The notes beneath the pieces were generated by a model that worked only from the letters and a program-made list of their open reading frames with translations, made no database searches and was not told the origin of the DNA. Positions 1 to 64,000 of a stretch of DNA of 64,000 bases are shown here, piece after piece. The stretch spans positions 26,725 to 90,724 of the IMG/VR virus record IMGVR_UViG_3300034418_007766; one strand, written 5' to 3'. Within the stretch, counting starts at the first letter, position 1, and the number at the start of each line of letters is the position of its first letter. Source of the stretch: a virus. The translations under genes and the position numbers were made by a program.

Positions 1-125
1 AAATTGCCTTTACGTTGCAATTCTGTTCTGAATATATGTGCCAATTGCGAACGCATTGAAACCTTATATAGATATTTGCCATAGTGTAATTTTTTTGTTT
101 CAAATTTCTTCACAGATGTGTGCAT
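1..125 (-). CDS. hypothetical protein, runs off window edge (MHTSVKKFETKKLHYGKYLYK...)
   Basis: Manual translation; ATG overlaps the 3' end of clpA and the frame is open to the window edge. Confidence 0.55.
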   Translation of the reverse strand, partial: MHTSVKKFETKKLHYGKYLYKVSMRSQLAHIFRTELQRKGN

Positions 126-2352
126 TGGTTTCCAGTTCAATTTTATCTGTATATTTAATTGTAATACTACCACCGTTTTTCAAATCGCCAAACAGTAATG
201 ATCTACTTAATGGGCGTTTTATTTCTTCGTCAATTACACGTTGTAAAGGTCTTGCACCCATTTTAGGATCAAATCCTTTATCTACCAAGTAATCTAATGC
301 TTCGTCAGTAACACAAATTTTCACATTTTTATTCTTAACTTGATCACGTAATTCGGCAAGGAACTTACCAACAATTTTCATCATTACTTCTTTGCCAAGT
401 TTAGCAAATGTAATTACACCGTCAAGTCTATTTCTAAATTCAGGCTTGAAGTATTCTTTCATGCTAGTATCTTCGTATTCTTTTGCAAGTGATTGTGTAA
501 ATCCAATATTATTTTTTTCTGCTTCTTGCGCACCCAAGTTTGTAGTTAGGATAAGCACACAATTACGTGCATCTGCTTCTTTACCATTGCTGCCTGTCAC
601 CATACCATTATCCATAAGTTGTAGCAACACTGCTGCAACGTCTGGGTGAGCTTTTTCAATTTCATCTAACAGCAATACACAGTTAGGATTTTCTTGTAAT
701 TTTACAATCAACTGTCCTGCATCATCTTCAAAGCCAACATAGCCTGGAGGTGCACCAATAAACTTAGCAACTGAATGTTTCTCTTGATATTCTGTCATAT
801 CAAATCGCACTAGTTGCACTCCAAGATGATGTGCTAATTGTTTAGCTGTTTCTGTTTTACCTGTGCCTGTTGGACCCATAAACACAAAACTGCCAATTGG
901 TTTATTGTCTGGTTTTAATCCAGCTTGTGCTACAAGTATTTTATCCACTAGACTTTCGATTGCTTTGTCTTGTCCAAAGATGCTACCCTTCATATTCTTT
1001 TCAAGATGTGCAAGATTTTCTGTTTCTCTTTCAGCAACTTGTTCTTCAGGTATTTTAACCATTTTAGCAAGTTCATATTGAATGTTTTCTTCTTTAATAA
1101 TCAGATTTTCAGTTTGATTTTTGACCTTAAATCTACTTGCAGCAACATCAATCAAATCAATTGCTTTGTCTGGTAATTTTTTATCTGGTTGATACTTTAC
1201 ACTTAATTTAACACTTGAGTTGATTGCTTCATCTGTAATTTGCACATTGTGAAATTCTTCGTAATATCCCTTAATACCATGTAAAATTTCAATTGTAGTT
1301 TCTTCACTTGGTTCATCAATGCTTACACGTTGAAATCTACGCATCAATGCACGATCTTTTTCAAAGTATTTTCTATACTCTTCCCAAGTTGTGCTTGCAA
1401 CTACTTTTAGGTTACCTTTGCTCAATGCTGGTTTTAACAAGTTAGCAAGATCGTTTGAACTATTACTGCCACCGGCGCCAGCACCTGAAATCATATGTGC
1501 TTCGTCAATGAACATAATGGTCTTGCCTTTCTTTTGTAAACCAGCAAGCACTAATTTAAAACGTTCTTCAAAGTCCCCGCGATATTTTGAACCTGCAAGC
1601 ATGGCTCCAATGTCTAGTGCATAAACATTATACTCTTTTAGAAAGTCTGGTGTTTGTCCATTTACAATTTTCCATGCGAGGCCTTCTGCAATAGCAGTTT
1701 TACCAACACCTGGATCGCCTACCATAAGCACATTACTTTTAGTTCTGCGACCTAGTGCAAGTGCAACCATATCTAATTCGTCATGTCTACCAATCACAGG
1801 ATCAATTTTACCTGCTTTCACATCTGCATTTAAATCATAAGTAAATTGTCTAATAGCTTGATTTGCAGCACCAGCATTTTCCTGACTTTCGTAATCTTCT
1901 TCAGCATTTTCCGAAATGTTTACATATGCTTGGTAGTCTGATTTTTGTATGTTGGCTTGCTGCGCTAAGAAATATGCATAACTGCGCTTTTCACCGAGTA
2001 TGCTTAAAAATACGTCAGAAATTTCAATCCTGTTTCTACCTTGGAATAAAACTTGTGCAAATGCTCTATTCAAAACACGCTCAACTGTTTGTGTTTTCTT
2101 TGGTTTCCATTTTTTAGAAACATCATTCAAATCAATTTTGATAGTATCCAATTTTGTTTTAAGATAGTTTTCAAGATTATGTTTTAACAGTTTACTATCA
2201 GCACCAAAGTCTTCCATGTGTTGCTGAAAGTTTTCTTCGCAAAGCATTGCATATGTCAAATGCTCAAGTGTCACGTATTCGTGATTTAACTTTTTTGCAT
2301 CATTCACTGCTTTGTCAAAAACTGCTTGTAATTCTGTGCTAGGTTCTACCAT
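100..2352 (-). CDS. clpA: ATP-dependent Clp protease ATPase subunit, ClpA-like
   Basis: Clp N-domain, two AAA+ modules (GDPGVGKT, GPTGTGKT), IGF ClpP-docking loop, GARPL motif; no ClpB middle domain. Confidence 0.92.
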   Translation of the reverse strand: MVEPSTELQAVFDKAVNDAKKLNHEYVTLEHLTYAMLCEENFQQHMEDFGADSKLLKHNLENYLKTKLDTIKIDLNDVSKKWKPKKTQTVERVLNRAFAQVLFQGRNRIEISDVFLSILGEKRSYAYFLAQQANIQKSDYQAYVNISENAEEDYESQENAGAANQAIRQFTYDLNADVKAGKIDPVIGRHDELDMVALALGRRTKSNVLMVGDPGVGKTAIAEGLAWKIVNGQTPDFLKEYNVYALDIGAMLAGSKYRGDFEERFKLVLAGLQKKGKTIMFIDEAHMISGAGAGGSNSSNDLANLLKPALSKGNLKVVASTTWEEYRKYFEKDRALMRRFQRVSIDEPSEETTIEILHGIKGYYEEFHNVQITDEAINSSVKLSVKYQPDKKLPDKAIDLIDVAASRFKVKNQTENLIIKEENIQYELAKMVKIPEEQVAERETENLAHLEKNMKGSIFGQDKAIESLVDKILVAQAGLKPDNKPIGSFVFMGPTGTGKTETAKQLAHHLGVQLVRFDMTEYQEKHSVAKFIGAPPGYVGFEDDAGQLIVKLQENPNCVLLLDEIEKAHPDVAAVLLQLMDNGMVTGSNGKEADARNCVLILTTNLGAQEAEKNNIGFTQSLAKEYEDTSMKEYFKPEFRNRLDGVITFAKLGKEVMMKIVGKFLAELRDQVKNKNVKICVTDEALDYLVDKGFDPKMGARPLQRVIDEEIKRPLSRSLLFGDLKNGGSITIKYTDKIELETNAHICEEI

Positions 2353-2878
2353 TTCTGATTGCCTTTTTTATATCTTTAAGTCTTTTTTCTTCAGCTCTTT
2401 TTACTTTAAATTTACTAACTCTGTCAATAAATTGTATGCCATGCAAATGATCATATTCATGTAAAAAGATTCTTGCATCGATGTCATCAAGTTTCATCTC
2501 TACATTTATAACATCTTTATAGTCATTTGTCAAGGTATCAAATTCAACAATGCAACTAATTGGACGTCTTACTTTGATTATTAAACCCGGATGGCTTAAA
2601 CACCCTTCTGGACCTTGTTCAATTTCTTTACTTAGTCCTTTTATAATTGGATTCATAACAACCAAAGGGGAACCATATTTTTTATTTAGATATGTTTTCA
2701 TAACAAAAATTTGTGCAGGAAATCCAACTTGGTTTGCACTTAAACCTACCCCGCCATATTTGTTCATAACATCAATCATGTCTAAAGCGGTAGGAGCAGG
2801 GTGCCCAAAATAACTAGCTTCGAATTTATCCACTCCTTTTTCCAACATAGGATCAGGAGCCATTATTAAGTTCATCAT
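2339..2878 (-). CDS. def: peptide deformylase
   Basis: GVGLSANQVG, EGCLS and HEYDHLHG motifs. Confidence 0.95.
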   Translation of the reverse strand: MMNLIMAPDPMLEKGVDKFEASYFGHPAPTALDMIDVMNKYGGVGLSANQVGFPAQIFVMKTYLNKKYGSPLVVMNPIIKGLSKEIEQGPEGCLSHPGLIIKVRRPISCIVEFDTLTNDYKDVINVEMKLDDIDARIFLHEYDHLHGIQFIDRVSKFKVKRAEEKRLKDIKKAIRNGRT

Positions 2879-3662
2879 ATAAACGTTTTACCTTTTCTTC
2901 TTGTATAGTATTTAATTTAGGAAGTATTCCTTTTAAGTGTATATATAGGTTGCCAGTTCTACCAGCTCTTGGGTCTGGCATACCGTGTCCAGCTACACTT
3001 AATACTGTTCCTGGATTGGTTCCTTTAGGTATTGTAACACGTAAAGGACCTCCTGTCAACTTATCTATAATCATTGTTGTGCCTAGCATTAGATCAAACA
3101 CATCTACATCTAAATTTGTTCTTAAATTTCTTCCGTCTCTTTCAAATCTATTATGTGATAACACTCGAATTTGGACTAGTAAATCTCCTCTTGGAAGTTG
3201 TGGATGAGTAGCATCTCCTAATCCTTGAAATCTTATAACTTCCATGTCATTTACACCTGGGTGTATTCTAATACTTGCACTGCTTTCTCTACCATTACGC
3301 AATTTGTAAGTTGCTAATATATCTTTTCCTGTTGCAGCATCAGCAAGTGAAATTCTAATACCAATTTTTACATCTTGATTTCTTTGTTGTTGAGGGCGTG
3401 GACCTCTTCCAAACATAGCTTCAAATATGGTGTTCATATCTCCAGCATCAAATGTTTTAGTATTCATCCTTACTTGCGGATTGTCATACGCTTGACGTTT
3501 GTTAGGATCTTTCAGTGTTTCGTATGCTTCGTTTATTTGCGCAAACTTGCCACTGTCACCGCCGCGGTCAGGATGGTTAGCCATCGCTTGTTTGCGATAT
3601 GCTTTTTTAATTTCATCCTGACTTGCTTGTTTGTTGATACCCAGTATGCTGTAATAGTCCAT
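2853..3662 (-). CDS. DnaJ/CbpA-type co-chaperone without zinc finger
   Basis: J-domain with HPD motif plus DnaJ C-terminal domain. Confidence 0.92.
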   Translation of the reverse strand: MDYYSILGINKQASQDEIKKAYRKQAMANHPDRGGDSGKFAQINEAYETLKDPNKRQAYDNPQVRMNTKTFDAGDMNTIFEAMFGRGPRPQQQRNQDVKIGIRISLADAATGKDILATYKLRNGRESSASIRIHPGVNDMEVIRFQGLGDATHPQLPRGDLLVQIRVLSHNRFERDGRNLRTNLDVDVFDLMLGTTMIIDKLTGGPLRVTIPKGTNPGTVLSVAGHGMPDPRAGRTGNLYIHLKGILPKLNTIQEEKVKRLYDELNNGS

Positions 3663-3685
3663 ACTATTACTTATTTACTCAGGTA

Positions 3686-4057
3686 TTACTTCTTGCTAGT
3701 TCCGGCGTAAAGTCCAAACCATGCTGCTCCAGCACCTACAACCACACTGATTAGCCCTGATTGTTCCAGTGTTGGATCTGGCAGTTCCATATACCAAACT
3801 ACACATCTGTATAACAAGTAAATGTATGTTGAGATAAAGATACGTGGAAAGATTCTCCAAGCATCTACAGCCCTTGCTAGGTGTATTACTTTAGCATAAG
3901 GATTAGGTCCTAGGTCTTTTACACTTGTATCTACTTCTAGGTCTAGTTTTACTTTTTTGGTAGCTGTTGTGCTACTTGCTGGAACTACAACTTCAGCGTC
4001 TGCTTCTGTTTCTTCTACTGGTGCTGCGTCCAAGTCTTCAAGTTTTCTTCTTGGCAT
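3686..4057 (-). CDS. two-TM membrane protein, holin candidate
   Basis: Two C-terminal hydrophobic helices; lies in the lysis cluster. Confidence 0.5.
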   Translation of the reverse strand: MPRRKLEDLDAAPVEETEADAEVVVPASSTTATKKVKLDLEVDTSVKDLGPNPYAKVIHLARAVDAWRIFPRIFISTYIYLLYRCVVWYMELPDPTLEQSGLISVVVGAGAAWFGLYAGTSKK

Positions 4058-4334
4058 TCTTACCCTCCAATTTGTCTAGTCTTGCCTCAATTGAATCTAT
4101 CTTTGCTGTGATCTTTGGATACTTTTTACGCCATGCGTCTTCGGGCTGTTCTAGCCATGTTAGTCCCCAACGTTCTACAAGATAATCTATCGCTTTGTCT
4201 ACTTGGGCATAACCCCATAGACCTATTCGTGTTGTGCTGATATATGCGACAAATATAGCACCAAATACGGAGCCTGCTAGTGCCGTGTAAATCCACAGCC
4301 TATCACTGGCCATCCTTTCTAACATTTCCCACAT
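4038..4334 (-). CDS. hypothetical membrane protein
   Basis: N-terminal TM helix and C-terminal coiled coil; lysis cluster. Confidence 0.6.
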   Translation of the reverse strand: MWEMLERMASDRLWIYTALAGSVFGAIFVAYISTTRIGLWGYAQVDKAIDYLVERWGLTWLEQPEDAWRKKYPKITAKIDSIEARLDKLEGKNAKKKT

Positions 4335-4869
4335 TTATTTCGCCCTCTATTAACTGTGTGTATTTATACCTACGTATGCCTAAAGCATCACTTGGATTGT
4401 AGAAGTCATATCTTACTTCGTTGCTTTGATTGCCGCCAAGTATTATCCAACGCCCGTCTTCTTCTGCTATAAAAAATCCAACGTGTCCTTTCCAACCTTC
4501 GTTGCCTCTTGGAAATATCACAACATCTCCACGTTGTATATCTTCTGGATTCACAGGTTCTCCCCACTCGAGAAAACTACGTGCCATAAGTGGAACATCA
4601 CTTACACTTTCACTACCTGGTATACCGTCTAGTTCGAGCACAGCATTAACAAATGCCGCACACCATTCCGTGTTTACAGGATCGACTCCTACAAACTCTC
4701 TTATTTGTTTTCTATTCTGATATTCATTAAGCCCAATATAATCATGAGCTGTGCTTACTGGATCTGGAAGTTGTGATGCGTTACATCCGACTAGGGTTGC
4801 AAAAAAACTAATTGTCCACAATGACTGCTTTATCAAGTGCTTGTTCTGCCTCCTTGTAGTAGCCTTCAT
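4303..4869 (-). CDS. TIGR02594/CHAP-like cysteine peptidoglycan hydrolase, possible lipoprotein
   Basis: WCAAFVN, GHVGF and LGGNQ motifs; LVGC lipobox; start uncertain. Confidence 0.8.
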   Translation of the reverse strand: MKATTRRQNKHLIKQSLWTISFFATLVGCNASQLPDPVSTAHDYIGLNEYQNRKQIREFVGVDPVNTEWCAAFVNAVLELDGIPGSESVSDVPLMARSFLEWGEPVNPEDIQRGDVVIFPRGNEGWKGHVGFFIAEEDGRWIILGGNQSNEVRYDFYNPSDALGIRRYKYTQLIEGEINVGNVRKDGQ

Positions 4870-5200
4870 ATGCTGCTATGATTGCTTGCTGCTGCTGAAC
4901 CAATGCTCTAATGTCAGAGAAGTTCAAACTCAAATTACCATAACCATCACCTGTGAGTGCGTATAATGCAAATGCTTTACCTTCACTTTGTAGTTTAGCA
5001 ATAACTTGATCTACGTTTGCTTCGTTAATAACAATCCATTCAACTGTTTTCATGTTAAGTTCGTCAACTGGAGGTAAAACCAGTGTTGGTTTTTCAACAG
5101 GTTTTGTGCTAATTTCAATCTGCTGGGGTTGGGTCGAGCAGGCCGCGAGACTTATAAGTATCGTAAAGCCAAGGACACTCTTTGTTAAAAGCGATGCCAT
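4808..5200 (-). CDS. o-spanin (Rz1-like) lipoprotein
   Basis: LAAC lipobox, Pro-rich segment, overlaps the i-spanin 3' end. Confidence 0.7.
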   Translation of the reverse strand: MASLLTKSVLGFTILISLAACSTQPQQIEISTKPVEKPTLVLPPVDELNMKTVEWIVINEANVDQVIAKLQSEGKAFALYALTGDGYGNLSLNFSDIRALVQQQQAIIAAYEGYYKEAEQALDKAVIVDN

Positions 5201-5603
5201 TTTGTGCTGTCCTTTCTTTTTCAGTTAATTCTGCCCCCGATAGAAGTTCAAAACATCTACCAGCATTTAAAGTGCCTCTGTTTACTGCACGTTCAATGCC
5301 TTCAGCATTTGCGATTGCCGCTGCTGTCAAATCAATTTGTTGCAGTTTGTCTGCTAGTTGTTGATTTTGTCTGCGTATAGCAGTGTATGCTTCGTTTAAA
5401 CTTGCAAGTTCGCTAGATGCGTTTGCGTAATCCTTCTCTAGCGAACTTATAGTTTGTTCGTTTAATTCAACTGCGGTGTTTAGTTTTGCATTGTTTTCTT
5501 GTAGGATAGCCATACGTGCTTGTGTATCGTTATAATACCAATAACCTATACCTCCTGCTCCTAAGAGCAGCATAAACATAACAATAGCTAACTTGGCACC
5601 CAT
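5115..5603 (-). CDS. i-spanin (Rz-like)
   Basis: N-terminal TM, long coiled coil, directly downstream of the endolysin. Confidence 0.7.
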   Translation of the reverse strand: MGAKLAIVMFMLLLGAGGIGYWYYNDTQARMAILQENNAKLNTAVELNEQTISSLEKDYANASSELASLNEAYTAIRRQNQQLADKLQQIDLTAAAIANAEGIERAVNRGTLNAGRCFELLSGAELTEKERTAQNGIAFNKECPWLYDTYKSRGLLDPTPAD

Positions 5604-5605
5604 GC

Positions 5606-6463
5606 CTACCCCAATAACTTTCCCAATGTTTTTGGACCAACAATACCGTCAGCTGTTAAACCATTTCTTTCTTGCCATCTCATTACCTGACGTTCTGTGC
5701 CTGGTCCGAAGATACCGTCTGCTGGTGCTATGCCAAGTTTCTCTTGAACTTCGGCAACCAATGGTCCTTTACTGCCTTTGCGTATAGTTTGATTTAGATT
5801 AAGCTCTTTTTCTTCTGGTGCTTCAAAGTCACCACCTAATACATCCATAGCATGTAGGTAATGCTTCTTACGATCATCTAGTCCAATAGTTCCACCGTTA
5901 ATGCGTTTTGTAGCACCAACAATATCCATATCGTCACACCATTTGTTTAGATTGTTTGTATCCCAAAACCAACAAGCACTGTCTAACGCACCTTTTTTGG
6001 TGCGCACATAATCTACTGCTTCTTCAGCTGTCATTTCTACTGCTTCTGCAAATTTTGTGTAGTTGTATCTACCAGTAAGCTGAAGTATGCCGCCTCCGCG
6101 GAAACGCCAGCCATCACCGCTTTCTGGACCTCCGTTGTCCATACGGTTTGCATAAATGACATTAGCAATTTTTTCAGGTTGTCTGTGATATTCATTTGCG
6201 TCTCTTCCTGCTCTTTTAAAATACTTAGGGAAAATTGAATTAAGTGCTTGTGCGCTGTAATTTAAGTTTTCGCTTAAAACTCTAAATCCGCCACTTTCAT
6301 GTCCACACTGTGCAATAAACATTGCTACTCTTTCTACAGTATCAATTTCCCATAGTGGAAGTATTTCACACATTGCTTCATACCATTCTTTCCAATCGTT
6401 CCTATTGACAAGTTCTCTAGCCATGTCTGGCTCAAAGTTAAATTTGAAATGCTCTTTACCCAT
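5606..6463 (-). CDS. endolysin, glycoside hydrolase family 19 with C-terminal peptidoglycan-binding domain
   Basis: FIAQCGHES, FRGGGILQLTGRYNY, INGG motifs; PG_binding_1 repeats DGIFGPGT / DGIVGPKT. Confidence 0.9.
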   Translation of the reverse strand: MGKEHFKFNFEPDMARELVNRNDWKEWYEAMCEILPLWEIDTVERVAMFIAQCGHESGGFRVLSENLNYSAQALNSIFPKYFKRAGRDANEYHRQPEKIANVIYANRMDNGGPESGDGWRFRGGGILQLTGRYNYTKFAEAVEMTAEEAVDYVRTKKGALDSACWFWDTNNLNKWCDDMDIVGATKRINGGTIGLDDRKKHYLHAMDVLGGDFEAPEEKELNLNQTIRKGSKGPLVAEVQEKLGIAPADGIFGPGTERQVMRWQERNGLTADGIVGPKTLGKLLG

Positions 6464-6632
6464 GTTGATGTTCCTTCTGTTGTGGGGTGCAGTTGTCGCA
6501 TCTGCAGGTGTTACATATTTTTGTTATAGTTGGCGACTCTTCTGATCCAGGTGTGCGTTCTAATGACATATATTGTGATTCACCACAATGTGACGTCCGA
6601 CCGCAATTTTGACAGTATATATATGGTATCAT
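6456..6632 (-). CDS. 58-aa Cys-rich microprotein (not in ORF track)
   Basis: MIPYIYCQNCGRTSHC...ICNTCRCDNC...; ATGA overlap upstream and overlap with the endolysin start. Confidence 0.7.
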   Translation of the reverse strand: MIPYIYCQNCGRTSHCGESQYMSLERTPGSEESPTITKICNTCRCDNCTPQQKEHQHG

Positions 6633-7342
6633 ATTCTCTCGACTACTAGTGTATATCCTCTATTTTCTAAAGTTATCGTTTTTGTGCCAAATTTTGTTAT
6701 ATTATAATTACCTAAATATTTTGTAAGATACATTGTTTCTGCAAAATCGTTAATATTAATTTTGTCTTCAATACTTTCTACAATATCTGTTGTTTTCCCA
6801 AAGTCTTTAACTTCAAATCCTAATGGATCTGCATAAATCTTTTTAATTACTAAGTCATTTTCATCCATAAAAATTTCTTCAACAAAACTATTGCTAAAAA
6901 AGTTTTTGAAATTATTCATATTAGATTCATTTACAAGTTCATCATAGGATTCTTTATCTACTGGGACGGTTGCTGTTAATGACTCTAGTGTAGCTGCTTG
7001 AGGCTTAAATGCTTTGTAGTATCTATAAGTAAACGGCTTACCAGTTAGCCTACTTACACCGTCTACCAATTCCATTATTTGTTCTGGAACTTTTTGATCA
7101 CGTTCAATTTCTACAAATACTCTATAGTAGCCATCACTCTGTTCACCAGAAGTTGCATCTGCATCTAAAACAAAGCTGTATCCGCCTTCAATAAATTTTA
7201 CCAAATCGTCTGCTGCTGCTTTTTCAGTTACATTAAAACTAACAACACAAATATCTTGATCGCTACCCATTTTGCTTTTGTAGCTATCTACTTCAAACAT
7301 AGGAACCACTAGGTCAATTAAATCTTTTTCTCTTAACCCCAT
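6629..7342 (-). CDS. hypothetical phage protein
   Basis: 237-aa ORF, translationally coupled to neighbours. Confidence 0.75.
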   Translation of the reverse strand: MGLREKDLIDLVVPMFEVDSYKSKMGSDQDICVVSFNVTEKAAADDLVKFIEGGYSFVLDADATSGEQSDGYYRVFVEIERDQKVPEQIMELVDGVSRLTGKPFTYRYYKAFKPQAATLESLTATVPVDKESYDELVNESNMNNFKNFFSNSFVEEIFMDENDLVIKKIYADPLGFEVKDFGKTTDIVESIEDKININDFAETMYLTKYLGNYNITKFGTKTITLENRGYTLVVERI

Positions 7343-7851
7343 TATTCTAATTCCCCTGCTTCTGGTGCTTCTGCAGGCTGTGCTGCTGCATCAACTTGCT
7401 GAGTAGTATCTTTTACATCTAAATCCTCAAAACTAGCACCATAAAGATCAGCCAACAGTTTTTTGGGCATCTTTACTTCTACGACCCAAATAGGATGTCT
7501 ATCTAATTTGCCAAGTTTTGTTCCTGGACGAATATCTTCAGGCTTCATAATTTTTCTTGGTTTGAGCAAGCTGCTACGTTGGTAACCGATTTTACAATCA
7601 TAATCTAATAATCTTTTTGCTCCGTCTGGGTCTGGCATTTTTTCTTTTGGCCAAAAGAATTTAGCAGTTACCCAATGACGATCAATAGTCGGACCTTCAC
7701 CTAGTTCGCCATCTTCCCAATTTTTGTAAACATAGATGTCAAGCTCGTCTAAAACACGCTCAAAATCTTTAAGCACATTAAATGCATTATCACTTTCATA
7801 AATGCTTTCTATATTTTTAATTACATCTAGTTCGTCTAAAATATTGGCCAT
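7342..7851 (-). CDS. hypothetical phage protein
   Basis: 169-aa ORF downstream of TAAATA at 7880-7885. Confidence 0.75.
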   Translation of the reverse strand: MANILDELDVIKNIESIYESDNAFNVLKDFERVLDELDIYVYKNWEDGELGEGPTIDRHWVTAKFFWPKEKMPDPDGAKRLLDYDCKIGYQRSSLLKPRKIMKPEDIRPGTKLGKLDRHPIWVVEVKMPKKLLADLYGASFEDLDVKDTTQQVDAAAQPAEAPEAGELE

Positions 7852-7879
7852 GGTTTCCCCGTCTATAATTTGTTACAGT

Positions 7880-7925
7880 TATTTATCGCTTTTTACTACT
7901 AATAACATGAGTTTGAGACTAAATA
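7880..7925. promoter_or_regulatory. divergent pair of T4-like late promoters (TAAATA)
   Basis: TAAATA at 7880-7885 (minus) and 7920-7925 (plus) between divergent genes; the motif recurs before many genes. Confidence 0.6.
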
Positions 7926-7985
7926 CATTTGCAGGGAGTCCTGCAAAGGTTATCCCTGTTGCATATCTCAATACAGGAGGACTTA

Positions 7986-8705
7986 ATGGGAAAAGCGAAA
8001 GCAAAGCGCCAAGCACATATCACTAACAACGTAGTTAAACTGAATAATTTCCTGCCTCAAAAGTCACGATACGTAAAAATACTTCCAAGAAATCGAAGCC
8101 AAGAACAATACATCCTTGAGTTAATGGACCGGAACAAAGACATAGTCTTCGGTATAGGTCCTGCCGGCACAGGTAAAACTCTATTGGCATGTCAGGCGGC
8201 TGTTAAAGAATTTCTTGATGGTAATGTAGAACGTATTGTTGTTACTAGACCAGCAGTTAGTGCTGATGAGGACCTTGGATTTTTACCAGGAACACTAGAA
8301 GAAAAAATGGCACCTTGGACAAGGCCTATATTTGATGTGTTTCGAGAATATTTTTATGCTAACGAAATTGAGGGCATGATACGTGAAGGTGTAATCGAAA
8401 TATCACCACTTGCATATATGCGTGGAAGAACTTTCAAAAATAGTTTCATAATTGCAGACGAAATGCAAAATGCTACACCAAACCAAATGAAGATGTTGCT
8501 AACTAGAATTGGCACAGGAAGTCAAATGGTAGTGACTGGTGATTTAGCACAAGCAGATAGACTGAAAGATAACGGACTAATTGACTTTATTAATCATTTA
8601 GAGTCACGTGAAAGTAAACATATTTCAGCTGTTAATTTTCATAAAGGAGATATAGAGAGACACGAAGCTGTAAAAGAGGTTTTAGAAGTTTACGGAGACG
8701 ATTAA
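7986..8705 (+). CDS. phoH: PhoH-like ATPase
   Basis: GPAGTGKT, LGFLPG, YMRGRT, DEMQN, GDLAQ motifs; AGGAGG RBS before ATG 7986. Confidence 0.95.
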   Translation: MGKAKAKRQAHITNNVVKLNNFLPQKSRYVKILPRNRSQEQYILELMDRNKDIVFGIGPAGTGKTLLACQAAVKEFLDGNVERIVVTRPAVSADEDLGFLPGTLEEKMAPWTRPIFDVFREYFYANEIEGMIREGVIEISPLAYMRGRTFKNSFIIADEMQNATPNQMKMLLTRIGTGSQMVVTGDLAQADRLKDNGLIDFINHLESRESKHISAVNFHKGDIERHEAVKEVLEVYGDD

Positions 8706-8962
8706 ACTCTAACACTCTTAAAAGCGATAGGGTGAGAATTATATTTCTCACCCTGTTTTAACAACATCAAAAGATACTCATTTTTTGTATAAGTGAGTTT
8801 CCAACTACTTTCTTTAATAGGCGGGCGTCCCATTGCGTCATAAAATATTTCGCCTCGCCAATATGTCGTTAACCAAATACGCTTTTTACTCCAACTACTA
8901 CGTGTTGGCCACCATGCGTAATATTGATTCCATTCAATTTCTATTTCAACTGTTGGCGGCAT
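8702..8962 (-). CDS. hypothetical Trp-rich protein
   Basis: ORF filling the gap to phoH; start uncertain. Confidence 0.55.
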   Translation of the reverse strand: MPPTVEIEIEWNQYYAWWPTRSSWSKKRIWLTTYWRGEIFYDAMGRPPIKESSWKLTYTKNEYLLMLLKQGEKYNSHPIAFKSVRV

Positions 8963-9162
8963 ACGTCCTCCCACCATCGAATAGTCCATACCATTGCTTC
9001 TTTTTCACAAGTAAAACTAAAGTATCCTTTGCCATCTTCGTGTCCCCAAGCCCACGGATGCTTACAATGTAATTCTGTCCATTTAAGAACATAATCCATA
9101 ATAGCATCACGTGGGAGAACTACATCGTGATCAAAGTGCTTATTATAATTTGGATAAGCCAT
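8941..9162 (-). CDS. hypothetical protein
   Basis: Likely start MAYPN overlapping the thyX end. Confidence 0.55.
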   Translation of the reverse strand: MAYPNYNKHFDHDVVLPRDAIMDYVLKWTELHCKHPWAWGHEDGKGYFSFTCEKEAMVWTIRWWEDVCRQQLK

Positions 9163-9829
9163 TTGCCATTGGAAAAATTTCTGCGATGACTTTAGCACAC
9201 TGGACAGCGATTTCCATGTGTTCTTTTTGTGTTCCATTTGCACCTCTTAATTCAATATAATGTATCCAGCTACGCAAACTACCATTCATATACAATCTTG
9301 TTTTTGTAAGTCCTTCCGGTAACACAGCTCTAGCTTGCTCTTTCGCAATGCCATTCTCAATAGCCCAGTTATAGGCATCTTGTGCTGCTCTAATGACTTC
9401 ACCTTGTTTGCTATCCCACATCATTTGTAGACGTTCGTCATCTGTTTCAATTGAATTTTGTCTATTTTTATTGTCTTGTAAACGTGCTTCACGCTTAACA
9501 AACATGTCGCCCATTTCTTGTGGATTTGCATAACGCTGACTAAACTCTTGGAACGCAAAACTACGATGACGCACAATTTGGTGTGCAATATCTCTTGTAG
9601 TATCAATCTCCATACATACGTTAACCATTTCCAGTGGGCTCCAGTGGGCATGTTTGATCAAATACTTAACAAGTTTTTCACTTGTTTCTGAATTCATTTG
9701 ATTTGCAGGATTTGAAACCCTAGCACAATATGCTACAAGATCTAGCAGATTATTATCTTTAATGCCTTCTTTTACAAATTCTTCTGTTGCTTTTGTGTAA
9801 CTTACTAATCTAATCATTATTTTCCTCAT
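9143..9829 (-). CDS. thyX: flavin-dependent thymidylate synthase
   Basis: HWSPLE and RHRSFAFQEFSQR ThyX motif. Confidence 0.95.
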   Translation of the reverse strand: MRKIMIRLVSYTKATEEFVKEGIKDNNLLDLVAYCARVSNPANQMNSETSEKLVKYLIKHAHWSPLEMVNVCMEIDTTRDIAHQIVRHRSFAFQEFSQRYANPQEMGDMFVKREARLQDNKNRQNSIETDDERLQMMWDSKQGEVIRAAQDAYNWAIENGIAKEQARAVLPEGLTKTRLYMNGSLRSWIHYIELRGANGTQKEHMEIAVQCAKVIAEIFPMANGLSKL

Positions 9830-10505
9830 ATAGTTTGTTTGCGTTAAGTATATACCTACCTGCTTTAATTTTTATAAACAATTGATCATTTATGTAAATG
9901 CCTTTCTTTTTTACGTTTATTTGTAATTTTTGTTGTCTGCATTTATTTAAATAATCTTGGTTTACAGCATGTCTATAGATACCAAAACATTGTTCGTTTT
10001 CGTTTGTATGTAGTTTTTTTGCATAGTAACCTAAATTTAAAATACTATCAAAATCAATTTTGTATTCACTGGGCAAATAATCTTCAATATTAAACACCGC
10101 AATTTTCACTTTTTGATTGGGCAGATAAGGCAATAATGTATGCCTTAGTTTACCTGGTTCTAAATAGGTTTGTGGATCATTAATTGGACGTTTACTGTAG
10201 GAAATACTAAAAGGATCTATAATAATTTTTTCTTGTAGCAAAAAATAAGTTGATAAAATCGTTTTATACCCATTTGAATTGGGGATATCTGATAGTGTCC
10301 ATTTGCTTGTATCTACATTTGGTAAAGGGCCAGTGTCGTATAAATCTCTAAAAAGAATATTAAAACGATTCTCTATGTGATTAAGTTCTTTTGGATAAAT
10401 TGATAGCCATTTATAACTATCAATTTCATATAAAGCCCTATTTGTAGGCAATGAGTCTAATTTTCTATGGGTATCTAAATCAAACATTTTCAAAAGGCCA
10501 CTCAT
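9810..10505 (-). CDS. hypothetical protein
   Basis: 231-aa AT-rich ORF with no recognised motif. Confidence 0.6.
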   Translation of the reverse strand: MSGLLKMFDLDTHRKLDSLPTNRALYEIDSYKWLSIYPKELNHIENRFNILFRDLYDTGPLPNVDTSKWTLSDIPNSNGYKTILSTYFLLQEKIIIDPFSISYSKRPINDPQTYLEPGKLRHTLLPYLPNQKVKIAVFNIEDYLPSEYKIDFDSILNLGYYAKKLHTNENEQCFGIYRHAVNQDYLNKCRQQKLQINVKKKGIYINDQLFIKIKAGRYILNANKLYEENND

Positions 10506-10668
10506 TATATTTGCCTTTTAAATTATTAATTCTATTTTGTAAGAAATTAATTGTAGTGTTAATATGACCTGTATCATGTGGTTGTAGTAACGTCTTGTAA
10601 TACGCTATTTCTTCTTCTAATACGCTAATGCGCACAATATCATTTATCAGTTTCTTGTGTTCTTTCAT
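10480..10668 (-). CDS. hypothetical protein
   Basis: Short coupled ORF. Confidence 0.6.
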   Translation of the reverse strand: MKEHKKLINDIVRISVLEEEIAYYKTLLQPHDTGHINTTINFLQNRINNLKGKYNEWPFENV

Positions 10669-10849
10669 TTAGCATTTTCCTCATTGCGTTGGTTGCTGTT
10701 TTTGTAAAAAATCTTGGCGCAACACTATGAATAATTACTGCTGGCACAAGTAATTGTAATTTTAGTGCAATTAAAAGTGCTTTACCCATGTGTTGTAAAC
10801 CTGTTTCGTTTACCTCTGCTAAATGTGCTTTGCATTGTTTGCTAAACAT
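10640..10849 (-). CDS. small membrane protein, DUF6356-like
   Basis: HLxxxxETxxxH...IHxxxPxxFxxTA pattern. Confidence 0.55.
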   Translation of the reverse strand: MFSKQCKAHLAEVNETGLQHMGKALLIALKLQLLVPAVIIHSVAPRFFTKTATNAMRKMLNERTQETDK

Positions 10850-11190
10850 CAGTCTCCCTTTCCTGGGGCTTCGCTAAAATATTGCATTTTGCCTTCAACA
10901 CCTTGCCATTGTTCCGCATCCTCAGGAACATCTTCTGGACGAGCAGTTGTAATATTAGGCCATACATCTGCCCACTTATTATTGAACTCTACCCATTGGT
11001 GCGCTCCATCTACTGTGTCAGGTAAAATAGCATCTGCAGGACATTCAGGTTCACATACTCCACAGTCGATGCATTCATCTGGTTTGATTACCAACATGTT
11101 TTCACCTTCATAAAAACAGTCCACAGGACAAACCTCAACGCAGTCCATATGTTTACATTTAATACACTGATCATTTACGATATATGTCAT
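10849..11190 (-). CDS. fdxA: 7Fe ferredoxin (FdxA family)
   Basis: [18 protein letters not shown] and [12 protein letters not shown] motifs. Confidence 0.93.
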
Positions 11191-12250
11191 TAAATACCTC
11201 TTCTAAATTTTTTATATGATTTGTATTATGCTGTAACACTTCTTTCATTTCATTAAGCATAATTTTACATTCATTATAAGATAGATTTGCAATTTTGTCT
11301 ATCTGATTTTTTATCTTTATTATTCTTTTGCGATGATCGTGCTCTGTGTCGTAGCTTTCGTCCCACCATTTTTCAAATGTTTTAAATCCTAATTTTCGCA
11401 ATAAATCTAAAGTTAATGGAGGTGCTGCAAGTATAAACGGTCTATGACAAAGCATTGGATCCAAAGTTTTTTCACTAAAATTTGCAAATTGGCTATCATA
11501 AAAAGTTTCGGTTACAATGCTACAAAAAGCATTTTGATAATTACTATGCATATCCTCTGTTTGAATTTCTTGATTATTTGGATACAAAGGAATTTTAAGT
11601 TCAAGCAATTTATTTTGATAAAAATCTAATTCGTTTGCAGTATAGTTTCTACTATAATCTTGGTCTTTATTGTAATAAGATATAATGCTAATGTCTTTAT
11701 GATTTGCATATAAATGAGAAGCTAGTATTCTTCTGTGTATTTTATCTTTAAAATTTGGACAGAAAAATTTGAAATCAAATTCTTTTTTGAAATCTACTGT
11801 TATTTGTGATAAATTAGAAGATTCATACCAAAGATATGCATCTAAATAAGTCATATTGTCAAAGTATCTTTCTAACCCTTGATTTGGCATATACTGATGA
11901 AATAAAATACCAAGACTATTGATAAATTCATATTCATTACAATACTTCTCAGGCATTCTTCCTAGATAAACTCTTTCAAAGTCTATAGCATCTTTAGGAA
12001 GAATATTTACAGGTTCAAAATTAAACCAACTTACTTTATATGGTCCTAAGTGTTGTAAAATTTCACTAAAATCGTGTTCTTCATCATCAGGTGGATCTTG
12101 AATAGTATCAAATTGAACTGCTATAGGAAGTTTAGCATTTTTTGCTAGAAATTTAACACCTTCGTGCCTATAGTCATCAAATGGATCCATAGGCTGTAAA
12201 TTTTGATCGACTACTAGATATTGGTTGTGTAAATTAACAAAGTAAATCAA
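11171..12250 (-). CDS. putative glycosyltransferase-like phage protein
   Basis: C-terminal IVTET...FSEKT...PFI...LGFKTF..WWDESYD segment resembling GT-B/GT10-like nucleotide-sugar-binding regions. Confidence 0.5.
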
Positions 12251-13173
12251 AGTTGTCCCAGTCTAATTAATGTTGCTGCAAGATTGATTTCAGGATCAAC
12301 AACTAATGTGTGATCAACTAAACCTTGCTTAATAATTAGCACTGCTTTGTCTTGTTGTTCGTCTGTTCCGAACAGTTCAATGTTGTCATACAACCAACGA
12401 TAAATTTCTTCCATTTCTTCTGCTCGCACAGTGCCACACAACAGTTTTCTAGCATCGTGGATCTTGCCTGCTTTGAACAGTTCTACCATATCCAGTTTCC
12501 AGTCGCTTTCACCTGTGTCGCCTTCTTGCGGACTAACAAGTTTGCCTTCAACTGAATTCATTTGCACCATATTGATACATTTTCTTAAATCAGGATACGT
12601 TGCTTTGACATAAGTGTCGAGAGTATCCAAATCCGGAGTAATACCTTCAGTGATGAGAATTTCAGCGACCCTAGCAGTAAATTCAGTTTGATCGATCTTG
12701 GCAATATGGAAACCTTGGCACCTGCTGTGAATAGCCGGAATAATACGGTTAGGATAGTTACAAGTAAGTATGAACCTAGCAGTAGTATGATATTCTTCCA
12801 TAACACCACGCAGTGCGGCTTGTGCATTAGGTGACAGATAGTCTGCCTCATCAAGTAATACAACTTTAAAATCTCCAAATGGAATCATTTGCACAAATGA
12901 CACAATCTTGTCTCGAACATCATCTACTGAGTTTGTGCGACTTGCGTTGATTTCTAATATGTCTAATGGATTTACATCCAGCTCATTAAAAAGTAGTTTA
13001 GCAAGAGTAGTTTTACCAATCCCAGCATTGCCACTAAAAAGCAAATGCGGAATAGTTTTGTCTTTGATCCATGTTTTGACTTGATTTCGTTGTGCGTCAT
13101 CTCTAAATACATATCCATCAACGGTTTTTGGACGATACTTTTCTACCCATAATTCTTTCAAGTTCTTCTCCAT
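12247..13173 (-). CDS. sliding-clamp loader AAA+ subunit (RFC small subunit / T4 gp44-like)
   Basis: WVEKYRP, GNAGIGKT, LDEAD and SRC motifs. Confidence 0.93.
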   Translation of the reverse strand: MEKNLKELWVEKYRPKTVDGYVFRDDAQRNQVKTWIKDKTIPHLLFSGNAGIGKTTLAKLLFNELDVNPLDILEINASRTNSVDDVRDKIVSFVQMIPFGDFKVVLLDEADYLSPNAQAALRGVMEEYHTTARFILTCNYPNRIIPAIHSRCQGFHIAKIDQTEFTARVAEILITEGITPDLDTLDTYVKATYPDLRKCINMVQMNSVEGKLVSPQEGDTGESDWKLDMVELFKAGKIHDARKLLCGTVRAEEMEEIYRWLYDNIELFGTDEQQDKAVLIIKQGLVDHTLVVDPEINLAATLIRLGQL

Positions 13174-13300
13174 ATTGCTGTTCGAATTTTTTAATTAGTT
13201 GTGCCATCATGGGGCTGTAGTCGTCTTCCATGATTTCTCTGAGACTTACTTTACGCTTCTTCGTCATTGGACGATACTTTTCTACCCATAATTCTTTCAT
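13118..13300 (-). CDS. 60-aa ORF starting with a duplicated clamp-loader N-terminus
   Basis: MKELWVEKYRPMTKK...; ATGA overlap with the upstream gene. Confidence 0.5.
   Translation of the reverse strand: MKELWVEKYRPMTKKRKVSLREIMEDDYSPMMAQLIKKFEQQYGEELERIMGRKVSSKNR
13128..13299. repeat. 33-bp perfect direct repeat (13128-13160 and 13267-13299)
   Basis: ttggacgatacttttctacccataattctttca occurs twice and encodes KELWVEKYRP. Confidence 0.9.
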
Positions 13301-13485
13301 TCTTCTTCCTGTTCCCAATAACGAACGTAAAAGTGTTTGCCACATGCATCAATTTCTGACTGTGGATAACCTTCGCTCAACAGCCAAGGAAAGATACTTT
13401 CATCTTCGCCCAAGTCTGCAGGTAAAGGTTTAGGAAAGCCATATTTCCATCCGCTGGGCGGATCACACATTGTTACTTTAGCCAA
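13297..13485 (-). CDS. hypothetical phage protein
   Basis: DPPSGWKYGFPK motif; coupled ORF. Confidence 0.7.
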   Translation of the reverse strand: MAKVTMCDPPSGWKYGFPKPLPADLGEDESIFPWLLSEGYPQSEIDACGKHFYVRYWEQEEE

Positions 13486-13723
13486 AACGAGCCTCCGATA
13501 GCTTTTCTCTTACTCTACGAGTATACCATGTTTGCGGGTTCTTGTCAATCATTTCAATTAAAAACTGCCAATCTTCTCGTTCGAACACTTTAACAACATC
13601 TGCATCTTTTGTCACAGTGTATCCACGGCTGTTGAGTTCGTCAATAAGTTCTTGATCATCCATTTCGTTGATAACATCATCAACATAAACGTCTACATCT
13701 ACAGTTACAGTCTTATAGCCCAT
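13478..13723 (-). CDS. hypothetical protein
   Basis: GGAGG RBS, 81 aa. Confidence 0.7.
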   Translation of the reverse strand: MGYKTVTVDVDVYVDDVINEMDDQELIDELNSRGYTVTKDADVVKVFEREDWQFLIEMIDKNPQTWYTRRVREKLSEARFG

Positions 13724-13845
13724 CTGTGTCCTCCTTGACTTTTTTAGCGATGGTTTTGTGAATACCAGGGTTAACTTTCATTAGTTTTCCATTTCGGTCT
13801 TCACTCCGTGATAGTTTTCTCTGCTAAACTTCATACGACTATCCT

Positions 13846-14028
13846 TTATCTCGGCAAGATTTTCATCCAAAGAAAATCAATAAACCACATTTCATCTTTT
13901 TTACCAATACTAAACAAACTTCGACCAACATCATACTCAAAATCATTTTCAAGGTAACAAATACTAAAGTGCCATTCACTATCATAATAGTGACGATAGA
14001 AGCTGACCAATTCAAACTTTAGCATCAT
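13846..14028 (-). CDS. hypothetical protein
   Basis: 60-aa ORF with GGAG RBS. Confidence 0.5.
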   Translation of the reverse strand: MMLKFELVSFYRHYYDSEWHFSICYLENDFEYDVGRSLFSIGKKDEMWFIDFLWMKILPR

Positions 14029-14090
14029 GTAAACTTCTCCACATCTCTTGCTAACAATAGCAGCCTTTTCTTACGAAGTCTAGTCATTTT

Positions 14091-14561
14091 TTAATCCCAC
14101 AAATTTTCATAATATTTGCCAAACAGTCTAAAACCATTTGACATACGGTCTTGGTGTGCCTTTGCGCCTTCTTGATCCCACTTGTTGTAGTGATAATCTT
14201 CCATCCAATCATCACGACACTTTTGTTCAAATGCCCAGATCATTTCGTCCATAACCCAATCCCACCGCTTAAAAAATTTGTCAGGAGCAGAACCGTCCTT
14301 GTCGAACGCTGACTGTTCTTTTTTAGTCATATGCAATTCTTTAGGCACATGGCTATCGTCTACTATAGGAGCACCGTGTTTGGTTTCCTTCAACTGTTTT
14401 AGCATGGGCAAGATAATAGGAGCAAGTGTATGATCCATACTCCATGTATCATAGTTGTGTATTTTTATCCGCGTCTTTTGTTTTGGTGAATAACCAAACC
14501 ATTTGTAAAGCCAATTGTGATAAAACCTATGATTAGGATATGGTCCTATATACACTTTCAT
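14091..14561 (-). CDS. hypothetical phage protein
   Basis: DTWSMDHTLA...GFRLFGKYYENLWD, typical of T4-like phage hypotheticals. Confidence 0.75.
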   Translation of the reverse strand: MKVYIGPYPNHRFYHNWLYKWFGYSPKQKTRIKIHNYDTWSMDHTLAPIILPMLKQLKETKHGAPIVDDSHVPKELHMTKKEQSAFDKDGSAPDKFFKRWDWVMDEMIWAFEQKCRDDWMEDYHYNKWDQEGAKAHQDRMSNGFRLFGKYYENLWD

Positions 14562-14836
14562 TTAATCAGCGAGCTCCATACTTTTAGTTTTTCTAATTTT
14601 ACGTCTGCTCGATTCTGTAATTCGATCCAGTCTGTGATTCCATGTTCAACCATCAGTTCCATCATACAAAATACATCACCTAGTTCTTCTACTAGTTTAA
14701 CACGCTGTTCCTCTTCAATCAAGTCTAAAGTTTCATACTTGCGCATTATTTTACTACAACGTTGTGTAAGTTCACCACATTCTTCCATTGTGATTGTCAT
14801 CAACTGCTGTAGTGTGTTTATAGGATTATTTTGCAA
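14558..14836 (-). CDS. MazG-like NTP pyrophosphohydrolase
   Basis: EECGEL and EELGDV motifs. Confidence 0.75.
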   Translation of the reverse strand: MQNNPINTLQQLMTITMEECGELTQRCSKIMRKYETLDLIEEEQRVKLVEELGDVFCMMELMVEHGITDWIELQNRADVKLEKLKVWSSLIK

Positions 14837-15353
14837 TACCTAACTCCTTGTAAACCATTTGCACACCTTTAGCTTGGAAGTATGCATCTGCTAGTGCATT
14901 GTGTAAATCACTTTGCATTGCTTTACGTGGATCAACTTTTGCCATAGCAAACAATGTTCTACTATCTCGCACCTGCCAAAACTGCCAAGGGATATTTTTG
15001 TTACGTTGTCTTAGCATGTCTTCTATAATTGTAATATCAAAGCCATAGCCATGTCCCCAAAGCACATCAACATTGCTCATCCATTTAGGCAAACTATCAA
15101 GAAAAGTATCGATATGATCTCGTCCTTCTGTGCCAAATGCTTCTTCTTGCACTTTTGCATCTTGTGTTGCCCACCAAGCAATAGTATCATCATTTACACT
15201 GCGATCTTGGCTATCTAAGTCTAGTTTATAGTAAAACTCACTGTGAGGTTCGCTATCATTGTTTGGGTCAAACTTTACACCGCCTACAGTTAATACAGAT
15301 GCTCTAGGAGTTACATCAAGTGTTTCTAAGTCAATCATTGCGTGAGTAGCCAT
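14826..15353 (-). CDS. DEDDh 3'-5' exonuclease
   Basis: IDLET, FDITI and HNALADA motifs. Confidence 0.85.
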   Translation of the reverse strand: MATHAMIDLETLDVTPRASVLTVGGVKFDPNNDSEPHSEFYYKLDLDSQDRSVNDDTIAWWATQDAKVQEEAFGTEGRDHIDTFLDSLPKWMSNVDVLWGHGYGFDITIIEDMLRQRNKNIPWQFWQVRDSRTLFAMAKVDPRKAMQSDLHNALADAYFQAKGVQMVYKELGIAK

Positions 15354-15550
15354 TAAAAGTTTTCCTCTATTTGTTTAATGTGTTTACACTTTTTAAAAGC
15401 AGGACAATCACAACTAAAGCCTGCGTTTTGCATTTCGATTTTATATTCAGTGCCTTTGCTGCCGACAGCAGACCACACTGTGCCTACTGCCCAGTGATTT
15501 TTAGTGTTTATAATTTCGCTTGGATAAACTTTTAGTCCGTATTTAGACAT
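15353..15550 (-). CDS. SWIM zinc-finger protein
   Basis: GSKGTEY...CDCPAF..CKH. Confidence 0.8.
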   Translation of the reverse strand: MSKYGLKVYPSEIINTKNHWAVGTVWSAVGSKGTEYKIEMQNAGFSCDCPAFKKCKHIKQIEENF

Positions 15551-15576
15551 AGCCCACTCTGTGTTGTTACAATACT

Positions 15577-15605
15577 TTTATAGCACAAACAACACAGAGT
15601 GTCAA
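15577..15605 (-). promoter_or_regulatory. sigma70-type promoter overlapped by a 14-bp inverted repeat
   Basis: TTGACA-17-TATAAA; repeat arms at 15555-15568 and 15588-15601. Confidence 0.75.
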
Positions 15606-15608
15606 CCA

Positions 15609-16295
15609 TTATTCCCTATTTCCAAGTAGTGATAATAACAATTGGAAAAGGTTTACAAAATCTAAGTATAAACTTAATGCCATTTGCACACCATACTTTT
15701 CTGCTACTTCCATGCTGGGTGCAGAAAGGTATAAGTTCTTTGCAGTTTGTGTATCCCATGCTGTCATACCTACAAAAATAAGCACACCAATGATACTGAT
15801 AGCAAAAGCAAATGCACTACTTGCTAGAAAGATATTTACAATACTAGCAATAATAATGCCAATCAAGCCTACAATGAGAAAACTACCTATTGTGGTGAGG
15901 TCACGTTTTGTAGTGTATCCGTAGAGACTGGCGGCTGCGAATGTTGCTGCTGTGATAAAAAATACTTGAGCTATACTCATCGCTGTATACACCACAAAGA
16001 TAGTGCTCATACTTACACCCATTACTGCTGTAAATGCATAGTAAAAACGTGTAATGCCCTGTAGGCTCCAGTTTTGTCCTGCAAAGCCATAATATAAAAT
16101 CATACCTAGCGGGGCAAACATAAACAGCCACATAAGGCTGCCCATACTATATACCATACCTGTTGTATAAACAAGGTAGGCAATAAAACCACTCACTGCT
16201 AATCCTGTAGCGGTGTGGTTATACATATTGATCATAAATTTACGCAAGCCTTCGTCGTATGCTTGACTTGCAATATTTGCGGTTCTTGCTACCAT
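15609..16295 (-). CDS. Bax inhibitor-1 / YccA family membrane protein
   Basis: About 7 TMs; YGYTTKRDL, TAWDTQ and ALSLYLDFVNLF motifs. Confidence 0.92.
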   Translation of the reverse strand: MVARTANIASQAYDEGLRKFMINMYNHTATGLAVSGFIAYLVYTTGMVYSMGSLMWLFMFAPLGMILYYGFAGQNWSLQGITRFYYAFTAVMGVSMSTIFVVYTAMSIAQVFFITAATFAAASLYGYTTKRDLTTIGSFLIVGLIGIIIASIVNIFLASSAFAFAISIIGVLIFVGMTAWDTQTAKNLYLSAPSMEVAEKYGVQMALSLYLDFVNLFQLLLSLLGNRE

Positions 16296-16296
16296 A

Positions 16297-16656
16297 TTAG
16301 TCTCCTATAAACTGTGCAAGTTCTGGAGCCTTCCATCCTTCTGGCTTCAATACCTTGCCATCTTCACGCTTACGAACTTTGCCTGTTTCTGGATCAATCT
16401 TAGCAAAGTTTGTATCCATTACTTCTTTCCAAGCACCTTCGCCATCGTAGCCACCAGCACGTATAGCACCCATAGTAACAACAAGAATATCGATTAGTGC
16501 ATCTAGTTGTTCTACACGATCATCTGCTGCAATAGCATCTGCAAGTTCGTTGTATTCTTCTGCAATAAGACTGAGATACATATCATAGTTTGCTTCTGAT
16601 GGCTCTTGATCACACGCTGAGCCAAAGCGTTCAATATCTGCAAATGGATTTGTCAT
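16297..16656 (-). CDS. nucleoside triphosphate pyrophosphohydrolase (PRA-PH/MazG-like)
   Basis: EEYNEL, LDALID and REDGKVLKP motifs. Confidence 0.85.
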   Translation of the reverse strand: MTNPFADIERFGSACDQEPSEANYDMYLSLIAEEYNELADAIAADDRVEQLDALIDILVVTMGAIRAGGYDGEGAWKEVMDTNFAKIDPETGKVRKREDGKVLKPEGWKAPELAQFIGD

Positions 16657-17013
16657 TTACACCTCATCGGCCATATATACATCTTCAGGCTTATCTACAC
16701 TAAACGCAAGAATACAATCTGCATCAATCATACGCAATTCAGTCTCGCCTTCGCCTTCGTTAATGTTTACACCTCTTGTCCAACGACCGTGTTCGACTAA
16801 AATCCAATCGCCAACATTATATTCATCCTTGTTATTAGGACCTTTACTATGCACTTGTCCCCAACGTGGATAAATGCCTCGTGATTGACCGTTGTCGTCT
16901 ACAATGATCAAGCCACTTTTTGTTTTTTGTTCACCAAAATACATATTTTTTACAATTACCCTATCTCCAATAGGAGTTAGCTTACCGCTAATAGTATTTA
17001 GATTGATAGCCAT
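16657..17013 (-). CDS. groES: co-chaperonin GroES-like
   Basis: LTPIGDRVIV and KTKSGLII mobile-loop motifs. Confidence 0.8.
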   Translation of the reverse strand: MAINLNTISGKLTPIGDRVIVKNMYFGEQKTKSGLIIVDDNGQSRGIYPRWGQVHSKGPNNKDEYNVGDWILVEHGRWTRGVNINEGEGETELRMIDADCILAFSVDKPEDVYMADEV

Positions 17014-17417
17014 TATTCACCTTTTCTAATAAAATTTCCATCTTCGTCTTCGATCCATTCTGGTTCTTCAGATTTGGTTTCAGTTTTAGTTTTTGTTGTT
17101 GTAGTAGCTTTAGGTTTTGGTGCAGGATCTTCTACAACTGGTTCTGCATCAAATTCTTCAAATTCTTCAACTTCACTTTTAGATAGTGCAGTTTCCTTAA
17201 CAACTACTTCGTTTCTCATACCAGTAGTAGACTTGTAGTAGTCTTTAAGCACGTCTTCCCTTTTTCTAATGATTTTGCCACCTGGACCTAACATATCACC
17301 ACGTGCATTGACTTTTGCATTTCCTACAGCAGGTGTTAGTTCGTTTCGACTAATCAGTAGATCAAGGTCAACTTGTTTACCTCTAGCTGTCCTGTATATC
17401 TTGCGACCTTGAGCCAT
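17013..17417 (-). CDS. hypothetical phage protein
   Basis: AVGNAKVNARGD motif; GGAG RBS. Confidence 0.75.
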   Translation of the reverse strand: MAQGRKIYRTARGKQVDLDLLISRNELTPAVGNAKVNARGDMLGPGGKIIRKREDVLKDYYKSTTGMRNEVVVKETALSKSEVEEFEEFDAEPVVEDPAPKPKATTTTKTKTETKSEEPEWIEDEDGNFIRKGE

Positions 17418-17431
17418 TTTATCTCCTTTTG

Positions 17432-19306
17432 TTAATTACTTATCACTGGTTTTGCTTTGCAACGCCAGTATCGACTTTTTCTATCCCAATGATAAGCCTT
17501 TTGATACCATAGGACTGGATCCATTTTTTCAGTGTCATGATGATCAATTTCTATAACATCATTATTTATACCCAACATATTTTGTGCCACTGCTTTTTTA
17601 ACATTTACCTGTATTGGATATTGTGTATCTCTATCACGGGTCATTAACACATTAAGCTCTACAATGTCTTCTACATGGTCTAAATCATAACAATCATTTA
17701 AAAATTGTATTAGATCTTTCTTATATTGCTCTTTGTTATCATGTAGCACACAACTACTTGCACCTTTATATTCCCAGTAAATATCGTCGTCTCCTAAAAC
17801 TTTTCTGCCCCAAAGTTTTTGATTGTTATATGTATCAATATGATGTTGTTCTGTTAATCTATATTCTTTGTGCAATAGTGTGTTTGGATTTTGCACAATC
17901 CAACTGCGCAAGTCTTCAAAGAAGTCTGTTTCACGAATGCCTTTAGTTGCAAGATATTTTGCTAGGTAATGTCCCCATCCATAGTAATACATTAATATTG
18001 CAACCCAACTAAACATAAAGCCTTGTAACACAGTTTCCCAGTCTGCCGTTCTTGTGCTAACCACTGCACCTGTGTATTCAAAGATATAATTTTCAATATC
18101 ATCTTCACGCAAATAAAAAGTATCTAATGGTATTTCTTTTACACCCATGTCATAACGTTTTTGATATTCTGCATTACCCATTGTAGCATTGTAAGTAATT
18201 ACAAGTGGATGTATCATCAAGTAACTGTCTTGGCCTAAGTCTATTAGCTTTTGCACATTTTCTTTTAAACTGTCATAGGTTTCTTCTGGCATTGGCCAAA
18301 TAAGTTCACTATATGTAGGAATATCTTCTGCTTTATATTTTTCTAAATATTGTGCGACTTGATCGTCATTGATGTTAAAACGTTCACTTGCTGCCAGTGT
18401 TGGATCATTGAAACTTTGCATAGCAAATGTAACACCTTTGAAAATATTTACTGGCGCACGTTTGTTCATCATTGCTATTTCAAAGTTTCTATCTACATTG
18501 TTTTTTGCCCATGTTGCATCAAACCATTTAGGATAACCATACTTTGCTTTGGTGTCTAAAACTATTTGAGTAAGTTCTACATCACGTTTAAGCAATCCCC
18601 AGTTGCTATCACATACACTTACATACTCTATTTTATTTTTGCCCATCCATTCTATTTCTTGACGACAGCGTTCCATATCAAACAGGGTTAATTTGTTCCA
18701 ATAACTGTCTCCAATATCACAAAATGCACAGTGATACGGACAACCACGTAAACTTTCCCAAGTAACTTGCCAAAGTGTATCTTCTGGATACTTTGCCATA
18801 ATAGGCTCGTAAAACCCTTCTAGTATAGGACTAGGAATATCTGCTACACTTTTTCTACGTATTGCAGGATTTGGCATGTGTGTTCTTGTTTGGGTATGCA
18901 CAATACAGTCATACTCGCCAAGTGGTCTAGCAAGTATTTCTTTCATGGCATCTTCACCTTCACCATGCACTGCTACATCAAAGTCAGGATATTTTTCAAA
19001 AAAGTTTTTATCTCTTTTATCAATCTGTGGTCCACCAGTAACAATAATACAATCTGGATGCAAGCTCTTTACTGCTTTTGCAAGTTGTAGATTATATTCC
19101 CAATTCCAAATATAACTACTCATGACAACCATTTTAGGATTTATCATTCTTAGTGCATATTCATTAGGCTTTGGTTTTTCAATCAAAACATCCATTAAGT
19201 TCCAATTGTCATTTTTTCCATAACACCATTGATATCCAACAGCAAGAGGTAAGAATTTATTAGGACCGTAGGCATCACTTGCTTGAACTAAGTAAATGTT
19301 ATTCAT
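17432..19306 (-). CDS. B12-binding-domain radical SAM protein
   Basis: N-terminal cobalamin-type domain (SSYIWN, GGPQ, GEGE) and RGCPYHCAFC. Confidence 0.88.
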   Translation of the reverse strand: MNNIYLVQASDAYGPNKFLPLAVGYQWCYGKNDNWNLMDVLIEKPKPNEYALRMINPKMVVMSSYIWNWEYNLQLAKAVKSLHPDCIIVTGGPQIDKRDKNFFEKYPDFDVAVHGEGEDAMKEILARPLGEYDCIVHTQTRTHMPNPAIRRKSVADIPSPILEGFYEPIMAKYPEDTLWQVTWESLRGCPYHCAFCDIGDSYWNKLTLFDMERCRQEIEWMGKNKIEYVSVCDSNWGLLKRDVELTQIVLDTKAKYGYPKWFDATWAKNNVDRNFEIAMMNKRAPVNIFKGVTFAMQSFNDPTLAASERFNINDDQVAQYLEKYKAEDIPTYSELIWPMPEETYDSLKENVQKLIDLGQDSYLMIHPLVITYNATMGNAEYQKRYDMGVKEIPLDTFYLREDDIENYIFEYTGAVVSTRTADWETVLQGFMFSWVAILMYYYGWGHYLAKYLATKGIRETDFFEDLRSWIVQNPNTLLHKEYRLTEQHHIDTYNNQKLWGRKVLGDDDIYWEYKGASSCVLHDNKEQYKKDLIQFLNDCYDLDHVEDIVELNVLMTRDRDTQYPIQVNVKKAVAQNMLGINNDVIEIDHHDTEKMDPVLWYQKAYHWDRKSRYWRCKAKPVISN

Positions 19307-19860
19307 CTTAAAAACTCTCTCCAGTCGAGATTATATTTAATTGAATCTATACGATGCACGCCTATCAAATACAGCACATAACTTGCTACACTTGATCCAC
19401 GTCCTACACCCCATACAATGTTATTCTCACGCATAAAGTCTACAAGATAAACCATATAGCGTAGCAAGTCTGTCATACCACGATCTAAAAACGCTTTCCA
19501 TTCTTCAGTAACTCGTTTCCATTCTTCAGTATGTCTAAGTTCGTCATTTGGTTCTACTTGTAAGTTCTCTGCAAGTTTTGCAAATAGATAAACTGTAATA
19601 TCTAAGTTCTTGTATTCATCAGGCATAAACCATTCACTTTGACATACACCGTCAAAAGTCTTTTGATCTACATCCAGTGGAATATATTTTTGCAATGGAC
19701 TCAAACCTTGCGCTTCCATTGCACTATTAAATTTTTCTATCTCGTCATTAGGATTACACAATACCACATGAATCTTGTCTGATTGACCTGAATAAATCAT
19801 ATCAATCAAGTCTCGATTTGTAAATCGTGGGATACCTAGTTCGTCTGTCTTCATTAGCAT
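19303..19860 (-). CDS. stand-alone fragment of DNA polymerase III alpha (DnaE)
   Basis: GVGRGSSVASYVLYLIGV..IDSIKYNL..REFL matches the DnaE GRGS segment; only 185 aa. Confidence 0.8.
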   Translation of the reverse strand: MLMKTDELGIPRFTNRDLIDMIYSGQSDKIHVVLCNPNDEIEKFNSAMEAQGLSPLQKYIPLDVDQKTFDGVCQSEWFMPDEYKNLDITVYLFAKLAENLQVEPNDELRHTEEWKRVTEEWKAFLDRGMTDLLRYMVYLVDFMRENNIVWGVGRGSSVASYVLYLIGVHRIDSIKYNLDWREFLR

Positions 19861-19866
19861 TAAGTA

Positions 19867-19895
19867 ATATTACGATACATTGATTAATTTGTCAA
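19867..19895 (-). promoter_or_regulatory. sigma70-type promoter, 6 nt from the DnaE-fragment ATG
   Basis: TTGACA-17-TAATAT. Confidence 0.6.
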
Positions 19896-20097
19896 GATCG
19901 GATTTAGGTTCTTCTATGCTTTTCTTTTGCTGTAATCTACGTTCTTCGAGCTCAAGTTTGTATGTGTCTAATAATAATATCATTTGTTGACGCACATGGG
20001 CATCGTTCGTCATAAAATACATGCCATTTAATTTAAGAATTTTCTTTTCTAACTCTTGGTTAGATAGTTCGCTTAAAGATTTAGCATTTGGGTGCAT
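19870..20097 (-). CDS. hypothetical protein
   Basis: 75-aa ORF with AGGA RBS. Confidence 0.7.
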   Translation of the reverse strand: MHPNAKSLSELSNQELEKKILKLNGMYFMTNDAHVRQQMILLLDTYKLELEERRLQQKKSIEEPKSDLDKLINVS

Positions 20098-20106
20098 ATG
20101 ATATCC

Positions 20107-20718
20107 TTATGGAATAGATGTAAAACGATCAACGTAGTCAAAGAATAGGGTATTACCAGAATCGTATGTGAACACATCAACAATAGTTTTTTCACCTATA
20201 TTTCCGCTAAGTGTTAATATGCTTGTACCATTCCAAGTATCTACATTAGTCCTATCATTAAGTTTCGCATCGCCTGCTCCTGCACTAAGAGTAATTTGGG
20301 TATCATTATTGCCTGGATTATCGACACTCATAATCAACCTGAGGCTTGCATATCTGTCAGTAGGCCAGCCTGTAAAAGTCACTGTAGCTATATTACCTGG
20401 ACTACCAAAATCCCAATTTATAACGTGAACATGTGCATCTCTATAGTCAACTTCGTGGTCGCCAGTTAATGTATTGAATGCTTTGTTGAATTTTGGAGTC
20501 ACTTGAAGTAGTTCAGCATTTTGTATTTCGTTACCAGAATGATCGTTGTCTGCATCAATACGTGCTCTGTTTGCTTGCAATGTTGTAATTTCTGTGCCTG
20601 CTGTTGTCAAGTTCGTTTTGATACTAGCAAAGTTATCGCGGAATCCCTGGCTATCATTATCAATACCAGCTACCGGATAATTTTCATCTATTGTTGTTGT
20701 ATTAATGTTACTTGCCAT
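20107..20718 (-). CDS. putative virion/tail structural protein
   Basis: YPVAGIDNDSQGFRDNF N-terminus; lies in the tail cluster. Confidence 0.65.
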   Translation of the reverse strand: MASNINTTTIDENYPVAGIDNDSQGFRDNFASIKTNLTTAGTEITTLQANRARIDADNDHSGNEIQNAELLQVTPKFNKAFNTLTGDHEVDYRDAHVHVINWDFGSPGNIATVTFTGWPTDRYASLRLIMSVDNPGNNDTQITLSAGAGDAKLNDRTNVDTWNGTSILTLSGNIGEKTIVDVFTYDSGNTLFFDYVDRFTSIP

Positions 20719-20749
20719 TTGTTTTCCTTTGTTATACTATTTATTCCAT

Positions 20750-23700
20750 TCAACTGTTAAATTGATAATTACCGAACACAATATATTGATCATTATTGCT
20801 TTCATTTGTTGCGTTAATTATATACCTATCTATGTCGTAATTAATTTGATTAAAATCAAAATTTTGTTCGTTGCTTTTCAAATAATTTTTTACATTTGCT
20901 AATATTTGGTCGCCTTGGCCTGGTTTAGTATAGGCAAGTGGTATTGCAAAAGTATAGCCTAATTCTTTCAAGCTACCTTTTTGTGCAGTTTGCATCCAAA
21001 GCGGCAAGAAATCCTTACTGCTTTCTCCTATATTGGAAATATTAGTCCTCATTTTTTCAATATTGCTTATGTAAGTTTTTCTGTCTTCAGCTTCGCTCAC
21101 ACTTATAGCATTACTATCGATAGTGATTGTAGTCCAATCTGGTCTTAGACGCCAAGTCTCTTCCAATCCGTCAATTGTAGTTGTGCTTGCGATTGTTATA
21201 CCTACATTGCTTCCTGAACGAGAACCTACTTGCAAAATGCCAACAGCTGGAATATTTACAGTGCCGCCACCTCTTTTTACAACTTTTAGCTGCCCCGATC
21301 TCAAATCAATTTTAAAAACTGTGTTGTCTTTTTTTGTAATTGCTAAATCAACACCGCCTGCACCTCCACCATACTCGTCATCAATTGGCTCAAACCTTAC
21401 ACTATCTACAGTGATTTTTTTGCCCCCGTTAGGAGATAAGAAACTATCTCTTGTTTCTCCTTTAGATGGTAGTGCAGGATCTACTAATTCTATATAAATT
21501 ACTTCGTAAATTTCTTCTTGGGTTCCTACTGTTTTTGCAGTGGCTTTTTTTACATCGCCAAAATTAAATTTCTTTCTTTTAACCCCTTTAACACTTGCAC
21601 TAACATAATTAGACAAGTTTTTTTGTTCTATTCCTGCAAACACCAAACTACGTAGCTCTTTTTGCACACCAAATTCAGGATCACTTGGTCTATATAAACT
21701 TACTGGATCAAACACTGTAGTATTGTTTAGGAAATTATTGATTTTACTGCGTTGAGATGTAGGTAAAAATGGTTTCATGTATATATTACTATACAGATTT
21801 GTATCAGTAGTATCTATCTTAATTGTGAATTCTTGTGTTATATTTGTATTTGCAAATCTATCTCTTGCTAAAACTGTAAATTTGAATGTTCTATCAAAAC
21901 TTTGTGTATTACCATCAAAGGTTGTATTAGCATTATCGATTTGTGTTAAACCAAGAGCAGATAAACTACCTACACTTGGAAATCTTCCAGTTATTTCTCC
22001 GGTTGATTTTAATGTCATGCCAAACGGTAAAGCACCTGATAATACACTGTATGTTAACACTGCATTTGCATATGTAGATTTTGCTTTAACAGCAAATACA
22101 CTATCTCTATTAGGTTTAATAGTGCCTAATTGTGCAGGAGATTCCCAACTCAAGACACTGTCAATTTCACCTAATGTTTGTATTTTAAACGTTTTTATTT
22201 TTTCTAGTAAATTACTTTCGTCTCTTGCAAAATCTTTTTGGAAAGAAAGTCCTCTAATTACTCCAAGGCTTATGTTTCTTCCTATATTAAAAGTTCTGAT
22301 AAGAGTTGTGCTCAATCCTATTCTTTGATATTGATTATTTTTTACAATATTAACAGTAGCACTATCAGCTGTATGGAAAAGGTCTTTAACATAAGCTGAA
22401 CTACTTGTATTTGCTGTAAGAGGAATAGTAAGTGTTACTGTATGTATACCTGCACTACCGCTAATTGTGGTGATATAAGCTGGAAGGTCCCCTACATCTA
22501 AAAATTGTTCTAATATACCAACTATGCCTGGACCGCCTGCAGTGCCTGTGGTGTTGGTATTTAATTCAAGACTATTAGTGATATCAACACTAACTGTGTA
22601 TTTTACATAATCTGCAATACTGGTAATGTTATATTTTTCTGTATCGCTAAAGATCAAGTCTTGTCCATTGTAAAACAACTGATCAGCTGTGCTCAAAGTT
22701 TCTACAAAGAAATAATCTGCAGAAGGTAGTGTTGATTCTTTGACAACTAACGGTTCATGTTTGTAATATCTATCAAGTCCTCTATCTAACGTTATTGTAT
22801 CGTAATCTGGGGAAAGACTACTAACACTAGTTATTGTATAATTTCTACCTTCAATTTCAACATCTTGGTCAACAAGTGCAGCCAAGTCGTCAATACCATC
22901 AATAAGTGTGTCATCTAATTTTGCAATTTTTATAGTTTGTGTGCCACTTAGTGTATCCTCATAATATGTTCCAAATACAGTAACAATACCAGTATCTTCG
23001 TTGTATCTAATAGCACCGATTGTAAATTTATAATCTTTTGTGACAGCAGGTTGATATGGAATAATACCAGCAAGCTCGCCTGTTGCAGGATCTAAGTCTA
23101 ATCCTGGAGGTAGCTCACTGACACTTTCTGCTTCTACAACTTCAAATTCAGCTGTAGTGATAGGATCAGGTGCAAAAAATTCGTCTAAACTGTTTGGTCC
23201 TCTTTTTGCAATAGGAAAATAAGGAAGTGCACCACTTAATTCATAATACCCAGTTGTGATTTCTCCTGTTGATTTTAATTTATACACACCAGGATTTCTT
23301 TGTTTTTTACTATAATAAAGAGCGCCACTTACATCAGGTTGCGCCACTGTTTCTAGAAATATAGTTTGATAGTTGTTTGCTCTACGCTTACCAAGATCTT
23401 CAGGAGTGATCCAAATTGGTAATCTTTCAAAAGTAATGTCCGCTGTAAACACACCATTACTAACCTGCATAATGGTGTTGTCAGCTCTTGTAAAATCATC
23501 ACCAACAACATAAATTGTAAATTGTCTTTGTTTTGTAGCGTAACCATCAGAAACAGTTACTACAAACGTATAACGTCTATTTAACTTTCTTGGAGGACGC
23601 ACAAGGTCCAAGTTACTTACATCTACATCACCATAATAATAACTGTTTATTCTATCATCAGATGCTGCGCCCCAGTCAAACACATTGGTTCCGTATCTGC

Positions 23701-24259
23701 CTGCGTCATATCCTAAAACTATTTCATTGATATCTAATGCACGTAATGGATCAACAATACCAGTTATTTTTCCTGTAGAAGACATACTCAGCCCAGGTGG
23801 TAATGTGCTTTCACCTTGACTGCTGCCATCTCCTAAAATAAACTCCAATGGCTCCTCGCCTGCTGTGGTATCAAGATCGTATGCCTCAAGTTGAAAATCA
23901 ATAGGAGTGCTATCCAAAACAAAATACACACCATTTGGGCCTACAGGAAGATCTCCTGCTGGAGTGACCCAAACAGGTTCATCGTAACCATCAACAGTCA
24001 AAGTTAACGTTCTGTCTGCAATACCGTCGCTGTTTGTTGCTCTAATGCAAAATACATTTCTTACAATTTGCTTGACATTATAAGGCGTTCCTACAATCTG
24101 TGTTCCAGAAATTCTAAGACCGTCTGGCAAAGCACCACTAATTACTTTGGCTGTTACACCATTAGTGTCTACTAAAGGTAAATCGATTGCAATAGTTTCA
24201 CGTTCTTGTAGGATACCTAGACTGGTATTATTAATTACGCTCCATTGTGGTGCAGCCAT
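20750..24259 (-). CDS. baseplate wedge-like structural protein with Ig-like domains
   Basis: Repeated SGALPxGLxL..TG.ITG putative-Ig motifs; 1169 aa. Confidence 0.7.
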   Translation of the reverse strand: MAAPQWSVINNTSLGILQERETIAIDLPLVDTNGVTAKVISGALPDGLRISGTQIVGTPYNVKQIVRNVFCIRATNSDGIADRTLTLTVDGYDEPVWVTPAGDLPVGPNGVYFVLDSTPIDFQLEAYDLDTTAGEEPLEFILGDGSSQGESTLPPGLSMSSTGKITGIVDPLRALDINEIVLGYDAGRYGTNVFDWGAASDDRINSYYYGDVDVSNLDLVRPPRKLNRRYTFVVTVSDGYATKQRQFTIYVVGDDFTRADNTIMQVSNGVFTADITFERLPIWITPEDLGKRRANNYQTIFLETVAQPDVSGALYYSKKQRNPGVYKLKSTGEITTGYYELSGALPYFPIAKRGPNSLDEFFAPDPITTAEFEVVEAESVSELPPGLDLDPATGELAGIIPYQPAVTKDYKFTIGAIRYNEDTGIVTVFGTYYEDTLSGTQTIKIAKLDDTLIDGIDDLAALVDQDVEIEGRNYTITSVSSLSPDYDTITLDRGLDRYYKHEPLVVKESTLPSADYFFVETLSTADQLFYNGQDLIFSDTEKYNITSIADYVKYTVSVDITNSLELNTNTTGTAGGPGIVGILEQFLDVGDLPAYITTISGSAGIHTVTLTIPLTANTSSSAYVKDLFHTADSATVNIVKNNQYQRIGLSTTLIRTFNIGRNISLGVIRGLSFQKDFARDESNLLEKIKTFKIQTLGEIDSVLSWESPAQLGTIKPNRDSVFAVKAKSTYANAVLTYSVLSGALPFGMTLKSTGEITGRFPSVGSLSALGLTQIDNANTTFDGNTQSFDRTFKFTVLARDRFANTNITQEFTIKIDTTDTNLYSNIYMKPFLPTSQRSKINNFLNNTTVFDPVSLYRPSDPEFGVQKELRSLVFAGIEQKNLSNYVSASVKGVKRKKFNFGDVKKATAKTVGTQEEIYEVIYIELVDPALPSKGETRDSFLSPNGGKKITVDSVRFEPIDDEYGGGAGGVDLAITKKDNTVFKIDLRSGQLKVVKRGGGTVNIPAVGILQVGSRSGSNVGITIASTTTIDGLEETWRLRPDWTTITIDSNAISVSEAEDRKTYISNIEKMRTNISNIGESSKDFLPLWMQTAQKGSLKELGYTFAIPLAYTKPGQGDQILANVKNYLKSNEQNFDFNQINYDIDRYIINATNESNNDQYIVFGNYQFNS

Positions 24260-24268
24260 CTGCCCTCC

Positions 24269-25018
24269 TTAAATTGCTCCTAGATCTATGCTACCAATAG
24301 ATGGCGAATTAAAAGTTCCTAAATCAACAGTAGATGTTCCTAAAATAAATTGAAGTATACCGGTGTAGGTATTATCAACACCCCCAAAATCAAATGTTAA
24401 AAATTTGCCCAAGTTATTTTCGTAGTCAACTGTGTCAGTGCCTTTGCTTTTGATATTTGTTGGAACAAGTGTGCCTATAGTCCCTGTAGTAGATACAGTA
24501 AGAGTTCCAGTCAAAGAACTAGTTGCACTAAAGTTATTTACACCGGTAATATTTTGGCTATTGGCATCTAGTCCTGCTACAAGTCTAGGGCTTTGGTCTC
24601 TTTCTAATCCTGCATCAATAATAATTTGTGGATTTGGACTAGCATTATTATCAGATCTAGTCTCTACGCCGTCTCCGCCATATAGTGCCCATGCTGCTCC
24701 ATTGCCTACTGTAATACTACCTGTGTCACTAATAATTGGATTAGACTGATCTGGCACTGTTCCGTCTAGCACAATGGTGCTATCAAGTTCTGTAACATTT
24801 ATATTTGTTCCACCAACTATTGTTCTAAATCTCAAAGTATTGCTAGTTACATCTGCTAAAACTTTTCCTCCAGAACTTCCAAGGTTAACCCCTGCAGGAC
24901 CTTGTGCTAAATTCAATGCGTTAAAGTTTGCGTTAACTTTTACAAATGCTTCACGTAAATCATCGCCTGTTCCGTCATTTGCTGCTGATCCTATGTTAAT
25001 TGTTTGTATATCTGCCAT
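24269..25018 (-). CDS. baseplate/tail-fibre connector-like protein
   Basis: T4 gp9/gp10-like N-terminus NDGTGDDLREAFVKVNANF. Confidence 0.7.
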   Translation of the reverse strand: MADIQTINIGSAANDGTGDDLREAFVKVNANFNALNLAQGPAGVNLGSSGGKVLADVTSNTLRFRTIVGGTNINVTELDSTIVLDGTVPDQSNPIISDTGSITVGNGAAWALYGGDGVETRSDNNASPNPQIIIDAGLERDQSPRLVAGLDANSQNITGVNNFSATSSLTGTLTVSTTGTIGTLVPTNIKSKGTDTVDYENNLGKFLTFDFGGVDNTYTGILQFILGTSTVDLGTFNSPSIGSIDLGAI

Positions 25019-25029
25019 TTATATCTCCA

Positions 25030-26658
25030 TTATGCTTCAGCCATTGCCGACCATGCGCCGTTTATGAATACCATTAGTGCTTGAGATCCATCCCCAAGAG
25101 GATCCCAAGATGTTCCATCAGCAATCGCCAGCATACCTGGATATGTATCATCATTATTAGGCTGTCCGCCAATTGGTGGAACTATTGTTAACCAACCGCC
25201 TGTAACAGTTCCTGTTCCACCTGCATTAACAAAGTCTCTACCACCGTCATAAAGTTGATGGTAACCATGTGTGCTGTTATACATGAAAGTGCCTGTGACC
25301 GGGGATGATGGTCTGTCACCGTCTGCTGCGCCTCCAGAGGGTGCTAATTGCACATAATCGGATGTCATTATCACACCAGTAGAATTTAAAGTAATAGTGC
25401 TTCCTGTGGCGTTAATAGTTACCGTTGATGTTGATGAGAGTGTTGTAGAATTAATTGTGGTTGCATATACGTTCGCATAAGGATTACCACTATTGCCAAT
25501 ATTTATAGTTCCACTGCTTGGCACCAAACTAGATTGAACTGATATAGTTCCTGCACTGTTAAGTATTAGATTACTAACACCACCTACTGTCAAATCAAGT
25601 CCAGCCTGTCCGTCAATAGTTGTAGCAGTTGTATGGTTAAAATTAATACCACCAGTTGACAATTGTATATCAGTGGCAGTTACTCTACCACTACTTGTAA
25701 AAGCACCAGCTTGAAAACTCAGTGTAGTTGTTGAACCGATTGTTAAAACATCATCCAATGAACCAACACTTGTGATGTATCCATCTGGGTTTGCTGCATC
25801 ATATGGCGTAAATCCTAATGCGTCTGTAACATTTCCAGAGTTAATAGCTGTTAAAAATCCTAAGCTGTTGGCTGCGCCATCATAAGGTGTGTATCCTAAT
25901 GCACCTGTAACATCGCCACTGGTAATACTGGTAAGAAAACCCAACGGATTAGAAGCATCATAAGGTGTATAACCTAACGCATCTGTGATACCTACTGAGT
26001 TATTGATATATCCATCTGGGTTGGTTGAGTTGTATGGTGTAAATCCTAAAGCACCAGTGACCTGTGCAGATGTCAAACCATTTAAAATACTGGCTGTTGA
26101 AATTGTAGCAAGATTTGTTTCTGTTGCATTTACGACTACAATTTGTTCCGCTTTACCATCAAAAGTAAATGCATCTGATAAACTTTCAAATGTTCCACCT
26201 ACAAGCAAATTTGTGTTATCAGTTAGATCACTAATATCAGTTGGAATTATACCATCATTATCGCCAAGTTGATTAATATCAGATGGAATAACCGGTGTGT
26301 TAAACAAATCATTGTAGTCACCACTAAATCCACCGCCTAACAATCCATCAGTATCATTCAATTGGTTAACATCAATAGGAATAAATGGTTGGTTTAACAA
26401 GTCGTTAAAATCAATAGACTCCAACAAGTTTGTTCCGCCAACTGTATATGTAAGTGCTTCTACGTTTCCACTTACAGTAGCATTTGTGGCAAGTAATAAT
26501 GGTGTTGTAACACTGCCACCTGCGGTAATAGTGCTTGTTGTTGTAATACTAGTCAATCCAGTGATGTTATTGCCTGTTAAATCTAAGTCATCACCAACGG
26601 GCAACTCTCTAAGTTGACTGTTATCTTCATCTAATACTAGTGGAATTCTACTTGCCAT
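25030..26658 (-). CDS. tail fibre protein with internal repeats
   Basis: Four (V/I)TxALG(F/Y)TPY repeats and DYNDL..P.IP..I.QL motifs. Confidence 0.7.
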   Translation of the reverse strand: MASRIPLVLDEDNSQLRELPVGDDLDLTGNNITGLTSITTTSTITAGGSVTTPLLLATNATVSGNVEALTYTVGGTNLLESIDFNDLLNQPFIPIDVNQLNDTDGLLGGGFSGDYNDLFNTPVIPSDINQLGDNDGIIPTDISDLTDNTNLLVGGTFESLSDAFTFDGKAEQIVVVNATETNLATISTASILNGLTSAQVTGALGFTPYNSTNPDGYINNSVGITDALGYTPYDASNPLGFLTSITSGDVTGALGYTPYDGAANSLGFLTAINSGNVTDALGFTPYDAANPDGYITSVGSLDDVLTIGSTTTLSFQAGAFTSSGRVTATDIQLSTGGINFNHTTATTIDGQAGLDLTVGGVSNLILNSAGTISVQSSLVPSSGTINIGNSGNPYANVYATTINSTTLSSTSTVTINATGSTITLNSTGVIMTSDYVQLAPSGGAADGDRPSSPVTGTFMYNSTHGYHQLYDGGRDFVNAGGTGTVTGGWLTIVPPIGGQPNNDDTYPGMLAIADGTSWDPLGDGSQALMVFINGAWSAMAEA

Positions 26659-26698
26659 TCTCGTGTCCTTGTATTGTTATACATATTTATCGCATTAA

Positions 26699-26998
26699 TT
26701 ATAATGCTGCTATTCGTGCTTGGAAGTCTGCAAAATCTGTTGCTGCTGCTACTTCTGTTTTGAGTGTTGCTAAACTTACATAACCCGGAATAACACCATT
26801 TACAGCATCTACTAATAATGTACTATCATCAGCAAACACACTGCCTTTGATATCTGTTACAACATTACCATCAGCTAATGCTGCAATATCAGTATATACT
26901 TCTGTAAAGTTTTCATTGACTTTGGTAAAGGCTACACGTAGTGGATCTCCGTCGCCGCTGTTATCATTTGTGCCTGTGTTTATAATTAACTGTGTCAT
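26699..26998 (-). CDS. small tail/baseplate protein
   Basis: GDGDPLRVAFTKVNENF N-terminal motif and DIKGSVFADDST. Confidence 0.65.
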   Translation of the reverse strand: MTQLIINTGTNDNSGDGDPLRVAFTKVNENFTEVYTDIAALADGNVVTDIKGSVFADDSTLLVDAVNGVIPGYVSLATLKTEVAAATDFADFQARIAAL

Positions 26999-29900
26999 TA
27001 TACTCTCCCTACCACTACTTCAATTGTTCCGTAGCCATCATCCTGTTTGGATTGTAGTGCTTTACCAATGACTGTGCCCATTTTAGGATTGTTATCAACT
27101 ATTGCATAACCAGCTTTAGCTGCTGTAACAAGCAGGTCGCCTTTTTCCACCCGACCAAGCACTTTTGTAGGAACTCTACCTTGAAGTGCTACACCAACCA
27201 CATGTTCACCTTTAAGCTCACTGTTCATGATATGCGCTGGATTTGTAGTTACAACACCAGCTACTCTTCTGTCACCTTTGGTGTTTGTTGTAGTTACTTC
27301 TTCGTCACCGCCAAACACTAGAACTGTGCCTGGTTCATAGTCTGTATCGCCTTTGTAGTTTTCAGCTAAGTCAGCGTAAAGAGCTTTTGTAGCAACACCA
27401 GCAAATGTAGTTGCATACACTGTGTTGAATATATCACCTGAAGTGCCGATAGTCTGACCATTGTCAGCACCACTACCATTTCCTGGTCCTCTAAATCCGC
27501 CAGGCGCAGTGATAGTTGAGGCAGAGCCAGCTGTAATAGTGCCGCCTCCGCTGATTGCACCGCCTACTGTTAGTAAATTTGTGTTTGGATTGTATGTAAT
27601 ACCAGTATCGGTTCTAAGAGTTTCTGCTGTTGCAGAAGCATTGTTATCAGCAACAAAAGTCAAATATTGTGTGGAGTTGGCGCTGTTTGATATTGTTTTT
27701 ATTGTATCAGCACTATCTGCATTGCCTGTTAATTCGCCTGTGCTTACATCAAGTATTACATCTGTGCCATTGTATATATCACCGTCAACATTTGCTGATA
27801 TTTTGCTTGGTAAGCCAATAACAAATGTAACATTTCCTGTGCTTGGTTCTGTAGTTGTGATACTTACTTCATTGGCTGTGCCTTGTATTCTAACAGCATT
27901 TCCTAGTGGAACATCAACATTGGCAGTCCCATCTCCGACACTAATAGAGCTATTGGATAATTTTGCGTTGGTAATGCTACCTGCTAGTTCATCGTTTGAA
28001 ATGCCAAGTGCTTTAATTCTAACACGACCAGTTAGTGTAGCACTATCTAGTTCTACTTCAAAGTTTTCGTCACTGTAGATACTCATTCCAAGGGTGCTTT
28101 GGACAAAAGTTCCATTTCCCCAACCAGTTGATCCATCATCTTCATCAAATGTCGTTGCGGCTTGTAAAGAAAGTTTGCTTTGAGCTATTCCTGCTGTATT
28201 ACTTACATCGGCATTTTCAATAGCACCTGCATTTATCTGTCCTTCCATCAAGCCTGAAGTAGCATCAAATGTCATTGAAAAGTCACTGTTTGCAACATTT
28301 GTATCAAATCCTGTGTTTATCCATCCATCTGTAGCGTCTTTGTAAATTAAGAATTCGCCAGCAGCTGGTGATGAAATAGTGGTATCTTCTAACTCACTGA
28401 GTTCATCTTGATTTGCTAATCCAGTATCAACATAATCTTTTGTGACAGCATCACTCGGTGATGTAGGTGTCGCTAAGTCGATAATTTGATTATTACCCAT
28501 ACGCAAATTGCCTGCTAAAGGCAAAATACCACTCAGTGGCAAGAAACCACCTGTGGTTTGTGGAATTAATTCTGCACCAGCAAGTGCAGTGCCGTTTCGA
28601 TCCATACCCAAACGTCTGTCGATATAACCTTCAACTGCTGTTTCAACTGGCACTGCATCAGCAGTAGCATTTGTAAATGTATCATCAGCACTAAATTCGT
28701 TGACACGCACACCTCGTTTAAAGCCAATACCGTCAATGTTTGTAAGAACAAGTGCAGCGTTAAATGTAATACGTCCTGTGCCTTGGTCAACTGTAAAGAA
28801 TCTACCAACACGGAAGAAACCATCTTGGTCTGTTGAAGCAAAGAACACTCTACCTCTATTACGTTCTTGAACTTGCGCTTTGCTTGCAAAACCTTCACTG
28901 TCTAAACTTTCTTCATCGGTAACGGCTGCAATTTTTGGACCACCAAAAATTCTATCTGGATAGTTACTGGTATTGTAACCACCTGTTCCTATGTCTAGGA
29001 AGTCATGTGAAGTAGCACGACAAGTTGAAATGTTTACAGTAACACTACCTGATTCTGCTTCTTGTAAGCCTACTTGCAAAGTAATATTGTTACCAGCTGC
29101 ATTACTTGCTCTTGCAGCAAGTCCTGAGCCCACATAAGTATCACTGATATTATATTTGTCGCTAAAACTAATGATACCAAAATCTGTGCCTGTTCCGCTA
29201 TCTGTTACCACTTGATATCCTGTTATAACATGCACTTTGCCTTGCCATGCAAAAATCATATCAGCTGTAGCATCGTCACCAAGATTTATACGATTCTGAT
29301 CTGCTGCGCTCAATATTGTTGACACAGCAATGTGTTGGTCACCTTGTGTATCGCCTAGTGTAGTGCCGCCAGTTAGACTGTATGTTGCTGGTGATTGTCC
29401 AGCAAAATCATTACTTACAACCAAATCTATGTAATCAAAGTTATCATCAATGGTCACTCTTGTTTGAGCGCCAATTGCTGGAACACCAGCTGTTAGTGTG
29501 TTTTCAAATGCAAGTGTTCTATACGTTACAGTTTCCTGCTCATCAAAAATCAAAGCAGTTGATGGTCTTGTAAGTGTTGCACTTGTAATACCGTTTAATA
29601 TTATGTTTTGTTGACTTGTCAACACAGCATTTGTAGCGTGAGCTACGTTGAATTGCAAACCTGTTGTTTCTGTAGAAACTTCACCGCCTGTGCCTGATGT
29701 AAATTCTAATCTCCAAATCTTTTTACCAATTAATCCTGGAAAGGATCCAATATCGTCATCAATTGTTCCGTCTACATAATCTGATGGTATTTCTCTTCCA
29801 GTATCGCTTACGTTAATTACTTCATATGGCTGGAATGTTGTTTCACTATCATTATGGTGAATTTCAAGTTGAGAAGCGTTTAATGGATAATTAGTGGCAT

Positions 29901-32900
29901 CGTAAATAAATGCACGTTGCGCACCTTTTGTTCCACCAAAATCTCTATTAACCAAACTCACTGGAACACCATAACTTTGGTAAACTGTTCCGCTACCTCC
30001 GGCGTTTGTTCCTGTTGCGGTAAATGCTAAACCAATCGTATTACTTGCTGCACCGACAGTAGTCCAATCAGATCCGTTAATACTACCAATAACATATCTT
30101 GTAGTAGCAAGAAGACTACCATCATTTGTTACGCTATTAAGTGTAATTTCGTCTGTGTCATTGAATGCATAATCATATCTTGTGGTTGCAGATACGTGTC
30201 TATTCACACTGATAATACTATTTGTTGCATTATCATCGTTAAAAATTACATTTGCATTTGCAATATTACCTGTTACAGTATCATATTGACGTAAAATATC
30301 ACCTCTTGCAATACCCGAACTATTACCAGTGATTTCAACTTCTTGATCAACATTAAATATTTTTACAGGCTGTGTTAAGTCTTGACCAATTGTAACTAAT
30401 TTTGCAACTTCGTCTGGGTCGCTACCCTCAGCAACCATGCCGTAATTACCATAGCTGTTGTTACCTGTCAAACTACGTATTTGAGAACCATTGCTTGATA
30501 AGTAACCAGTATGACAATAATATGTAAACACCGACACAAGTTCTGAAAGTGCGTTGTTACGTGCTATAACACCATAACCTAAATCGTTAATTTGTGTATA
30601 GTCGTTTGCAAGCATGGATTTATTACCAGCACCTTGTAAAATAATTGGTATTGGGCCGCCGGCACTATCAGTTTCATCGTCTAGTCCATTGCCGCCATTT
30701 GCTCCTGCATCAAGCACTAGTGTAGCTGTTGCCTTGCCTGCACCGTTATCGGGCACATAATCAACAATAGCATTAACTTGATAGCGTCTACCAAATTCAA
30801 AGAAACTACACGGCACTGTTGGCTTTCTAAATCCAAGGATGCTTGTAGTAGGAGCTTCTACTTGAATTCTGAATGGATCGCTGTTGCCGCCCTGTATAAC
30901 AGTCATAGGAACATTATAGCAATAGCCATCTATAAACATGCCGCCTGCAAATATTTTTTGAGTAACACCGCTTTTTGCAAAGCTAGAGCAGGTTTGTGCG
31001 TAAGGAGATCGTGTAAAGATAGCACCTTCAGGGTCAAGCACCATCATAAAACCGCCTTGTCTTTGTGCTGTGACATTTCTAATAATGGTGTTATCGCTAC
31101 AAAGGAACATGTCCATTTGGTTATTATCTAATGGTGGATTATAACTTGCATCAAATGCATATGCAACAAAACTAACAAGTGCGCTTGCGTTTGTATTTGC
31201 ATTGGTTTCTGCTACTAAATTATTATTAGATACTCTGCCTGTGTCGCCGCCCGCACCGCCGTAAGCTGTTTGTGCCAACACACTGGTAATAATAGTAGCA
31301 ATATTGTTGATTGCTGCTTCTGTTTCAGTCTCCTGTCCGGGAACAACATTTGCAGCATAGGCTTTTTGGTTTATACCACTTTGTATTCTTCCGCCAGTTC
31401 TTAAATCAGATTCAATACCGTCAACAATATATCCAGTGTCTCTACGACATTTTGTTTCATTATAAACCAAAGCAGGATATGCATCATTGATAAAACTAAT
31501 GGTTCTATCAATAATAAATTGTCTGTTTAAACTAATCAAGTCAGCAGCTTCGCTAAACTTACCTGGATTTGTAGCACCAAAGCTACTGATATCCATTTCG
31601 CTAGTAGGATCGGTTAGATAATGCCTACCAAAATAGCCATCGGTGTCGCCAGTTAAATCATTTACATATGCTTCACCTGCTGTTGCAGTTGTGTTTCCGT
31701 CAATGGTAGCATCTCTATAGAAATATGTATTTGCTGCTGGTGACAAACTCATGCCTGCTGCTGGTCGAATAATTACACGTCTAAATTCATCACCTTTGAT
31801 ACTTACGTTAGGTGGTAATCTAATTGGAAGTTGTTCTTCGTATACTCCAGTTTCGATTCTAATACTAATTTGCTGTTTCTTAACAAACGCACCATATTCA
31901 ATTTCTTCTTCGTCATCGAACTCAATAGGCAATAACAACTTTAATGAAATTGTGTCGTGTGTTGGAAAGCCATTTGCACTGTCGTCGATACCACGAGTAT
32001 AATCTTCTATAAATCCTACTGCACCAGAACGTTTACCTCTAACAATTTTGCCAGGAAAAATATCTGTATTTGGTTCATCTTCAGCTGGATCTCCTGCTTG
32101 TGTTAGGAATTTATTATTTCCGCTATACACATATAATTTGTAGTTGTTGCTTGCTTCAACAAATGCAGGGTCTGCTGTTGCAGTGTTAATTGTGTCTAAA
32201 ACATCATCAAATCTAGCTGCTGCGGTTAGATACCAAACGTTTCCTGTAGCACTGCCACCTAGAGCTGTGTTTACTGCTGCAAGCATGGTTACTTTTGCAA
32301 ATTGAAGTGCGCTGACAGTTTCTGTGTATTGTCCGCCGCCACCGGTATCAATTGCAATTTCGCCACTTGCGTTAGAGAAATATCTAAGTCCAGCGTAAAC
32401 ACTTAGGTAATTATGTTTGATACTACTAGTGCTTGCAAGAATATCAAGTCTGATACTTTGGTGTATCAGGGCTAAATCTCGTCTACAAATAGATTCATCG
32501 TAAACAAAATTAGGAAATGTTGATTCTATATGAGCAACAGTTTGATCGATTACACTTTGTAAATTAGCAGTGAATGCGGCTGCTACTGTAGCAGCATCTG
32601 CGGTAGAAGCTGTATATCCAGTGTTTAAATAATTTGTTACATATCCTGGATTTGTTCCTGTGCCGTCTGTAAATTGTAGAGTCTGAACATAAGGTCCAAC
32701 ATCAGGCATTGCAGCTTCTTGTAGTCTTGCTGCTCTTGCACATGCTGCTGCAATAGTTCTATAGGCATATTTTTCACTACGTCCTGCTCTACCAGGAGGT
32801 GTTTGTGATTGTGTATCATCGCCTGAAATGTTTACATATATGTTTTCGCTTAAACTATATTGTTGGGCATCAACATAATATTTTGTTGCTGCTTGTAGAT

Positions 32901-33921
32901 CGTCTTCTGAAGTTGGAGTTCCTGCACCTTGGAACGGCGAGGGATGATCGTGCAATGTAAGTGCACCAGTCATGGTATCGCCTTCTCTACGGACTATACT
33001 TTTTCTTGGAAGTATTGCATTGCCTTTCCAAAATCCTGACAAAGCACCATCACTATCGTCCCAGTTTGCATCCTTGAATGTTTGCGAGCCTGTTCCGCCG
33101 GTAGCAATAATCTGGTTTGTGTTGTTTAATGCATCGTTAGCAGTTGGGTGAATAGTAACTTGATTAGAAGTAGATCTACGCAAATAATAAGTATCACCAC
33201 TTGTAAGATTGGTTGCATCAGTTCCATCTGAATTATATAACCATGGACTACCTGTTACTGCTTCAGTCCATCCATGGGACACAATATTAGCTGCTCCATT
33301 AGTATAGCTTGCAATAGTTTTGGTATAATCTGCTGCATCAACTGGCTCATCTGCTACTGTAGGGCCAACTCCAAAATGATTGCGTGGAACATATTTTCTG
33401 TCAGCCAACCCAACACTTGGAACAACATGATCAATGTCAACATCTGGATCATGCACGGTATTCCAGCTGTCAACAAGTTGCTGGCGAGTAGCATCTCCTA
33501 GTATTAGTGGGTGTGTAGTATCACTGTAAGCAATAGCTGCACCCATTTTCAATGGAGATGAAATAGTAGGACTATTGTCAGTTTCGATGTTTACGTTTAT
33601 AACACGTAATTTGAGTTGATTGCCTTCAACAGTGAATGCAATTGTATTATCAGGATCATTAGGATCAGCATTGTTAGCATCAGAAACTAGGTCGTAAAAA
33701 TCAATACCAGTTCCAGCTTGATTGACTAATAAAACTTTACCTTCGTTTCCAACTGTGCTATTTGGTGTATCGTTAAGTGTGGTGAAACTAATTTGTCCAC
33801 CTAATCCAAAAACAGCATAGAGTTCATTAAAATTTTCGTTTACCTTTTTGAAGGATTCACGGATACTATCGCCTGTGCCGTCATTACCCTCTACACCAAT
33901 ATCTACTTCTTGTTTAGCCAT
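26998..33921 (-). CDS. very large tail-fibre/tail-associated protein (2307 aa) with C-terminal intramolecular chaperone domain
   Basis: NDGTGDSIRESFKKVNENF N-terminus; AATKYYVD / AVTKDYVD fibre motifs; C-terminal ADLAENY...YEPGTVL...GRVP peptidase-G2/IMC-like domain. Confidence 0.75.
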   Translation of the reverse strand: MAKQEVDIGVEGNDGTGDSIRESFKKVNENFNELYAVFGLGGQISFTTLNDTPNSTVGNEGKVLLVNQAGTGIDFYDLVSDANNADPNDPDNTIAFTVEGNQLKLRVINVNIETDNSPTISSPLKMGAAIAYSDTTHPLILGDATRQQLVDSWNTVHDPDVDIDHVVPSVGLADRKYVPRNHFGVGPTVADEPVDAADYTKTIASYTNGAANIVSHGWTEAVTGSPWLYNSDGTDATNLTSGDTYYLRRSTSNQVTIHPTANDALNNTNQIIATGGTGSQTFKDANWDDSDGALSGFWKGNAILPRKSIVRREGDTMTGALTLHDHPSPFQGAGTPTSEDDLQAATKYYVDAQQYSLSENIYVNISGDDTQSQTPPGRAGRSEKYAYRTIAAACARAARLQEAAMPDVGPYVQTLQFTDGTGTNPGYVTNYLNTGYTASTADAATVAAAFTANLQSVIDQTVAHIESTFPNFVYDESICRRDLALIHQSIRLDILASTSSIKHNYLSVYAGLRYFSNASGEIAIDTGGGGQYTETVSALQFAKVTMLAAVNTALGGSATGNVWYLTAAARFDDVLDTINTATADPAFVEASNNYKLYVYSGNNKFLTQAGDPAEDEPNTDIFPGKIVRGKRSGAVGFIEDYTRGIDDSANGFPTHDTISLKLLLPIEFDDEEEIEYGAFVKKQQISIRIETGVYEEQLPIRLPPNVSIKGDEFRRVIIRPAAGMSLSPAANTYFYRDATIDGNTTATAGEAYVNDLTGDTDGYFGRHYLTDPTSEMDISSFGATNPGKFSEAADLISLNRQFIIDRTISFINDAYPALVYNETKCRRDTGYIVDGIESDLRTGGRIQSGINQKAYAANVVPGQETETEAAINNIATIITSVLAQTAYGGAGGDTGRVSNNNLVAETNANTNASALVSFVAYAFDASYNPPLDNNQMDMFLCSDNTIIRNVTAQRQGGFMMVLDPEGAIFTRSPYAQTCSSFAKSGVTQKIFAGGMFIDGYCYNVPMTVIQGGNSDPFRIQVEAPTTSILGFRKPTVPCSFFEFGRRYQVNAIVDYVPDNGAGKATATLVLDAGANGGNGLDDETDSAGGPIPIILQGAGNKSMLANDYTQINDLGYGVIARNNALSELVSVFTYYCHTGYLSSNGSQIRSLTGNNSYGNYGMVAEGSDPDEVAKLVTIGQDLTQPVKIFNVDQEVEITGNSSGIARGDILRQYDTVTGNIANANVIFNDDNATNSIISVNRHVSATTRYDYAFNDTDEITLNSVTNDGSLLATTRYVIGSINGSDWTTVGAASNTIGLAFTATGTNAGGSGTVYQSYGVPVSLVNRDFGGTKGAQRAFIYDATNYPLNASQLEIHHNDSETTFQPYEVINVSDTGREIPSDYVDGTIDDDIGSFPGLIGKKIWRLEFTSGTGGEVSTETTGLQFNVAHATNAVLTSQQNIILNGITSATLTRPSTALIFDEQETVTYRTLAFENTLTAGVPAIGAQTRVTIDDNFDYIDLVVSNDFAGQSPATYSLTGGTTLGDTQGDQHIAVSTILSAADQNRINLGDDATADMIFAWQGKVHVITGYQVVTDSGTGTDFGIISFSDKYNISDTYVGSGLAARASNAAGNNITLQVGLQEAESGSVTVNISTCRATSHDFLDIGTGGYNTSNYPDRIFGGPKIAAVTDEESLDSEGFASKAQVQERNRGRVFFASTDQDGFFRVGRFFTVDQGTGRITFNAALVLTNIDGIGFKRGVRVNEFSADDTFTNATADAVPVETAVEGYIDRRLGMDRNGTALAGAELIPQTTGGFLPLSGILPLAGNLRMGNNQIIDLATPTSPSDAVTKDYVDTGLANQDELSELEDTTISSPAAGEFLIYKDATDGWINTGFDTNVANSDFSMTFDATSGLMEGQINAGAIENADVSNTAGIAQSKLSLQAATTFDEDDGSTGWGNGTFVQSTLGMSIYSDENFEVELDSATLTGRVRIKALGISNDELAGSITNAKLSNSSISVGDGTANVDVPLGNAVRIQGTANEVSITTTEPSTGNVTFVIGLPSKISANVDGDIYNGTDVILDVSTGELTGNADSADTIKTISNSANSTQYLTFVADNNASATAETLRTDTGITYNPNTNLLTVGGAISGGGTITAGSASTITAPGGFRGPGNGSGADNGQTIGTSGDIFNTVYATTFAGVATKALYADLAENYKGDTDYEPGTVLVFGGDEEVTTTNTKGDRRVAGVVTTNPAHIMNSELKGEHVVGVALQGRVPTKVLGRVEKGDLLVTAAKAGYAIVDNNPKMGTVIGKALQSKQDDGYGTIEVVVGRV

Positions 33922-33932
33922 TTTTTATTCCT

Positions 33933-34298
33933 TTACCATTGTGGTATATCTAATCTATCCATATCAAAATTTACACTCACTCCACAACCACACGAACTTT
34001 GTGCATTTGGATTGCGTATTTCAAAGTTTGCTCCAACCAAACTTCTAACATAATCTACTTCGGTCCCAATTAAGAACATCAAACTATGTGAACCTACTAC
34101 AAAAGCACTGCCGTTGGCTGTTTTTACTACTTCATCACCTTCTTCTAAATCTACTGGGCTTGCAATAGTGCCCCAATCATACTCAAAACCTGCACAACCA
34201 CCGCCTTTGATGTTAAGAGTAATGCCGTAGCAATTGTTCTCCTTGCTCAAAAGGTCTATCTGTTTCTCTGCTGCTGGTGTTAAAGTTAGTATGCTCAT
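33933..34298 (-). CDS. A-type Fe-S cluster carrier (IscA/SufA/HesB)
   Basis: GGGCAGFEY and SCGCGVS motifs. Confidence 0.92.
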   Translation of the reverse strand: MSILTLTPAAEKQIDLLSKENNCYGITLNIKGGGCAGFEYDWGTIASPVDLEEGDEVVKTANGSAFVVGSHSLMFLIGTEVDYVRSLVGANFEIRNPNAQSSCGCGVSVNFDMDRLDIPQW

Positions 34299-34354
34299 AG
34301 TGATCCTTTCTAATATTTATGGCTAGTTTTTATAATCTTAATGTAAATATAGTT

Positions 34355-34642
34355 ATGTATATAAAAGAATATTTGATAGATACTTGGCATATGCGCCGTA
34401 GTAAACTTGGTAATCAACATACCTATAATCGCAAAAAAACAATGGTAGTTTTACGTTGTGATTCATGTGATAAGGAATTTTCACGTGAAAGAGGTAGTAT
34501 GGACCCAAAACGTTTGAGTAATAACTATTTTCACGTTTGTGAAAACTGTGATGCAAAACGATTTGCACAACAAAAGGGAGTAGATAAACGTATGGTTTGG
34601 CAACTAAAAGCCAGCAGTGATTTACCCATTAACAAATTTTAG
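34355..34642 (+). CDS. zinc-ribbon hypothetical protein
   Basis: CDSC / CENC; TAAATA 5 nt before the ATG. Confidence 0.7.
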   Translation: MYIKEYLIDTWHMRRSKLGNQHTYNRKKTMVVLRCDSCDKEFSRERGSMDPKRLSNNYFHVCENCDAKRFAQQKGVDKRMVWQLKASSDLPINKF

Positions 34643-35182
34643 CGTTCGGAAAAAATCAAAATCAAGTTGATATAACTCGGTTAGATGAGCCATAACTTTG
34701 TATTTGTCTTTTTCAATAAAATCAAGTATCATTTTTTTGTATTTTTTCCTAAATGGTTCTTGATGAGTTTGCAAAATTCTATCAAAGCAGTTATAATCTT
34801 GATTGATTTCTTCTAACACATTTTTGTGATACCAATATGGTTTGATATTCAACCCATGGTAATTGTAAAATGATGATTGTAATGAAGTATGAAAGTCCCA
34901 AGGTTGCGGTTTATTTGTTAACCATTTTTGTAAATTTAATTTAATACCTTTATCACTCATAGGCTTCCATGGCGGACCTTCAGGATAAGCAAAATATTCA
35001 ACTGTGCCGCTAATCCATCTGTTCACAGGATCTCTAAATATAACAATTGCGTCTGTATTCTGAGGTAGTCCTATTTTATCGTTAAGCACAAACTGTTTGT
35101 TTAGTCCAAGCATTATGCTTTCGCTGCAATTTTTTGCAATAGTCAAAAAGGCTAGATTTCTAGCCTCATTATAAAAAATCAT
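34622..35182 (-). CDS. sulfotransferase family 2-like protein
   Basis: IAKNCSES (5'-PSB-like) and RDPVNRWISG (3'-PB-like). Confidence 0.6.
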   Translation of the reverse strand: MIFYNEARNLAFLTIAKNCSESIMLGLNKQFVLNDKIGLPQNTDAIVIFRDPVNRWISGTVEYFAYPEGPPWKPMSDKGIKLNLQKWLTNKPQPWDFHTSLQSSFYNYHGLNIKPYWYHKNVLEEINQDYNCFDRILQTHQEPFRKKYKKMILDFIEKDKYKVMAHLTELYQLDFDFFRTLKFVNG

Positions 35183-35340
35183 TCAGCTTTCCAAATTGTC
35201 CATGCGCCATAAGCAATAGCTGCATATGCAGCAAGTTTTGCAAACGGGCCAGCAATCAAAACAACTAGTCCAACTGCTATCAATGCTGCTCCATCCCAGG
35301 ATGTGCGTTCATCTAGTCTTTTTGTGATCCATTTTTTCAT
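35179..35340 (-). CDS. 53-aa two-TM membrane protein (not in ORF track)
   Basis: MKKWITKRLDERTSWDGAALIAVGL...; ATGA overlaps at both ends. Confidence 0.7.
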   Translation of the reverse strand: MKKWITKRLDERTSWDGAALIAVGLVVLIAGPFAKLAAYAAIAYGAWTIWKAE

Positions 35341-35579
35341 GATAGTTTCCTTACCTTCTTCTCAAGCATTTCAATACGCAGATCTTGAGCACGTAATTTT
35401 TCTTCTAATCCTTGCACGTAGGCTCTAGTAGGAACTTCACGTTCCATTCCATCCTCTCCCAACATGCTGTAATGATCAGATCCTTGTCCTCTCAGACCTC
35501 CTAAAACTCTGTTAGGGTTTTTATCTTTTATAACACCTTGTGGTGTTTTAGATCCATACATTTTTTCCAAGTAGTTCAT
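35337..35579 (-). CDS. hypothetical protein
   Basis: TAAATA 4 nt before the ATG. Confidence 0.7.
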   Translation of the reverse strand: MNYLEKMYGSKTPQGVIKDKNPNRVLGGLRGQGSDHYSMLGEDGMEREVPTRAYVQGLEEKLRAQDLRIEMLEKKVRKLS

Positions 35580-36250
35580 AAGGTATTTACCTCCCTTTCC
35601 ACCTTGACATATGAAATAATATCATCAATAGCAGAAATTACTTCAGGCGTAATTTCTGATTTTATGTCGTCTTGTGTAATATCATTATTTTTATTTAAAT
35701 TAAATAGTTCTAAACTTTCATCAACTGTTTTAATTGCCTTTACATGCTGTTGTTGATTTTCTATATCTACTATATAACATTTGGCTCTTAAACTAAGAGG
35801 AATGATATAGTTGTAGGTAAAATATGGACTAAAAACACAGTGTGATTTCCACTGTGAATCACTATAGCCTGTTCTGTTTTGGGCATACATCATAGAAACA
35901 TCAAAATTAAATGTTTGAACGTATTTGTTACGAAAATGCCATGTCCATGCTTTAACATAATTTACATGTTCTAACACGCTGACCGATTTAGGATAATCAA
36001 AACCTCCTGGTAATTTTCCAGCCTTCATCCATCTATATCCACTGATATACCAATCATATGGATTTCTACTTAATAGTATGCATTTATCAAAGCGAGATAT
36101 GCGATCATTGATAAATTTCAAATCCTCTCTGCCATACAATCCCAGAGCACCGTTAGTTCCTTTACGATAGCTGTGTTCTAAACTTGTGCTTGCTGTTTTA
36201 CAAGGTGCACAAATTATCACTTTATTATCTGAATTATATATCCATAACAT
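35576..36250 (-). CDS. sulfotransferase-like protein
   Basis: PCKTASTS and RNPYDWYISG motifs. Confidence 0.6.
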   Translation of the reverse strand: MLWIYNSDNKVIICAPCKTASTSLEHSYRKGTNGALGLYGREDLKFINDRISRFDKCILLSRNPYDWYISGYRWMKAGKLPGGFDYPKSVSVLEHVNYVKAWTWHFRNKYVQTFNFDVSMMYAQNRTGYSDSQWKSHCVFSPYFTYNYIIPLSLRAKCYIVDIENQQQHVKAIKTVDESLELFNLNKNNDITQDDIKSEITPEVISAIDDIISYVKVEREVNTL

Positions 36251-36830
36251 AATGAAACCTTTTACAATAATCAGCAGATATTTTATATAATAAATCTTTT
36301 GATAGAGTATTTAAACGAGGATATGGTATCCGAGAACTAGTTTTGTTTAATAATGGAATGTTGTATATATCAAAAGTTTTAAAAAATTCATCAATATTTT
36401 CTAACTTTATAGGTATAGCATTTTCGTCACAATATTGATCTGGCATAACACTGCAATGATCGCTCCAGAAACCATCAAATGCTTGATAATTTTGTGTTCT
36501 TTCTAAATATACATCATGTAGATGCTTTTCAAAATTAGTATGATACTTAAAATGTTTTGGATTCTTTTGTAGACTTTGTAAGAACCTAAATCCACTTACA
36601 AGCCATTTTACAGGATGTCTTACAATTACATAATGCGTATAATCGTTTAGATTTCTATTTGTAAGTTCACATACTTTTAGAGTTTTTTCTAATGCTGATA
36701 AAGGTATCTCATCAAATTTTGGGTTTGCGTAAATATCTATCCAGTCTTTTGGTAAAGCTGTTGCAAAAGTTTCAGTGCCACATTTCATTGGCACTGATAT
36801 GATTATACCTTTTTCGTCATTTACAAACAT
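36234..36830 (-). CDS. sulfotransferase-like protein
   Basis: PMKCGTET, RHPVKWLVSG and IKLENI motifs. Confidence 0.6.
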   Translation of the reverse strand: MFVNDEKGIIISVPMKCGTETFATALPKDWIDIYANPKFDEIPLSALEKTLKVCELTNRNLNDYTHYVIVRHPVKWLVSGFRFLQSLQKNPKHFKYHTNFEKHLHDVYLERTQNYQAFDGFWSDHCSVMPDQYCDENAIPIKLENIDEFFKTFDIYNIPLLNKTSSRIPYPRLNTLSKDLLYKISADYCKRFHYVMDI

Positions 36831-37933
36831 TATGCTGCGTTAGGTATACCTATAAACGGATCTTTACTTATGTAATACCTTTGTAATAATTGATCACTTG
36901 CCAAGTTCTTCATCTTAGCTTCTACCATGATGTCAGCCCATTCCCAATGGGACAATGCCCAGTCGTTACACGCATCATTCCAGCAGTAGTCTGAATGTGC
37001 TCTAAGTTTTTGTTTTTTGTAGCCTGCTTCTAAAAGTCTTTCCATATCTGGTCTAACATTTGATCTATGTCCTTCGAGATACTCCGGACGGCAAAGGCTG
37101 TAATGCATAGCAGGACGAACACCACGCCAGCTATCAATAATACGCTTGATCCTATCGTCATTTGCTTCTATATACTCTCCTGTGTTTACCCAGTGATGGT
37201 GTATGTCTAATACCAATGCACAATGATCTGCTAGTTCTAGGCTTGCTTCGAGACCCCACTTGTTTTCGTCATTTTCGATAGTAATACAGTTTCGTGCTTC
37301 TGGAGACAGTCTTGGAAGGACGTCGATGATACCGGCTGGACCTTTGCGTCCTGAGATGTGGACGTTACATTTGAAGTCTTGCCAGTTTTTACCGTAGCCC
37401 ATCCACCTCGCGAGATTGATGTGATATTCGAACTCATCTATTGACCTTTCTACAATTTCCTCGTTATCGGAGGCGAGCACCGTAAATTGTCCTGGGTGCA
37501 TTGATAATCTGACATCCAAAAGCCTTGCGGCCTCACCAACCTTTGAATATTCTCTTTCGCAGTATTCAACAACGTCAGGCTTAGACCAAAAATACATCCA
37601 GCTAGACTCGGTAGCACAAGGAAGCTGATTGCTACCCAATCGGACCATACGAAGTTCTGGAGGAAGGCTTCCCACATATTCTACTAACCTCTTTGCTGCC
37701 GCTGCGTTATGGACCATAATGTCCCATAGTCGTTGTTCTGCAACATCCTTACTCTGTCTATTTAGCCATGCTACTGTTGTGCATTTCTCAGTTAGTGGGC
37801 GTTGTAGTTCTTCTAGTATCTTAGGCTTTTGTGTTTGGTCATGATGCAAATACTTACACGCAAAGCCTATACGTTTAGGAGTTTCTAAACTTTTCATGTA
37901 ATCGCCTGCGGTTGTAAATTTAAGATCATTCAT
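36830..37933 (-). CDS. uvsE: UV damage endonuclease
   Basis: RLSMHPGQF, IENDE, LDIHHH and RAHSD motifs. Confidence 0.92.
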   Translation of the reverse strand: MNDLKFTTAGDYMKSLETPKRIGFACKYLHHDQTQKPKILEELQRPLTEKCTTVAWLNRQSKDVAEQRLWDIMVHNAAAAKRLVEYVGSLPPELRMVRLGSNQLPCATESSWMYFWSKPDVVEYCEREYSKVGEAARLLDVRLSMHPGQFTVLASDNEEIVERSIDEFEYHINLARWMGYGKNWQDFKCNVHISGRKGPAGIIDVLPRLSPEARNCITIENDENKWGLEASLELADHCALVLDIHHHWVNTGEYIEANDDRIKRIIDSWRGVRPAMHYSLCRPEYLEGHRSNVRPDMERLLEAGYKKQKLRAHSDYCWNDACNDWALSHWEWADIMVEAKMKNLASDQLLQRYYISKDPFIGIPNAA

Positions 37934-38097
37934 TTATATTTTCCATCTAATGTGGTGTGCTTACTGTTATACCATGCCCAACAAACACAATTAAACATAT
38001 TATACTTGACATACCAAGCTAAGTCAACCTGATTATCGCCATACATACGTCTACCTTCTTTGCGTAAATGTTTATACCAAAGTAAAAAATCCTGCAT
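37930..38097 (-). CDS. 55-aa hypothetical protein (not in ORF track)
   Basis: MQDFLLWYKHLRKEG...; ATGA overlap with uvsE. Confidence 0.5.
   Translation of the reverse strand: MQDFLLWYKHLRKEGRRMYGDNQVDLAWYVKYNMFNCVCWAWYNSKHTTLDGKYK
37999..38027 (-). promoter_or_regulatory. sigma70-type promoter for uvsE
   Basis: TTGACT-17-TATAAT with an internal TTGAC..GTCAA dyad. Confidence 0.75.
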
Positions 38098-38102
38098 TCT
38101 AT

Positions 38103-38930
38103 TCATCGCCAGTTCTCAATCACCCAAGGATCTTTGCAATCCTCTGGATTTGGTCTACCATGAAATACTGCAATACTTTGTTGTTTTTCTACTTTTGGAT
38201 AGCCAATATTTTTGAATACTCTAACACCGTTACGCAATTCTAAATCTCGCCTATCACGCATTTCCCATTTATAACTACGCACCCATTCATCTGGCCAAAA
38301 TGTAAAAGGTCTTGCACCTCTATACATCCAATCTTGGTCCCCTGGTAAACGTCTTATGTTGTGATCTTTGTTATCTAAAAAATCTTGATATTGATGAGCT
38401 CTACTGCCAATGCGTAATCTAAATACACTGCTGTTGACTCTATCCCATGTTGCTCTAATACTTCTATTGAAGTCTCTAATTATCACAAAATCTTTTTCTG
38501 GTTCGAAGTTAAAAAATCTATCTATATTGTTACATATGACTACATCGAGATCTAAAAACAATAGTGTTCCTCTAATAGGCAACTCGGTGCTAAAAAACCA
38601 TGGCTTAAACCACCATCCTTGTATCTTGTCTATATTGGGCAAAGGATGAATACATACACCATTTTGTATACCGGCAGCATTATCTGTAAAACAATGAAAC
38701 TGGTAAGTTTGTTGGCTATGTCGATTACACATGTTATAGAGTTTGTTTACATAGTCTGCAGAATACTTGGTTCCCCATTTCAAACACACAATATGTTTAT
38801 CTAGTTTAGGTGTTTCAGCAATCTTGGTAGCATCCTCAAAAACTGCATTGCAGTCTTTAGCTGTTTTTTCTATTGCTTTGCGAGCTTTGCGTTGTGCTTT
38901 AGTTTCGCCCGGATTGTATTTCTTAGCCAT
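38103..38930 (-). CDS. GT-A fold glycosyltransferase-like protein
   Basis: CLKWGTKY, FLDLD (DxD), NSSVF, GDQDW and FHGRPNP motifs. Confidence 0.75.
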   Translation of the reverse strand: MAKKYNPGETKAQRKARKAIEKTAKDCNAVFEDATKIAETPKLDKHIVCLKWGTKYSADYVNKLYNMCNRHSQQTYQFHCFTDNAAGIQNGVCIHPLPNIDKIQGWWFKPWFFSTELPIRGTLLFLDLDVVICNNIDRFFNFEPEKDFVIIRDFNRSIRATWDRVNSSVFRLRIGSRAHQYQDFLDNKDHNIRRLPGDQDWMYRGARPFTFWPDEWVRSYKWEMRDRRDLELRNGVRVFKNIGYPKVEKQQSIAVFHGRPNPEDCKDPWVIENWR

Positions 38931-39399
38931 CTACAAAAGACATCTTCTGCACTTGAAAAGGTGTATAAATTGCGCTGTTAGCACCATGCTCTGCACATTC
39001 TACACTTTCGCACCAGCAACGATTATCTGTCATTTCTTTGACAAGATCATTAGCAAACTTCCATGCATGATAAGCAAACTTTTCTACTCCTACACCATCT
39101 AAGAGTGTAAGTTCTGCTAGTCCTTTTTCTTGTAGCAATTCAAATGTTGCCATTTCCGGATCATCATTATCCAATACAACTTTGTGATCAAATGTATCTT
39201 CAAGCCATGCCTTCAATGGTTTTAATCCACCAAAGTCCACAACCCAGTTGCGTTCATCTAATTCACTTGCTCCAAACGTAAATTTAAATTGTAAACTGTA
39301 TCCATGTAAAAATTTACAATGGCTATGTGCTTTAGGTTGTCTAAAGCAGGCACTCAATCCAATGTTGTGCCCATATGTTTTCGTGCTATAGTAACTCAT
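38923..39399 (-). CDS. queD: 6-carboxytetrahydropterin synthase (QueD/PTPS family)
   Basis: CKFLHGY, VVDFGGLK and FDHK motifs. Confidence 0.88.
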   Translation of the reverse strand: MSYYSTKTYGHNIGLSACFRQPKAHSHCKFLHGYSLQFKFTFGASELDERNWVVDFGGLKPLKAWLEDTFDHKVVLDNDDPEMATFELLQEKGLAELTLLDGVGVEKFAYHAWKFANDLVKEMTDNRCWCESVECAEHGANSAIYTPFQVQKMSFVDG

Positions 39400-39463
39400 A
39401 TTATACTCCTCGGCTACTGGAGTGTGCGGAATGTTTATAGAGGGGCGAACACATTAGTCCTCT
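39400..39463 (-). ncRNA. preQ1-I-like pseudoknot leader, candidate riboswitch
   Basis: AGAGG/CCTCT stem, loop AATG pairs with CATT after ATAAA, anti-SD ACTCC/GGAGT hairpin; upstream of queD. Confidence 0.5.
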
Positions 39464-39470
39464 TAGTTTA

Positions 39471-39499
39471 ATAATACTAGTTATCAGATTGGTTGTCAA
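39471..39499 (-). promoter_or_regulatory. sigma70-type promoter for the queD leader
   Basis: TTGACA-17-TATTAT. Confidence 0.7.
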
Positions 39500-39791
39500 C
39501 CTTTAGTTCTTCTCGAATATTTTTAAGTTCATTGCTTACTTCTTTGATACCGATGTTTGTGCTAGATAAAATCTTTACTAACATATGAATACTTTTCATT
39601 GTCCACCACCACCAAATCACTGCTGTGACAAAATACAATCCACAGGCAATGAAGAACAGTGTTTGTGTGCTACAAAAACTGAATAGCCAAGCCAACATAA
39701 GAAGGCCAGTAAAAAAAATGGGCGCCAGTATTGCTGCTCTGTTCCATAACAATACTTGACGCTCCAATGCTTCAAGTGTAATATTTTTCAT
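39477..39791 (-). CDS. two-TM membrane protein
   Basis: Two hydrophobic helices; TAAATA 4 nt before the ATG. Confidence 0.65.
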   Translation of the reverse strand: MKNITLEALERQVLLWNRAAILAPIFFTGLLMLAWLFSFCSTQTLFFIACGLYFVTAVIWWWWTMKSIHMLVKILSSTNIGIKEVSNELKNIREELKVDNQSDN

Positions 39792-39830
39792 ACAGTATTT
39801 ATTATGTCATATTAGAGTTTATCTATATAT

Positions 39831-40166
39831 TTAATAGTTGGCACCATCCTCATGTCCGTTGCCATACTGGTGATCTACTTCTACTGCTGTAACTCTGTCA
39901 TAGCGGAAACTGCGCCAAGCACTGCGATCCACACACCAAACCACAAATACCTTTTCTTCTAAGTTGCGAATTTTGGTTTGGCTGAGCTTGTCATCTCGTT
40001 GTGCTGGAGGCAACATGCTTGGAACAAGTGTGCTTTGCATTCTACGTTCTTCGCCGTTTAGTTTTTTAAAAGTTATGTAAACCACTTCTTCTACCAGTAG
40101 TTTTTGTAATTCTTCTCGTGTGGGTATGCCTTTTAGAGCTGCTACTGTATCTGCTACTTTGTTCAT
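39831..40166 (-). CDS. SH3/WYL-like beta-barrel phage protein
   Basis: FKKLNGEERRM..TL...AWRSFR pattern. Confidence 0.7.
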   Translation of the reverse strand: MNKVADTVAALKGIPTREELQKLLVEEVVYITFKKLNGEERRMQSTLVPSMLPPAQRDDKLSQTKIRNLEEKVFVVWCVDRSAWRSFRYDRVTAVEVDHQYGNGHEDGANY

Positions 40167-41341
40167 TGTGTTGCCTTTAGAATAATTGTGTCTGCGTTAA
40201 GCCTACCGTTTAGTTTAATATCTGTCGTTTTAATCTCATCCATGAATTTACGCAATTGGACCTTGCCCGCTTTTTTGAACTCTTTGAGTGTTTCGTCAGG
40301 TTTGCGAAGTGTTTTTTGGATACTGGTTTTTTCATTGTAGTGTAAAAGTGTGGTGCCTTTAACTTGTATAGTGGCATGTTCATCTGCTATGTATTTGCCC
40401 AGTTTGCGTGTCTTGATGTTATACACCCAAATTTCTGTAGCACCAATCAATTCCAACGGATTAACACTAACCAATTGTAGTTTGTCGTCTTTTTCGCAAT
40501 ACTTGACTTTTGCTACTAACTTCTCTTTGCTTGGCGCTACTTTCTTGCGTGGTTTACGTGTTGCTTTAGCAGCGTCTATAACCACGCTACAAGCGCCGTG
40601 TAGCAGCTCTAATGCTGTCAAGTATGCTTTAGCGTCTTTTTTAGTAAGGTGGCTGTAGCCTTCGCGTAGCTGCTGTAATTGGTCTTTTTCAAACTCGTCC
40701 TTACAGCGATTGATTTCACCAGGTGTGGGCAGTTTTTGTATTACCCTTGCTTCTTCAAGTTCGCCAGCATAAAAGCTCATGATTTTTCTAGCATGTGCTT
40801 GTGTGACTTTGTGCTTGGCAAAATGTCTAGCAAAGTCAAAACCTTTTGGATCAAAGTTTTTCTTGTCGGTGATAAAACCATCCATCCATGTGTCTATGTC
40901 TTCGCACACATCAATTGCTTGTTCACGAATACGTTCTTGTATGCTTGGCACATACACATTCTTTTTGGTTTTTTCTTCTGCTTTCTTTTCTTCTACAACT
41001 TTGGCACCTTCTTCTGCCAATCCTATTATCCAACGATCAAGTGCGCCTTTGTATCCTTCAACAACTCGATCTGGCCAATGTGTTTCAAAATGTGCTGCTG
41101 TAGCATAGTGACTTTTGCCGCCTACTTTCCAGTCCGGCAGCTTGTTGATATTAGCAACCACTTTTTTATCATAGTTTGCTTTGATATATTCTTTGACTTT
41201 TACTAACCATTGTTTACTGTCGATTTCATAATGGATATAGTAATGAGCTTTTTGCCAACCCCAGTCGTCTTTGATTAGGTCCCATTCGTTAGACTTACGT
41301 GCTGCCCTAGTTTTTTTACGTTTAACTACACCTTTTGCCAT
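40163..41341 (-). CDS. hypothetical phage protein
   Basis: Start MAKGVV with GGAGG RBS; QKTLRKP...NGRLN C-terminus. Confidence 0.75.
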   Translation of the reverse strand: MAKGVVKRKKTRAARKSNEWDLIKDDWGWQKAHYYIHYEIDSKQWLVKVKEYIKANYDKKVVANINKLPDWKVGGKSHYATAAHFETHWPDRVVEGYKGALDRWIIGLAEEGAKVVEEKKAEEKTKKNVYVPSIQERIREQAIDVCEDIDTWMDGFITDKKNFDPKGFDFARHFAKHKVTQAHARKIMSFYAGELEEARVIQKLPTPGEINRCKDEFEKDQLQQLREGYSHLTKKDAKAYLTALELLHGACSVVIDAAKATRKPRKKVAPSKEKLVAKVKYCEKDDKLQLVSVNPLELIGATEIWVYNIKTRKLGKYIADEHATIQVKGTTLLHYNEKTSIQKTLRKPDETLKEFKKAGKVQLRKFMDEIKTTDIKLNGRLNADTIILKATQ

Positions 41342-41375
41342 GTTACCTCCTGTAAACTTATATATACTTGTTTTA

Positions 41376-41702
41376 TCAAACTTGTTGTATAAGGGGCTTT
41401 TTTCTGACTGTTCCGTTTTTTGTGAAGTATGCTTCACGCAAACTTTGTAACGCACCTTCAACACGACTTGGATACTTTCCTAGGAAAGTGCCTGCTTCCA
41501 AATCGTCTAAAGTGATATGTTCTTTATGGAAGTGTTCAATGTCATCCCAAACTGCCAACATTGTTTTACCCATATTGTCAAAGAAGCCATCTGAGAAAAT
41601 TGGATCACCTTGTTCATAGTATGCGTATGATGCCATGAGATACCATGGCACCATCATGTTTATATTTTTAGCAAATAATTTTGCTGCATGATCATCTAGC
41701 AT
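41376..41702 (-). CDS. stand-alone NAD-dependent DNA ligase subdomain-Ia-like protein
   Basis: YAYYEQGDPIFSDGFFD resembles the LigA YY...P.ISD.EYD motif. Confidence 0.6.
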   Translation of the reverse strand: MLDDHAAKLFAKNINMMVPWYLMASYAYYEQGDPIFSDGFFDNMGKTMLAVWDDIEHFHKEHITLDDLEAGTFLGKYPSRVEGALQSLREAYFTKNGTVRKKPLIQQV

Positions 41703-41926
41703 TTGACACCTATACCAGCCAACATATTACGTGCTACCACTGTGTTGTTTGGATCGTTATCTTTTTCAACAATTTCATCAAGCATCATCTGATGTAGTGT
41801 CAATGCCATGTTAAATTTGTCTGCGTCAAGTGTTTGGAACATATCATAGATTTCTTCAACAGTATCACATGCCCAAAGTCGGTCCAACATGTCGCACTGT
41901 TCTTCTGTGAGATCATATATCTTCAT
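41696..41926 (-). CDS. hypothetical protein
   Basis: Coupled ORF. Confidence 0.6.
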   Translation of the reverse strand: MKIYDLTEEQCDMLDRLWACDTVEEIYDMFQTLDADKFNMALTLHQMMLDEIVEKDNDPNNTVVARNMLAGIGVKC

Positions 41927-42111
41927 GATGCCAATGCCTCTTTGTAACCAGCATATACAAGGCTTTGAAAATAGCTCTCAGCTTTTTTGCGATCGTGAAA
42001 CTCTTTGCTGGTTTCAAAATCCAACATATCATATTCGTTGAATACAGCACCGTTTTTGGTTACATCTACTGTGATTGATCGTTTGTTACGTTGTAAGACA
42101 CATGTTTTCAT
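41923..42111 (-). CDS. hypothetical protein
   Basis: Coupled ORF. Confidence 0.55.
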   Translation of the reverse strand: MKTCVLQRNKRSITVDVTKNGAVFNEYDMLDFETSKEFHDRKKAESYFQSLVYAGYKEALAS

Positions 42112-43291
42112 TTGCGTTCACCAGTTTTGCTATTACAGGGTTGACATCCATAAGAGACACTTTGCTCTTACTGTCTAGCTTACTTATAACATACTTACGC
42201 AAGTTGTCAAGTTCTTTTCTTGAATTTATTCGCCAATTTTTGTTTTTTATTTCTTCTAGATGCTGTGTTTCCATGAACTTTCGCACTTCGTTATCTATTA
42301 CACCAGTGCCTAAATGTTCTAACAAATAGTTTTTTTGCTGCCTATCAAGTAAACTGATATTGTAAAAAATTGGGTCATGCAAAAAATTACACACAAGATT
42401 ATCTATATCAAATCCTATGCTATCACACCATTTCTCCATGTTTGTGCCGCTCAAACTGTTAAGCAATCCTACTGTGTATGTAATTTTAACATCAACATCT
42501 TGTTGCATAGCGTGTTTGAAATTTTCTTCAAGTCTTCTCCATTTTGCAGGAGGACGTTGATATTCATAATTAGCACCTACATCATCTATACTGTAATGTA
42601 ATTGTATACTTTGAAACTTTGAAAATATTTCAAGCAGCCTATTTGTAAGTTTGAATGAGCCATTGGTGTGGAATTTGATCCAAATATTTTTTGCTCTATC
42701 GGTTTCAATCAAATGATCTAATAGCGTGTAGTGATCGTTGATCAAAAAAGGTTCGCCACCGCTGAGATACAACACTTCTAAGTTTTCACTGATGTTTACA
42801 ATGCTATCCCAGTTTTGTTTTTGTGTTACCCAATCTTTACCGTAGCTAGGATTAATAACTTGTCCAAAAATTTCTAGTTCAGTTTGTTCCCATTTTTTTG
42901 TAAATTCGCTATTGCAAATTTTACATTGTAGATTACAGTGATTGCCCAATTTAACATCAAACAACACAGGGTTAGGTGCATCTAATGAGTTCATAAGGTG
43001 CAAGTGTTTGCCATGCACCTGCATTTCTCTTTGACGTCTACTCAATATTCCTTGTGATTCTTGCGTAAAGCATTTACTACAACCATCGGGTTCTTCGCCG
43101 TTGATATACTGTTGTCTTAACCTAGTATATTCATGATTGTTCCATACACTTTCTAGTGTGGTGTTTGCATCATTTAAGTCAGTTTTACTGCCATCTTCAT
43201 TTACAAAGTCATACTTGTATTCTGCACAAGGTCTAACAAACCCTGTTGCACACACTTCAATTTGTGTCCATGGCACAATACATTTACGCAT
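42086..43291 (-). CDS. radical SAM protein with N-terminal SPASM/twitch-like domain
   Basis: CIVPW...RPC...CSKC, then CNLQCKIC and SGGEPF. Confidence 0.85.
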   Translation of the reverse strand: MRKCIVPWTQIEVCATGFVRPCAEYKYDFVNEDGSKTDLNDANTTLESVWNNHEYTRLRQQYINGEEPDGCSKCFTQESQGILSRRQREMQVHGKHLHLMNSLDAPNPVLFDVKLGNHCNLQCKICNSEFTKKWEQTELEIFGQVINPSYGKDWVTQKQNWDSIVNISENLEVLYLSGGEPFLINDHYTLLDHLIETDRAKNIWIKFHTNGSFKLTNRLLEIFSKFQSIQLHYSIDDVGANYEYQRPPAKWRRLEENFKHAMQQDVDVKITYTVGLLNSLSGTNMEKWCDSIGFDIDNLVCNFLHDPIFYNISLLDRQQKNYLLEHLGTGVIDNEVRKFMETQHLEEIKNKNWRINSRKELDNLRKYVISKLDSKSKVSLMDVNPVIAKLVNANENMCLTT

Positions 43292-44771
43292 CTAATTTTT
43301 CCATCAATTGTTTATAATAAAACTTATCATAAAAATATTTAAACTTTTCGTTTTCTGATCCTTCTATGTCATTGCAATATGCATCATATAAACTCCAATA
43401 TTTCCAAACTTTAGGAGGAAATGTGTTGTGTTCAGCAACTGCTTGATTAGCAAAGTCTGCTATCTTTTGTGCTTGTAAAGAGTTTGAGATATCTCCGCTG
43501 TCATTTCTTGTCCATGTCAAGCCATCTATTGTATAGTTGTAATGGTTAGGATTGCGATCTATAGCACTGTCAAACATAAAATTATTTAGGTCGCCAAGAT
43601 CCTTTAATAACAAAGCATTGAAACTCAGCGCATCTATATAATTGTTACCTTCTTTGCTATACCAATTTACCATGTCAAGCACATCTTGCTCGTTATCATA
43701 AGGCAATCCTACAACATAGCCTGCATTTACATACACATCGTCTGCCCAAACCTGTTTACAATTTTTCATGCCTTGTATTTTAATATCTTTATTATCACCT
43801 TTGCCTACAATTTTGCTGGTTTTGTTGTTCCAAGTTTCTAGTCCATAATAAATTCTACGCAATCCAATATCATACATTAACTGTGCTTGATGCTTTTGTT
43901 TTGCAACCAAGTCCATGCGAACATATGCTTCAAAATAAGGTTGGTAATCTAAACTTTGTATTACCTCATTTACAAGTTCTAATTTTGGCGTGTAATCATT
44001 GAAAGTGTCGTCAACGATATAATACTGATATACACCCCATTTTTTATAATTTTCACTGAGCTCTTTGAACAACACATCTTGATATTTGGTGTAGTCTTTG
44101 GTATTTTGTCCGATGTGTGGATAACTACAAAATGCGCAATTAAATATGCATCCTCTGCTAATTTCTATTGTAAGTATTTCTTCACTGTTTATGCAATCAG
44201 TATCTTCATAAGAAACCGATGTATTAGCAAAATTATGATTTGGACCATGCCCACGTGGATCGTAGTTATAGATGTGTTCACGCTTGCCTTGTAGATAGTC
44301 TACAAATTGATTTTCACAAAAGCCAACAAAAATTCTATCCCATTCTGTATCTCGAACGTATTCAAAAACTTTACTGCCTCCAACAATGCATTCTGTGCGA
44401 TTATTAACTTGCTTGACATAATCTATGTAGCGGTTTTGATTGCCCAAGAAAATTTGCCAACTCATGCCTTCGTTGAAGTTAACTGTTCTTGTGTCTCTGC
44501 TTTCAGGTCCAAGTAAATATTGATTTCCGCCAAATGTTCTCCATGGAAACCATGTAATACTCCAGCCAACACAAACAGTATTTGATCCAACTGTTTTGTC
44601 TATTATTGTTTGGTATTGTTCCCAAGTAATACAACTTGAAAAGTCGATAACAATTGCACTGTGCCCTTGCGCTCTAGCTAGATTGGCAATTTTATAGGCA
44701 CCTAATCCTCTTTGCGGTGAAAGTTTATCTGCAATGTCAGTAAAAATTACAACATCATAGGTCATTTTCAA
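43284..44771 (-). CDS. B12-binding-like radical SAM protein
   Basis: EISRGCIFNCAFC, DDTFND and GLET motifs. Confidence 0.85.
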   Translation of the reverse strand: MKMTYDVVIFTDIADKLSPQRGLGAYKIANLARAQGHSAIVIDFSSCITWEQYQTIIDKTVGSNTVCVGWSITWFPWRTFGGNQYLLGPESRDTRTVNFNEGMSWQIFLGNQNRYIDYVKQVNNRTECIVGGSKVFEYVRDTEWDRIFVGFCENQFVDYLQGKREHIYNYDPRGHGPNHNFANTSVSYEDTDCINSEEILTIEISRGCIFNCAFCSYPHIGQNTKDYTKYQDVLFKELSENYKKWGVYQYYIVDDTFNDYTPKLELVNEVIQSLDYQPYFEAYVRMDLVAKQKHQAQLMYDIGLRRIYYGLETWNNKTSKIVGKGDNKDIKIQGMKNCKQVWADDVYVNAGYVVGLPYDNEQDVLDMVNWYSKEGNNYIDALSFNALLLKDLGDLNNFMFDSAIDRNPNHYNYTIDGLTWTRNDSGDISNSLQAQKIADFANQAVAEHNTFPPKVWKYWSLYDAYCNDIEGSENEKFKYFYDKFYYKQLMEKLDA

Positions 44772-45465
44772 TCCAAGGCACTAATACTTCAGCAGCAAAT
44801 CGTTTGTGTTGGTAATTGCCGGGATGTGGATCATCATTTTTTGGGAAATCATTTGGATAATTTTTTATACACCAATTGTGCATACTTTTGACTGGAAGAA
44901 ATCTATTCCAATCAATCAGATCTTTTAAATGATCAACAAACACTGCACTATCTTTTGGGTCTTTTAGCACTTCGTCTGTATAGGTTGAAAAAAAGTATTT
45001 TATTCTATAACTCTTTAAAAATAATTGCAATCTCAACATATGCTCATAGGTTTCTATTTGATCTTGGATTGAATTATTATAAGTTCTGTAATATCCCATT
45101 GCAAATTTGTTATCAAAAAAAGGATTTATCAAAACCCATCCGTGCTTTGATCCTTCAGGCCATATATGAGGACTGGTATCACTGATGTAAGGTTTGCATA
45201 ACTTTAATGTATCATCTGATTCAACATAGAAAGCCTTTCTGCCAGGGCCGCTCCACATAACGCCTACATACATTTCTTCAGGAGACATTCCTGCTTGTAA
45301 ACAATCATATACCTGTCTTATTACTTTGCGAGAAATCAAATCATTGCCACTGCTTCCTACACCTGTTTGATCATGAGTGACTTTTAGCTGATTTTCTAAA
45401 TGCACGGGCCAGCAAAACATATCAGCACTGAAGCTGCAACCTCCAGTTATCAAATGTGTTATCAT
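44755..45465 (-). CDS. SGNH hydrolase/acyltransferase-like protein
   Basis: GCSFS, GSGN and DPHP motifs. Confidence 0.6.
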   Translation of the reverse strand: MITHLITGGCSFSADMFCWPVHLENQLKVTHDQTGVGSSGNDLISRKVIRQVYDCLQAGMSPEEMYVGVMWSGPGRKAFYVESDDTLKLCKPYISDTSPHIWPEGSKHGWVLINPFFDNKFAMGYYRTYNNSIQDQIETYEHMLRLQLFLKSYRIKYFFSTYTDEVLKDPKDSAVFVDHLKDLIDWNRFLPVKSMHNWCIKNYPNDFPKNDDPHPGNYQHKRFAAEVLVPWIENDL

Positions 45466-45617
45466 TTTTTTACTTCGCAACCTCCTTTGTGTCCACAATG
45501 CGGGCAGTGAAAAGTATATCTATCAATACACATTTTTTCCATTGTTGCATAAGTGAACCAGTTCTTGCATTTACCACAAGTGAGATGCCAAATAGTTTCT
45601 TTAACAGCTTTGAACAT
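45462..45617 (-). CDS. 51-aa zinc-ribbon protein
   Basis: CGKC / CPHCG; TATAAATA 4 nt before the ATG. Confidence 0.7.
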   Translation of the reverse strand: MFKAVKETIWHLTCGKCKNWFTYATMEKMCIDRYTFHCPHCGHKGGCEVKK

Positions 45618-45637
45618 AAAATATTTATAAAGAGAAA

Positions 45638-45660
45638 TGGTAGTCCTAACAGGATTCGAA
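45638..45660 (-). pseudogene. tRNA 3'-end remnant
   Basis: TTCGAATCCTGTTAGGACTACCA: T-loop, acceptor strand and CCA, with no 5' half. Confidence 0.6.
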
Positions 45661-45690
45661 AAAGACAATTAATGCAAAACACAGTAAAGT

Positions 45691-45783
45691 TGGTAGACGC
45701 CCTGGGGATCGAACCCAGCCGTGAACAGTAATCTGCTGCCTAAGGGGATATAAGTCCCTCCCGCACAACCAGTGCTGACGTCC
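45691..45783 (-). tRNA. atypical tRNA with UAU anticodon (Ile-like) and long variable arm
   Basis: 7-bp acceptor, GCAC/GTGC D-stem, CT-TAT-AT loop, AGCAG/CTGTT variable arm, CTGGG-TTCGATC-CCCAG T-arm, ACCA. Confidence 0.7.
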
Positions 45784-45805
45784 ATTTATGGTGCTCCAAC
45801 GGTTT

Positions 45806-45895
45806 TGGCGGAAAGGGTGGGATTCGAACCCACGGTAGAGTCTCCCCTACTTCGGTTTTCAAGACCGACGCCTTAAGCCTCTCGGCCACCTTTCC
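45806..45895 (-). tRNA. tRNA-Ser(UGA)
   Basis: TCGGT-CT-TGA-AA-ACCGA, long variable arm, GCCA end. Confidence 0.95.
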
Positions 45896-45899
45896 TTGT

Positions 45900-45973
45900 T
45901 GGAGCGGGTAAGGAGAATCGAACTCCTATCATCTGCTTGGAAGGCAGAGGTCTTACCATTACACAATACCCGC
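45900..45973 (-). tRNA. tRNA-Gly(UCC)
   Basis: TCTGC-CT-TCC-AA-GCAGA, TCCA end. Confidence 0.95.
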
Positions 45974-45977
45974 GATA

Positions 45978-46054
45978 TGGTCCGGGTGGAAGGATTTGAA
46001 CCTCCGACATCTACGCCCCAAACGTAGCGGTCTACCAGACTGACCTACACCCGG
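45978..46054 (-). tRNA. tRNA-Pro(UGG)
   Basis: CTACG-TT-TGG-GG-CGTAG, ACCA end. Confidence 0.95.
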
Positions 46055-46058
46055 AATA

Positions 46059-46133
46059 TGGTGGGCCCGGAGGAAGTCGAATCCCCAATCGATGCGTTAT
46101 GAGCGCACTGCTTTACCATTAAGCTACAAGCCC
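46059..46133 (-). tRNA. tRNA with CAU anticodon, probably Ile2 (lysidine type); elongator Met not excluded
   Basis: GTGCG-CT-CAT-AA-CGCAT; GGGC acceptor; paired 1:72, so not an initiator. Confidence 0.85.
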
Positions 46134-46145
46134 TATGTTACATAT

Positions 46146-46230
46146 TGGCACAGGTGGCGAGATTCGAACTCGCTCAGCTAACGCACTGGTTTTGGAGACC
46201 AGCCTACCTCTCCGACTGTAGCGCACCTGC
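46146..46230 (-). tRNA. tRNA-Trp(CCA) with enlarged variable region
   Basis: CTGGT-CT-CCA-AA-ACCAG, 12-nt variable region, G73-CCA. Confidence 0.85.
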
Positions 46231-46246
46231 ATAAAACTTTTTTTAA

Positions 46247-46322
46247 AACTACACTATCTTTAGCCCTTTCAAAGCCTCTGTCTCTGCAACGACACCTTAT
46301 TGCAGTAAGGTGTAGTGTAGTC
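46247..46322 (-). ncRNA. structured element with pseudoknot potential between the attenuator and tRNA-Trp
   Basis: GACTACACTA/TAGTGTAGTT outer stem; CACCTTA/TAAGGTG hairpin whose loop CTGCAA is complementary to downstream TTGCAG. Confidence 0.55.
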
Positions 46323-46324
46323 AT

Positions 46325-46359
46325 AAAAAAAGCCCCTAACATTATTAGTGCTAGGGGCT
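46325..46359 (-). terminator. intrinsic terminator of the putative attenuator
   Basis: AGCCCCTAGCA-7nt-TGTTAGGGGCT followed by TTTTTT. Confidence 0.88.
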
Positions 46360-46387
46360 GTTGAAATAACTTTTTTATAAAGTCACG

Positions 46388-46450
46388 TCAAGACATACCC
46401 CACTTTCGTGATGGCCAATATATTATACCTATTGTGTTAGTCTTGATCAT
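46388..46450 (-). CDS. 20-aa leader peptide MIKTNTIGIIYWPSRKWGMS
   Basis: GAAGGA RBS; codons ATA x3, TGG x2, CCA, TCA; overlaps the antiterminator arm. Confidence 0.7.
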   Translation of the reverse strand: MIKTNTIGIIYWPSRKWGMS

Positions 46451-46470
46451 GTAAAAAATTCCTTCATTGT

Positions 46471-46476
46471 TATTTA
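46471..46476 (-). promoter_or_regulatory. late promoter TAAATA upstream of the leader peptide
   Basis: GATAAATA 20 nt before the leader ATG. Confidence 0.55.
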
Positions 46477-46477
46477 T

Positions 46478-46688
46478 CTGTGATAGGTTGGATTAAGGAT
46501 TACCAACAACCGCCTCAACAGATCCTGTCAATCAATTCAGCGGAGCCTAGCATCGGATAGTTACTTCCAAAATACGCATCTTCATGTCTCCATGCTCATG
46601 CGCTGCCACTACAGCTACTAGCCAAGTTACTGCCTCTGTAAAGCAGCGTTTCCTTGCACTATCTAACTCGGACCGTCGTCTTTGTTAT
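46478..46688 (-). ncRNA. unassigned ~200-nt multi-branched structured RNA
   Basis: No minus-strand ORF, GC-richer than flanks, about 8 nested helices found by hand, own sigma70 promoter. Confidence 0.65.
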
Positions 46689-46694
46689 GTTTAT

Positions 46695-46723
46695 AATATA
46701 GCAAAAGAATCACCAAAGGTCAA
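46695..46723 (-). promoter_or_regulatory. sigma70-type promoter
   Basis: TTGACC-17-TATATT. Confidence 0.7.
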
Positions 46724-46728
46724 CCTTT

Positions 46729-47373
46729 TTATTGCCAAGAAACAAAAAAATCTTCATCTTTTTTGTAAAATTTTTCAATATATTCTTCATAGGTAATAAT
46801 TCGCGGACCCCAGTCCTGTAATGTATATCCATTGCTTTTATACATTACATTTTGATAACAACTTTCTTGTTCGTCTGGATATATTCTAACAAGGCCGGCA
46901 TCAAATGCTTGCCATTTGTCTGTGACACTCATCCAGCTACGTTTCACATTTTCCCACCAAGGTTGTTTTTCAATTTGATATCCACGCTTGCGTCTTTGCA
47001 TACTAAAAAACAATAAATCGTATTCAAATCCTAATACTTGTTCTACCAATGGAATTACATGATTAGCTAGTTGATCATGATGATACGTAATTTTTCTTGG
47101 ACTACGCCATTCAGGAAACATATAAGTTCTGTTGAGTATTCTAGCAACGTGTGGAGATAATTCAAGCAACCCGCTAAAGTGCCAAAGTTTATCGTCTAAG
47201 TATGCAATCCAAAAAAGTTTATGATCCTCAACTACACAGCGTTCTTTTGTATAATTTTCTCGTAGCCAATTATCTTCTTCTAAGCACTTTTGTCTTACTT
47301 TTTCAAATTCAACATTGTCATGATCAAATACATGTAATCTTACTCTACCTGAAGATACAATTTCATTTATCAT
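46729..47373 (-). CDS. hypothetical protein, possible GNAT-like fold
   Basis: 214 aa coupled to the desaturase; ARILNRTYMFPEWR is only weakly GNAT-like. Confidence 0.55.
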   Translation of the reverse strand: MINEIVSSGRVRLHVFDHDNVEFEKVRQKCLEEDNWLRENYTKERCVVEDHKLFWIAYLDDKLWHFSGLLELSPHVARILNRTYMFPEWRSPRKITYHHDQLANHVIPLVEQVLGFEYDLLFFSMQRRKRGYQIEKQPWWENVKRSWMSVTDKWQAFDAGLVRIYPDEQESCYQNVMYKSNGYTLQDWGPRIITYEEYIEKFYKKDEDFFVSWQ

Positions 47374-48148
47374 AATAATTTACACCTTTGAGTGAATCAG
47401 GTTTTGCTAGTTTTTCAATCAACCATTTACCAAAGTCAGGTTGTCCGCGGTTCCATCCAAACGCATAACTCCAAGGTGCCGCATGGTGATTGTTGTGCCA
47501 GCCTTCTCCCCAAGAGTATAATCCCATAATAAATGTGTTCTTAGAATCATCGTTTGTGTCAGTATCTTTATGTCCAAACATATGGGCACCTACAGTAATC
47601 CAGGATATAGTATGTAAACAAAACATTGTGCTTACTAGGTATCCATACATAAACAAGTCAGGATTGATAGCAAACAATAACAATCCCCAGCCAACTAATA
47701 TATGAAAATAGTATTTGTTAAAAAATCTATGATACGGATCTTTTAGTAAATCAATGACTATCCTTGGACTTACATGATGATAAGGCACAAAATTATGCCA
47801 TAATTTAAACTTTTGCCACAAGGTAGAATTTCTAATGCAGTGCGGATCTTTATCAGTGTCTGAATACTTATGGTGTATTCTATGCGTAGCAGTCCATGGA
47901 ATAGTAGGACCAACTGTGTTAATTACAGATAAAAAATGTAATATAATTAATATAAAATTATTTTTTGGTTCCCAAGATTTATGAGAAAAACAACGATGTA
48001 ACCCCATACTGATTCCAACATGCACTACTATCCAAGAAAATAACCACGAGCCAAATAGGTATGCTGCATTAAAGTTAAAAATTAACACCAAGGGTCCGCC
48101 TACATAACAAGCCAATTGAAACATATTTGTTTTTTGATCAACTCTCAT
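47363..48148 (-). CDS. membrane fatty-acid (delta-9 type) desaturase
   Basis: His boxes HRCFSH, HRIHH and GEGWHNNHH. Confidence 0.9.
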   Translation of the reverse strand: MRVDQKTNMFQLACYVGGPLVLIFNFNAAYLFGSWLFSWIVVHVGISMGLHRCFSHKSWEPKNNFILIILHFLSVINTVGPTIPWTATHRIHHKYSDTDKDPHCIRNSTLWQKFKLWHNFVPYHHVSPRIVIDLLKDPYHRFFNKYYFHILVGWGLLLFAINPDLFMYGYLVSTMFCLHTISWITVGAHMFGHKDTDTNDDSKNTFIMGLYSWGEGWHNNHHAAPWSYAFGWNRGQPDFGKWLIEKLAKPDSLKGVNYYDK

Positions 48149-49647
48149 TGGTTGTGTTTGCTTTCTATTTTTTTAGTCACATATAAATCTAACGGATCAG
48201 GATCTGTGTCCGTATCTATTTTTTTGTCATCCCATATATTAACATTTAATTTTAATGCATCTCGTAGGTTTTCCACACTGTATAGTCTGTTCATAATATA
48301 AAAGTTTGGCTCTACTGTAAAGATGTTTTCAGGAGAAAACATTTTGCTACACCACATGCTTGCTTCATAAAAGTTGGTTTGATCGTTTTGCCAAAAGAAA
48401 TAGTGATCGTCAAGTCTATGATGTGCAAGTTTACCAAACTGTTCGTATTCATTTTTTAATGCGTCAATAGTTGATTGATCTGATATTTTGCTGTATCCAT
48501 ACTTGGCCGGATCGTCGCTGAATAAACTATTTGTGTTATCGTTGCTACTGTCGTTGGTTATATCCAAAGGCCACCAATGCCATGTTTCAGTGCGCCAGTT
48601 CTTCTTCATCCATTTTTGAGTTTTATGCCAACTTTTTTCATCTTCTCCTGGTAATCCAGCAATCAATCCAATACTACCTCGATATAAACCTAAATGATCT
48701 AAAAAATACTTTCGAATATTAATTAAACAACGTTTTATTTTACTAGGTGACATACCTTTGCCTATCGCTTTCGCAGCCACAGGATGGAAAGTTTCTACAC
48801 CATAAAAGTGTGCCCATATTCTAGCACGTTTCAATAATTCTTTTTGATATGGCCTAACCACTACTAGGTCAACTCTAACAAAAGCACTGAAGTTTGGTTT
48901 GAATGGCAAACTTTCAACAACGTCTGCTATCATACGCAATTTGTCATCATCATCGTTTACTGTGCTATCAGCAATGATATAATTTTTTACACCATATAAA
49001 TTGTAATTGTTTATTAACTCTTCTCTAACATTTTCAGGATCGCGAAACACACTTTTTTTAAATCCTAAAAAAGCATAACTGCAATATTTACATTTGAATC
49101 TACAGCCTCTACTGAGTTCAATGGTTAGTGCTTCAAACGGTTGTATATGGTCGCTGTGATTGTATGTAACTGTGAGATCTCTGATGCTGTGTGCAGGATA
49201 ATCTGTGTCTGCATTCACCAGCATTGTCATACCATTGTGTATCATAGTATGTTTTGGAGGTGGTCCGTTGTTGAACAGATAATCAATGATAGGGTCAGCT
49301 GCATGTTCAAAAAATCCTGTGCAAACTAAATCAAACCCTTCGTATTTTTGGAATGGTTGTTGTCCACCTGCGAAATATTTTCTACCAGGAAAAGTTTTTT
49401 TGAGCCATTGCACATATTCTCCAATAATGTCTTGAAGCATCCATGTATAACTAAATGCAAATGCAACAGTGTCTGGTGTAACAATTTTACTTACATACTC
49501 TTTGAGTTTTTGGATATCCCATTGCTCAACAAAGTCTATCACTTCTACTTCAAAACCCATATCACGCAGAATGTTTGCAGTCCTATAAGCACCACTTGAT
49601 CTACGTTGAAACTGACTTGCATTGAATAAAACTATGTGGCCGTGCAT
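48145..49647 (-). CDS. B12-binding-like radical SAM protein
   Basis: ELSRGCRFKCKYC, DSTVND and GVET motifs; paralogue of 43284-44771. Confidence 0.85.
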   Translation of the reverse strand: MHGHIVLFNASQFQRRSSGAYRTANILRDMGFEVEVIDFVEQWDIQKLKEYVSKIVTPDTVAFAFSYTWMLQDIIGEYVQWLKKTFPGRKYFAGGQQPFQKYEGFDLVCTGFFEHAADPIIDYLFNNGPPPKHTMIHNGMTMLVNADTDYPAHSIRDLTVTYNHSDHIQPFEALTIELSRGCRFKCKYCSYAFLGFKKSVFRDPENVREELINNYNLYGVKNYIIADSTVNDDDDKLRMIADVVESLPFKPNFSAFVRVDLVVVRPYQKELLKRARIWAHFYGVETFHPVAAKAIGKGMSPSKIKRCLINIRKYFLDHLGLYRGSIGLIAGLPGEDEKSWHKTQKWMKKNWRTETWHWWPLDITNDSSNDNTNSLFSDDPAKYGYSKISDQSTIDALKNEYEQFGKLAHHRLDDHYFFWQNDQTNFYEASMWCSKMFSPENIFTVEPNFYIMNRLYSVENLRDALKLNVNIWDDKKIDTDTDPDPLDLYVTKKIESKHNQ

Positions 49648-49669
49648 TACTCTATTTATTTGGGGAGTA

Positions 49670-49702
49670 TGGTGGAGATAACCGGGATCGAACAGCTTCT
49701 CC
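49670..49702 (-). pseudogene. internally deleted tRNA remnant (minihelix-like)
   Basis: GGAGAAGCT-GTTCGATCCCGGTTA-TCTCC-ACCA. Confidence 0.6.
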
Positions 49703-49707
49703 TTTAT

Positions 49708-49782
49708 TGGTGGAGCCTAGGGGGGTCGAACCCCTGACTTCGGAATGCAAATCCGATGTTTTCCCAACTATACTAAGGCCCC
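49708..49782 (-). tRNA. tRNA-Ala(UGC)
   Basis: TCGGA-TT-TGC-AT-TCCGA, G3:U70, ACCA. Confidence 0.95.
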
Positions 49783-49786
49783 TTTA

Positions 49787-49861
49787 TGGTGCTGCTGGAG
49801 AGAATCGAACTCCCAATCTACTGATTACAAGTCAGTTGCCTTACCATTCGGCCACAGCAGC
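49787..49861 (-). tRNA. tRNA-Thr(UGU)
   Basis: ACTGA-CT-TGT-AA-TCAGT, ACCA. Confidence 0.95.
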
Positions 49862-49939
49862 GTTATTCCTTTGCTCTACCAACTGAGCTAGTCCAGCTTT
49901 GGCGGTCGGACTGGGAATCGAACCCAGTCAACCCTTTTA
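49862..49939 (-). ncRNA. circularly permuted tRNA-like module (T-arm, acceptor, D-arm; no anticodon arm)
   Basis: CTGGG-TTCGATT-CCCAG TCCGACC GCCA AA GCTGGAC TA GCTC-AGTTGGTA-GAGC. Confidence 0.6.
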
Positions 49940-50031
49940 TGGCGGTGACGCAGGGATTCGAACCCTGGGAACGCTTAATCACGTTCAACTCCTTAGCAGG
50001 GAGCCGCTTTCGACCACTCAGCCACATCACC
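49940..50031 (-). tRNA. tRNA-Ser(GCU)
   Basis: GCTCC-CT-GCT-AA-GGAGT, long variable arm, GCCA. Confidence 0.95.
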
Positions 50032-50392
50032 AAATCTCTTCTACTTCTCCTGGTTTAATATAATGAACGCCTTTGCCTTCCATTATAGTAACTGGCAAAT
50101 AAGTAACTTTCTTTTCTTCCTCTAAGTAAACAGCCCATCCATCAATAAGTGTTCTATCAATATCTTTGCTTACTTTGTTTACCATACTACGAGCGGCAAG
50201 TTCGTATGTGCCTTTGCTCGGAAGTAATGAACGATACTTTACTTGTAATCTTTTAATATTACCTTGTTTATCCATCGCAATCAAGTCCACAGGACTAAAA
50301 TCATCAAATGGTGTAAAGCAATGGTAACCTTTGTCATACAAGTCTGACATTACTTTTATTAAACCAACATTTCCTTTCTCGTTTACATTCAT
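50027..50392 (-). CDS. PD-(D/E)XK endonuclease, I-Ssp6803I-like free-standing homing endonuclease
   Basis: KG..G, PVDLIA and RLQVK motifs; adjacent to the tRNA array. Confidence 0.75.
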   Translation of the reverse strand: MNVNEKGNVGLIKVMSDLYDKGYHCFTPFDDFSPVDLIAMDKQGNIKRLQVKYRSLLPSKGTYELAARSMVNKVSKDIDRTLIDGWAVYLEEEKKVTYLPVTIMEGKGVHYIKPGEVEEIW

Positions 50393-50470
50393 AACCTATC
50401 TCCTATACTTTATTTATCAAAGTTAGCAGATAGGCTCTCTGCTAAAGGCATTACCATCCTGCCCCCCGAC

Positions 50471-50689
50471 CTATCTTGGTGTAAACTCAAAAACGTTTGT
50501 GTCTTTTTCGTCTTTTACCACAGTTAAGTTTGGTTTCTTTGGAGCAGGTCTACTTAGTTCTTCTTCTAAATCTTTTAGAATATCTTCAAGTTCCTGCTCA
50601 TCCATCCCCATTTGATCTTCAATGCGTTTAAGACGTATATTGATTTGATAAAGCAATGAAATTACTTCATCAATTTTGTATCCACTCAT
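50471..50689 (-). CDS. hypothetical protein
   Basis: Coupled ORF. Confidence 0.6.
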   Translation of the reverse strand: MSGYKIDEVISLLYQINIRLKRIEDQMGMDEQELEDILKDLEEELSRPAPKKPNLTVVKDEKDTNVFEFTPR

Positions 50690-51192
50690 TGTGCTACAAT
50701 ACTCACTGATACTGGAATACGATCTCCTACATTATATTTGTTGTAGGTATAACTACGTGCGCTGATACCATCCCACTGATATGTGATACGATAGTTTTTA
50801 ATCTGTGTGGTTGTGGTATAGCGATTTTCTTGTCTACATTGACGTTCAATTTTGTATCCAGTGATTACCCGCTGGCTTTGGTTACCTTTGTCGGCAGCAA
50901 TAATACCACCAATTACAGCACCTGCGGCAGCGCCGTTGTCTTTCCCTGTAGCACCTTTACCTAGTAAACCACCAATAATCATTCCAGTAAGCACATCACC
51001 GCCAGACGCACCTCCGCCTTGAACATTGCCATAAATTGGCACTTCAACATCACTACAAATTTTTACTGGTTGATTGCTTGTAACTTCTTGATAATTAGGT
51101 TGAATATGTGTAATAGTAGCATACCTAGTTTCAGCTGATGCTGAGGTAGCCATAAGTGCTACTGCTGCTACTGTAGAAAGTGACCTTTTCAT
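50686..51192 (-). CDS. secreted glycine-zipper 2TM protein
   Basis: Signal peptide; GMIIGGLLG / GAAAGAVIGG zipper. Confidence 0.8.
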   Translation of the reverse strand: MKRSLSTVAAVALMATSASAETRYATITHIQPNYQEVTSNQPVKICSDVEVPIYGNVQGGGASGGDVLTGMIIGGLLGKGATGKDNGAAAGAVIGGIIAADKGNQSQRVITGYKIERQCRQENRYTTTTQIKNYRITYQWDGISARSYTYNKYNVGDRIPVSVSIVAQ

Positions 51193-51224
51193 TTGCCTAT
51201 CCTTAGATGTTTATACATGATTTA

Positions 51225-51253
51225 TTTATAACAAAGATTAATTAATTTGTCAA
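51225..51253 (-). promoter_or_regulatory. sigma70-type promoter
   Basis: TTGACA-17-TATAAA. Confidence 0.7.
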
Positions 51254-51795
51254 CCTAAATTTGGATATTCAGTAAACAATTTCATTTGTGGTTCTTTAGG
51301 CACGCCAGTTATTTGTATGCCATAGCGCCATACAGTGCTGAAGTTGTATACAGCATGAGGATCATCATTGTCCCAGCCAAACCAATCACCAGCTCGCCAA
51401 TAACCATATGTTTCATGGCACACTTGCGAGATTTGTCCTGGCACACTGTCTTCTAGCATTACAACAAAGCGTCTAATGTTTTGATTTTTCAATCCGTGAA
51501 ATGTTTTATACTTGCCATACAAATCTCCGTGTAGCGGTAGATATTGACCAGGTGTGAACAAGTTGATTGCTACACTGACATTAGTAATTTCAAACTGCGG
51601 AACTATATAATCAAACACCACTGGTGGGAAAGGATTTGGTTGGAAGTAATTGTATAATGTCATATACATTTTACTATGCCCAACACTGGCAAACTTGTTT
51701 AACAAGTCATTGTCCTTGTGAGTATCAAACTTGTAGTCTAAAGTTTTAAACTCTTCGATGTCCCAAGAGGGTTTAATGTGTCCTTTGTGTATCAT
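51250..51795 (-). CDS. 2OG-Fe(II) oxygenase / cupin-like hydroxylase
   Basis: PGQYLPLHGD (HxD), H..YN and R...QITG. Confidence 0.7.
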   Translation of the reverse strand: MIHKGHIKPSWDIEEFKTLDYKFDTHKDNDLLNKFASVGHSKMYMTLYNYFQPNPFPPVVFDYIVPQFEITNVSVAINLFTPGQYLPLHGDLYGKYKTFHGLKNQNIRRFVVMLEDSVPGQISQVCHETYGYWRAGDWFGWDNDDPHAVYNFSTVWRYGIQITGVPKEPQMKLFTEYPNLG

Positions 51796-52421
51796 ATGGT
51801 ATTTATAATGTCTAATATTTTACCTGTTTCTTCACGGTTTATATCATATGGCGAATGTAAACTTTTGTTACTATGCAACAGGCGCAAATGAGGACTAATT
51901 TCCTTCAAAGCCTTGACTAAGTTTTCTGTGTCCTGCAATGAAATTAATTCTACTTTAGGATCTTCTTTCAGCTTGTGTTTGTAAATCCATGTAGGACTGA
52001 AGATACAATGGTTAAAGTATTGTTCCATTCCAGGAAATTGGACGCCAAGTTCTATCAAGTTGTTGTCATTTGCCAAATCTGTAGCGATTTTTGTATAATG
52101 TTTCACTATTTCTAAATGTTGTAAAAATGTTTGGCGTTTAGGTTTATATTTTCCAAACCTTACTTTATTTCCATAAGCGTTGGCAATCATTCCCATATGC
52201 CATCCGCTTCTATACCAATGTTCAATTTGTCTAGTAAACAGATATATCTTGCTGTAAGGTTCTAAAATTATTTCATCACTAATAGCTGACTTTTCACTTT
52301 TTTTTACCAAAGGACGCAGTGGTCTTGGCAAGCCCATAAAGGCAGTTTCTAAACTTGTTGAACCACATTTACAAGGCGCAAAGACTGCAATTTTATTTAC
52401 TTGGTTTTTTAATATTATCAC
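51792..52421 (-). CDS. sulfotransferase-like protein
   Basis: PCKCGSTSLE and TRQIEHWYRSG; paralogue of 35576-36250. Confidence 0.55.
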   Translation of the reverse strand: MIILKNQVNKIAVFAPCKCGSTSLETAFMGLPRPLRPLVKKSEKSAISDEIILEPYSKIYLFTRQIEHWYRSGWHMGMIANAYGNKVRFGKYKPKRQTFLQHLEIVKHYTKIATDLANDNNLIELGVQFPGMEQYFNHCIFSPTWIYKHKLKEDPKVELISLQDTENLVKALKEISPHLRLLHSNKSLHSPYDINREETGKILDIINTI

Positions 52422-52669
52422 CGATGTAACTTTATATTCAAAACAAAATTTTCAACCAAGAGCTTTACAATAGTTGACATCATGATAGGCTCTTTATATT
52501 TTTCTTCAACTGATCCAAATTGATCTAAAACACTGTTTGCCATCAGTTCGTATGCATCTTGTTCTGTGATGTTCAGAGTTTTCCAATCAATTGGGTCTGT
52601 AATTTCAACTTCTTGTGCTAGATTTGCAAGTTGGGCAACTGCTTCTGTTCTTGTAATTTTTGGGTCCAT
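52418..52669 (-). CDS. hypothetical protein
   Basis: Coupled ORF. Confidence 0.65.
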   Translation of the reverse strand: MDPKITRTEAVAQLANLAQEVEITDPIDWKTLNITEQDAYELMANSVLDQFGSVEEKYKEPIMMSTIVKLLVENFVLNIKLHR

Positions 52670-52676
52670 GTTACTC

Positions 52677-52910
52677 TCATTGATTTACAAATTTAGGCCA
52701 TTGTGTTTCGAACTGTTTTCCATGAACTTCTTTTTCAAAATGAAATGTATGTTCGTAAACATTTGTGTAGGTGCTCATACTCCATTCATGACGGTCGCAG
52801 TTACGTCTACACCAAGTCTTGCCTTCGTTAACAAGATCGCTATGAAGCCTTACAGTGTAGCCTGGCTTCCAACGTTGTTTATATTCAAATATTTCTGCAG
52901 GTGTCATCAA
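52677..52910 (-). CDS. hypothetical phage protein
   Basis: IFEYKQRW...TNVYEHTF.FE pattern. Confidence 0.7.
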   Translation of the reverse strand: MMTPAEIFEYKQRWKPGYTVRLHSDLVNEGKTWCRRNCDRHEWSMSTYTNVYEHTFHFEKEVHGKQFETQWPKFVNQ

Positions 52911-53116
52911 TGTATCGTCGGAAAGGTAGCTGGGTCATTAGCATCGATACCCCAGTATTTTTTAAGAAAATAACAAACTGATTCTGGAACTTCAGCTTCT
53001 TCATCTGTCGTTGGAATATACAGTCCTTTTAGACTGCCGTCTTTTCCAATAACTACAGCATAATCGTCTTCGTCTAAAGTATCTTCAATACCTAGATAAT
53101 CATGACTCATTTTCAT
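52907..53116 (-). CDS. hypothetical protein
   Basis: Coupled ORF. Confidence 0.6.
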   Translation of the reverse strand: MKMSHDYLGIEDTLDEDDYAVVIGKDGSLKGLYIPTTDEEAEVPESVCYFLKKYWGIDANDPATFPTIH

Positions 53117-53291
53117 TCCACTTCATAATTTCTACTTCGCCATCTTTATTTTTTTTGTGCCGCAAAAAACCATTGTTAATCAATGAATCAATAGTTAAAT
53201 CAATTGCGTCTTCAAGTTTACCACGTCCTAATAAAAATCCCGCATAAGAACCTGCTATATACGTGAGCCCAATCCACATCATCATATTCAT
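53100..53291 (-). CDS. small membrane protein
   Basis: N-terminal TM. Confidence 0.6.
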   Translation of the reverse strand: MNMMMWIGLTYIAGSYAGFLLGRGKLEDAIDLTIDSLINNGFLRHKKNKDGEVEIMKWNENES

Positions 53292-53473
53292 GCTACTTCC
53301 GCCTTAAAGTTATCTCTACCCCATCCACTGTATTTACTCGCGGAACCATAGCGCATAAAGCACTGCTGTTCCGCAGTGCTTTTGCTTAGACATTTGACTG
53401 TGTCGATGTGCTTAATTTTGCGTCCATCGGCATCAACTAACCAAATATTGTAGTAATTAAACATTACTTTCAA
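53288..53473 (-). CDS. hypothetical protein
   Basis: Coupled ORF. Confidence 0.6.
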   Translation of the reverse strand: MKVMFNYYNIWLVDADGRKIKHIDTVKCLSKSTAEQQCFMRYGSASKYSGWGRDNFKAEVA

Positions 53474-53702
53474 TATCTCTTAGTAAGTCTCTATCTTCCC
53501 ATTCCACTTCACGTTTAGCATCTTTCCATGATTCATAGAACATGTAACCAAAAAGTGGCACTAGTAAAAATACAATTGGAATACCAATTTGTAATGCTAG
53601 TGTTGGTGCCATAGTGCTTAAGGTCATTACAACCATTACATAACCCATAATACCAAATGGAGGCAATACTTTGCCTAAGAATTTTTTTGTAACTCGATTC
53701 AT
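53457..53702 (-). CDS. two-TM membrane protein
   Basis: Hydrophobic helices; GGAG RBS. Confidence 0.65.
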   Translation of the reverse strand: MNRVTKKFLGKVLPPFGIMGYVMVVMTLSTMAPTLALQIGIPIVFLLVPLFGYMFYESWKDAKREVEWEDRDLLRDIESNV

Positions 53703-53703
53703 A

Positions 53704-54387
53704 TTAGATCTCCTGTTTTCTGAGTTTAACGTAGTTTAAGCGTGTCATTGGTGTTTTTGAATCACGCTCGAGATCCTCCCCTTTTATACGTGCGACAATG
53801 TCATACGTATCCCCAACAGCATACATTTGTTTTACAGTAAAGCACACCAAGTCTTTACCAATAGCACCAAAGTGCAAGTATGCTGGCTCACCATAAAAGT
53901 CATTGTTTAGAGGAATGACTTTAAGGATTTCTACCTCACTAGGTTCAATACGATCTCCAACAAGATGTTTACTTTCTGCAAACTCTGTTTTGATACGTTG
54001 TTTATAAACCTTTTCGGCTACCTGGCGTTCAATGAATGCAGGTAGATACGCAACTAATCCTACTCGCCCAATTGGCATTTCGCTGCTACTGTAGGCAGCA
54101 AATAAATCTGCCTCAAAGTCGGGCAAGTTGCCCATTGCAAGCATTGTGTAACGGCGCATGTGTTTATCGCCTGCTACCTTTGCTGCACGATCTGCATCAG
54201 TTACTTTAAGTGGAACAAAGTCTTCTGGTTTCCAATCACTGTGTGCAGTGAAAGTAATCATTTCTTTGTTGCTAAAAGTTGTTGGCTGTCCTTCGCTGTA
54301 TCGACGAGTTTGCTTGATATAGCCTTTGTTGATGCGATATGCTGCATAAGCCAATTCGATCAAGTGTTGTGTAGGATAAGTAGTCAT
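53704..54387 (-). CDS. hypothetical protein with C-terminal OB-fold-like region
   Basis: Likely start MTTYP downstream of a TTGACA-17-TATTAT promoter; TRLNYVK C-terminus. Confidence 0.65.
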   Translation of the reverse strand: MTTYPTQHLIELAYAAYRINKGYIKQTRRYSEGQPTTFSNKEMITFTAHSDWKPEDFVPLKVTDADRAAKVAGDKHMRRYTMLAMGNLPDFEADLFAAYSSSEMPIGRVGLVAYLPAFIERQVAEKVYKQRIKTEFAESKHLVGDRIEPSEVEILKVIPLNNDFYGEPAYLHFGAIGKDLVCFTVKQMYAVGDTYDIVARIKGEDLERDSKTPMTRLNYVKLRKQEI

Positions 54388-54458
54388 TTGCTTTATCTGT
54401 GCCTTTATCTTGCCTAACTGCGCTTTATAACTTATAATAGCAGGACTATTGTCCATTG

Positions 54459-55070
54459 TCAACCAAAAAGCATTTTGCAAGCATAAACATTTTTGTCATT
54501 GCCTTGTTGCAGTGCTTCGCTCACATACTGCATGCCGTTCAAATCAAATACCTTATGGCGCCCTGTAAGCACCCCAGGACCGTTATGATGAAACTTAAAC
54601 AAAATATGCATACCGTCTTGCAAATTTTTAATCTTCTTTGTGCGTTCTGCTGGAACACTTGTGTAGAAACTACGCATAGAACCTACTTCGTCGATGTTGC
54701 TACTAATTTTACATTCTGGGTATAAAAAGTATCCGCCTAATTTTGTTCTAACATCAGGATAACCTACGCCTAAATTCTTTGCTTCAGTTCCGTCTACATC
54801 TTCAATAGCTTGACAAAGCACATCCTCTACATGATTTCCATATTCATTTATGCGTCTGTTAGGAGCATAGTAATATTCATGCTGTGGATTATCAAATGCT
54901 TCTTTAGTTATTTCATATACTCTATCAATAACTTTTTGTAGAATAGGATTAAGCGAAATATCATATGGAAGAATTTCAACATCGTAATATGCTTTTACAT
55001 AATCGTTAAGAGTAATGCTACGCTTTCCTAACCCACGTAAGAAGTCTACATTTTCTTGTGTCCAACTCAT
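54459..55070 (-). CDS. restriction-endonuclease-like PD-(D/E)XK nuclease
   Basis: INEYGNHVE...GYPD...ECK...RSFY. Confidence 0.6.
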   Translation of the reverse strand: MSWTQENVDFLRGLGKRSITLNDYVKAYYDVEILPYDISLNPILQKVIDRVYEITKEAFDNPQHEYYYAPNRRINEYGNHVEDVLCQAIEDVDGTEAKNLGVGYPDVRTKLGGYFLYPECKISSNIDEVGSMRSFYTSVPAERTKKIKNLQDGMHILFKFHHNGPGVLTGRHKVFDLNGMQYVSEALQQGNDKNVYACKMLFG

Positions 55071-55459
55071 ACTTGTGTCCATTTCTTATGTGCTAGTTTG
55101 TTTTGTTCAGCCCAGGTTATAAACAACCCTGTTTCTCTACCATGGGCTTCGATCTCACTAGGTTTGTCCCAATAACCAAATTCTTCTTCGTTTTTGTATT
55201 GTCCTAATTCGTATTGCTTTACATGGACCAATTCGTGTGCCAATGTTGTAAGCATATCACGTAAACGCAAACTCCGTTTGATGTCAATTTCATATTCGTG
55301 ATTGTCAATTTGCACACAGCCACCAATGCTGCGATCGTTGGTCAAACGACGAAATGAAATTTCTACATCAGGGTCAATGTTAAATTTGTTACAAACAAAC
55401 TCCGCCATGCTGTAAGCATACATTCTTTGTGCTTTTGTGCCGCCTTGAACATATATCAT
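55067..55459 (-). CDS. HExxH zinc metallopeptidase-like protein
   Basis: TLAHELVHVKQY...PSEIEA. Confidence 0.75.
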   Translation of the reverse strand: MIYVQGGTKAQRMYAYSMAEFVCNKFNIDPDVEISFRRLTNDRSIGGCVQIDNHEYEIDIKRSLRLRDMLTTLAHELVHVKQYELGQYKNEEEFGYWDKPSEIEAHGRETGLFITWAEQNKLAHKKWTQV

Positions 55460-55743
55460 ATTTGCCTCGGTGATTTGCCAGTTAAAAAATACATTTTCTT
55501 TATAATAGTGTCAACAGCAGCTTCTGTCAAGTAGCCTTTTACAGTATCATGTTCTTCTGTGATGCCAGGCATGTTAACCATTTGGCCATTCTTGAATGGA
55601 GCAATCTCATACAAGCCTTTTTGGCCACCATAGCTGCCACTATGACTAACGATGCTCAGTTCGTAATCACCAAAATTCAACATAACCTGTGTGCCATCTA
55701 AAACTGGCATAGGTTCAAAACTTTTATATGCTAATACGGCCAT
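55456..55743 (-). CDS. hypothetical phage protein
   Basis: GGAGG RBS and a TTGACA-17-TATAAA promoter upstream; SYGG..GLYEIA motif. Confidence 0.7.
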   Translation of the reverse strand: MAVLAYKSFEPMPVLDGTQVMLNFGDYELSIVSHSGSYGGQKGLYEIAPFKNGQMVNMPGITEEHDTVKGYLTEAAVDTIIKKMYFLTGKSPRQI

Positions 55744-55795
55744 CTTGCCCTCCTTTGTTATATACTTTATAGCAAAGGCTTGGGCTTTTGTCAAC

Positions 55796-56014
55796 CTATA
55801 ATCGTCTGGTTATCCGGCCTTTTTCTAAATCATAAGGTGTCATTTCAATCCTTACTCTGTCGCCTGCTACTAGTCTAATCTTAAACTGGCGCATCTTTCC
55901 GCCTGTATAACATGTGACTAAATGTTCGTTGTCTAATTTGACTTTAAACATTTGATTAGGCAATACCTCTACGATATCGCCTTCAAATTCTATAATATCG
56001 TTATTTTTGGTCAT
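55796..56014 (-). CDS. infA: translation initiation factor IF-1
   Basis: IEFEG.IVEVLPN..F.V.LDN...GKMR...GDRV..EMTPYDL.KGRI; 72 aa. Confidence 0.95.
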
Positions 56015-56186
56015 TCTCTACTTTTTCTAACACGATGCTTCCTTCCTCTACTTTAATTTTAAGCACATCGCCTGGTTCCCATCCCATCTGTTCTCTAATT
56101 TCAGGTGGAATATTCATTAGAACATTATCAGGATTGTCTGGATCATCCTCAAAAATGTCCTCTACTTTATACTCTTTATTTACCAT
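56001..56186 (-). CDS. AbrB/MazE-like DNA-binding protein
   Basis: [17 protein letters not shown] motif. Confidence 0.7.
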
Positions 56187-56188
56187 AA

Positions 56189-56860
56189 CTAGTTTTCCCA
56201 AAAATAGCAACTTGTGCCTTTGCCGTTTGTATCGCCGCCGTTATTGTCGATGTCTTGGCCGTTATATTCAATATTTACAACTGTATCATCGCCGTTCCAA
56301 TATTCAGTTGTATAAATTTTCAACTTCTTAGGATCAAATGGACCATATGTTTCGATTAATCCATCAAAGAAGCCGCCTTTTTCGCTGTTGAAAATTTGCA
56401 TAACATATGCTGGTTCTTCAGTGTCATCTACACCCATTTCAACTTCAACTTCATTTTCGTCTGTCCATGCAGATAAACTTTCACCATCAACCACAGTTTC
56501 TACAACACTAGCACCCCATTCTTCACTGCTTACTTGTTCTACAGTGAGATAACTGCTACCAAAGTCTGCGCCATATTGATGCACAGTTAAGTTAGGTGCA
56601 TCATACCATTGTGTTCTATAATCATCTTGTGCAAGAAAATCTAAATCCTCTGTGATTTCTTCTTCAAAATCATCTGGATCCAACATATAATTGATCAAAG
56701 TTCCTTCATCATTTTCATTCAAGTCTTTCCAGTAATTGTATTGTTTTTCTGTCAATGCAAAATATCCAATCTCTCCGCCGTAACCAGAAAGTGAAATTCT
56801 ATAATATCTTGGACCTTTTAGATCCTCAACTAGTTCCTGTTTTTCTTCAGTTGTAGCCAT
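56189..56860 (-). CDS. acidic hypothetical protein
   Basis: GGAGG RBS; TTGACA-17-TATAAT promoter at about 56881-56909. Confidence 0.75.
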   Translation of the reverse strand: MATTEEKQELVEDLKGPRYYRISLSGYGGEIGYFALTEKQYNYWKDLNENDEGTLINYMLDPDDFEEEITEDLDFLAQDDYRTQWYDAPNLTVHQYGADFGSSYLTVEQVSSEEWGASVVETVVDGESLSAWTDENEVEVEMGVDDTEEPAYVMQIFNSEKGGFFDGLIETYGPFDPKKLKIYTTEYWNGDDTVVNIEYNGQDIDNNGGDTNGKGTSCYFWEN

Positions 56861-56944
56861 TTTTTCCTCCGATAATACTTATTATATATCCACTTTATGT
56901 CTTTGTCAAGCTAAATATGTTTGTAGCAGAGCGTGAGGGCGCAC

Positions 56945-57223
56945 ATGGATTTTTTAACACTAGTAGGTGATGTAGGGTTTCCAATAGCAGGAGCATTAGC
57001 AGCAGGTGGCTTTGTTTTCCTAACATTGAAGTTTATTTTAGCAGGTGTTACTGGAGGAGTAACTACTCTAAAAAACATAATCGGACAATTAGACAACAGA
57101 GTTCAAACCATGAACAACGATCTAGTTAAGATCGATGCTTTGTTGAGCTATACATTAAACATTAGACCTAACGTAGATAGGTTAGCAGCAAATGAAGGAA
57201 AAGAAGATGCCAGACGTGATTGA
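56945..57223 (+). CDS. TM plus coiled-coil protein (YvrJ/BhlA-like)
   Basis: VGFPIAG motif; TAAATA at 56912. Confidence 0.65.
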   Translation: MDFLTLVGDVGFPIAGALAAGGFVFLTLKFILAGVTGGVTTLKNIIGQLDNRVQTMNNDLVKIDALLSYTLNIRPNVDRLAANEGKEDARRD

Positions 57224-57401
57224 TGATAAAGGTAAATTAGAAGTAAGTGTGCGGATACTAGGAAATGAACTAGTAGCACTGCGCATGGATGTAGATGATT
57301 TTAAAATGAAATGGCTTGTTATGGGTGTGATTGCTATTGTAGCACTAGGTTGGGCTGCTGGCAATTTTGGACCAGAACTCATAAACATGTTTGGAGAGTA
57401 A
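57207..57401 (+). CDS. small membrane protein
   Basis: LRMDVDDFKMKW followed by a TM helix. Confidence 0.6.
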   Translation: MPDVIDDKGKLEVSVRILGNELVALRMDVDDFKMKWLVMGVIAIVALGWAAGNFGPELINMFGE

Positions 57402-57749
57402 ATGGATATTGCTGCCGCAGTAAGTGAATATGGTTTTCCAATCATTGCCGCAATGGGCATGGGATATTTCATTTATTTTATTTGGAAATGGGTGACTGAA
57501 ACTATTGATCCTGTTATAGGAGAAACCATGGGCACACTAATTAAATTGGTTGATCGTGTGCGTATGTTAGACAATGACATGATCAGACTAAACCAAAAAC
57601 TATCAATGGTTTTAGAATATAGGGCAAAATTAAATCCACAGAGGCAAGACGAATTACAACGTCTAGTGGATGAATATAAATCTGCTAATAAGCAGTTTGA
57701 TAGCACAGGAGGGAAAAAAGATGTTCCAAAAGGGGATGCCGATAGCTGA
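57402..57749 (+). CDS. TM plus coiled-coil protein, paralogue of 56945-57223
   Basis: YGFPIIAA; RVRMLDNDMIR vs RVQTMNNDLVK. Confidence 0.65.
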   Translation: MDIAAAVSEYGFPIIAAMGMGYFIYFIWKWVTETIDPVIGETMGTLIKLVDRVRMLDNDMIRLNQKLSMVLEYRAKLNPQRQDELQRLVDEYKSANKQFDSTGGKKDVPKGDADS

Positions 57750-57882
57750 CGTATTGCCAGCTGACACAGAAATGGTAGGCACAGCCATGCCGTTGAATAC
57801 AAAAGAAAACAACGACCATATAAAAGAGTTCTTGAAGGGAAAAGAATATCTAAAAAAAGAACTATTAAAGGCATTAACATAA
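57721..57882 (+). CDS. hypothetical protein
   Basis: AGGAGG RBS before the ATG. Confidence 0.55.
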   Translation: MFQKGMPIADVLPADTEMVGTAMPLNTKENNDHIKEFLKGKEYLKKELLKALT

Positions 57883-58007
57883 TGCAAGGCTCGCCCAGAA
57901 CTTGTAAGAGTTGTGGGCACAAGTGTCATTGTTACGCTCCAGACTGTAAGGATTGTATCAATGATGTATGTGTCAAATGTGATTGTAGGGACACAAAATC
58001 TAAATAA
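57882..58007 (+). CDS. 41-aa metallothionein-like Cys-rich peptide (not in ORF track)
   Basis: MQGSPRTCKSCGHKCHCYAPDCKDCINDVCVKCDCRDTKSK; TAATG coupling. Confidence 0.7.
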   Translation: MQGSPRTCKSCGHKCHCYAPDCKDCINDVCVKCDCRDTKSK

Positions 58008-58015
58008 GTATCTAC

Positions 58016-58273
58016 ATGGAGCTCTATTTAGGCAGTTGTGAATACAAGTGGACTCACAAAGATACACATATGGAACGTATGTGGGTCCAACGTGAAGTTG
58101 GCACAGATGTTTACAAAACAGTAGAAGAAAATGGTTGGGATTGGGTGCTTTATCGTAGTAACAGTCGTAGTCTTCCTGGTGACATTTATTGTAGATGTGA
58201 TATAAAGGTGTTACTGCCCGAATCAAAAGCAGCCACACATTTTATTCTCAAACATTCTGAGACAGTTAAATGA
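58016..58273 (+). CDS. hypothetical protein
   Basis: TAAATA upstream. Confidence 0.65.
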   Translation: MELYLGSCEYKWTHKDTHMERMWVQREVGTDVYKTVEENGWDWVLYRSNSRSLPGDIYCRCDIKVLLPESKAATHFILKHSETVK

Positions 58274-58491
58274 TTTGGATGGACTATGTTATAGAACAGG
58301 CAGGTGCTAACTTTAGAGTCAAAGGCGACTGGCCAGGAGAAGTAATGGGTAAACAACAAGACGGGTCACAAAAAGAACATTATCTTTACAAACCAGGTGA
58401 TGTGTTTATTGTAAATGAAGCTGGCTGGCTTATGAAATCAGATGAAGTCAATGCTCTTTTGTTAAAGCATGAGAGCAAGGCAAATGACTGA
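58270..58491 (+). CDS. hypothetical protein
   Basis: ATGA-coupled. Confidence 0.65.
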   Translation: MIWMDYVIEQAGANFRVKGDWPGEVMGKQQDGSQKEHYLYKPGDVFIVNEAGWLMKSDEVNALLLKHESKAND

Positions 58492-58855
58492 GTTACTATT
58501 TTTCTTTGCCTTAATAATAAAACATGCCTTTGCTGATTTGTTTTTACAAACATATATTAAAAAACCACATAGCAAAATAAGATACTTTGACAACGGACAC
58601 AGACACTATGCACACCACGCTGGTGTAAACTTTGTAGTATGTTTATTTTTTGTATCACCTGCTTGGGCAGTGATCTATAGTTTGTTTGATTACATAATAC
58701 ATTGGCATGTTGATTGGGGCAAAACTGTATTTTATACAAAGTTCAATTGGAAACGTGACGAAGGTAGATTTTGGCGATTACAAGCATTAGACCAAGCACT
58801 ACATTACACTACTGCTTTCTTGATTGTGTTACACTCTCATATGTTTGTTTTATAA
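58484..58855 (+). CDS. DUF3307-like His-rich membrane protein
   Basis: KHAFADLFLQ, HWHVDWGK and LDQALH motifs. Confidence 0.75.
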   Translation: MTELLFFFALIIKHAFADLFLQTYIKKPHSKIRYFDNGHRHYAHHAGVNFVVCLFFVSPAWAVIYSLFDYIIHWHVDWGKTVFYTKFNWKRDEGRFWRLQALDQALHYTTAFLIVLHSHMFVL

Positions 58856-59471
58856 TATCGCCAACTTTATCACTTACCATGGTTTCATAATGTGTATTTG
58901 CAACATCTACATGCTTCATGTCTGTTCTGTGACGCATTGATTCAAGTGTGCAAACGCCATCGTTAGGTCCATTGTGATAAGGCACAGAACCTGTAGTGCT
59001 TACAATTTGTGTCCAAGGGATATTCAATTCAATTTCATTTGCTCTACGTATAGGATCTGCTCTGCGTCCTATATCTTTAAACAGTGGATAGCTTGGAACA
59101 ATATACTTTGCCCAGTCTGCTGTGCTGCTGCCACGGAAAGGTGTGCTTATACTTACACCTCCCAGCACTCTAACATACTGTGTAAGATGTAGTGCATACA
59201 AACCGCCCATGCTGTGTCCTATAACAAAGTGTGGGCCTTTGCCTTTGCATTTATCCGCAATCATTTCTATGTTATCTTCAAATCTATTCATGCTAGAATA
59301 GTTTACTAATATCTCATTTGAAAACTGTGTTTTTGTTTGCAGGTATTTAAAACTCAATGAAGTTTGGTTCGCACCATGTATCCAAATAACATTAATGTCA
59401 TCTGTCGTGCGTTTTTCATAGGTTCGACGCAAACCAAACCAATTATAAAAGTATTCTCTTATAGGCTGCAT
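58809..59471 (-). CDS. alpha/beta hydrolase (lipase/esterase-like)
   Basis: IHGA, GHSMGG, STPFRGS, NDGV and H motifs. Confidence 0.85.
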   Translation of the reverse strand: MQPIREYFYNWFGLRRTYEKRTTDDINVIWIHGANQTSLSFKYLQTKTQFSNEILVNYSSMNRFEDNIEMIADKCKGKGPHFVIGHSMGGLYALHLTQYVRVLGGVSISTPFRGSSTADWAKYIVPSYPLFKDIGRRADPIRRANEIELNIPWTQIVSTTGSVPYHNGPNDGVCTLESMRHRTDMKHVDVANTHYETMVSDKVGDIIKQTYESVTQSRKQ

Positions 59472-59475
59472 ACAA

Positions 59476-61521
59476 TTATTTAGTTTGCGCTATGAAGGTG
59501 CCGTTCCAATCTTGTGGCAACTCTTGTGTTTTCATATATTCACAACGTTCCATCCACATTTTGTAGTAGCCTGTCATTTTAAAATCAAAACAATTTGCTA
59601 ATGCTGCGCTCATTCTATATGCTTCGTCAAAGTTTTGTGCTTTATATGCTTTCATCATTTTTACATGTCTGTCTTGATCTTTTTTCCAAGCATGTTGTGG
59701 ATTATCTAACACAGTGTAAATGCTGAGTCCTACACTCTTACCTTTAACTTGTAAGTCGTCTACTTTTAGATAGAAGAAATCGTCCTTTGTTTGTTCGTAT
59801 GTGGCTTCTCCAACAAGAAGTAAGCATCCATATTCTTTACATTTTGATTCGACTCTAGCTGCTGTTGAAACAGCATCTCCAAGCACATCATAACTGTGAC
59901 GCATAGTGCTGCCCATTTCTCCCAAATAACCAAGTCCTGTATTAATACCAGCACCCATACCAACAGGTGGCCTGCCTTCTGGAATAATAACTTCTTCATT
60001 GAACTTCTCTACTGCTTGCAACATATCTAGTCCACACTGCACGGCTGATCTAGCATGATTAGGATCATCAATGGGTGCGTTGTGTATGTGCATACTAGCA
60101 TCACCGATATACTTGATTATCATTCCGTCTGCGTTTAGCACAGGCTGCGTAATGGCATCCATATAGCCATTCATTATGCGAGTGAGTCCTTGCACGTCAT
60201 CGCCAAAAGATTCACCTAATGGTGTAAAGCCACGCAAGTCTGAGAATACTATACTAACTTCTCGCTTGGTGCCTTTTTTGATTAGGTCTGGATTTTCTTG
60301 TAATAGTCTAACCACAGTAGGAGATGCATATCCTGCAAACTGTTTTTTAATTGCTTGCTTTTGTAAAAATTCATCTAAGAATTTAAGTATGTAACGCTTG
60401 AGTCCTACTAGCAATAAAAATGCTGCTGGTGTAAATCCGTCGACGAGCATTCCGTATTGATTAAAGGCGTAGTAACTTATACTAATGCTACCACCAACTG
60501 CAATCACAAAAAAGGCTATACCTAAATACGTCCATCGTGCGCCTAAAATAAGAATTATACCAGCAGCAACAAAGAATGCAAGTTCACCCCATATTTCGGC
60601 ATCAGAATGTCTTGCAATGTTTGATTCGTTAAATACTGTTCCAAGCATTGTTGCTTGTATTTCATGTGGGAATACTGAACCTGCTGCTGTTGCTAAAGGC
60701 TGTGTTACACCTGCTGCGGTTGGTCCTACAAATACTATACCACCTCCAAAGTCGTCTGGCAATTCTACTGCACTATATGACTTTGATTTTTGACTCCAGT
60801 CTATCCATACTTCACCTGTTGGGCTTGTTTGTATAACACCAAACTGCGGTATGCGTAACTTGTCAACTCCAAGTGGAGATAGCTTAATTTGGAAACTCGG
60901 ATCTCCTGCTAATACCCTTAGCACTTCCATTGTAACATTTGGATATAACACCCCTCCACTTTCTACTACAAGTGGTATGCGTCTAGTAACACCGTCTATT
61001 TCTGGCCATGAATTTGTAAGGCCTGATCCAACTGCTGAATTTTCAATATCAGGGACGTTGGCAATGATTCCTGGAACACTAGGAATAGTGTGAAGGTAAT
61101 CACTGTTAACGATAGTAGCACCAGGATTAATTGGTTCATTTTTATTCTCCTCCGCACCCAGCATTGTGACTATAACTGGTAGGTCATTCATTATCAGGGC
61201 AAGTGTAAAATCCTCGCCCTGACGATCTGTTTCAGACATCAACACATTGAATACAACTAGTCCAGCGCCTCTGGCATAAATTTCCTCTATAAGGCTACCA
61301 TAATCACCTCTCGGCCACGGCCATTGTCCGTATGCCTCTAAACTTGGCTCATCAATATTCACTGTGTAAATGTTGTTTTCAATTGGCTCTTGATTGACAA
61401 TAAGTGAGTCAAAGTATCGTAATTTGAGACTTTCTAAAAACGGAGGGTTGATATACATAATCCAGGCTAGAATACCTAAAACTATCATGCTCCAAAGCGG
61501 CGAAAACAATACTTTTCTCAT
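59476..61521 (-). CDS. CHASE2-domain class III adenylate cyclase
   Basis: CHASE2 (GQWPWPR, DGVTRRIPL), 3 TMs, FSDLRGFT, KYIGDA and DVLGDAVSTAARVE. Confidence 0.92.
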   Translation of the reverse strand: MRKVLFSPLWSMIVLGILAWIMYINPPFLESLKLRYFDSLIVNQEPIENNIYTVNIDEPSLEAYGQWPWPRGDYGSLIEEIYARGAGLVVFNVLMSETDRQGEDFTLALIMNDLPVIVTMLGAEENKNEPINPGATIVNSDYLHTIPSVPGIIANVPDIENSAVGSGLTNSWPEIDGVTRRIPLVVESGGVLYPNVTMEVLRVLAGDPSFQIKLSPLGVDKLRIPQFGVIQTSPTGEVWIDWSQKSKSYSAVELPDDFGGGIVFVGPTAAGVTQPLATAAGSVFPHEIQATMLGTVFNESNIARHSDAEIWGELAFFVAAGIILILGARWTYLGIAFFVIAVGGSISISYYAFNQYGMLVDGFTPAAFLLLVGLKRYILKFLDEFLQKQAIKKQFAGYASPTVVRLLQENPDLIKKGTKREVSIVFSDLRGFTPLGESFGDDVQGLTRIMNGYMDAITQPVLNADGMIIKYIGDASMHIHNAPIDDPNHARSAVQCGLDMLQAVEKFNEEVIIPEGRPPVGMGAGINTGLGYLGEMGSTMRHSYDVLGDAVSTAARVESKCKEYGCLLLVGEATYEQTKDDFFYLKVDDLQVKGKSVGLSIYTVLDNPQHAWKKDQDRHVKMMKAYKAQNFDEAYRMSAALANCFDFKMTGYYKMWMERCEYMKTQELPQDWNGTFIAQTK

Positions 61522-61844
61522 TTTTTCTTTCCCATTAGTTTTGCTCGCATTGCATCTAGCTCTGCTGTTTTTGCTGCTTTTGCTATTGCGGCTTGATCGG
61601 GCGAGGTCGATAGTTTGGATTCTTCACTCCCCGTTCGTACTCTACTACTGGATTGTAGTTTGTGTTGTTCTTCTTTCGAAACCCTTGATGTTTTATTATC
61701 AAGGGTTTCTCTGACTCGGGCAATTCTTGCTTTGTGTTCTTGTTGGCGCTGGTGAAGGTAGGTTTCAAGCAATTTCTCCTGAAACTTTTCCTCCACCATA
61801 TTTTCTATATGCTCTTTGAACAACCATTCGCTTATCCATTTCAT
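61518..61844 (-). CDS. hypothetical protein
   Basis: TAAATA 4 nt before the ATG. Confidence 0.65.
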   Translation of the reverse strand: MKWISEWLFKEHIENMVEEKFQEKLLETYLHQRQQEHKARIARVRETLDNKTSRVSKEEQHKLQSSSRVRTGSEESKLSTSPDQAAIAKAAKTAELDAMRAKLMGKKK

Positions 61845-61855
61845 ATAGTATTTAT

Positions 61856-62074
61856 TTAATGATCGTATACGTAAGGCCCGTCTTGCACTTTTACAGGCTT
61901 ACAATAAGCAGTTATTCTATGTTCCTTGGGTACTAGATACTTTGATCCGTAGTTTCCGTACTGTCTTGGTATACGTTTTGCATAGTATTGACAAACGTCT
62001 ATACTTCTAAAATACATAGGCGACGGTTGTTGTGCGTCTGCTATTAACACTACTAGCATAAATGCGTGTATCAA
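61856..62074 (-). CDS. small secreted-type hypothetical protein
   Basis: MYF.SI..C..YA...TAYCKP. Confidence 0.65.
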   Translation of the reverse strand: MIHAFMLVVLIADAQQPSPMYFRSIDVCQYYAKRIPRQYGNYGSKYLVPKEHRITAYCKPVKVQDGPYVYDH

Positions 62075-62557
62075 TTATACTATTCCTTTGGCTTTTAGAA
62101 TAAAATAAAATATTCCACCAAGCATACTAGTCAATGCTCCTAGTAATAAAGTAATAGCAACACCATTTATTAATGCTTGTTTTGCTTCTGCTTGTCTGTA
62201 TACTTCTCGTTCACGTTGAGCTCTAATTTTACGTTGCATTTCTTTTAGCTCGTCCCAAGTTCCAAATCCAAAACGAAAGTTAAGTAATTCTCGTAGTTCC
62301 ATTTCCATTTCCATAATCTTCTTTTCGTGAATAAGGAGATTAAGTGCTTCTTCTTCAACTGAACCTGCTGCTAATAGTTTTCTAAATATTGGAGGTTTCT
62401 TTTGCATCTGCTGACCTTTACGGAAATCAGATACACTAGTGTACCACTTGCCCATTTGGCCCATAACATTTTCGAATTCTTGACCAGCGTGTACGAATTT
62501 CTTAACGGTATTAAATGCCGTAGTTGCTGCTGCAACGGCTGTGAATGGATCTATCAA
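62075..62557 (-). CDS. hypothetical protein with C-terminal TM
   Basis: MIDPFTAVAAAT N-terminus and coiled coil. Confidence 0.7.
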   Translation of the reverse strand: MIDPFTAVAAATTAFNTVKKFVHAGQEFENVMGQMGKWYTSVSDFRKGQQMQKKPPIFRKLLAAGSVEEEALNLLIHEKKIMEMEMELRELLNFRFGFGTWDELKEMQRKIRAQREREVYRQAEAKQALINGVAITLLLGALTSMLGGIFYFILKAKGIV

Positions 62558-62615
62558 TACACCCTCTCTTCCAGCAGGTTTGCCCTCTGCTAAAGGTATT
62601 TACCACGGCTACACT

Positions 62616-64000
62616 TTAAAATCTTATTTTAAATCCTACACTCAACGAATTTGTTGCTGCGTCATCTGACATGCTTCTACTAAAGTCACCTGCAAATGAT
62701 ATCTTCTCGTTGATGTGATGATCAACTCCAATACCAATGCGTGTTGTGCCTTCTGTGCTTCTGCTGATGTGTGCTGTTCCAAGATCAAAATCAAAGTTAG
62801 CACCTAGTGTAGCATAACGATATGATTCGTCAGTTGCTTCGTGAGCAATAGCACTTTGTATGCTACCTGTTTCAGTGTAAGCATCTGTTGAACGCTTGCC
62901 TGCTACAATACCCATTACTGGACGAATTTTACCAGTGTTTGGTTCAACTTCAACATTTACCCAAGTATCACTTGTAGAATATTCACCTTGGTTAGTGAAG
63001 TCGCCAATGTGTCTTTCGTATGTAATATCTTGACTAGCACGATTTATTGTTCCACGAACAGTAAACTTTTCTAGTGCCTTACTTGCGCCAACGCCCATAT
63101 GTAGTGTTGTCATATCACCCGTGCTACATGCGTCAGCACTAGTAGTGATTCTGTTGATACCACCTTCAATAGTGACTAGATCATCTGTGGTAGTTGATCC
63201 ACCAATGCCTAGCACACGACTTTCAGCACTACATCCATCTCCTAAGTCACTGGTAATGCGGCTACCTGCTACATAATCAGCAAAACCTAAACTGTGTAAG
63301 TCAACTGCACGACCAATCTTTTTGCCTGTGTCCATACGACCTGTAAATGAGCCTGGGTCTGTAACTGCTGAAGTTATAGCACTATCTGCTACCGCACTTG
63401 ATGTTTCTACACCATCTGTGTATGTTACAGTTTTCATAGGTGTAGTTGTAGTTGTAGTTTTTTCTCTATCAATAGTTTGTACACCGTCTGCTACACTTGA
63501 TTCGTGTGTTGTAATACTTGCTGTAAGTATTGGACGACTTGTGTCAACTACGGTTTCAGTTGTAATAACTGGATCAGCACCTCCAGCGTCGGCTTCTGCT
63601 GCATCTGTAGCACTACCAACATCTTCTAGTGTTCCCCAACTGTCTGTTGTTGTAGTGTCACCACCACCTGCACCGCCAGTGATAGCATCTTCTGCTGCAT
63701 CAAATGCACTTGGACCAAAGATATAAGCGTAGTTTGCTTCTAAGATGTCACCTGTTGTAACACCTGTCCAAGTCCAACTGATACCAATAGTATCGTCACC
63801 GTTACCATATTTTACAGGATTTCCGTCGGCATCTGTATAAGTTGTACCATCGTATCCGTCTGCTTGGGTACTCCAACCATTAATACCTGCTGTGACGTTT
63901 GTATCTGTTGTGTAGATACCTAGTGCATAACGGCTAACCGTTGCTTCTGAGAATGCAACGTTTGTATCTGGAATGACACCATAACCTAGCACGTTGTCTG
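62616..64000 (-). CDS. autotransporter-like outer-membrane beta-barrel protein (5' end outside window)
   Basis: Thr/Asp-rich passenger-like region, AYTETGS motif, amphipathic strands ending in terminal Phe (SVGFKIRF). Confidence 0.65.
   Translation of the reverse strand, partial: DNVLGYGVIPDTNVAFSEATVSRYALGIYTTDTNVTAGINGWSTQADGYDGTTYTDADGNPVKYGNGDDTIGISWTWTGVTTGDILEANYAYIFGPSAFDAAEDAITGGAGGGDTTTTDSWGTLEDVGSATDAAEADAGGADPVITTETVVDTSRPILTASITTHESSVADGVQTIDREKTTTTTTPMKTVTYTDGVETSSAVADSAITSAVTDPGSFTGRMDTGKKIGRAVDLHSLGFADYVAGSRITSDLGDGCSAESRVLGIGGSTTTDDLVTIEGGINRITTSADACSTGDMTTLHMGVGASKALEKFTVRGTINRASQDITYERHIGDFTNQGEYSTSDTWVNVEVEPNTGKIRPVMGIVAGKRSTDAYTETGSIQSAIAHEATDESYRYATLGANFDFDLGTAHISRSTEGTTRIGIGVDHHINEKISFAGDFSRSMSDDAATNSLSVGFKIRF

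Follow-up and report, generated by a model that had tools for sequence, protein, structure and literature searches.

A conserved phage pseudoknot in queD leaders as a candidate preQ1-I-like riboswitch

Small pseudoknot aptamers are favoured models of RNA-ligand recognition, and one compact class, SAM-V, is known from aquatic metagenomes. Among the systems that act on translation, the add adenine riboswitch of Vibrio vulnificus is an ON switch, in which the ligand-stabilised aptamer frees the Shine-Dalgarno (SD) sequence or the start codon. Biosynthetic genes are not usually controlled by ON switches, and we know of almost no riboswitch classes that are carried only by viruses. In phage T4, the leader pseudoknot of gene 32 is an autoregulatory operator, and gene 32 itself encodes the RNA-binding effector. 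As described in PMC10690425, the GP32 leader pseudoknot of phages binds a protein, and that structure has no Rfam model. In preQ1-I riboswitches (types I-III), an unpaired specificity cytosine stands directly 5' of the P1 3' strand and is preceded by A or U, according to the review PMC11625349.

The leader described here belongs to a queD-like gene in a 90.7-kb virus record, for which the CheckV completeness of 26% at this length implies a giant phage. All positions refer to the window, by which we mean the whole 64,000-nt stretch of this record that was analysed. An H-type pseudoknot is predicted for the minus-strand bases 39463-39422 (42 nt), which would place it at the 5' end of the queD mRNA or close to it (Table 1). 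The letters quoted in the original prediction (promoter, P1, the AUAAA from 39438, SD hairpin and AUG) are all present, on the minus strand.

Table 1. Predicted features of the queD leader and the genes that follow it, in window positions
Feature	Position	Strand	Remark
Sigma-70-type promoter	TTGACA 39499-39494; TATTAT 39476-39471	minus	17-nt spacer
queD leader	39400-39466	minus	
P1 5' strand (P1a), AGAGG	39463-39459	minus	closing G39459 invariant
L1, ACUAAU	39458-39453	minus	conserved ACU, then variable spacer
P2 5' strand (P2a), GUGUUCG	39452-39446	minus	GUGU upper, U39448, CG lower
L2, CC (consensus NC)	39445-39444	minus	unpaired; C39444 invariant, just 5' of P1b
P1 3' strand (P1b), CCUCU	39443-39439	minus	
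L3, AUAAACAUUC	39438-39429	minus	A-rich tail, consensus nWAAAnAYUC; A39432, U39430 and C39429 invariant
P2 3' strand (P2b), CGCACAC	39428-39422	minus	CG, C39426, ACAC; predicted switching strand
Sequestering hairpin	39405-39423	minus	anti-SD ACUCC 39423-39419, 9-nt loop, GGAGU 39409-39405
SD, AGGAG	39410-39406	minus	
queD-like gene, 158 aa	38923-39399	minus	start AUG 39399-39397; regulated gene
Glycosyltransferase-like gene, 275 aa	38103-38930	minus	overlaps queD stop by 8 nt

Folded on its own, the leader is unexceptional: RNAfold gives a minimum free energy of -10.8 kcal/mol (z = +0.64), a value equalled or bettered by 151 of 200 shuffles. The evidence for the predicted fold beyond chance is comparative. 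The upstream regions of relatives that were found through their QueD-like protein share the leader with obvious compensatory changes, and aligning phage queD leaders, a check proposed in the original prediction, revealed a conserved, covarying structure. In this alignment (A1; 32 distinct leader cores found via the protein, aligned by MAFFT blind to structure), 91.2% of cells are paired, compared with 68.8 +/- 1.7% in shuffles, and changes on both sides are found in 8 of 11 pairs. In pairing, compensatory cells and covariation score, the real alignment is equalled by none of 500 shuffles; 78 of 500 reach its count of compensatory pairs and 373 of 500 its count of pair types. Slid controls pair at 35-60%.

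A larger alignment (A4; 100 distinct sequences) is 94.7% paired and has compensatory changes in 11 of 13 pairs; on none of the five measures does any of 500 shuffles reach it, and slides pair at 34-57%. It was aligned to a model of P2 and takes 69 of its 100 rows from a pattern that fixes the conserved loop bases, so that the 32-row set is the one free of both pattern and model-fitting effects. The positions of P1 and upper P2 were unconstrained in the scan pattern. In both alignments the sequences are related, and the counts overstate the independent events. The P1 columns with compensatory changes in A4 are 3-34, 4-33, 5-32 and 6-31 (A-U/U-A 72/28; G-C/C-G 98/2), and the closing G-C pair is kept in 32 of 32 and 100 of 100 rows. 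Among relatives, P1 occurs as AGAGG/CCUCU, AGUGG/CCACU, AGACG/CGUCU, and AAGG/CCUU against UAGG/CCUA. Upper P2 covaries as well, for example with G-C/C-G at 30/70 in A4 columns 21-51, and the R-Y pair of lower P2 is A-U in 57 and G-C in 43 rows with zero mismatches. The GUGU-U-CG/CG-C-ACAC of the window is replaced elsewhere by ACG-U-CG/CG-C-CGU, GGCG-U-CA/UG-C-CGCC or AGG-AU-CG/CG-U-CCU, among others.

What had been proposed for this locus at the outset, that queD has a conserved, riboswitch-like leader pseudoknot with a sigma-70-type promoter immediately before it, is supported, and we are nearly certain that it is a real, conserved and phage-specific cis-regulatory pseudoknot. The pairing that forms the knot is a different one from that originally preferred. 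The helix of AAUG 39455-39452 with CAUU 39433-39430 is paired at 46.6%, compared with 48.4% in shuffles (494 of 500 at least as high), and we have abandoned it. The alternative that had been offered, UGUGU with GCACA, is essentially the P2 supported by covariation (39452-39446 with 39428-39422).

Across relatives, the lower part of P2 has 2 bp, and a conserved U.C mismatch separates it from a variable upper stem of 3-7 bp. U39448 is invariant and faces C39426, which is C in 95 of 100 rows. Invariant throughout the 32 protein-first rows are the closing G of P1, the C of ACU, U39448, C39447, C39444 and C39443, together with A39432, U39430, C39429 and G39427, and all of them lie at or beside the P1/P2 junction. 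By analogy, this cluster of invariant unpaired bases marks the place where small pseudoknot riboswitches hold their ligand, and a covarying structured 5' UTR element with such bases is a candidate aptamer. The ACU that the original prediction read in loop 1 is present and conserved in the alignments: C9 is invariant in the 32 rows, with A8 and T10 at 90% or above, and in the 100-row set the tally is A 97, C 100 and U 97 of 100, which is partly imposed by the search pattern. The base before the invariant unpaired C is A in 54, U in 31 and C in 15 of 100 rows, and it is C in the window. The segment from P1a to the invariant U, i.e. free L1 plus the upper P2 strand, takes 8 to 14 nt, and one subgroup has a shorter L3 of 6-7 nt.

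Searches against known RNA families return nothing relevant at this locus. With Rfam at gathering thresholds, only 7 tRNAs are found in the whole window, and at E <= 10 the regions 38800-40000 and 39390-39480 give only chance matches to unrelated families. The PreQ1 model (RF00522), whose use on this leader had been suggested in the original prediction, has no match at E <= 10 in either region. Over the whole record its best scores are 14.6, 13 and 11.2 bits, all elsewhere, compared with a gathering score of 39, in a search that exceeds its cut-off in 1 of 14 control genomes. One subgroup carries GACUUGGCG...CCGCC, which resembles the ZTP (pfl) motif; this candidate was rejected, since other subgroups show free covariation at these positions and the Rfam searches of the two regions returned no pfl match. 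No published description of the motif was found, with the candidate lists of PMC10690425 (more than ten thousand phage RNAs), which may include it, searched in part.

To describe the distribution, relatives of the QueD-like gene were collected from viral contigs (at least 597), and the best 80 were taken. The motif model R1 detects a single copy in 55 of 81 sources, namely in the window plus 54 of the best 80 loci. Every copy lies just upstream of a queD-like match, and there is no other match at E <= 1 in 333 kb; the record of the window and the records of five large relatives each contain a single copy. The motif is dispensable in some phages, because 26 of the best 80 protein-first loci are without it (one of these is too short to judge). 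In the motif-less loci, queD is placed directly behind a promoter, or it is packed against the upstream gene with a QueE-like gene downstream.

Starting from the motif instead of the protein, the association is again exclusively with queD-like genes. Viral contigs scanned with a motif pattern yield at least 117 stretches, and among the matches listed a QueD-like ORF is found just downstream in 79 of 80 flanked viral loci, with the last one cut by the contig end. The same pattern detects 90 stretches in contigs of prokaryote genomes, mostly poorly pairing and chance-like. Seven of the best-pairing matches there (at least 9 of 11) were examined, of which 5 precede QueD-like ORFs of 40-66% identity, all on short contigs of metagenome-assembled genomes (MAGs). 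Two matches on prokaryote contigs (L154 and L159) were set aside, having no ORF longer than 60 aa within 90 nt. The motif has been found only on contigs of uncultured phages and on a small number of short contigs from MAGs. Cultured phage records hold 108 QueD homologues, all below 60% identity, and at the four of these 108 loci that were checked (Pan1, BUCT-ZZ01, Phosso and Motura) the motif is absent, with a best R1 score of 10.3 bits compared with 31.8-65.3 bits for true copies. By blastn, the 1.1-kb region has no match in cultured phage records, one of the other motif copies (L019) has no match either, and the motif of the window gives 18-nt chance matches only (E = 4).

The promoter of the window matches the consensus at 11 of 12 positions and ranks first of the 8 promoter-like sites in 38800-39900, where shuffles contain 3.1 +/- 1.6. 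It overlaps the 3' end of the upstream ORF (stop codon 39479-39477, minus strand), and the predicted +1 falls at about 39464-39462 on the minus strand, within a few bases of P1. Generally, TTGACn-N16-18-TAnnnT is found in 66 of 136 distinct regions upstream of motif copies, and in these the -10 element ends 5-32 nt (mostly 6-16) ahead of P1. No intrinsic terminator was found in 38800-39900. Metatranscriptomic contigs from four freshwater-labelled runs match the locus at 99% or above; contigs of this kind carry no information on strand, transcription start or expression level, and they may stem from carried-over DNA. In three of the four runs, RNA-library contigs bridge leader and queD (38756-39534, 38274-39457 and 39120-39536), one contig spans both queD and the 275-aa glycosyltransferase-like gene, and those of two runs reach 39534 and 39536, upstream of the predicted promoter; the contig ends 39457, 39534 and 39536 and the uncovered parts carry no evidential weight.

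The 3' strand of P2 could also pair elsewhere, with the part of the leader that initiates translation. In the window, the anti-SD has two bases, A39423 and C39422, in common with P2b. The SD hairpin reaches -5.4 kcal/mol when the 3' part is folded alone, and the unpaired probability of the SD rises from 0.23 without the knot to 0.85 with the knot strands blocked. Over 128 leaders the mean rises from 0.51 to 0.76 (79 up, 22 down), a comparison that is biased towards "up", since blocking bases removes partners. The best duplex between the end of L3 or P2b and the ribosome-binding site has a mean of -8.37 kcal/mol, compared with -5.95 for shuffled segments, and this signal is modest per sequence (mean z -1.24; below -2 in 23 of 128).

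In most relatives the partner is the start codon instead of the SD. P2b ends in CAU at its 3' side in 84 of 128 distinct leaders, and the uninterrupted CAU/AUG helix has a mean of 6.5 bp there, compared with 4.6 bp for CAU elsewhere in the leader. For example, start-codon designs include GCCGU/AUGGC, GCCAUAU/AUAUGGC, AAGUCAUC/GAUGACUU, GUCAUC/GAUGGC and CAUUCUG/UAGAAUG, and anti-SD designs include CCUC/GAGG and CUCCG/UGGAG besides the ACUCC/GGAGU of the window. These unlike designs of the subgroups all use the P2b strand or the end of L3, with the SD beginning 3-27 nt past P2b. Since the P2b strand also pairs with the SD or the start codon, knot formation should free the ribosome site. P2 formation and sequestration of the site would be mutually exclusive in these models, which we infer to be the wiring of an ON switch. 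Feedback repression through an SD-sequestering platform, as first proposed for this leader, does not agree with this arrangement: the anti-SD or anti-start strand overlaps or abuts P2b, so the knot competes with sequestration.

A ligand-independent fold at the mRNA 5' end might serve for mRNA protection, for a fixed low level of translation, or as a thermometer or Mg2+ response. Structures at the 5' terminus stabilise bacterial and phage mRNAs, the motif starts within a few bases of the predicted +1, and some queD loci manage without it. However, a stabiliser calls for a stem and has no need of a pseudoknot in which ten unpaired or junction bases are invariant, and the repeated, differently built pairings of P2b with the ribosome site point to a two-state device. 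Moreover, about half of the motif copies are inside operons, behind a stop codon, and not at a 5' end, and we regard a ligand-independent fold as decidedly unlikely.

The ORF behind the leader belongs to the PTPS/QueD family (Pfam PTPS 8e-17; phrog_2389, QueD-like, 1.2e-43), and its score against NCBIfam QueD is 38.6 bits, under the cut-off of 89.25. The protein is 50-56% identical to QueD of cultured phages that bear QueC/FolE/QueF clusters. The 275-aa gene is directly downstream of queD in 54 of the best 80 loci, and it is probably co-regulated with it. Its product matches phrog_1962 (4.4e-20) and contains an invariant DLD motif; weak Pfam GT8 matches occur in 6 of 15 family members, and a PDB sequence-profile search with this protein returned no solved relative.

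Other genes of the pathway are present in the same phages. The record of the window has FolE and a truncated QueE-like gene at its start, outside the window. FolE is found in four of the five large relatives and weak QueE-type matches in all five, none of them above the NCBIfam cut-off. By Pfam, no QueC or TGT-family gene was detected in the five, one of which is rated 91% complete. In this 91%-complete relative, a 290-aa protein is QueE-like (phrog_2076, 2.2e-51), and its gene lies beside phosphoribosyltransferases, a HIT protein and an NAD-synthetase-like protein. A cultured Synechococcus phage has the cluster QueE - xanthine-guanine PRTase - QueD - FolE. These genes suggest a pathway that starts from GTP and leads to a 7-deazapurine, reaching at least CDG. 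Since neither QueC nor a TGT-family gene was detected by Pfam in the 91%-complete relative, preQ0 and preQ1 may not be the products of the phage.

These genes, together with the conserved junction, bear on what the knot may recognise. The invariant unpaired C is placed as in preQ1-I, which suggests a ligand with a guanine-like face, and a guanine-like heterocycle is the most likely candidate, i.e. a pterin substrate, a purine or a 7-deazaguanine. Under ON logic, a pterin substrate or a purine, acting by feed-forward, would fit better than an end product. Alternatively, the effector might be a protein of the phage or its host. The knot would then be a translational operator bound by QueD itself, by a partner enzyme or by a general translational repressor, and the competing helix would tune the control. 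Leader pseudoknots that bind proteins are known in phages, such as GP32 in PMC10690425, and conserved single-stranded junction bases suit a protein as well as a small molecule. However, the regulated gene encodes a small metabolic enzyme and not a nucleic-acid-binding protein, and the copies of the motif are only 40-50 nt long, with their invariant bases focused at the P1/P2 junction by the preQ1-I-like C. Furthermore, the motif is kept across QueD proteins that are only 40% identical, with which a protein partner would have to co-vary. An operator of this kind is unlikely, and we leave it a small share of the probability.

Taken together, a switch operated by a small molecule explains the locus best. 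The strand P2b would have two possible partners, with the anti-SD in the window and a CAU against the start codon in most relatives providing the second one. Without the effector, the ribosome-binding site would be held in a hairpin. The effector would stabilise the knot, P2 would claim the shared strand and the ribosome site would open, so that QueD, and probably also the downstream glycosyltransferase-like protein, could be made. That an effector-stabilised knot switches queD translation ON in this way is, in our judgement, reasonably probable. More tentatively, the motif may represent a riboswitch class that is confined to phages, responds to some metabolite besides preQ1 and switches queD translation ON. 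This metabolite might be the pterin on which QueD acts, a purine set free in the course of infection, or a 7-deazapurine such as CDG. If this is true, it would be the first riboswitch devoted to the timing of nucleobase modification by a virus for its own use and would provide a new ligand-RNA pair on a preQ1-I-like scaffold, with queD, the first committed enzyme of the phage 7-deazaguanine pathway, under its control.

The motif takes about 42 nt, is abundant in uncultured aquatic phages, shows unusually rich covariation and is tied to one gene family. Finding the ligand would show how a giant phage times its 7-deazaguanine pathway, and it would supply a natural ON-type counterpart to the OFF switches of preQ1-I as well as a compact new sensor for synthetic biology. 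The identity of the ligand would also help to assign the product of the unit formed by QueD and the glycosyltransferase.

Among known systems, preQ1-I resembles the motif most, and in the comparison that follows its features are those given in PMC11625349. Both are very small H-type pseudoknots in the 5' leader of a gene of the queuosine/7-deazaguanine pathway, with a 5-bp P1 that has a conserved closing G, an A-rich L3, an unpaired cytosine directly 5' of P1b (preceded here by A, U or C), and conserved bases clustered at the helix junction (PMC11625349). The differences concern the loops and P2. L1 is ACU plus a spacer here but UU/U in preQ1-I, L2 has 2 nt instead of 4-6, and P2 has 6-9 bp with a U.C mismatch and leaves the SD outside, whereas P2 of preQ1-I has 3-4 bp and includes part of the SD (PMC11625349). 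L3 of the queD-leader motif is about 10 nt, and the predicted logic is ON here and OFF in preQ1-I. The echo of preQ1-I noticed in the original prediction therefore holds for P1, the unpaired C and the A-rich tail and does not extend to a match with the Rfam PreQ1 model. The motif is a preQ1-I-like variant and is not filed as a member of preQ1-I, because it lacks a match to the RF00522 model and three of the structural hallmarks of that family. As a variant rather than a canonical preQ1-I, it may have a different ligand.

The same comparison bears on whether the motif is after all a preQ1-I member or close variant that binds preQ1 or preQ0 and represses queD by its end product through SD sequestration. 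The shared G-C-closed P1, the AC, UC or CC before P1b, the A-rich tail and the topology speak for it, as do the place of queD in the 7-deazaguanine pathway, the FolE and QueE-like genes of the same record and the QueD homologues in QueC/QueF clusters of cultured phages. However, RF00522 finds nothing at the motif even at E <= 10, and L1, L2 and the long mismatched P2 without SD differ as listed above. The sequestering helix competes with P2, which predicts ON and not OFF, and the 91%-complete relative is without QueC and a TGT-family gene by Pfam. We consider this end-product reading very improbable, and binding of preQ1 or preQ0 under any logic still unlikely.

The T4 gene 32 operator is likewise an H-type pseudoknot at the 5' end of a phage leader that acts on translation (predicted here) and stands outside Rfam; the product downstream of the queD motif is a PTPS/QueD-family enzyme and not a nucleic-acid-binding protein, the two have no sequence similarity, and the queD motif has a helix competing at the start site. 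SAM-II, SAM-V and other H-type pseudoknot riboswitches of Rfam are also compact and classic in form, and their ligand pocket lies at the helices or runs along them, but their models do not match, and the conserved bases and the gene association differ. The add riboswitch is a three-way junction and not a pseudoknot, has no sequence relation to the motif, and differs in that most copies here (84 of 128) would sequester the start codon. What the two would have in common is the switching principle, in which the ribosome-binding site can pair with a strand that also forms the 3' side of a helix in the aptamer.

The gene behind queD differs among the related loci. In the window, the stop codon of queD is overlapped by a gene for a GT-A/GT8-like protein, and among 80 related loci (the best 80 of at least 597 viral-contig relatives identified by a protein-first search) 54 have such a gene directly downstream of queD. 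The pseudoknot motif of the leader is absent at some queD loci, which fall into two sets. At the first (L022, L027, L054, L055, L060, L074 and L076), the SD is immediately preceded by a promoter, and the glycosyltransferase-like gene is still located downstream of queD. At the second (L029-L033, L046-L048, L052, L058, L059, L061 and L071), the upstream gene abuts queD, and a QueE-like gene then replaces the glycosyltransferase-like gene after it.

Near the leader, two runs have RNA-library contigs that extend beyond the -35 hexamer by about 35 nt on its upstream side, with their ends at 39534 and 39536; one RNA-library contig ends at 39457, within the motif. These ends come from RNA libraries alone and so give no evidence for where a transcript ends.

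Four radical SAM proteins are encoded within this single window, all on the minus strand. The two tRNA arrays hold 7 tRNA genes in total (Rfam). The host-like proteostasis genes encode a ClpB-type AAA+ protein, a peptide deformylase, DnaJ, a GroES-like protein and a Bax-inhibitor-1 family protein. A 2307-aa ORF (26998-33921, minus strand) has no Pfam match at E <= 1e-4.

Features of the window
Feature	Position	Strand	Detail
Proteostasis genes	100-3662, 15609-17013	-	host-like
PhoH	7929-8705	+	
ThyX	9143-9829		
Ferredoxin	10849-11190		
Radical SAM protein	17432-19306	-	Pfam B12-binding domain; KedN5 family (methylcobalamin-dependent C-methyltransferases), below cut-off
Fe-S assembly protein	33933-34298		
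GT-A/GT8-like protein, 275 aa	38103-38930	-	phrog_1962; invariant DLD
Radical SAM protein, twitch/SPASM-domain	42086-43291	-	NF033640, 2.2e-80
Radical SAM protein	43284-44771	-	B12-binding radical SAM families (NCBIfam), below cut-off
tRNA gene arrays	45809-46133, 49711-50031	-	Rfam
Radical SAM protein	48145-49647	-	B12-binding radical SAM families (NCBIfam), below cut-off
Phage-encoded protein, 681 aa	59476-61521	-	CHASE2 sensor + adenylate/guanylate cyclase domains

FolE, QueD and a QueE-like radical SAM protein are present in the phage and its relatives (stretches G000:C1:1-1097, from the phage's own record outside the window, L099 at G001:C1:33000-47000, and L313), and their neighbours include phosphoribosyltransferases, a HIT protein, a 2OG-Fe(II) oxygenase, a PnrA-like binding protein and an NAD-synthetase-like PP-loop enzyme. 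Pfam searches of five large records, including one that is 91% complete, detected neither QueC nor TGT. This combination hints that the phage and its relatives run a 7-deazapurine route at the nucleotide level.

To our knowledge, the textbook 7-deazaguanine pathway includes no unit of QueD and a glycosyltransferase. The gene cluster of the cultured Synechococcus phage BUCT-ZZ01 is arranged as QueE - XGPRT - QueD - FolE.

Follow-up and report, generated by a model that had tools for sequence, protein, structure and literature searches.

What is the function of a short open reading frame (ORF) followed by an intrinsic terminator when this pair is positioned ahead of an array of phage tRNA genes? 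tRNA genes are usually regarded as being controlled by their promoters and, as far as our searches show, leader-peptide attenuation has so far been published only for amino-acid genes. A preliminary description of this DNA had nevertheless proposed that an array of phage tRNA genes, with tRNA-Trp at its head, is controlled by a transcription attenuator of the ribosome-mediated (leader-peptide) kind. We consider this reading probable, although well short of assured, and it is supported by comparative tests in which the reading frame remains open, the helices covary, and the leader codons track the anticodons of the array.

Architecture of the locus

The DNA examined (the window) is a stretch of 64,000 nucleotides from an uncultured giant phage. 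Its minus strand carries first an AAGGA-type ribosome-binding site (RBS) and a 20-codon ORF, next the helix P1 together with an alternative antiterminator pairing and a terminator of 11 bp followed by a T7 run, and finally six tRNA genes, as listed below.

46695..46723, minus strand: sigma-70-like promoter TTGACC-17-TATATT with TG ahead of the -10 hexamer (10 of 12 matches); likely start of the whole window transcript
46477..46682, minus strand: manA-like structured RNA joined to the 5′ side of the leader (Rfam RF01745; full-length model alignment, high RNA depth)
46459..46465, minus strand: RBS GAAGGAA, 8 nt upstream of the ATG (read from the sequence)
46388..46450, minus strand: leader ORF, 20 sense codons plus TGA, ATG at 46450 (codons read MIKTNTIGIIYWPSRKWGMS)
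46440..46451, minus strand: segment 1, the 5′ strand of P1, which includes the start codon (minimum-energy fold; AU/GC and CG/UA covariation)
46417-46415, minus strand: invariant Trp codon TGG, leader codon 12, with three ATA codons, GGT, CCA and TCA around it
46388..46401, minus strand: segment 2, GGGGUAUGUCUUGA, which includes the stop codon (folds of leader and nascent RNA)
46367..46385, minus strand: hairpin P4 (UGACUUU/AAAGUUA), the antiterminator tip, common to both folds (folding, covariation)
46354..46364, minus strand: segment 3, linker UCAA-CA plus GCCCC (start of the terminator 5′ strand), antiterminator partner of segment 2
46325..46359, minus strand: intrinsic terminator with an 11-bp stem (46359-46331), 7-nt loop and T7 run (scan, fold, covariation)
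46231..46324, minus strand: structured spacer from the terminator to the first tRNA, closed by CUACACUA/UAGUGUAG (-23.8 kcal/mol, z -1.9)
46146..46230, minus strand: 85-nt tRNA(CCA); variable arm long, discriminator G, CCA end encoded (ARAGORN; Rfam, 41.8 bits)
45806..46133, minus strand: tRNA genes CAU, UGG (Pro), UCC (Gly) and UGA (Ser) (ARAGORN, Rfam)
45691..45783, minus strand: tRNA-like gene; its loop reads CUUAUAU and its variable arm is long (lowered ARAGORN threshold only)

Much of this anatomy had been anticipated. The predicted GAAGGA RBS and the 20-codon ORF at 46450-46388 are present, with the RBS extending to GAAGGAA at 46465-46459. The 11-bp terminator stem is likewise borne out, whereas the U6 tract assigned to it is in fact a run of seven T. 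Five of the six proposed tRNAs (CCA, CAU, UGG, UCC and UGA) are recovered by ARAGORN and Rfam, whereas the sixth, UAU, is not found by default calling. Specifically, neither default ARAGORN nor Rfam calls a gene at 45783-45691, and lowering the ARAGORN threshold gives a mis-parsed call; in the loop CUUAUAU the anticodon is UAU if U33 and A37 are kept. Homologues of 92-94 nt are called in 10 related loci; an nhmmer profile of tRNA(UAU) genes found 10 loci and missed the window copy.

Single-sequence scans do not rise above shuffled expectation, either for promoter-like sites (3 versus 3.5 expected) or for terminator-like sites (1 versus 1.6). As judged by comparing sequences, it is on comparative grounds, and not from such scans, that the element exceeds chance.

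Distribution and conservation of the leader ORF

Approximately 120 related copies, 74 of them unique, were gathered from IMG/VR contigs, and the carriers are many uncultured aquatic phages. A second scan, anchored outside segment 2, supplied copies in which segment 2 varies. It added 33 new unique stretches, of which L089 proved to be a false match and was dropped. No cultured carrier was detected at blastn sensitivity among INPHARED phages, where the 1.1-kb region and the 163-nt element used as queries returned tRNA-only matches or none. Scanning large ORFs and those nearby against Pfam and PHROGs, together with tblastn, did not identify a close cultured relative, the best match being a ClpA-like ATPase with 44% identity to jumbo phages. 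The segment-2 pattern had no matches in a set of one genome per prokaryote species.

Failure to conserve the leader ORF would have counted against an attenuator, but the frame is open in every copy. All 74 unique canonical copies, which fall into five length classes of 18-22 codons, retain it, and the two alternative frames are stop-free in just 29 and 23 of them. Only ATG (56) or GTG (18) serves as the start and only TGA (56) or TAA (18) as the stop, and in 53 of the 74 an AGGA ends 7-10 nt ahead of the start codon. The in-frame TGG is invariant, lying at codon 10-13 and 13, 16, 19 or 22 nt upstream of segment 2. Four extra copies (L100, L112, L120 and L127) are, by our reading by eye, frame-shifted only past this TGG, and are open still, with stops 6 or 13 nt later. 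Because the 74 open copies encode 62 distinct peptides, it is the reading frame that is kept and not the peptide.

Terminating and antiterminating folds

The leader has a minimum-energy fold of -43.1 kcal/mol (z -4.69) that none of 200 shuffles equals. This fold includes the proposed 1:2 helix (TCAAGAC/GTCTTGA), in which C-AUG-A-UCAAGAC (46451-46440) pairs with GUCUUGA-CGUG (46394-46384), and the predicted inner TGACTTT/AAAGTTA hairpin is found at 46385-46367. Covariation among relatives, suggested beforehand as a check, is evident in P1, P2 and the lower terminator stem. Of the cells in the terminating-fold alignment, 88.2% are paired, and both sides have changed in 11 pairs; none of 500 shuffles matches this, and slid controls reach 35-47%. 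The upper part of the terminator, GCCCC/GGGGC, is common to the antiterminator and nearly invariant.

Segment 2 forms the 3′ strand of P3 and P1 in the terminating fold and the 5′ strand of the antiterminator in the read-through fold. The 2:3 antiterminator that had been drawn for the window forms at -18.1 kcal/mol in RNA that runs from immediately downstream of a ribosome stalled at the Trp codon up to the loop of the terminator. Across unique copies, 52 of 52 nascent RNAs have an antiterminator as their fold of lowest energy (-9.9 to -24.2 kcal/mol). The nascent RNA was modelled from just 3′ of the stalled ribosome, a choice that favors the antiterminator, because masking of the footprint alone left the fold unflipped. 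With a 30-nt ribosome footprint masked at the Trp codon, P1 and the terminator stay in the minimum-energy fold of 51 of 52 copies, and footprint masking kept the terminator itself in 51 of 52 and 52 of 52 copies. Shuffling of the linker weakens the antiterminator (mean z -1.63). Energies computed for the terminator on its own lacked its two outer pairs and were left out of consideration.

Covariation support for the antiterminator is thin. The first alignment contained no both-side changes in its pairs because segment 2 was the search pattern. Where position 9 of segment 2 changes from C to U, the partner changes from G to A both in P1 (CG 55, UA 10) and in the antiterminator (CG 45, UA 11), but these variants may have originated in one or few events. 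Furthermore, some of the putative sensing codons sit inside the P2 and P3 stems, so that structure constrains the same codons. For example, a TGT-to-TAC change in L103 occurs alongside a compensatory change in P2, and the CC and GG runs encode Pro and Gly, again in codons under structural constraint.

Leader codons and array anticodons

The first downstream gene carries the anticodon CCA in 113 of 116 copies and in one more at a lowered threshold; the other two are cut by the contig end. This tRNA(CCA) is the sole tRNA in 12 of 62 non-truncated leader/array combinations. It starts 0-2 nt past the T-run in 54 of 114 related copies, and a gap of 70-95 nt separates it from the terminator in 40 of the 114, with the spacer sequence of the window visible in several. 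A separate promoter within 46231-46324 would have argued against an attenuator; no promoter-like site lies there, the first tRNA of so many relatives begins directly after the T-run, and two RNA contigs of the window span the terminator.

It had also been suggested that leader codon content be compared with array anticodons, and the two do track one another, most strongly for Trp, a case under-weighted in the preliminary description. With the anticodons CCA and CAU left out of scoring, 98 of 108 array tRNAs have a matching codon within the leader's variable stretch. Permuting arrays within each leader class gives an expectation of 80.6, and none of 5000 permutations reaches 98. Excluding Pro, Cys and Ser leaves 25 of 34 array tRNAs matched versus 15.5 expected. 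Before the permutation and pair tests we dropped 8 truncated or empty combinations of 70, the four frame-shifted copies, and L062 and L065, whose contigs lack a leader; the low-threshold call "tta" in the window was scored as UAU by our own reading of the loop.

A tRNA(UAU) or tRNA(CAU) gene follows 12 of the 13 leaders that have at least two ATA codons versus 1 of the 49 others, and tRNA-Ile2 is the probable identity of those CAU tRNAs that go with AUA codons. Individual lineages show similar matches. L133 has a His codon and tRNA-His, and its sister L103 has neither; L104 carries CGC-CGC past the TGG with tRNA-Arg(ACG); and L031 carries GAA and CGT with tRNA-Glu and tRNA-Arg. Other cases do not match. 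No leader codon is present for tRNA-Ala(UGC) in L040, tRNA-Arg(GCG) in L015 and L019, tRNA-Ser(GCU) in L025 or tRNA-Arg(ACG) in L079. Conversely, L088 has three ATA codons yet no UAU or CAU tRNA, L098 has GGA ahead of the TGG yet no tRNA-Gly, and Cys, Pro and Gln codons are common in leaders whose arrays lack matching tRNAs. In addition, GGT is not a standard-wobble codon of tRNA-Gly(UCC). Contrasts between close relatives back codon matching only weakly: among 34 array differences in 20 disjoint close pairs, 28 occur without a codon change, 5 are in the predicted direction and 1 is against it.

Transcription and the manA-like RNA

The TAAATA promoter originally assigned to the leader is not supported. 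No sigma-70-like site is found at that position, and the sole upstream site on this strand is the one at 46723-46695. RNA contigs from four freshwater metatranscriptome runs (four studies) begin at 46670-46672 rather than at the leader, and RNA depth is 0 at 46699-46800, upstream of the promoter. Depth is 134-153 over the leader (three runs) and 522 over the manA part. In the window, a longer transcript opens with the manA-like RNA and has the leader as its 3′ portion. Contigs 46022-46672 and 46067-46672, from two of the four runs and with no known stress, cross the terminator into the tRNAs, and contig 46308-46670 ends 16 nt past the T-run. These data are assembled contigs, from which RNA ends and levels cannot be read.

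The 206-nt manA-like RNA aligns to the whole RF01745 model (positions 1-192 of 192), scoring 37 bits against a gathering score of 55.2, with E values from 4e-8 (461-nt search) to 6e-6. The manA motif was described from T4-like cyanophages and from metagenomes of marine origin, where it occupies putative 5′ UTRs (Weinberg et al., 2010; PMC2864571). The window copy differs in that it precedes a leader ORF and tRNA genes and not a protein gene. Similar DNA is also seen upstream of the element in the L002 group, L105, L133, L087, L048 and L096. Most relatives have the element's own promoter in place of this RNA, and a dedicated promoter (TTGACN-N16-18-TAnnnT) is present in 66 of 73 unique copies, approximately 25-35 nt ahead of the leader ORF. 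The manA-like RNA is a neighbour of the attenuator and not part of the family-wide element.

A proposed mechanism

What has been observed is the anatomy of the element, its conservation and covariation, its association with tRNA(CCA), a transcribed leader, and RNA spanning the terminator. The scheme that follows goes further, since translation of the ORF, read-through that depends on stalling, and the cause of any tRNA shortage are inferences without direct evidence. Transcription would start at the promoter at 46723-46695 and produce the manA-like RNA and then the leader. By default, P1 would enclose P2 and P3, P4 and the terminator would follow, and RNA polymerase would stop at the T-run. 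If translation is fast, a ribosome at the stop codon would cover segment 2, because the stop codon lies inside it, and the terminator would form again. Slow decoding at the invariant UGG, or at an AUA, Cys, Pro or Ser codon close by, would instead halt the ribosome 13-19 nt short of segment 2, which, free and without its partners, could pair with the linker and the GCCCC of the terminator 5′ strand. This antiterminator would block the terminator and RNA polymerase would read into the tRNA genes. The predicted net effect is that tRNA-Trp and its array mates are made when usable tRNA for these codons is short, and that their synthesis stops once the supply is restored.

One feature of this scheme departs from expectation. 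A stalled ribosome would be expected to mask segment 1, but segment 1 corresponds to codons 1-4, whereas the Trp codon is codon 10-13. Since segment 1 lies outside a ribosome stalled at codon 12, the model needs either steric exclusion or a second, queued ribosome, both of which are inferred. The signal may be depletion or cleavage of host tRNAs, or simple feedback on the phage's own tRNA supply.

A more elaborate form of the hypothesis, which we offer only tentatively, holds that the leader is a multi-codon gauge matched to its own array. Lineages would rewrite AUA-AUA, Cys, Gly, Tyr, His, Arg, Glu and Gln codons around a fixed UGG, such that one small ORF reports the availability of exactly the tRNAs of its operon. 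The operon would then be on when the host pool of any of these fails, perhaps through codon-usage mismatch, host shut-off or anticodon nucleases, and the manA-like RNA would add a ligand-dependent input.

Relation to known regulatory systems

The class of ribosome-mediated attenuators of amino-acid operons (trp, his, leu, thr, ilv, phe) is defined in Elf and Ehrenberg (2005; PMC1183508). Like trpL-class attenuators, the element has a short leader ORF with regulatory codons, mutually exclusive antiterminator and terminator structures, a stop codon placed so that a finishing ribosome blocks the antiterminator, and termination as the untranslated default. In both, several amino acids may be read, and the thr and ilv leaders are multivalent. 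Several criteria for an attenuator are met, including a short ORF with an RBS in a leader transcript (open ORF, AGGA, transcribed leader), codons cognate to what the operon supplies (the invariant TGG with tRNA(CCA) first), and a conserved intrinsic terminator of 11 pairs plus T7 between the leader ORF and the structural genes. An antiterminator that excludes the terminator, and is itself excluded by the 1:2 helix, is met in silico only.

The differences are also substantial. Where classical trp leaders have a pair of regulatory Trp codons, the window and its relatives carry just one; segment 1 coincides with the region of the start codon and not with that of the regulatory codons; and the element is phage-borne. 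Control of an amino-acid biosynthetic or synthetase operon is a further criterion that is not met, because the downstream genes are tRNAs, and we place the element outside the described attenuator families for this reason. With tRNA genes in place of enzyme genes, the quantity sensed, usable tRNA at the A site, is the product itself. Rfam models of the Trp, His, Leu, Thr and Phe leaders and of the T-box give no match at E ≤1 in 45500-47000, nor at E ≤0.1 in 46300-46760. T-box riboswitches similarly sense tRNA status through a terminator/antiterminator switch, but they do so by direct binding of uncharged tRNA with no ribosome involved, and the genes they regulate are synthetase or amino-acid genes. 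The element, in contrast, has an RBS as well as start and stop codons with a preserved reading frame between them.

Literature searches, which did not cover subscription journals, found no published leader-peptide attenuator for tRNA genes, consistent with the earlier remark, made without searches, that no attenuator-controlled phage tRNA operon was known. The trn operon of Anabaena sp. PCC 7120 is a silent tRNA array induced under translational stress (PMC8421152, PMC10272220). It resembles the present case in that an accessory tRNA array is held off and then turned on when translation is impaired. Its control differs in that a protein repressor, TrcR, acts on direct repeats that overlie the promoter, and the article contains no occurrence of "attenuat-", "leader peptide" or "terminator" (PMC8421152).

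Alternative explanations

Could the leader act solely as RNA? The tRNA precursor might have a structured 5′ leader that is not translated, or include a stable small RNA, with hairpins that serve processing, stability or another RNA function; the open frame would then be a by-product. The T4 tRNA region encodes small stable RNAs, which makes for a comparable case. Such a role would suit the strong nucleotide conservation and helix covariation, the conservation of segment 2 even at third codon positions, the pairing of the start codon within P1, the high RNA depth, and the T-run that adjoins the mature tRNA 5′ end, from which position RNase P would release the whole element. We consider it improbable, because frame 0 is open in 74 of 74 copies versus 29 and 23 for the other frames, indels preserve the frame over five length classes, AGGA stands 7-10 nt ahead of the start in 53 of 74, only ATG or GTG occupies the start position, and the codon-anticodon links are left without explanation. 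The ORF might instead encode a functional peptide of 18-22 residues, as a gene with its own promoter, RBS, ORF and terminator, with the tRNAs expressed by leak-through. Trans-acting leader peptides do exist, peTrpL being an example. We give this possibility very little credence, however, since the 74 unique copies encode 62 distinct peptides, residues encoded by loops vary freely, L100 and the L112 group tolerate a frame shift that alters the C-terminus, and conservation is at the level of nucleotides and not residues.

A translation-coupled gate, with the ORF translated and both folds in place, could also exist in which the codons have no specific meaning, such that the tRNAs are expressed upon any slowing of ribosomes (translation stress or low ribosome supply late in infection) or simply through a leaky terminator. 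In agreement with this explanation, leaders are mostly unchanged when arrays change (28 of 34 close-pair differences), several array tRNAs have no cognate leader codon, the terminator is bridged in two of four runs without known stress, and it is general translational stress that induces the Anabaena trn array, the closest case in print (PMC8421152). Still, we regard a non-specific gate as unlikely. The TGG is invariant and in frame across differing structural contexts with tRNA(CCA) always the first gene, and the split of ATA codons with UAU/CAU tRNAs (12 of 13 versus 1 of 49), along with the His, Arg and Glu cases, is hard to explain if codon identity is irrelevant.

Implications

If the codon-sensing attenuator is real, it would be the first findable case in which a ribosome gauges tRNA supply to set tRNA synthesis. 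Because the element is small, self-contained (promoter, ORF and switch) and present in many uncultured aquatic phages, it is directly testable with reporters. Codon matching would also offer a route to reading tRNA identity during annotation, for example that of CAU tRNAs. More broadly, phage tRNA arrays would gain a demand-driven logic, which bears on why phages carry tRNAs at all, whether to accommodate codon bias, to withstand host shut-off, or to escape tRNA-cleaving defences.

Organization and Relatives of the Element

A preliminary description of this DNA proposed that a leader-peptide attenuator controls the tRNA array of this phage. The observation behind that proposal is confirmed here, and the attenuator interpretation is supported as regards the architecture of the element, whose features all share the minus strand with the tRNA array:

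46723-46695 (-): sigma-70-like promoter, TTGACC-17-TATATT (promoter scan)
46682-46477 (-): manA-like structured RNA, 206 nt (Rfam manA model aligned end to end)
directly after the manA-like RNA, 8 nt before the ATG (-): GAAGGAA (sequence reading)
46450-46388 (-): leader ORF, ATG to TGA, reading MIKTNTIGIIYWPSRKWGMS (sequence reading)
46385-46367 (-): hairpin P4 (hairpin/terminator scan)
46359-46325 (-): terminator, 11 pairs and seven T (terminator scan)
46324-46231 (-): structured 94-nt spacer between terminator and first tRNA, closed by an 8-bp stem in the fold
46230-46146 (-): tRNA(CCA), 85 nt, first array gene (tRNA gene calls)
3' of tRNA(CCA) (-): tRNA genes CAU, UGG, UCC and UGA (tRNA gene calls)
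45783-45691 (-): sixth gene, tRNA-like, UAU in anticodon loop CUUAUAU (missed by default ARAGORN and Rfam)

In the sixth gene the variable arm is long and an A-C mismatch adjoins the anticodon loop; at 10 related loci its homologues (92-94 nt) are annotated as tRNA-Ile(UAU). The source IMG/VR virus record (90.7 kb, 26% complete by CheckV) has the element only once, and none of its eight tRNA genes lies outside the window. A second tRNA cluster (Ser GCU, Thr UGU, Ala UGC; 49708-50031, minus strand) is without a leader element and adjoins a PD-(D/E)XK endonuclease ORF (50027-50392). Four radical-SAM domain proteins lie on either side of the tRNA region (42086-45498 and 48145-49647, minus strand), one with a SPASM domain and one with a weak match to a B12-binding domain, and a DUF6071 protein is found among them.

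Related copies (designated by L numbers) were collected from IMG/VR through a neighboring protein (4 loci), the exact terminator (18 loci), the conserved segment 2 that contains the leader stop codon (46401-46388; 81 stretches), and a pattern on P4, the linker and the GCCCC of the terminator (109 stretches, 33 of them new and unique and one false). The last anchor was chosen such that segment 2 stays unfixed. Pooling gave 122 anchored copies: in 116 (74 unique) the ORF end is canonical, four are frame-shifted and two are cut by contig ends. The element was absent from the cultured phages searched, and the segment-2 pattern had no match among the prokaryote species genomes scanned.

Probable Transcription from an Upstream Promoter

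Among unique copies, 66 of 73 have their own promoter (TTGACN-N16-18-TAnnnT), ending 24-37 nt upstream of the start codon. The manA-like RNA occupies this usual place in the window, the L002 group and L105. In the window it scores 37 bits and so does not reach the gathering score of 55.2 (E 4e-8 to 6e-6 by stretch searched). Similar DNA recurs upstream of the putative attenuator on unrelated contigs (L105, L133, L087, L048, L096 and the L002 group), in some joined directly to it and in others separated from it by the attenuator's own promoter.

RNA evidence comes from four freshwater metatranscriptome runs, each of a different study, whose Logan contigs were mapped on 45700-46800. Each run yields a high-depth contig with its upstream end at 46670-46672:

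46022-46672: 651 nt, depth 153, no differences
46067-46672: 606 nt, depth 134
46308-46670: 363 nt, depth 144, ending 16 nt past the T-run
46512-46670: depth 522, adapter at end

Depth is 0 at 46699-46800, which argues for RNA made from the 46723-46695 promoter and against contaminating DNA. Because contigs span both parts, the manA-like RNA and the leader form a single transcript in the window, and the TAAATA promoter proposed earlier for the leader is not needed. RNA bridging the terminator into tRNA-CCA, tRNA-CAU and tRNA-Pro occurs in two of the four runs. With the contig of another run that stops shortly past the T-run, this is only a hint that terminated and read-through forms are both present, as contigs give neither ends nor levels.

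A Conserved Reading Frame with a Variable Peptide

The leader ORF is open in all 74 unique canonical copies, whereas the other two frames are without stops in just 29 and 23 of these, in agreement with the earlier proposal of a leader ORF. Starts are ATG (56) or GTG (18), stops are TGA (56) or TAA (18), and lengths are 18, 19, 20, 21 or 22 codons. By-eye reading of the four frame-shifted copies (L100, L112, L120, L127) places the shift 3' of the Trp codon, with the ORF continuing to a stop 6 or 13 nt later. The 74 copies encode 62 distinct peptides, and the loop-encoded residues vary freely. As judged from these comparisons, the frame is kept and the peptide is not, a pattern that fits a leader whose translation matters; neither a micropeptide with a function of its own nor a frame open by chance would fit it.

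Every copy has an in-frame TGG at codon 10-13, located 13, 16, 19 or 22 nt upstream of segment 2. Pro-Pro or Cys-Pro-Pro/Ser immediately follows the Trp codon in most leaders. This Pro-rich, slow-to-translate motif could be an intrinsic pause or could merely reflect the C-rich strand of hairpin P3; in L104, Arg-Arg replaces Pro-Pro and P3 is retained.

Predicted Alternative Folds of the Leader RNA

The terminating fold of the preliminary description is the minimum-energy fold of 46476-46318 (-43.1 kcal/mol, z -4.69). In this fold, the start-codon region (segment 1) pairs with GUCUUGA-CGUG to form helix P1, which encloses two hairpins and is followed by P4 and the terminator. This terminating fold is also well supported by covariation: on a 52-sequence alignment, pairing holds in 88.2% of cells, and both sides change in 11 pairs (71 cells), a result reached by none of 500 shuffles, and slid controls give 35-47%. 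The GCCCC/GGGGC part of the terminator is nearly invariant and its lower stem covaries (CG 30, UA 17), a division that would follow from a requirement for GCCCC to pair with segment 2 as well.

This second pairing, the antiterminator between segment 2 and the linker plus GCCCC, is paired in 87.9% of cells on the same alignment without changes on both sides. The absence of such changes is uninformative because segment 2 had been the search pattern. When nascent RNA (from 15 nt past the first TGG base through the terminator loop) is folded, the antiterminator forms in 52 of 52 copies (-9.9 to -24.2 kcal/mol). It is weaker when only the otherwise-unpaired linker is shuffled (mean z -1.63); for 46% of elements, no more than 5% of shuffles match the stability of the native sequence. 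In the extended set, position 9 of segment 2 is C or U, and its partners are G or A both in P1 (CG 55, UA 10, UG 5, AU 1) and in the antiterminator (CG 45, UA 11). Alternative pairing would predict such a three-way change, though few events may underlie it.

The attenuator geometry has a weak point: segment 1 lies at the start codon rather than at the regulatory codons. When a 30-nt footprint at the Trp codon is masked, 51 of 52 copies still have P1 and the terminator in their minimum-energy fold. Read-through thus requires either that P1 be unable to close around a stalled ribosome or that a second ribosome be involved. Both routes are inferred: a ribosome stalled at the Trp codon might prevent P1 closure, or a second ribosome might load onto the freed start site. 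The start-to-Trp spacing of 10-13 codons is about one ribosome footprint.

Leader Codons and Array Anticodons

The link of the leader to tRNA-Trp is firm. Default ARAGORN assigns anticodon CCA to the first downstream gene in 113 of 116 copies; of the exceptions, L055 yields CCA at a lowered threshold, and the L050 and L114 contigs end too early. This tRNA is the sole one in 12 of 62 non-truncated leader/array combinations. A separate promoter for the tRNAs would have refuted the proposal, and in 54 of 114 copies there is no space for one since the tRNA starts 0-2 nt past the T-run. A further 40 of 114 have a gap of 70-95 nt, as the window does. The window spacer sequence (46231-46324) is visible in several gapped relatives and could represent a processing signal or a tRNA that has degenerated.

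In the window tRNA(CCA), the variable arm is long, the discriminator is G and the CCA end is encoded; this gene also weakly matches the tRNA-Sec model (34.6 bits). First tRNAs are 84-88 nt in 26 of 114 copies and 74-78 nt in 88. The long form is assigned to Trp by anticodon only, and the amino acid it carries is not settled.

The earlier proposal that leader codons follow array anticodons more broadly is probable. Arrays of the 62 unique combinations were permuted within two leader classes, excluding CCA and CAU (Table).

Table. Array tRNAs whose cognate codon occurs in the variable leader region
All: 98/108, 80.6 expected, 0/5000 permutations reach 98
Without Pro, Cys, Ser: 25/34, 15.5 expected, 0/5000 permutations
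tRNA(UAU): 9/9, 3.0 expected
tRNA-Cys: 33/33, 28.1 expected, p ~4e-4
Rare tRNAs: 9/18, 6.0 expected, p 0.07

The clearest codon link is that of ATA to UAU and CAU: one of these tRNAs is present after 12 of 13 leaders with at least two ATA codons versus 1 of 49 others. All seven arrays with a CAU tRNA, from related loci, follow leaders with ATA codons (at least two in six), and this tracking suggests that the CAU tRNAs are AUA-reading tRNA-Ile2, not tRNA-Met. Individual cases agree: a His codon accompanies tRNA-His in L133 and is replaced by a Tyr codon in its sister L103, which lacks that tRNA; CGC-CGC replaces Pro-Pro along with tRNA-Arg(ACG) in L104; GAA and CGT match tRNA-Glu and tRNA-Arg(ACG) in L031; GGT 5' of TGG occurs with tRNA-Gly in L027, and TGT with tRNA-Cys in L081.

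Near relatives support the matching only weakly. Across 20 disjoint pairs with close leaders, the arrays show 34 differences: 28 occur without a codon change, five are as predicted and one is opposite. Multi-tRNA matching is therefore rated only probable, below the Trp link: relatedness of the copies inflates the permutation result, Ala, Arg GCG, Ser GCU and, in L079, Arg ACG tRNAs have no matching leader codon, L088 has three ATA codons yet neither a UAU nor a CAU tRNA, GGT is a non-standard codon for anticodon UCC, and the stems of hairpins P2 and P3 also constrain part of the codon variation.

Relation to Known Systems

The anatomy and logic of the element are those of the ribosome-mediated attenuators of amino-acid operons, as defined in PMC1183508. 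The phage element differs from these in that tRNA genes are controlled and that no Rfam leader or T-box model matches the window region. Among published systems, the nearest one found is a silent tRNA array in Anabaena, which is induced by translational stress; according to PMC8421152 and PMC10272220, control there is by the repressor TrcR acting at the promoter. No account of a leader-peptide attenuator for tRNA genes was found in the literature searched. We judge it somewhat better than an even bet that the phage tRNA operon is governed by a leader-peptide attenuator, centered on Trp and probably reading several codons, whose inferred function would be to sense tRNA shortage.

What the first reader, a model, noticed from the sequence alone, without database searches (positions are those of the whole stretch)
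46478..46723. Unassigned ~200-nt multi-junction ncRNA with its own sigma70 promoter, upstream of the attenuator
Seen: TTGACC-17-TATATT, then a non-coding, GC-richer stretch that pairs by hand into a closed multibranch fold. GATAG/CTATC closes it. The arms are CAAG/CTTG topped by CTGCTTT/GAGGCAG; CTAGTA/TGCTAG enclosing three hairpins (GCTG/CAGC, GCAT-GAG-CATG-GAGA-CATG-AAG-ATGC with a GNRA loop, TTGGA/TCCGA); CCGCT/GGCGG topped by TTGACAG/CTGTTGA; and GTTGG/CCAAC. Several G:U pairs favour the minus strand. Inference: a stable phage RNA co-transcribed with the tRNA array, possibly a ribozyme, processing element or protein decoy. It does not match tmRNA, SRP or RNase P signatures that I can recognise.
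Basis: partly seen in the sequence, partly recalled or inferred. Interest (0 to 1): 0.75.

Follow-up and report, generated by a model that had tools for sequence, protein, structure and literature searches.

The report
Divergent manA-family RNA gene in phage
The flagged stretch is a real, separately promoted gene for a folded RNA of about 210 bases in an uncultured freshwater giant phage, but it belongs to the already catalogued manA RNA family, whose members were recently reported to build RNA-only rings and cages.

Summary
The promoter TTGACC-17-TATATT (46723-46695, minus strand) and the multi-helix fold are there, and 63 pairs are backed by covariation. One helix had to be re-registered. 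The RNA is not unassigned. Rfam manA (RF01745) matches 46477-46682 over the whole model at 37 bits, below the family cut-off of 55.2, E 2e-9 for the genome. The copy at the same site in near-identical phages scores 58 bits, over the cut-off. I file it as a divergent 'type A' branch of manA.

Among 79 distinct relatives from IMG/VR, loop L8 and loop L9 switch together through seven word pairs, and L5 and L7 covary as well. A 2026 cryo-EM preprint reports these same loop pairs as the contacts that join manA copies into pentamers and cages.

In 84 of 88 contexts the promoter is kept. In 56 of 86 a terminator-like hairpin follows within 60 nt. So it looks like a gene of its own, not a leader. Here it runs instead into a small ORF, a terminator and tRNA-Trp. 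Contigs from four freshwater RNA libraries hold it.

The scan found the same thing before on other DNA.

The parts
46695..46723 (-). sigma70-type promoter: -35 TTGACC (46723-46718), 17-nt spacer, TG-extended -10 TATATT (46700-46695)
   Evidence: 10 of 12 matches, TG present. Both hexamers are conserved while the spacer varies in related loci. Promoter-like element found in 84 of 88 contexts.
46478..46691 (-). manA-family RNA, divergent 'type A'. Position n of alignment A3 equals window 46692-n.
   Evidence: Rfam RF01745 matches 46477-46682 at 37.0 bits, model positions 1-192 of 192. My model R1 scores 246.5 bits. Covariation.
46482..46663 (-). closing helix P1 (GAUAG 46663-46659 with CUAUC 46486-46482), which encloses P2-P9
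   Evidence: It is invariant in the A3 set, so it is uninformative there. It is kept in all A6 rows that have letters at these columns.
46607..46611 (-). loop L5 (word UAGU), partner of L7
   Evidence: the L5/L7 middle position is A-U in 55, G-C in 13, G.U in 6 and mismatched in 4 of 78 RNAs.
46587..46590 (-). GNRA tetraloop GAGA closing P6
   Evidence: The loop is kept while the stem beneath it changes completely in type B.
46558..46565 (-). loop L7 (AGUAACUA; word ACUA pairs with L5)
   Evidence: UAAC is conserved in the Rfam consensus.
46523..46527 (-). loop L8 (CAGGA; word AGGA pairs with L9)
46492..46502 (-). loop L9 (UAAUCCUUAAU; word UCCU at 46499-46496 pairs with L8)
   Evidence: 34 of 34 RNAs with UCCU in L9 carry AGGA in P8.
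46471..46478 (-). GATAAATA word directly after the RNA; possibly a T4-late-type promoter (consensus recalled, not tested)
   Evidence: 4 matches in the window, all on the minus strand, and the count is not above chance. ATAAATA lies within 220 nt downstream in 75 of 86 contexts.
46388..46450 (-). 20-codon ORF between the RNA and the terminator. It is the subject of another note and is context only.
46322..46359 (-). intrinsic-terminator-like hairpin plus T tract. It is the first terminator after the RNA in this phage.
   Evidence: An RNA-library contig covers 46308-46670.
46146..46230 (-). tRNA-Trp, first gene of the downstream tRNA array

Best explanation
Window 46478-46691 (minus strand) is a gene for an RNA of about 210 nt of the manA family, in a divergent branch that I call type A. 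Host-type RNA polymerase would start about 7 nt after the -10 element, near 46688 (inferred).

The RNA folds into a 5' hairpin (P0) and a closing helix P1. P1 holds the arm P2/P3, a three-hairpin arm (P4 with P5, P6 and P7), the long arm P8 and the hairpin P9 (shown by covariation). Two loop-loop contacts are kept by coordinated changes: L5 with L7, and L8 with L9 (shown).

The cryo-EM preprint on manA reports L5-L7' and L8-L9' as contacts between copies that build pentamers, decamers and a 60-mer cage. The most likely working is therefore that this RNA is a product in its own right that assembles with copies of itself into a closed RNA-only particle during infection (inferred by analogy, not shown for this variant). 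What the particle does is unknown.

In most relatives the gene ends at its own terminator. In this phage that terminator is missing. The transcript would run on through a short ORF to the terminator at 46359-46331, and some of it perhaps into the tRNA-Trp array.

My odds: manA family about 0.9, stand-alone product about 0.75, self-assembly through these loops about 0.5.
For: Family:
- RF01745 matches over the full model at 37 bits, E 7.4e-8 in 801 nt and 2e-9 for the genome. None of the 14 control genomes gives a match.
- Four sister contigs have flanks 90-92% identical to the window's (120 of 133 and 256 of 279 columns) and carry a 58-bit copy at the same site, over the cut-off.
- There is a score gradient: type A 35-44 bits, type B 53-58, type C 57-68.
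- Conserved consensus letters are present: AGUG, UAA, UAAC, GGUA..UAAUCC and CAC.

Structure.

Loop contacts:
- 74 of the 79 distinct RNAs have a UC-type L9. In 67 of these 74 the exact reverse complement of L9 positions 4-7 lies in the RNA's own P8. The classes are UCCU/AGGA 34 of 34, UCAU/AUGA 11 of 11, UCUC/GAGA 10 of 10, UCAG/CUGA 8 of 8, UCUG/CAGA 3 of 3 and UCGC/GCGA 1 of 1. UCAC pairs with GUGG through a G.U in 7.
- 0 of 10000 permutations of L9 among classes reach the observed complementarity.
- L081 and L126 differ at roughly a dozen of about 208 positions, yet switch AUGA/UCAU to GAGA/UCUC together.
- The Rfam consensus itself has complementary words, aCUgu in L8 and acAgu in L9.
- For L5/L7, 74 of 78 pair at the varying position, with both A-U and G-C seen.
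- The preprint 10.64898/2026.07.01.735769 names L5-L7', L8-L9' and an L6 GNRA contact (section 8 read in full, other passages by term search). L6 here is GAGA.

Stand-alone gene:
- Promoter in 84 of 88 contexts.
- Terminator-like hairpin within 220 nt in 69 of 86 contexts, and at 20-59 nt in 56 of them.
- The neighbouring genes differ: gp23 capsid or a small CSD-like gene upstream, and a gene of unknown family, gp32, hsp20 or tRNAs downstream.
- One copy per contig in contigs of up to 256 kb.

RNA libraries: contigs of four freshwater metatranscriptome runs from four studies lie on the RNA without a single difference. They cover 46022-46672, 46067-46672, 46308-46670 and 46462-46673.
Against: - The window's own copy is 18 bits under Rfam's cut-off.
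- Its folding energy is ordinary.
- Nothing here tells contacts between copies from contacts within one molecule.
- 5 of 79 RNAs (L9 without UC) show no L8-L9 complement, 7 need a G.U, and 4 of 78 mismatch in L5/L7.
- The sequences are related to one another, so the counts overstate the number of independent events.
- In this phage no terminator follows the RNA directly, and two RNA-library contigs span the RNA and tRNAs. Here it could be the 5' part of a longer transcript.
- A structured RNA followed by a terminator is also how a transcriptional riboswitch looks.
- All four contigs stop at 46670-46673, about 15 nt inside the predicted RNA. That spot is next to a polymorphic site (A3 columns 22-23), so the stop may be an assembly break and not an RNA end. 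The 5' end is therefore not fixed.
- The cage report is an unreviewed preprint on other manA variants, studied in vitro.
Confidence: 0.6

Rival explanations
1. It is a cis-acting leader (riboswitch or attenuator), as Rfam classes manA. The fold senses a ligand or condition and decides whether transcription passes the next terminator into the downstream genes, here the small ORF and the tRNA-Trp array.
For: Weinberg et al. 2010 (PMC2864571, passages read) rate manA as probably cis-regulatory and as a riboswitch candidate. A terminator-like hairpin follows the RNA in 69 of 86 contexts. In the window the first terminator lies 120 nt further on, and RNA-library contigs span the RNA and tRNAs. The arrangement 'RNA, then small ORF, terminator and tRNA-Trp' recurs in four loci with three different RNA classes.
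Against: The downstream genes are unrelated across loci. In 75 of 86 contexts an ATAAATA word, and in 48 of 86 a second RNA motif (freshwater-2-like), lie between the terminator and the next gene. This suggests that the next gene has its own start. I saw no pairing that competes between the terminator and the RNA's 3' part; that was by eye, not computed. No ligand is known for manA.
Confidence: 0.2
2. It is a stand-alone RNA that works as a monomer, for instance as a protein-binding scaffold or decoy. L5-L7 and L8-L9 are then tertiary contacts inside one molecule that lock the fold.
For: The same covariation fits pairing within one molecule. P8 and P9 are neighbours on the junction. Weinberg et al. 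2010 draw a possible pseudoknot in manA (figure legend only).
Against: The preprint reports these loop pairs as contacts between subunits in the variants it solved. I could not see its figures or sequences.
Confidence: 0.15
3. It is a tRNA-linked element, a processing guide or a ribozyme serving the adjacent tRNA array.
For: tRNA-Trp is the first gene downstream in the window, L038, L111 and L121. Contigs span the RNA and tRNAs.
Against: Only 3 of 95 related loci scanned hold tRNAs near the RNA. There is no Rfam ribozyme or RNase P match. A terminator separates the RNA from the tRNAs.
Confidence: 0.05

Closest known systems
manA RNA motif, Rfam RF01745 (Weinberg et al. 2010, Genome Biol 11:R31, PMC2864571; passages read)
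   Same: Full-length match to the covariance model. Same order of helices. Same conserved letters (AGUG, UAA, GURGUG loop, UAAC loop, GGUA..UAAUCC hairpin, CAC tail). Complementary L8 and L9 words. Found in phages with T4-type capsid genes.
   Different: 37 bits, below the 55.2 cut-off. P3 and distal P8 differ, and the L8/L9 word is AGGA/UCCU instead of the consensus CUG/CAG. It comes from freshwater samples and from relatives of PA5oct-like jumbo phages, not marine cyanophages. It is not in the 5' UTR of a mannose, nucleotide, ibpA or photosynthesis gene. It has its own promoter and, in most relatives, its own terminator.
manA RNA assemblies solved by cryo-EM (bioRxiv 10.64898/2026.07.01.735769; section 8 read in full, other passages by term search; figures and supplements not seen)
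   Same: The loop pairs that the preprint names as subunit contacts (L5-L7', L8-L9', and GNRA L6) are the ones that covary or are conserved here. This holds if helices are numbered in their order along the Rfam model.
   Different: No structure or assembly data exist for this variant. My helix numbering is inferred from that order and was not checked against the preprint's figures.
GOLLD and ROOL large phage RNAs
   Same: Phage-borne, ornate, often beside tRNA genes, and reported to form RNA-only multimers.
   Different: Much larger, and unrelated in sequence. No Rfam match to either anywhere in the window at gathering score, or in 46100-46900 at E up to 10. This is a functional analogy only.
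Transcription-terminating riboswitches
   Same: A structured RNA followed by an intrinsic terminator.
   Different: No ligand and no evident competing antiterminator. The downstream genes are unrelated and appear to have their own promoter-like word.

Membership tests
manA RNA (Rfam RF01745) | Covariance-model score at or above the curated gathering score (55.2 bits) | tested here: not met
   The window copy scores 37.0 bits and is absent at gathering threshold. The copy at the same site in four sister contigs scores 58 bits, over the cut-off.
manA RNA (Rfam RF01745) | Significant full-length match to the model | tested here: met
   Model positions 1-192 of 192. E 7.4e-8 in 801 nt and 2e-9 for the 90.7-kb record, with 0 of 14 control genomes matching.
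manA RNA (Rfam RF01745) | Helix architecture: closing stem; P2/P3 arm; arm with three hairpins; long P8; P9 hairpin | tested here: met
   The structure was derived from these sequences independently and agrees with the Rfam structure line.
manA RNA (Rfam RF01745) | Conserved consensus nucleotides in junctions and loops | tested here: met
   AGUG, UAA, GUAGUG (consensus GUGGUG), UAAC, UG..GGUA..UAAUCC and CAC all align. The CUGAAUAAaCUU stretch is only partly kept.
manA RNA (Rfam RF01745) | Complementary loops L5/L7 and L8/L9 (candidate pseudoknot or kissing loops) | tested here: met
   In the window these are UAGU/ACUA and AGGA/UCCU.
manA RNA (Rfam RF01745) | Position in the 5' UTR of a protein-coding gene (Rfam type Cis-reg) | tested here: not met
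   Downstream lie a 20-codon ORF, a terminator and tRNAs. In most relatives a terminator follows within 60 nt.
manA RNA assemblies (cryo-EM preprint) | Forms pentamer-based closed oligomers | not testable with these tools
   No tool here predicts RNA oligomers. This needs native gel, SEC or cryo-EM.
Riboswitch | Ligand-dependent switch between two folds | not testable with these tools
   No ligand is known. A competing fold was looked for only by eye.
Other catalogued RNAs (tmRNA, RNase P, SRP, GOLLD, ROOL, ribozymes) | Any Rfam match at 46478-46723 | tested here: not met
   Apart from manA and tRNA, the best matches have E of 0.04 or more and lie far under their cut-offs.

The most novel reading that the evidence does not exclude
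The L8/L9 (and L5/L7) words act as assembly 'codes'. Each phage lineage carries one manA-type RNA whose loops fit only its own kind, so RNAs of co-infecting phages cannot co-assemble. The codes are swapped between otherwise near-identical phages as cassettes. That would make the RNA cage a functional, selected particle of jumbo-phage infection, made early from a host-type promoter, and not a test-tube curiosity.
Probability: 0.2. Interest if true: 0.8.

Novelty: new member of a known kind. Interest (0 to 1): 0.42.

Why it matters
manA is catalogued as a leader element of unknown ligand. A 2026 preprint reports that it builds RNA-only cages in vitro, and nobody knows whether that matters in cells. 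This locus and its roughly 80 distinct relatives add three things.
- The family reaches well beyond what Rfam's threshold finds. It extends into freshwater jumbo phages, and some members are invisible to the Rfam model.
- It is organised as a gene of its own.
- The very loops reported to join subunits are kept complementary through at least seven coordinated switches. This is the kind of natural evidence that would make the biological relevance of RNA self-assembly testable.

For the window itself the result is sobering. The 'unassigned' RNA has a name.

Tried and rejected
- Stability alone: z-score -1.06 for the minus strand. This is not evidence.
- Rfam at gathering score: only tRNAs.
- blastn in 'distant' mode of the locus, and of a type C RNA, against 50,697 phage records: no match.
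- Cultured relatives: Vibrio phage 2.275.O, Sinorhizobium phage Phosso and PA5oct have only about 100-120 nt after the capsid gene. They give no match to RF01745 or to R1. RF01745 did match in the same tool on G000-G008.
- My model R1, built from type A only, aligns type C only at the P9 hairpin (14-16.5 bits). Types A/B and C were therefore linked through Rfam, not through R1.
- L8 loops defined by RNAfold were inconsistent. I replaced that approach with the 4-mer test.
- freshwater-2 RNA (RF02980) lies downstream of the RNA in relatives, but the window's record has none.
- GATAAATA occurs 4 times in the window against 4.43 expected. There is no enrichment; only the positions are suggestive.
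- The plus-strand ORF 46584-46796 (70 aa) was rejected. All genes are on the minus strand, and the substitutions follow base pairs.
- RNA libraries: no contig was laid on 46726-46995 in any of the four runs, and contig depths were 133-583 on the RNA against 10 or less on most tRNA contigs. No DNA run was laid, so the shared stop at 46670-46673 is at most a weak hint.
One search lists no joint at this RNA, but contigs cannot show one reliably.
- Genome collection: one hit only, on a 37.8-kb contig of a Hyphomicrobiales MAG. This is a weak host hint and was not followed up.
- Supplements and figures of the papers were not seen. The preprint's sequences and helix maps could confirm or overturn my loop numbering.
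- Searches for prior description: (terms manA RNA/motif/phage; manA/wcaG/RNA motif; RF01745). They returned six papers in all, and none that I read describes a stand-alone gene or loop-word switching.

Full report
WHAT IS THERE. The window is part of a 90.7-kb IMG/VR virus record that CheckV rates 26% complete. Nearly all its long ORFs lie on the minus strand. Its clamp loader is 55% identical to those of PA5oct-like jumbo phages of Pseudomonas. The capsid gene of related loci is 67-70% identical to those of PA5oct, Vibrio phage 2.275.O and Sinorhizobium phage Phosso.

The finding lies between a 214-aa ORF of no known family (46729-47373) and a five-tRNA array that starts with tRNA-Trp (46230-46146). 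On the minus strand the order is:
- promoter TTGACC-17-TATATT with a TG extension (46723-46695);
- the structured stretch (about 46691-46478);
- the word GATAAATA (46478-46471);
- a 20-codon ORF (46450-46388);
- an 11-bp terminator hairpin with a T tract (46359-46331 plus tail);
- the tRNAs.

THE OBSERVATION. The promoter and the fold are real. The single sequence is not unusually stable (z = -1.06), so I looked for relatives.

A degenerate pattern of the last hairpin found 65 stretches in IMG/VR. Twenty-four distinct sequences of the window's type align without ambiguity (A3). On A3, 99.5% of cells pair, against 27-41% when partners are slid.

A covariance model built from A3 (R1) matched all 59 newly fetched loci that I searched (51-244 bits; 82-244 for full-length matches). 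On that alignment 94.6% of cells pair, against 32-44% when slid. There, 37 of 63 pairs change on both sides, and 0 of 500 shuffles reach the observed values. That alignment was fitted to the model, so it leans towards the structure.

One helix needed correction. The register with loop CAGGA pairs in 95.1%.

WHAT IT IS. Rfam at gathering score reports only tRNAs. At E-value threshold the manA model RF01745 matches 46477-46682 over all 192 positions at 37.0 bits, against a cut-off of 55.2, with E 7.4e-8. Per genome the E-value is 2e-9, and none of 14 control genomes matches.

Four contigs carry a 95% identical copy of the neighbouring 214-aa protein. At the same site they hold an RNA that scores 58 bits, over the cut-off. 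Their flanks are 90-92% identical to the window's (120 of 133 and 256 of 279 columns). The interior, P3 to P8, is only 55% identical (78 of 141). So two alleles of one RNA gene, 'type A' here and 'type B' there, sit in the same backbone.

Type A copies score 35-44 bits, type B 53-58, and a third group with the classical contexts (gp32, hsp20) 57-68. Further classes score 30-47 bits. The L078 locus and the whole contig that holds L111 give no Rfam match at all at E up to 0.01, although R1 gives about 141 bits there. I therefore file the window's RNA as a divergent member of manA that the curated threshold misses.

LOOP CONTACTS. I numbered helices in their order along the Rfam model. L5 is then the GURGUG loop, L6 the GNRA loop, L7 the UAAC loop, L8 the tip of the long arm and L9 the last hairpin loop.

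Of the 79 distinct full-length RNAs, 74 have a UC-type L9. In 67 of these 74, positions 4-7 of L9 and a 4-mer in the RNA's own P8 are exact reverse complements:

| L9 word | P8 word | RNAs |
|---|---|---|
| UCCU | AGGA | 34 of 34 |
| UCAU | AUGA | 11 of 11 |
| UCUC | GAGA | 10 of 10 |
| UCAG | CUGA | 8 of 8 |
| UCUG | CAGA | 3 of 3 |
| UCGC | GCGA | 1 of 1 |

Seven UCAC RNAs have GUGG, which pairs through a G.U. Five RNAs with another kind of L9 show no evident partner.

Permuting L9 among 27 loop classes never reached the observed complementarity (0 of 10000). L081 and L126 differ at roughly a dozen of about 208 positions, yet five or six of these differences turn AUGA/UCAU into GAGA/UCUC. 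The Rfam consensus itself carries complementary words, aCUgu in L8 and acAgu in L9.

For L5/L7 the varying position is A-U in 55, G-C in 13, G.U in 6 and mismatched in 4 of 78 RNAs. In the window the words are UAGU/ACUA and AGGA/UCCU, and L6 is GAGA.

The preprint 10.64898/2026.07.01.735769 (section 8 read in full, other passages by term search) reports that manA pentamers are held by kissing loops between subunits. These are L5-L7' and L8-L9' in one variant, and L5-L7', L3-L8' and a GNRA L6-receptor contact in another. These pentamers build decamers and a 60-mer cage. I did not see its figures, so the identity of my numbering with theirs is inferred.

A GENE OF ITS OWN. The promoter hexamers are conserved while the spacer varies, and 84 of 88 distinct contexts have the element. 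A terminator-like hairpin with a T run follows within 220 nt in 69 of 86 contexts, and at 20-59 nt in 56 of them. After it, 75 of 86 contexts have the word ATAAATA. I recall this as the T4 late-promoter core, but I did not test it. In 48 of 86 contexts a freshwater-2-like motif then precedes the next gene.

The neighbours differ from locus to locus. Upstream lies the gp23 capsid gene or a small CSD-like gene. Downstream lies a 120-150-aa protein of no known family, gp32, hsp20 or tRNAs. Each contig tested holds at most one copy, including contigs of 256 kb and 201 kb.

These points favour a stand-alone product over a leader. They do not exclude a terminator-type switch.

THIS PHAGE'S ARRANGEMENT. 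The window and its sister contigs lack the RNA's own terminator. Instead GATAAATA, a ribosome site and a 20-codon ORF follow, then the terminator, a further conserved element and tRNA-Trp.

The same module follows the RNA in L121 and L111, where the RNA belongs to a third class. The ORF stays open there, with one in-frame 3-nt gap, and keeps a K-T...Y/C-W-P-P pattern. tRNAs lie near the RNA in 3 of 95 loci scanned, plus the window. So the tRNA link is a recurrent minority arrangement, not a family trait.

EXPRESSION. Twenty-one of the 24 listed runs that hold part of the stretch are on record as RNA libraries. I laid the four best, all freshwater metatranscriptomes from four studies. Contigs without any difference cover 46022-46672, 46067-46672, 46308-46670 and 46462-46673.

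- The first two span the RNA, the terminator and tRNA-Trp/Met.
- The third ends just past the terminator.
- The fourth is essentially the RNA alone.

Contigs cannot prove a transcript, its ends or its level. The shared stop at 46670-46673 coincides with a polymorphic site, so it may be an assembly break.

COMPARISON AND NOVELTY. This is a new, sub-threshold member of a known family, not a new kind of RNA. It differs from the catalogue entry in four ways: habitat and phage lineage, loop words and P3/P8 details, gene organisation, and the local fusion to a leader/tRNA-Trp module. Earlier follow-ups of this scan reached the same family assignment on other genomes. I reached it from Rfam before reading them. 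What the present work adds is the count of coordinated loop-word switches and the allele swap between near-identical backbones.

VERDICT. The best reading is a stand-alone, self-assembling manA-type RNA, at 0.6 overall: family 0.9, own gene 0.75, assembly 0.5. Interest is moderate.

Noticed in passing
window 46388-46450 (minus); L038, L121, L111 (alignment A7): A 19-20-codon ORF with a ribosome site is conserved in four loci. It has an in-frame 3-nt gap and 1-2 Trp codons, and sits between the manA-type RNA and a terminator that precedes tRNA-Trp. Between the window and L038 all substitutions in it change the residue. It could be a Trp-sensing leader, as another note on this window proposes. 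Given three radical SAM genes nearby, it could also be a small modified peptide.
   Followed up: partly
window 42086-44771 and 48145-49647 (minus): Three radical SAM genes, one with a SPASM domain, and a DUF6071 gene flank the two tRNA arrays.
   Followed up: no
L078 about 3905-4030, also L107, L114, L132, L133, L140, L149 (downstream of the RNA): In some relatives the manA-type RNA is followed not by a terminator but by another conserved stretch of about 100 nt closed by a long stem. It has no Rfam match at E up to 0.01. A further conserved element follows in L016, L128 and L153.
   Followed up: partly
L035 479-562, L063 1959-2028 and five more loci: The freshwater-2 RNA motif (RF02980; two copies over its cut-off, five just under) sits in front of a 120-150-aa gene of no known family that starts MGRP. 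It lies directly after the manA-type RNA's terminator.
   Followed up: partly
L078 12888-13275; L134 9943-10319: Two related phage contigs carry an alphaproteobacterial-type permuted tmRNA gene. This hints at an alphaproteobacterial host, as does the single genome hit on a Hyphomicrobiales MAG contig.
   Followed up: no
window 46146-46230 (minus): The tRNA-Trp is 85 nt long with an extra arm. It scores only 41.8 bits to the tRNA model and was missing from the whole-window Rfam run at gathering score.
   Followed up: no
L124, L097 (alignment A6): These are mosaic RNAs. P4-P7 are of type B, while P8/P9 and the L8/L9 words are of type A. RNA modules therefore recombine between alleles.
   Followed up: partly
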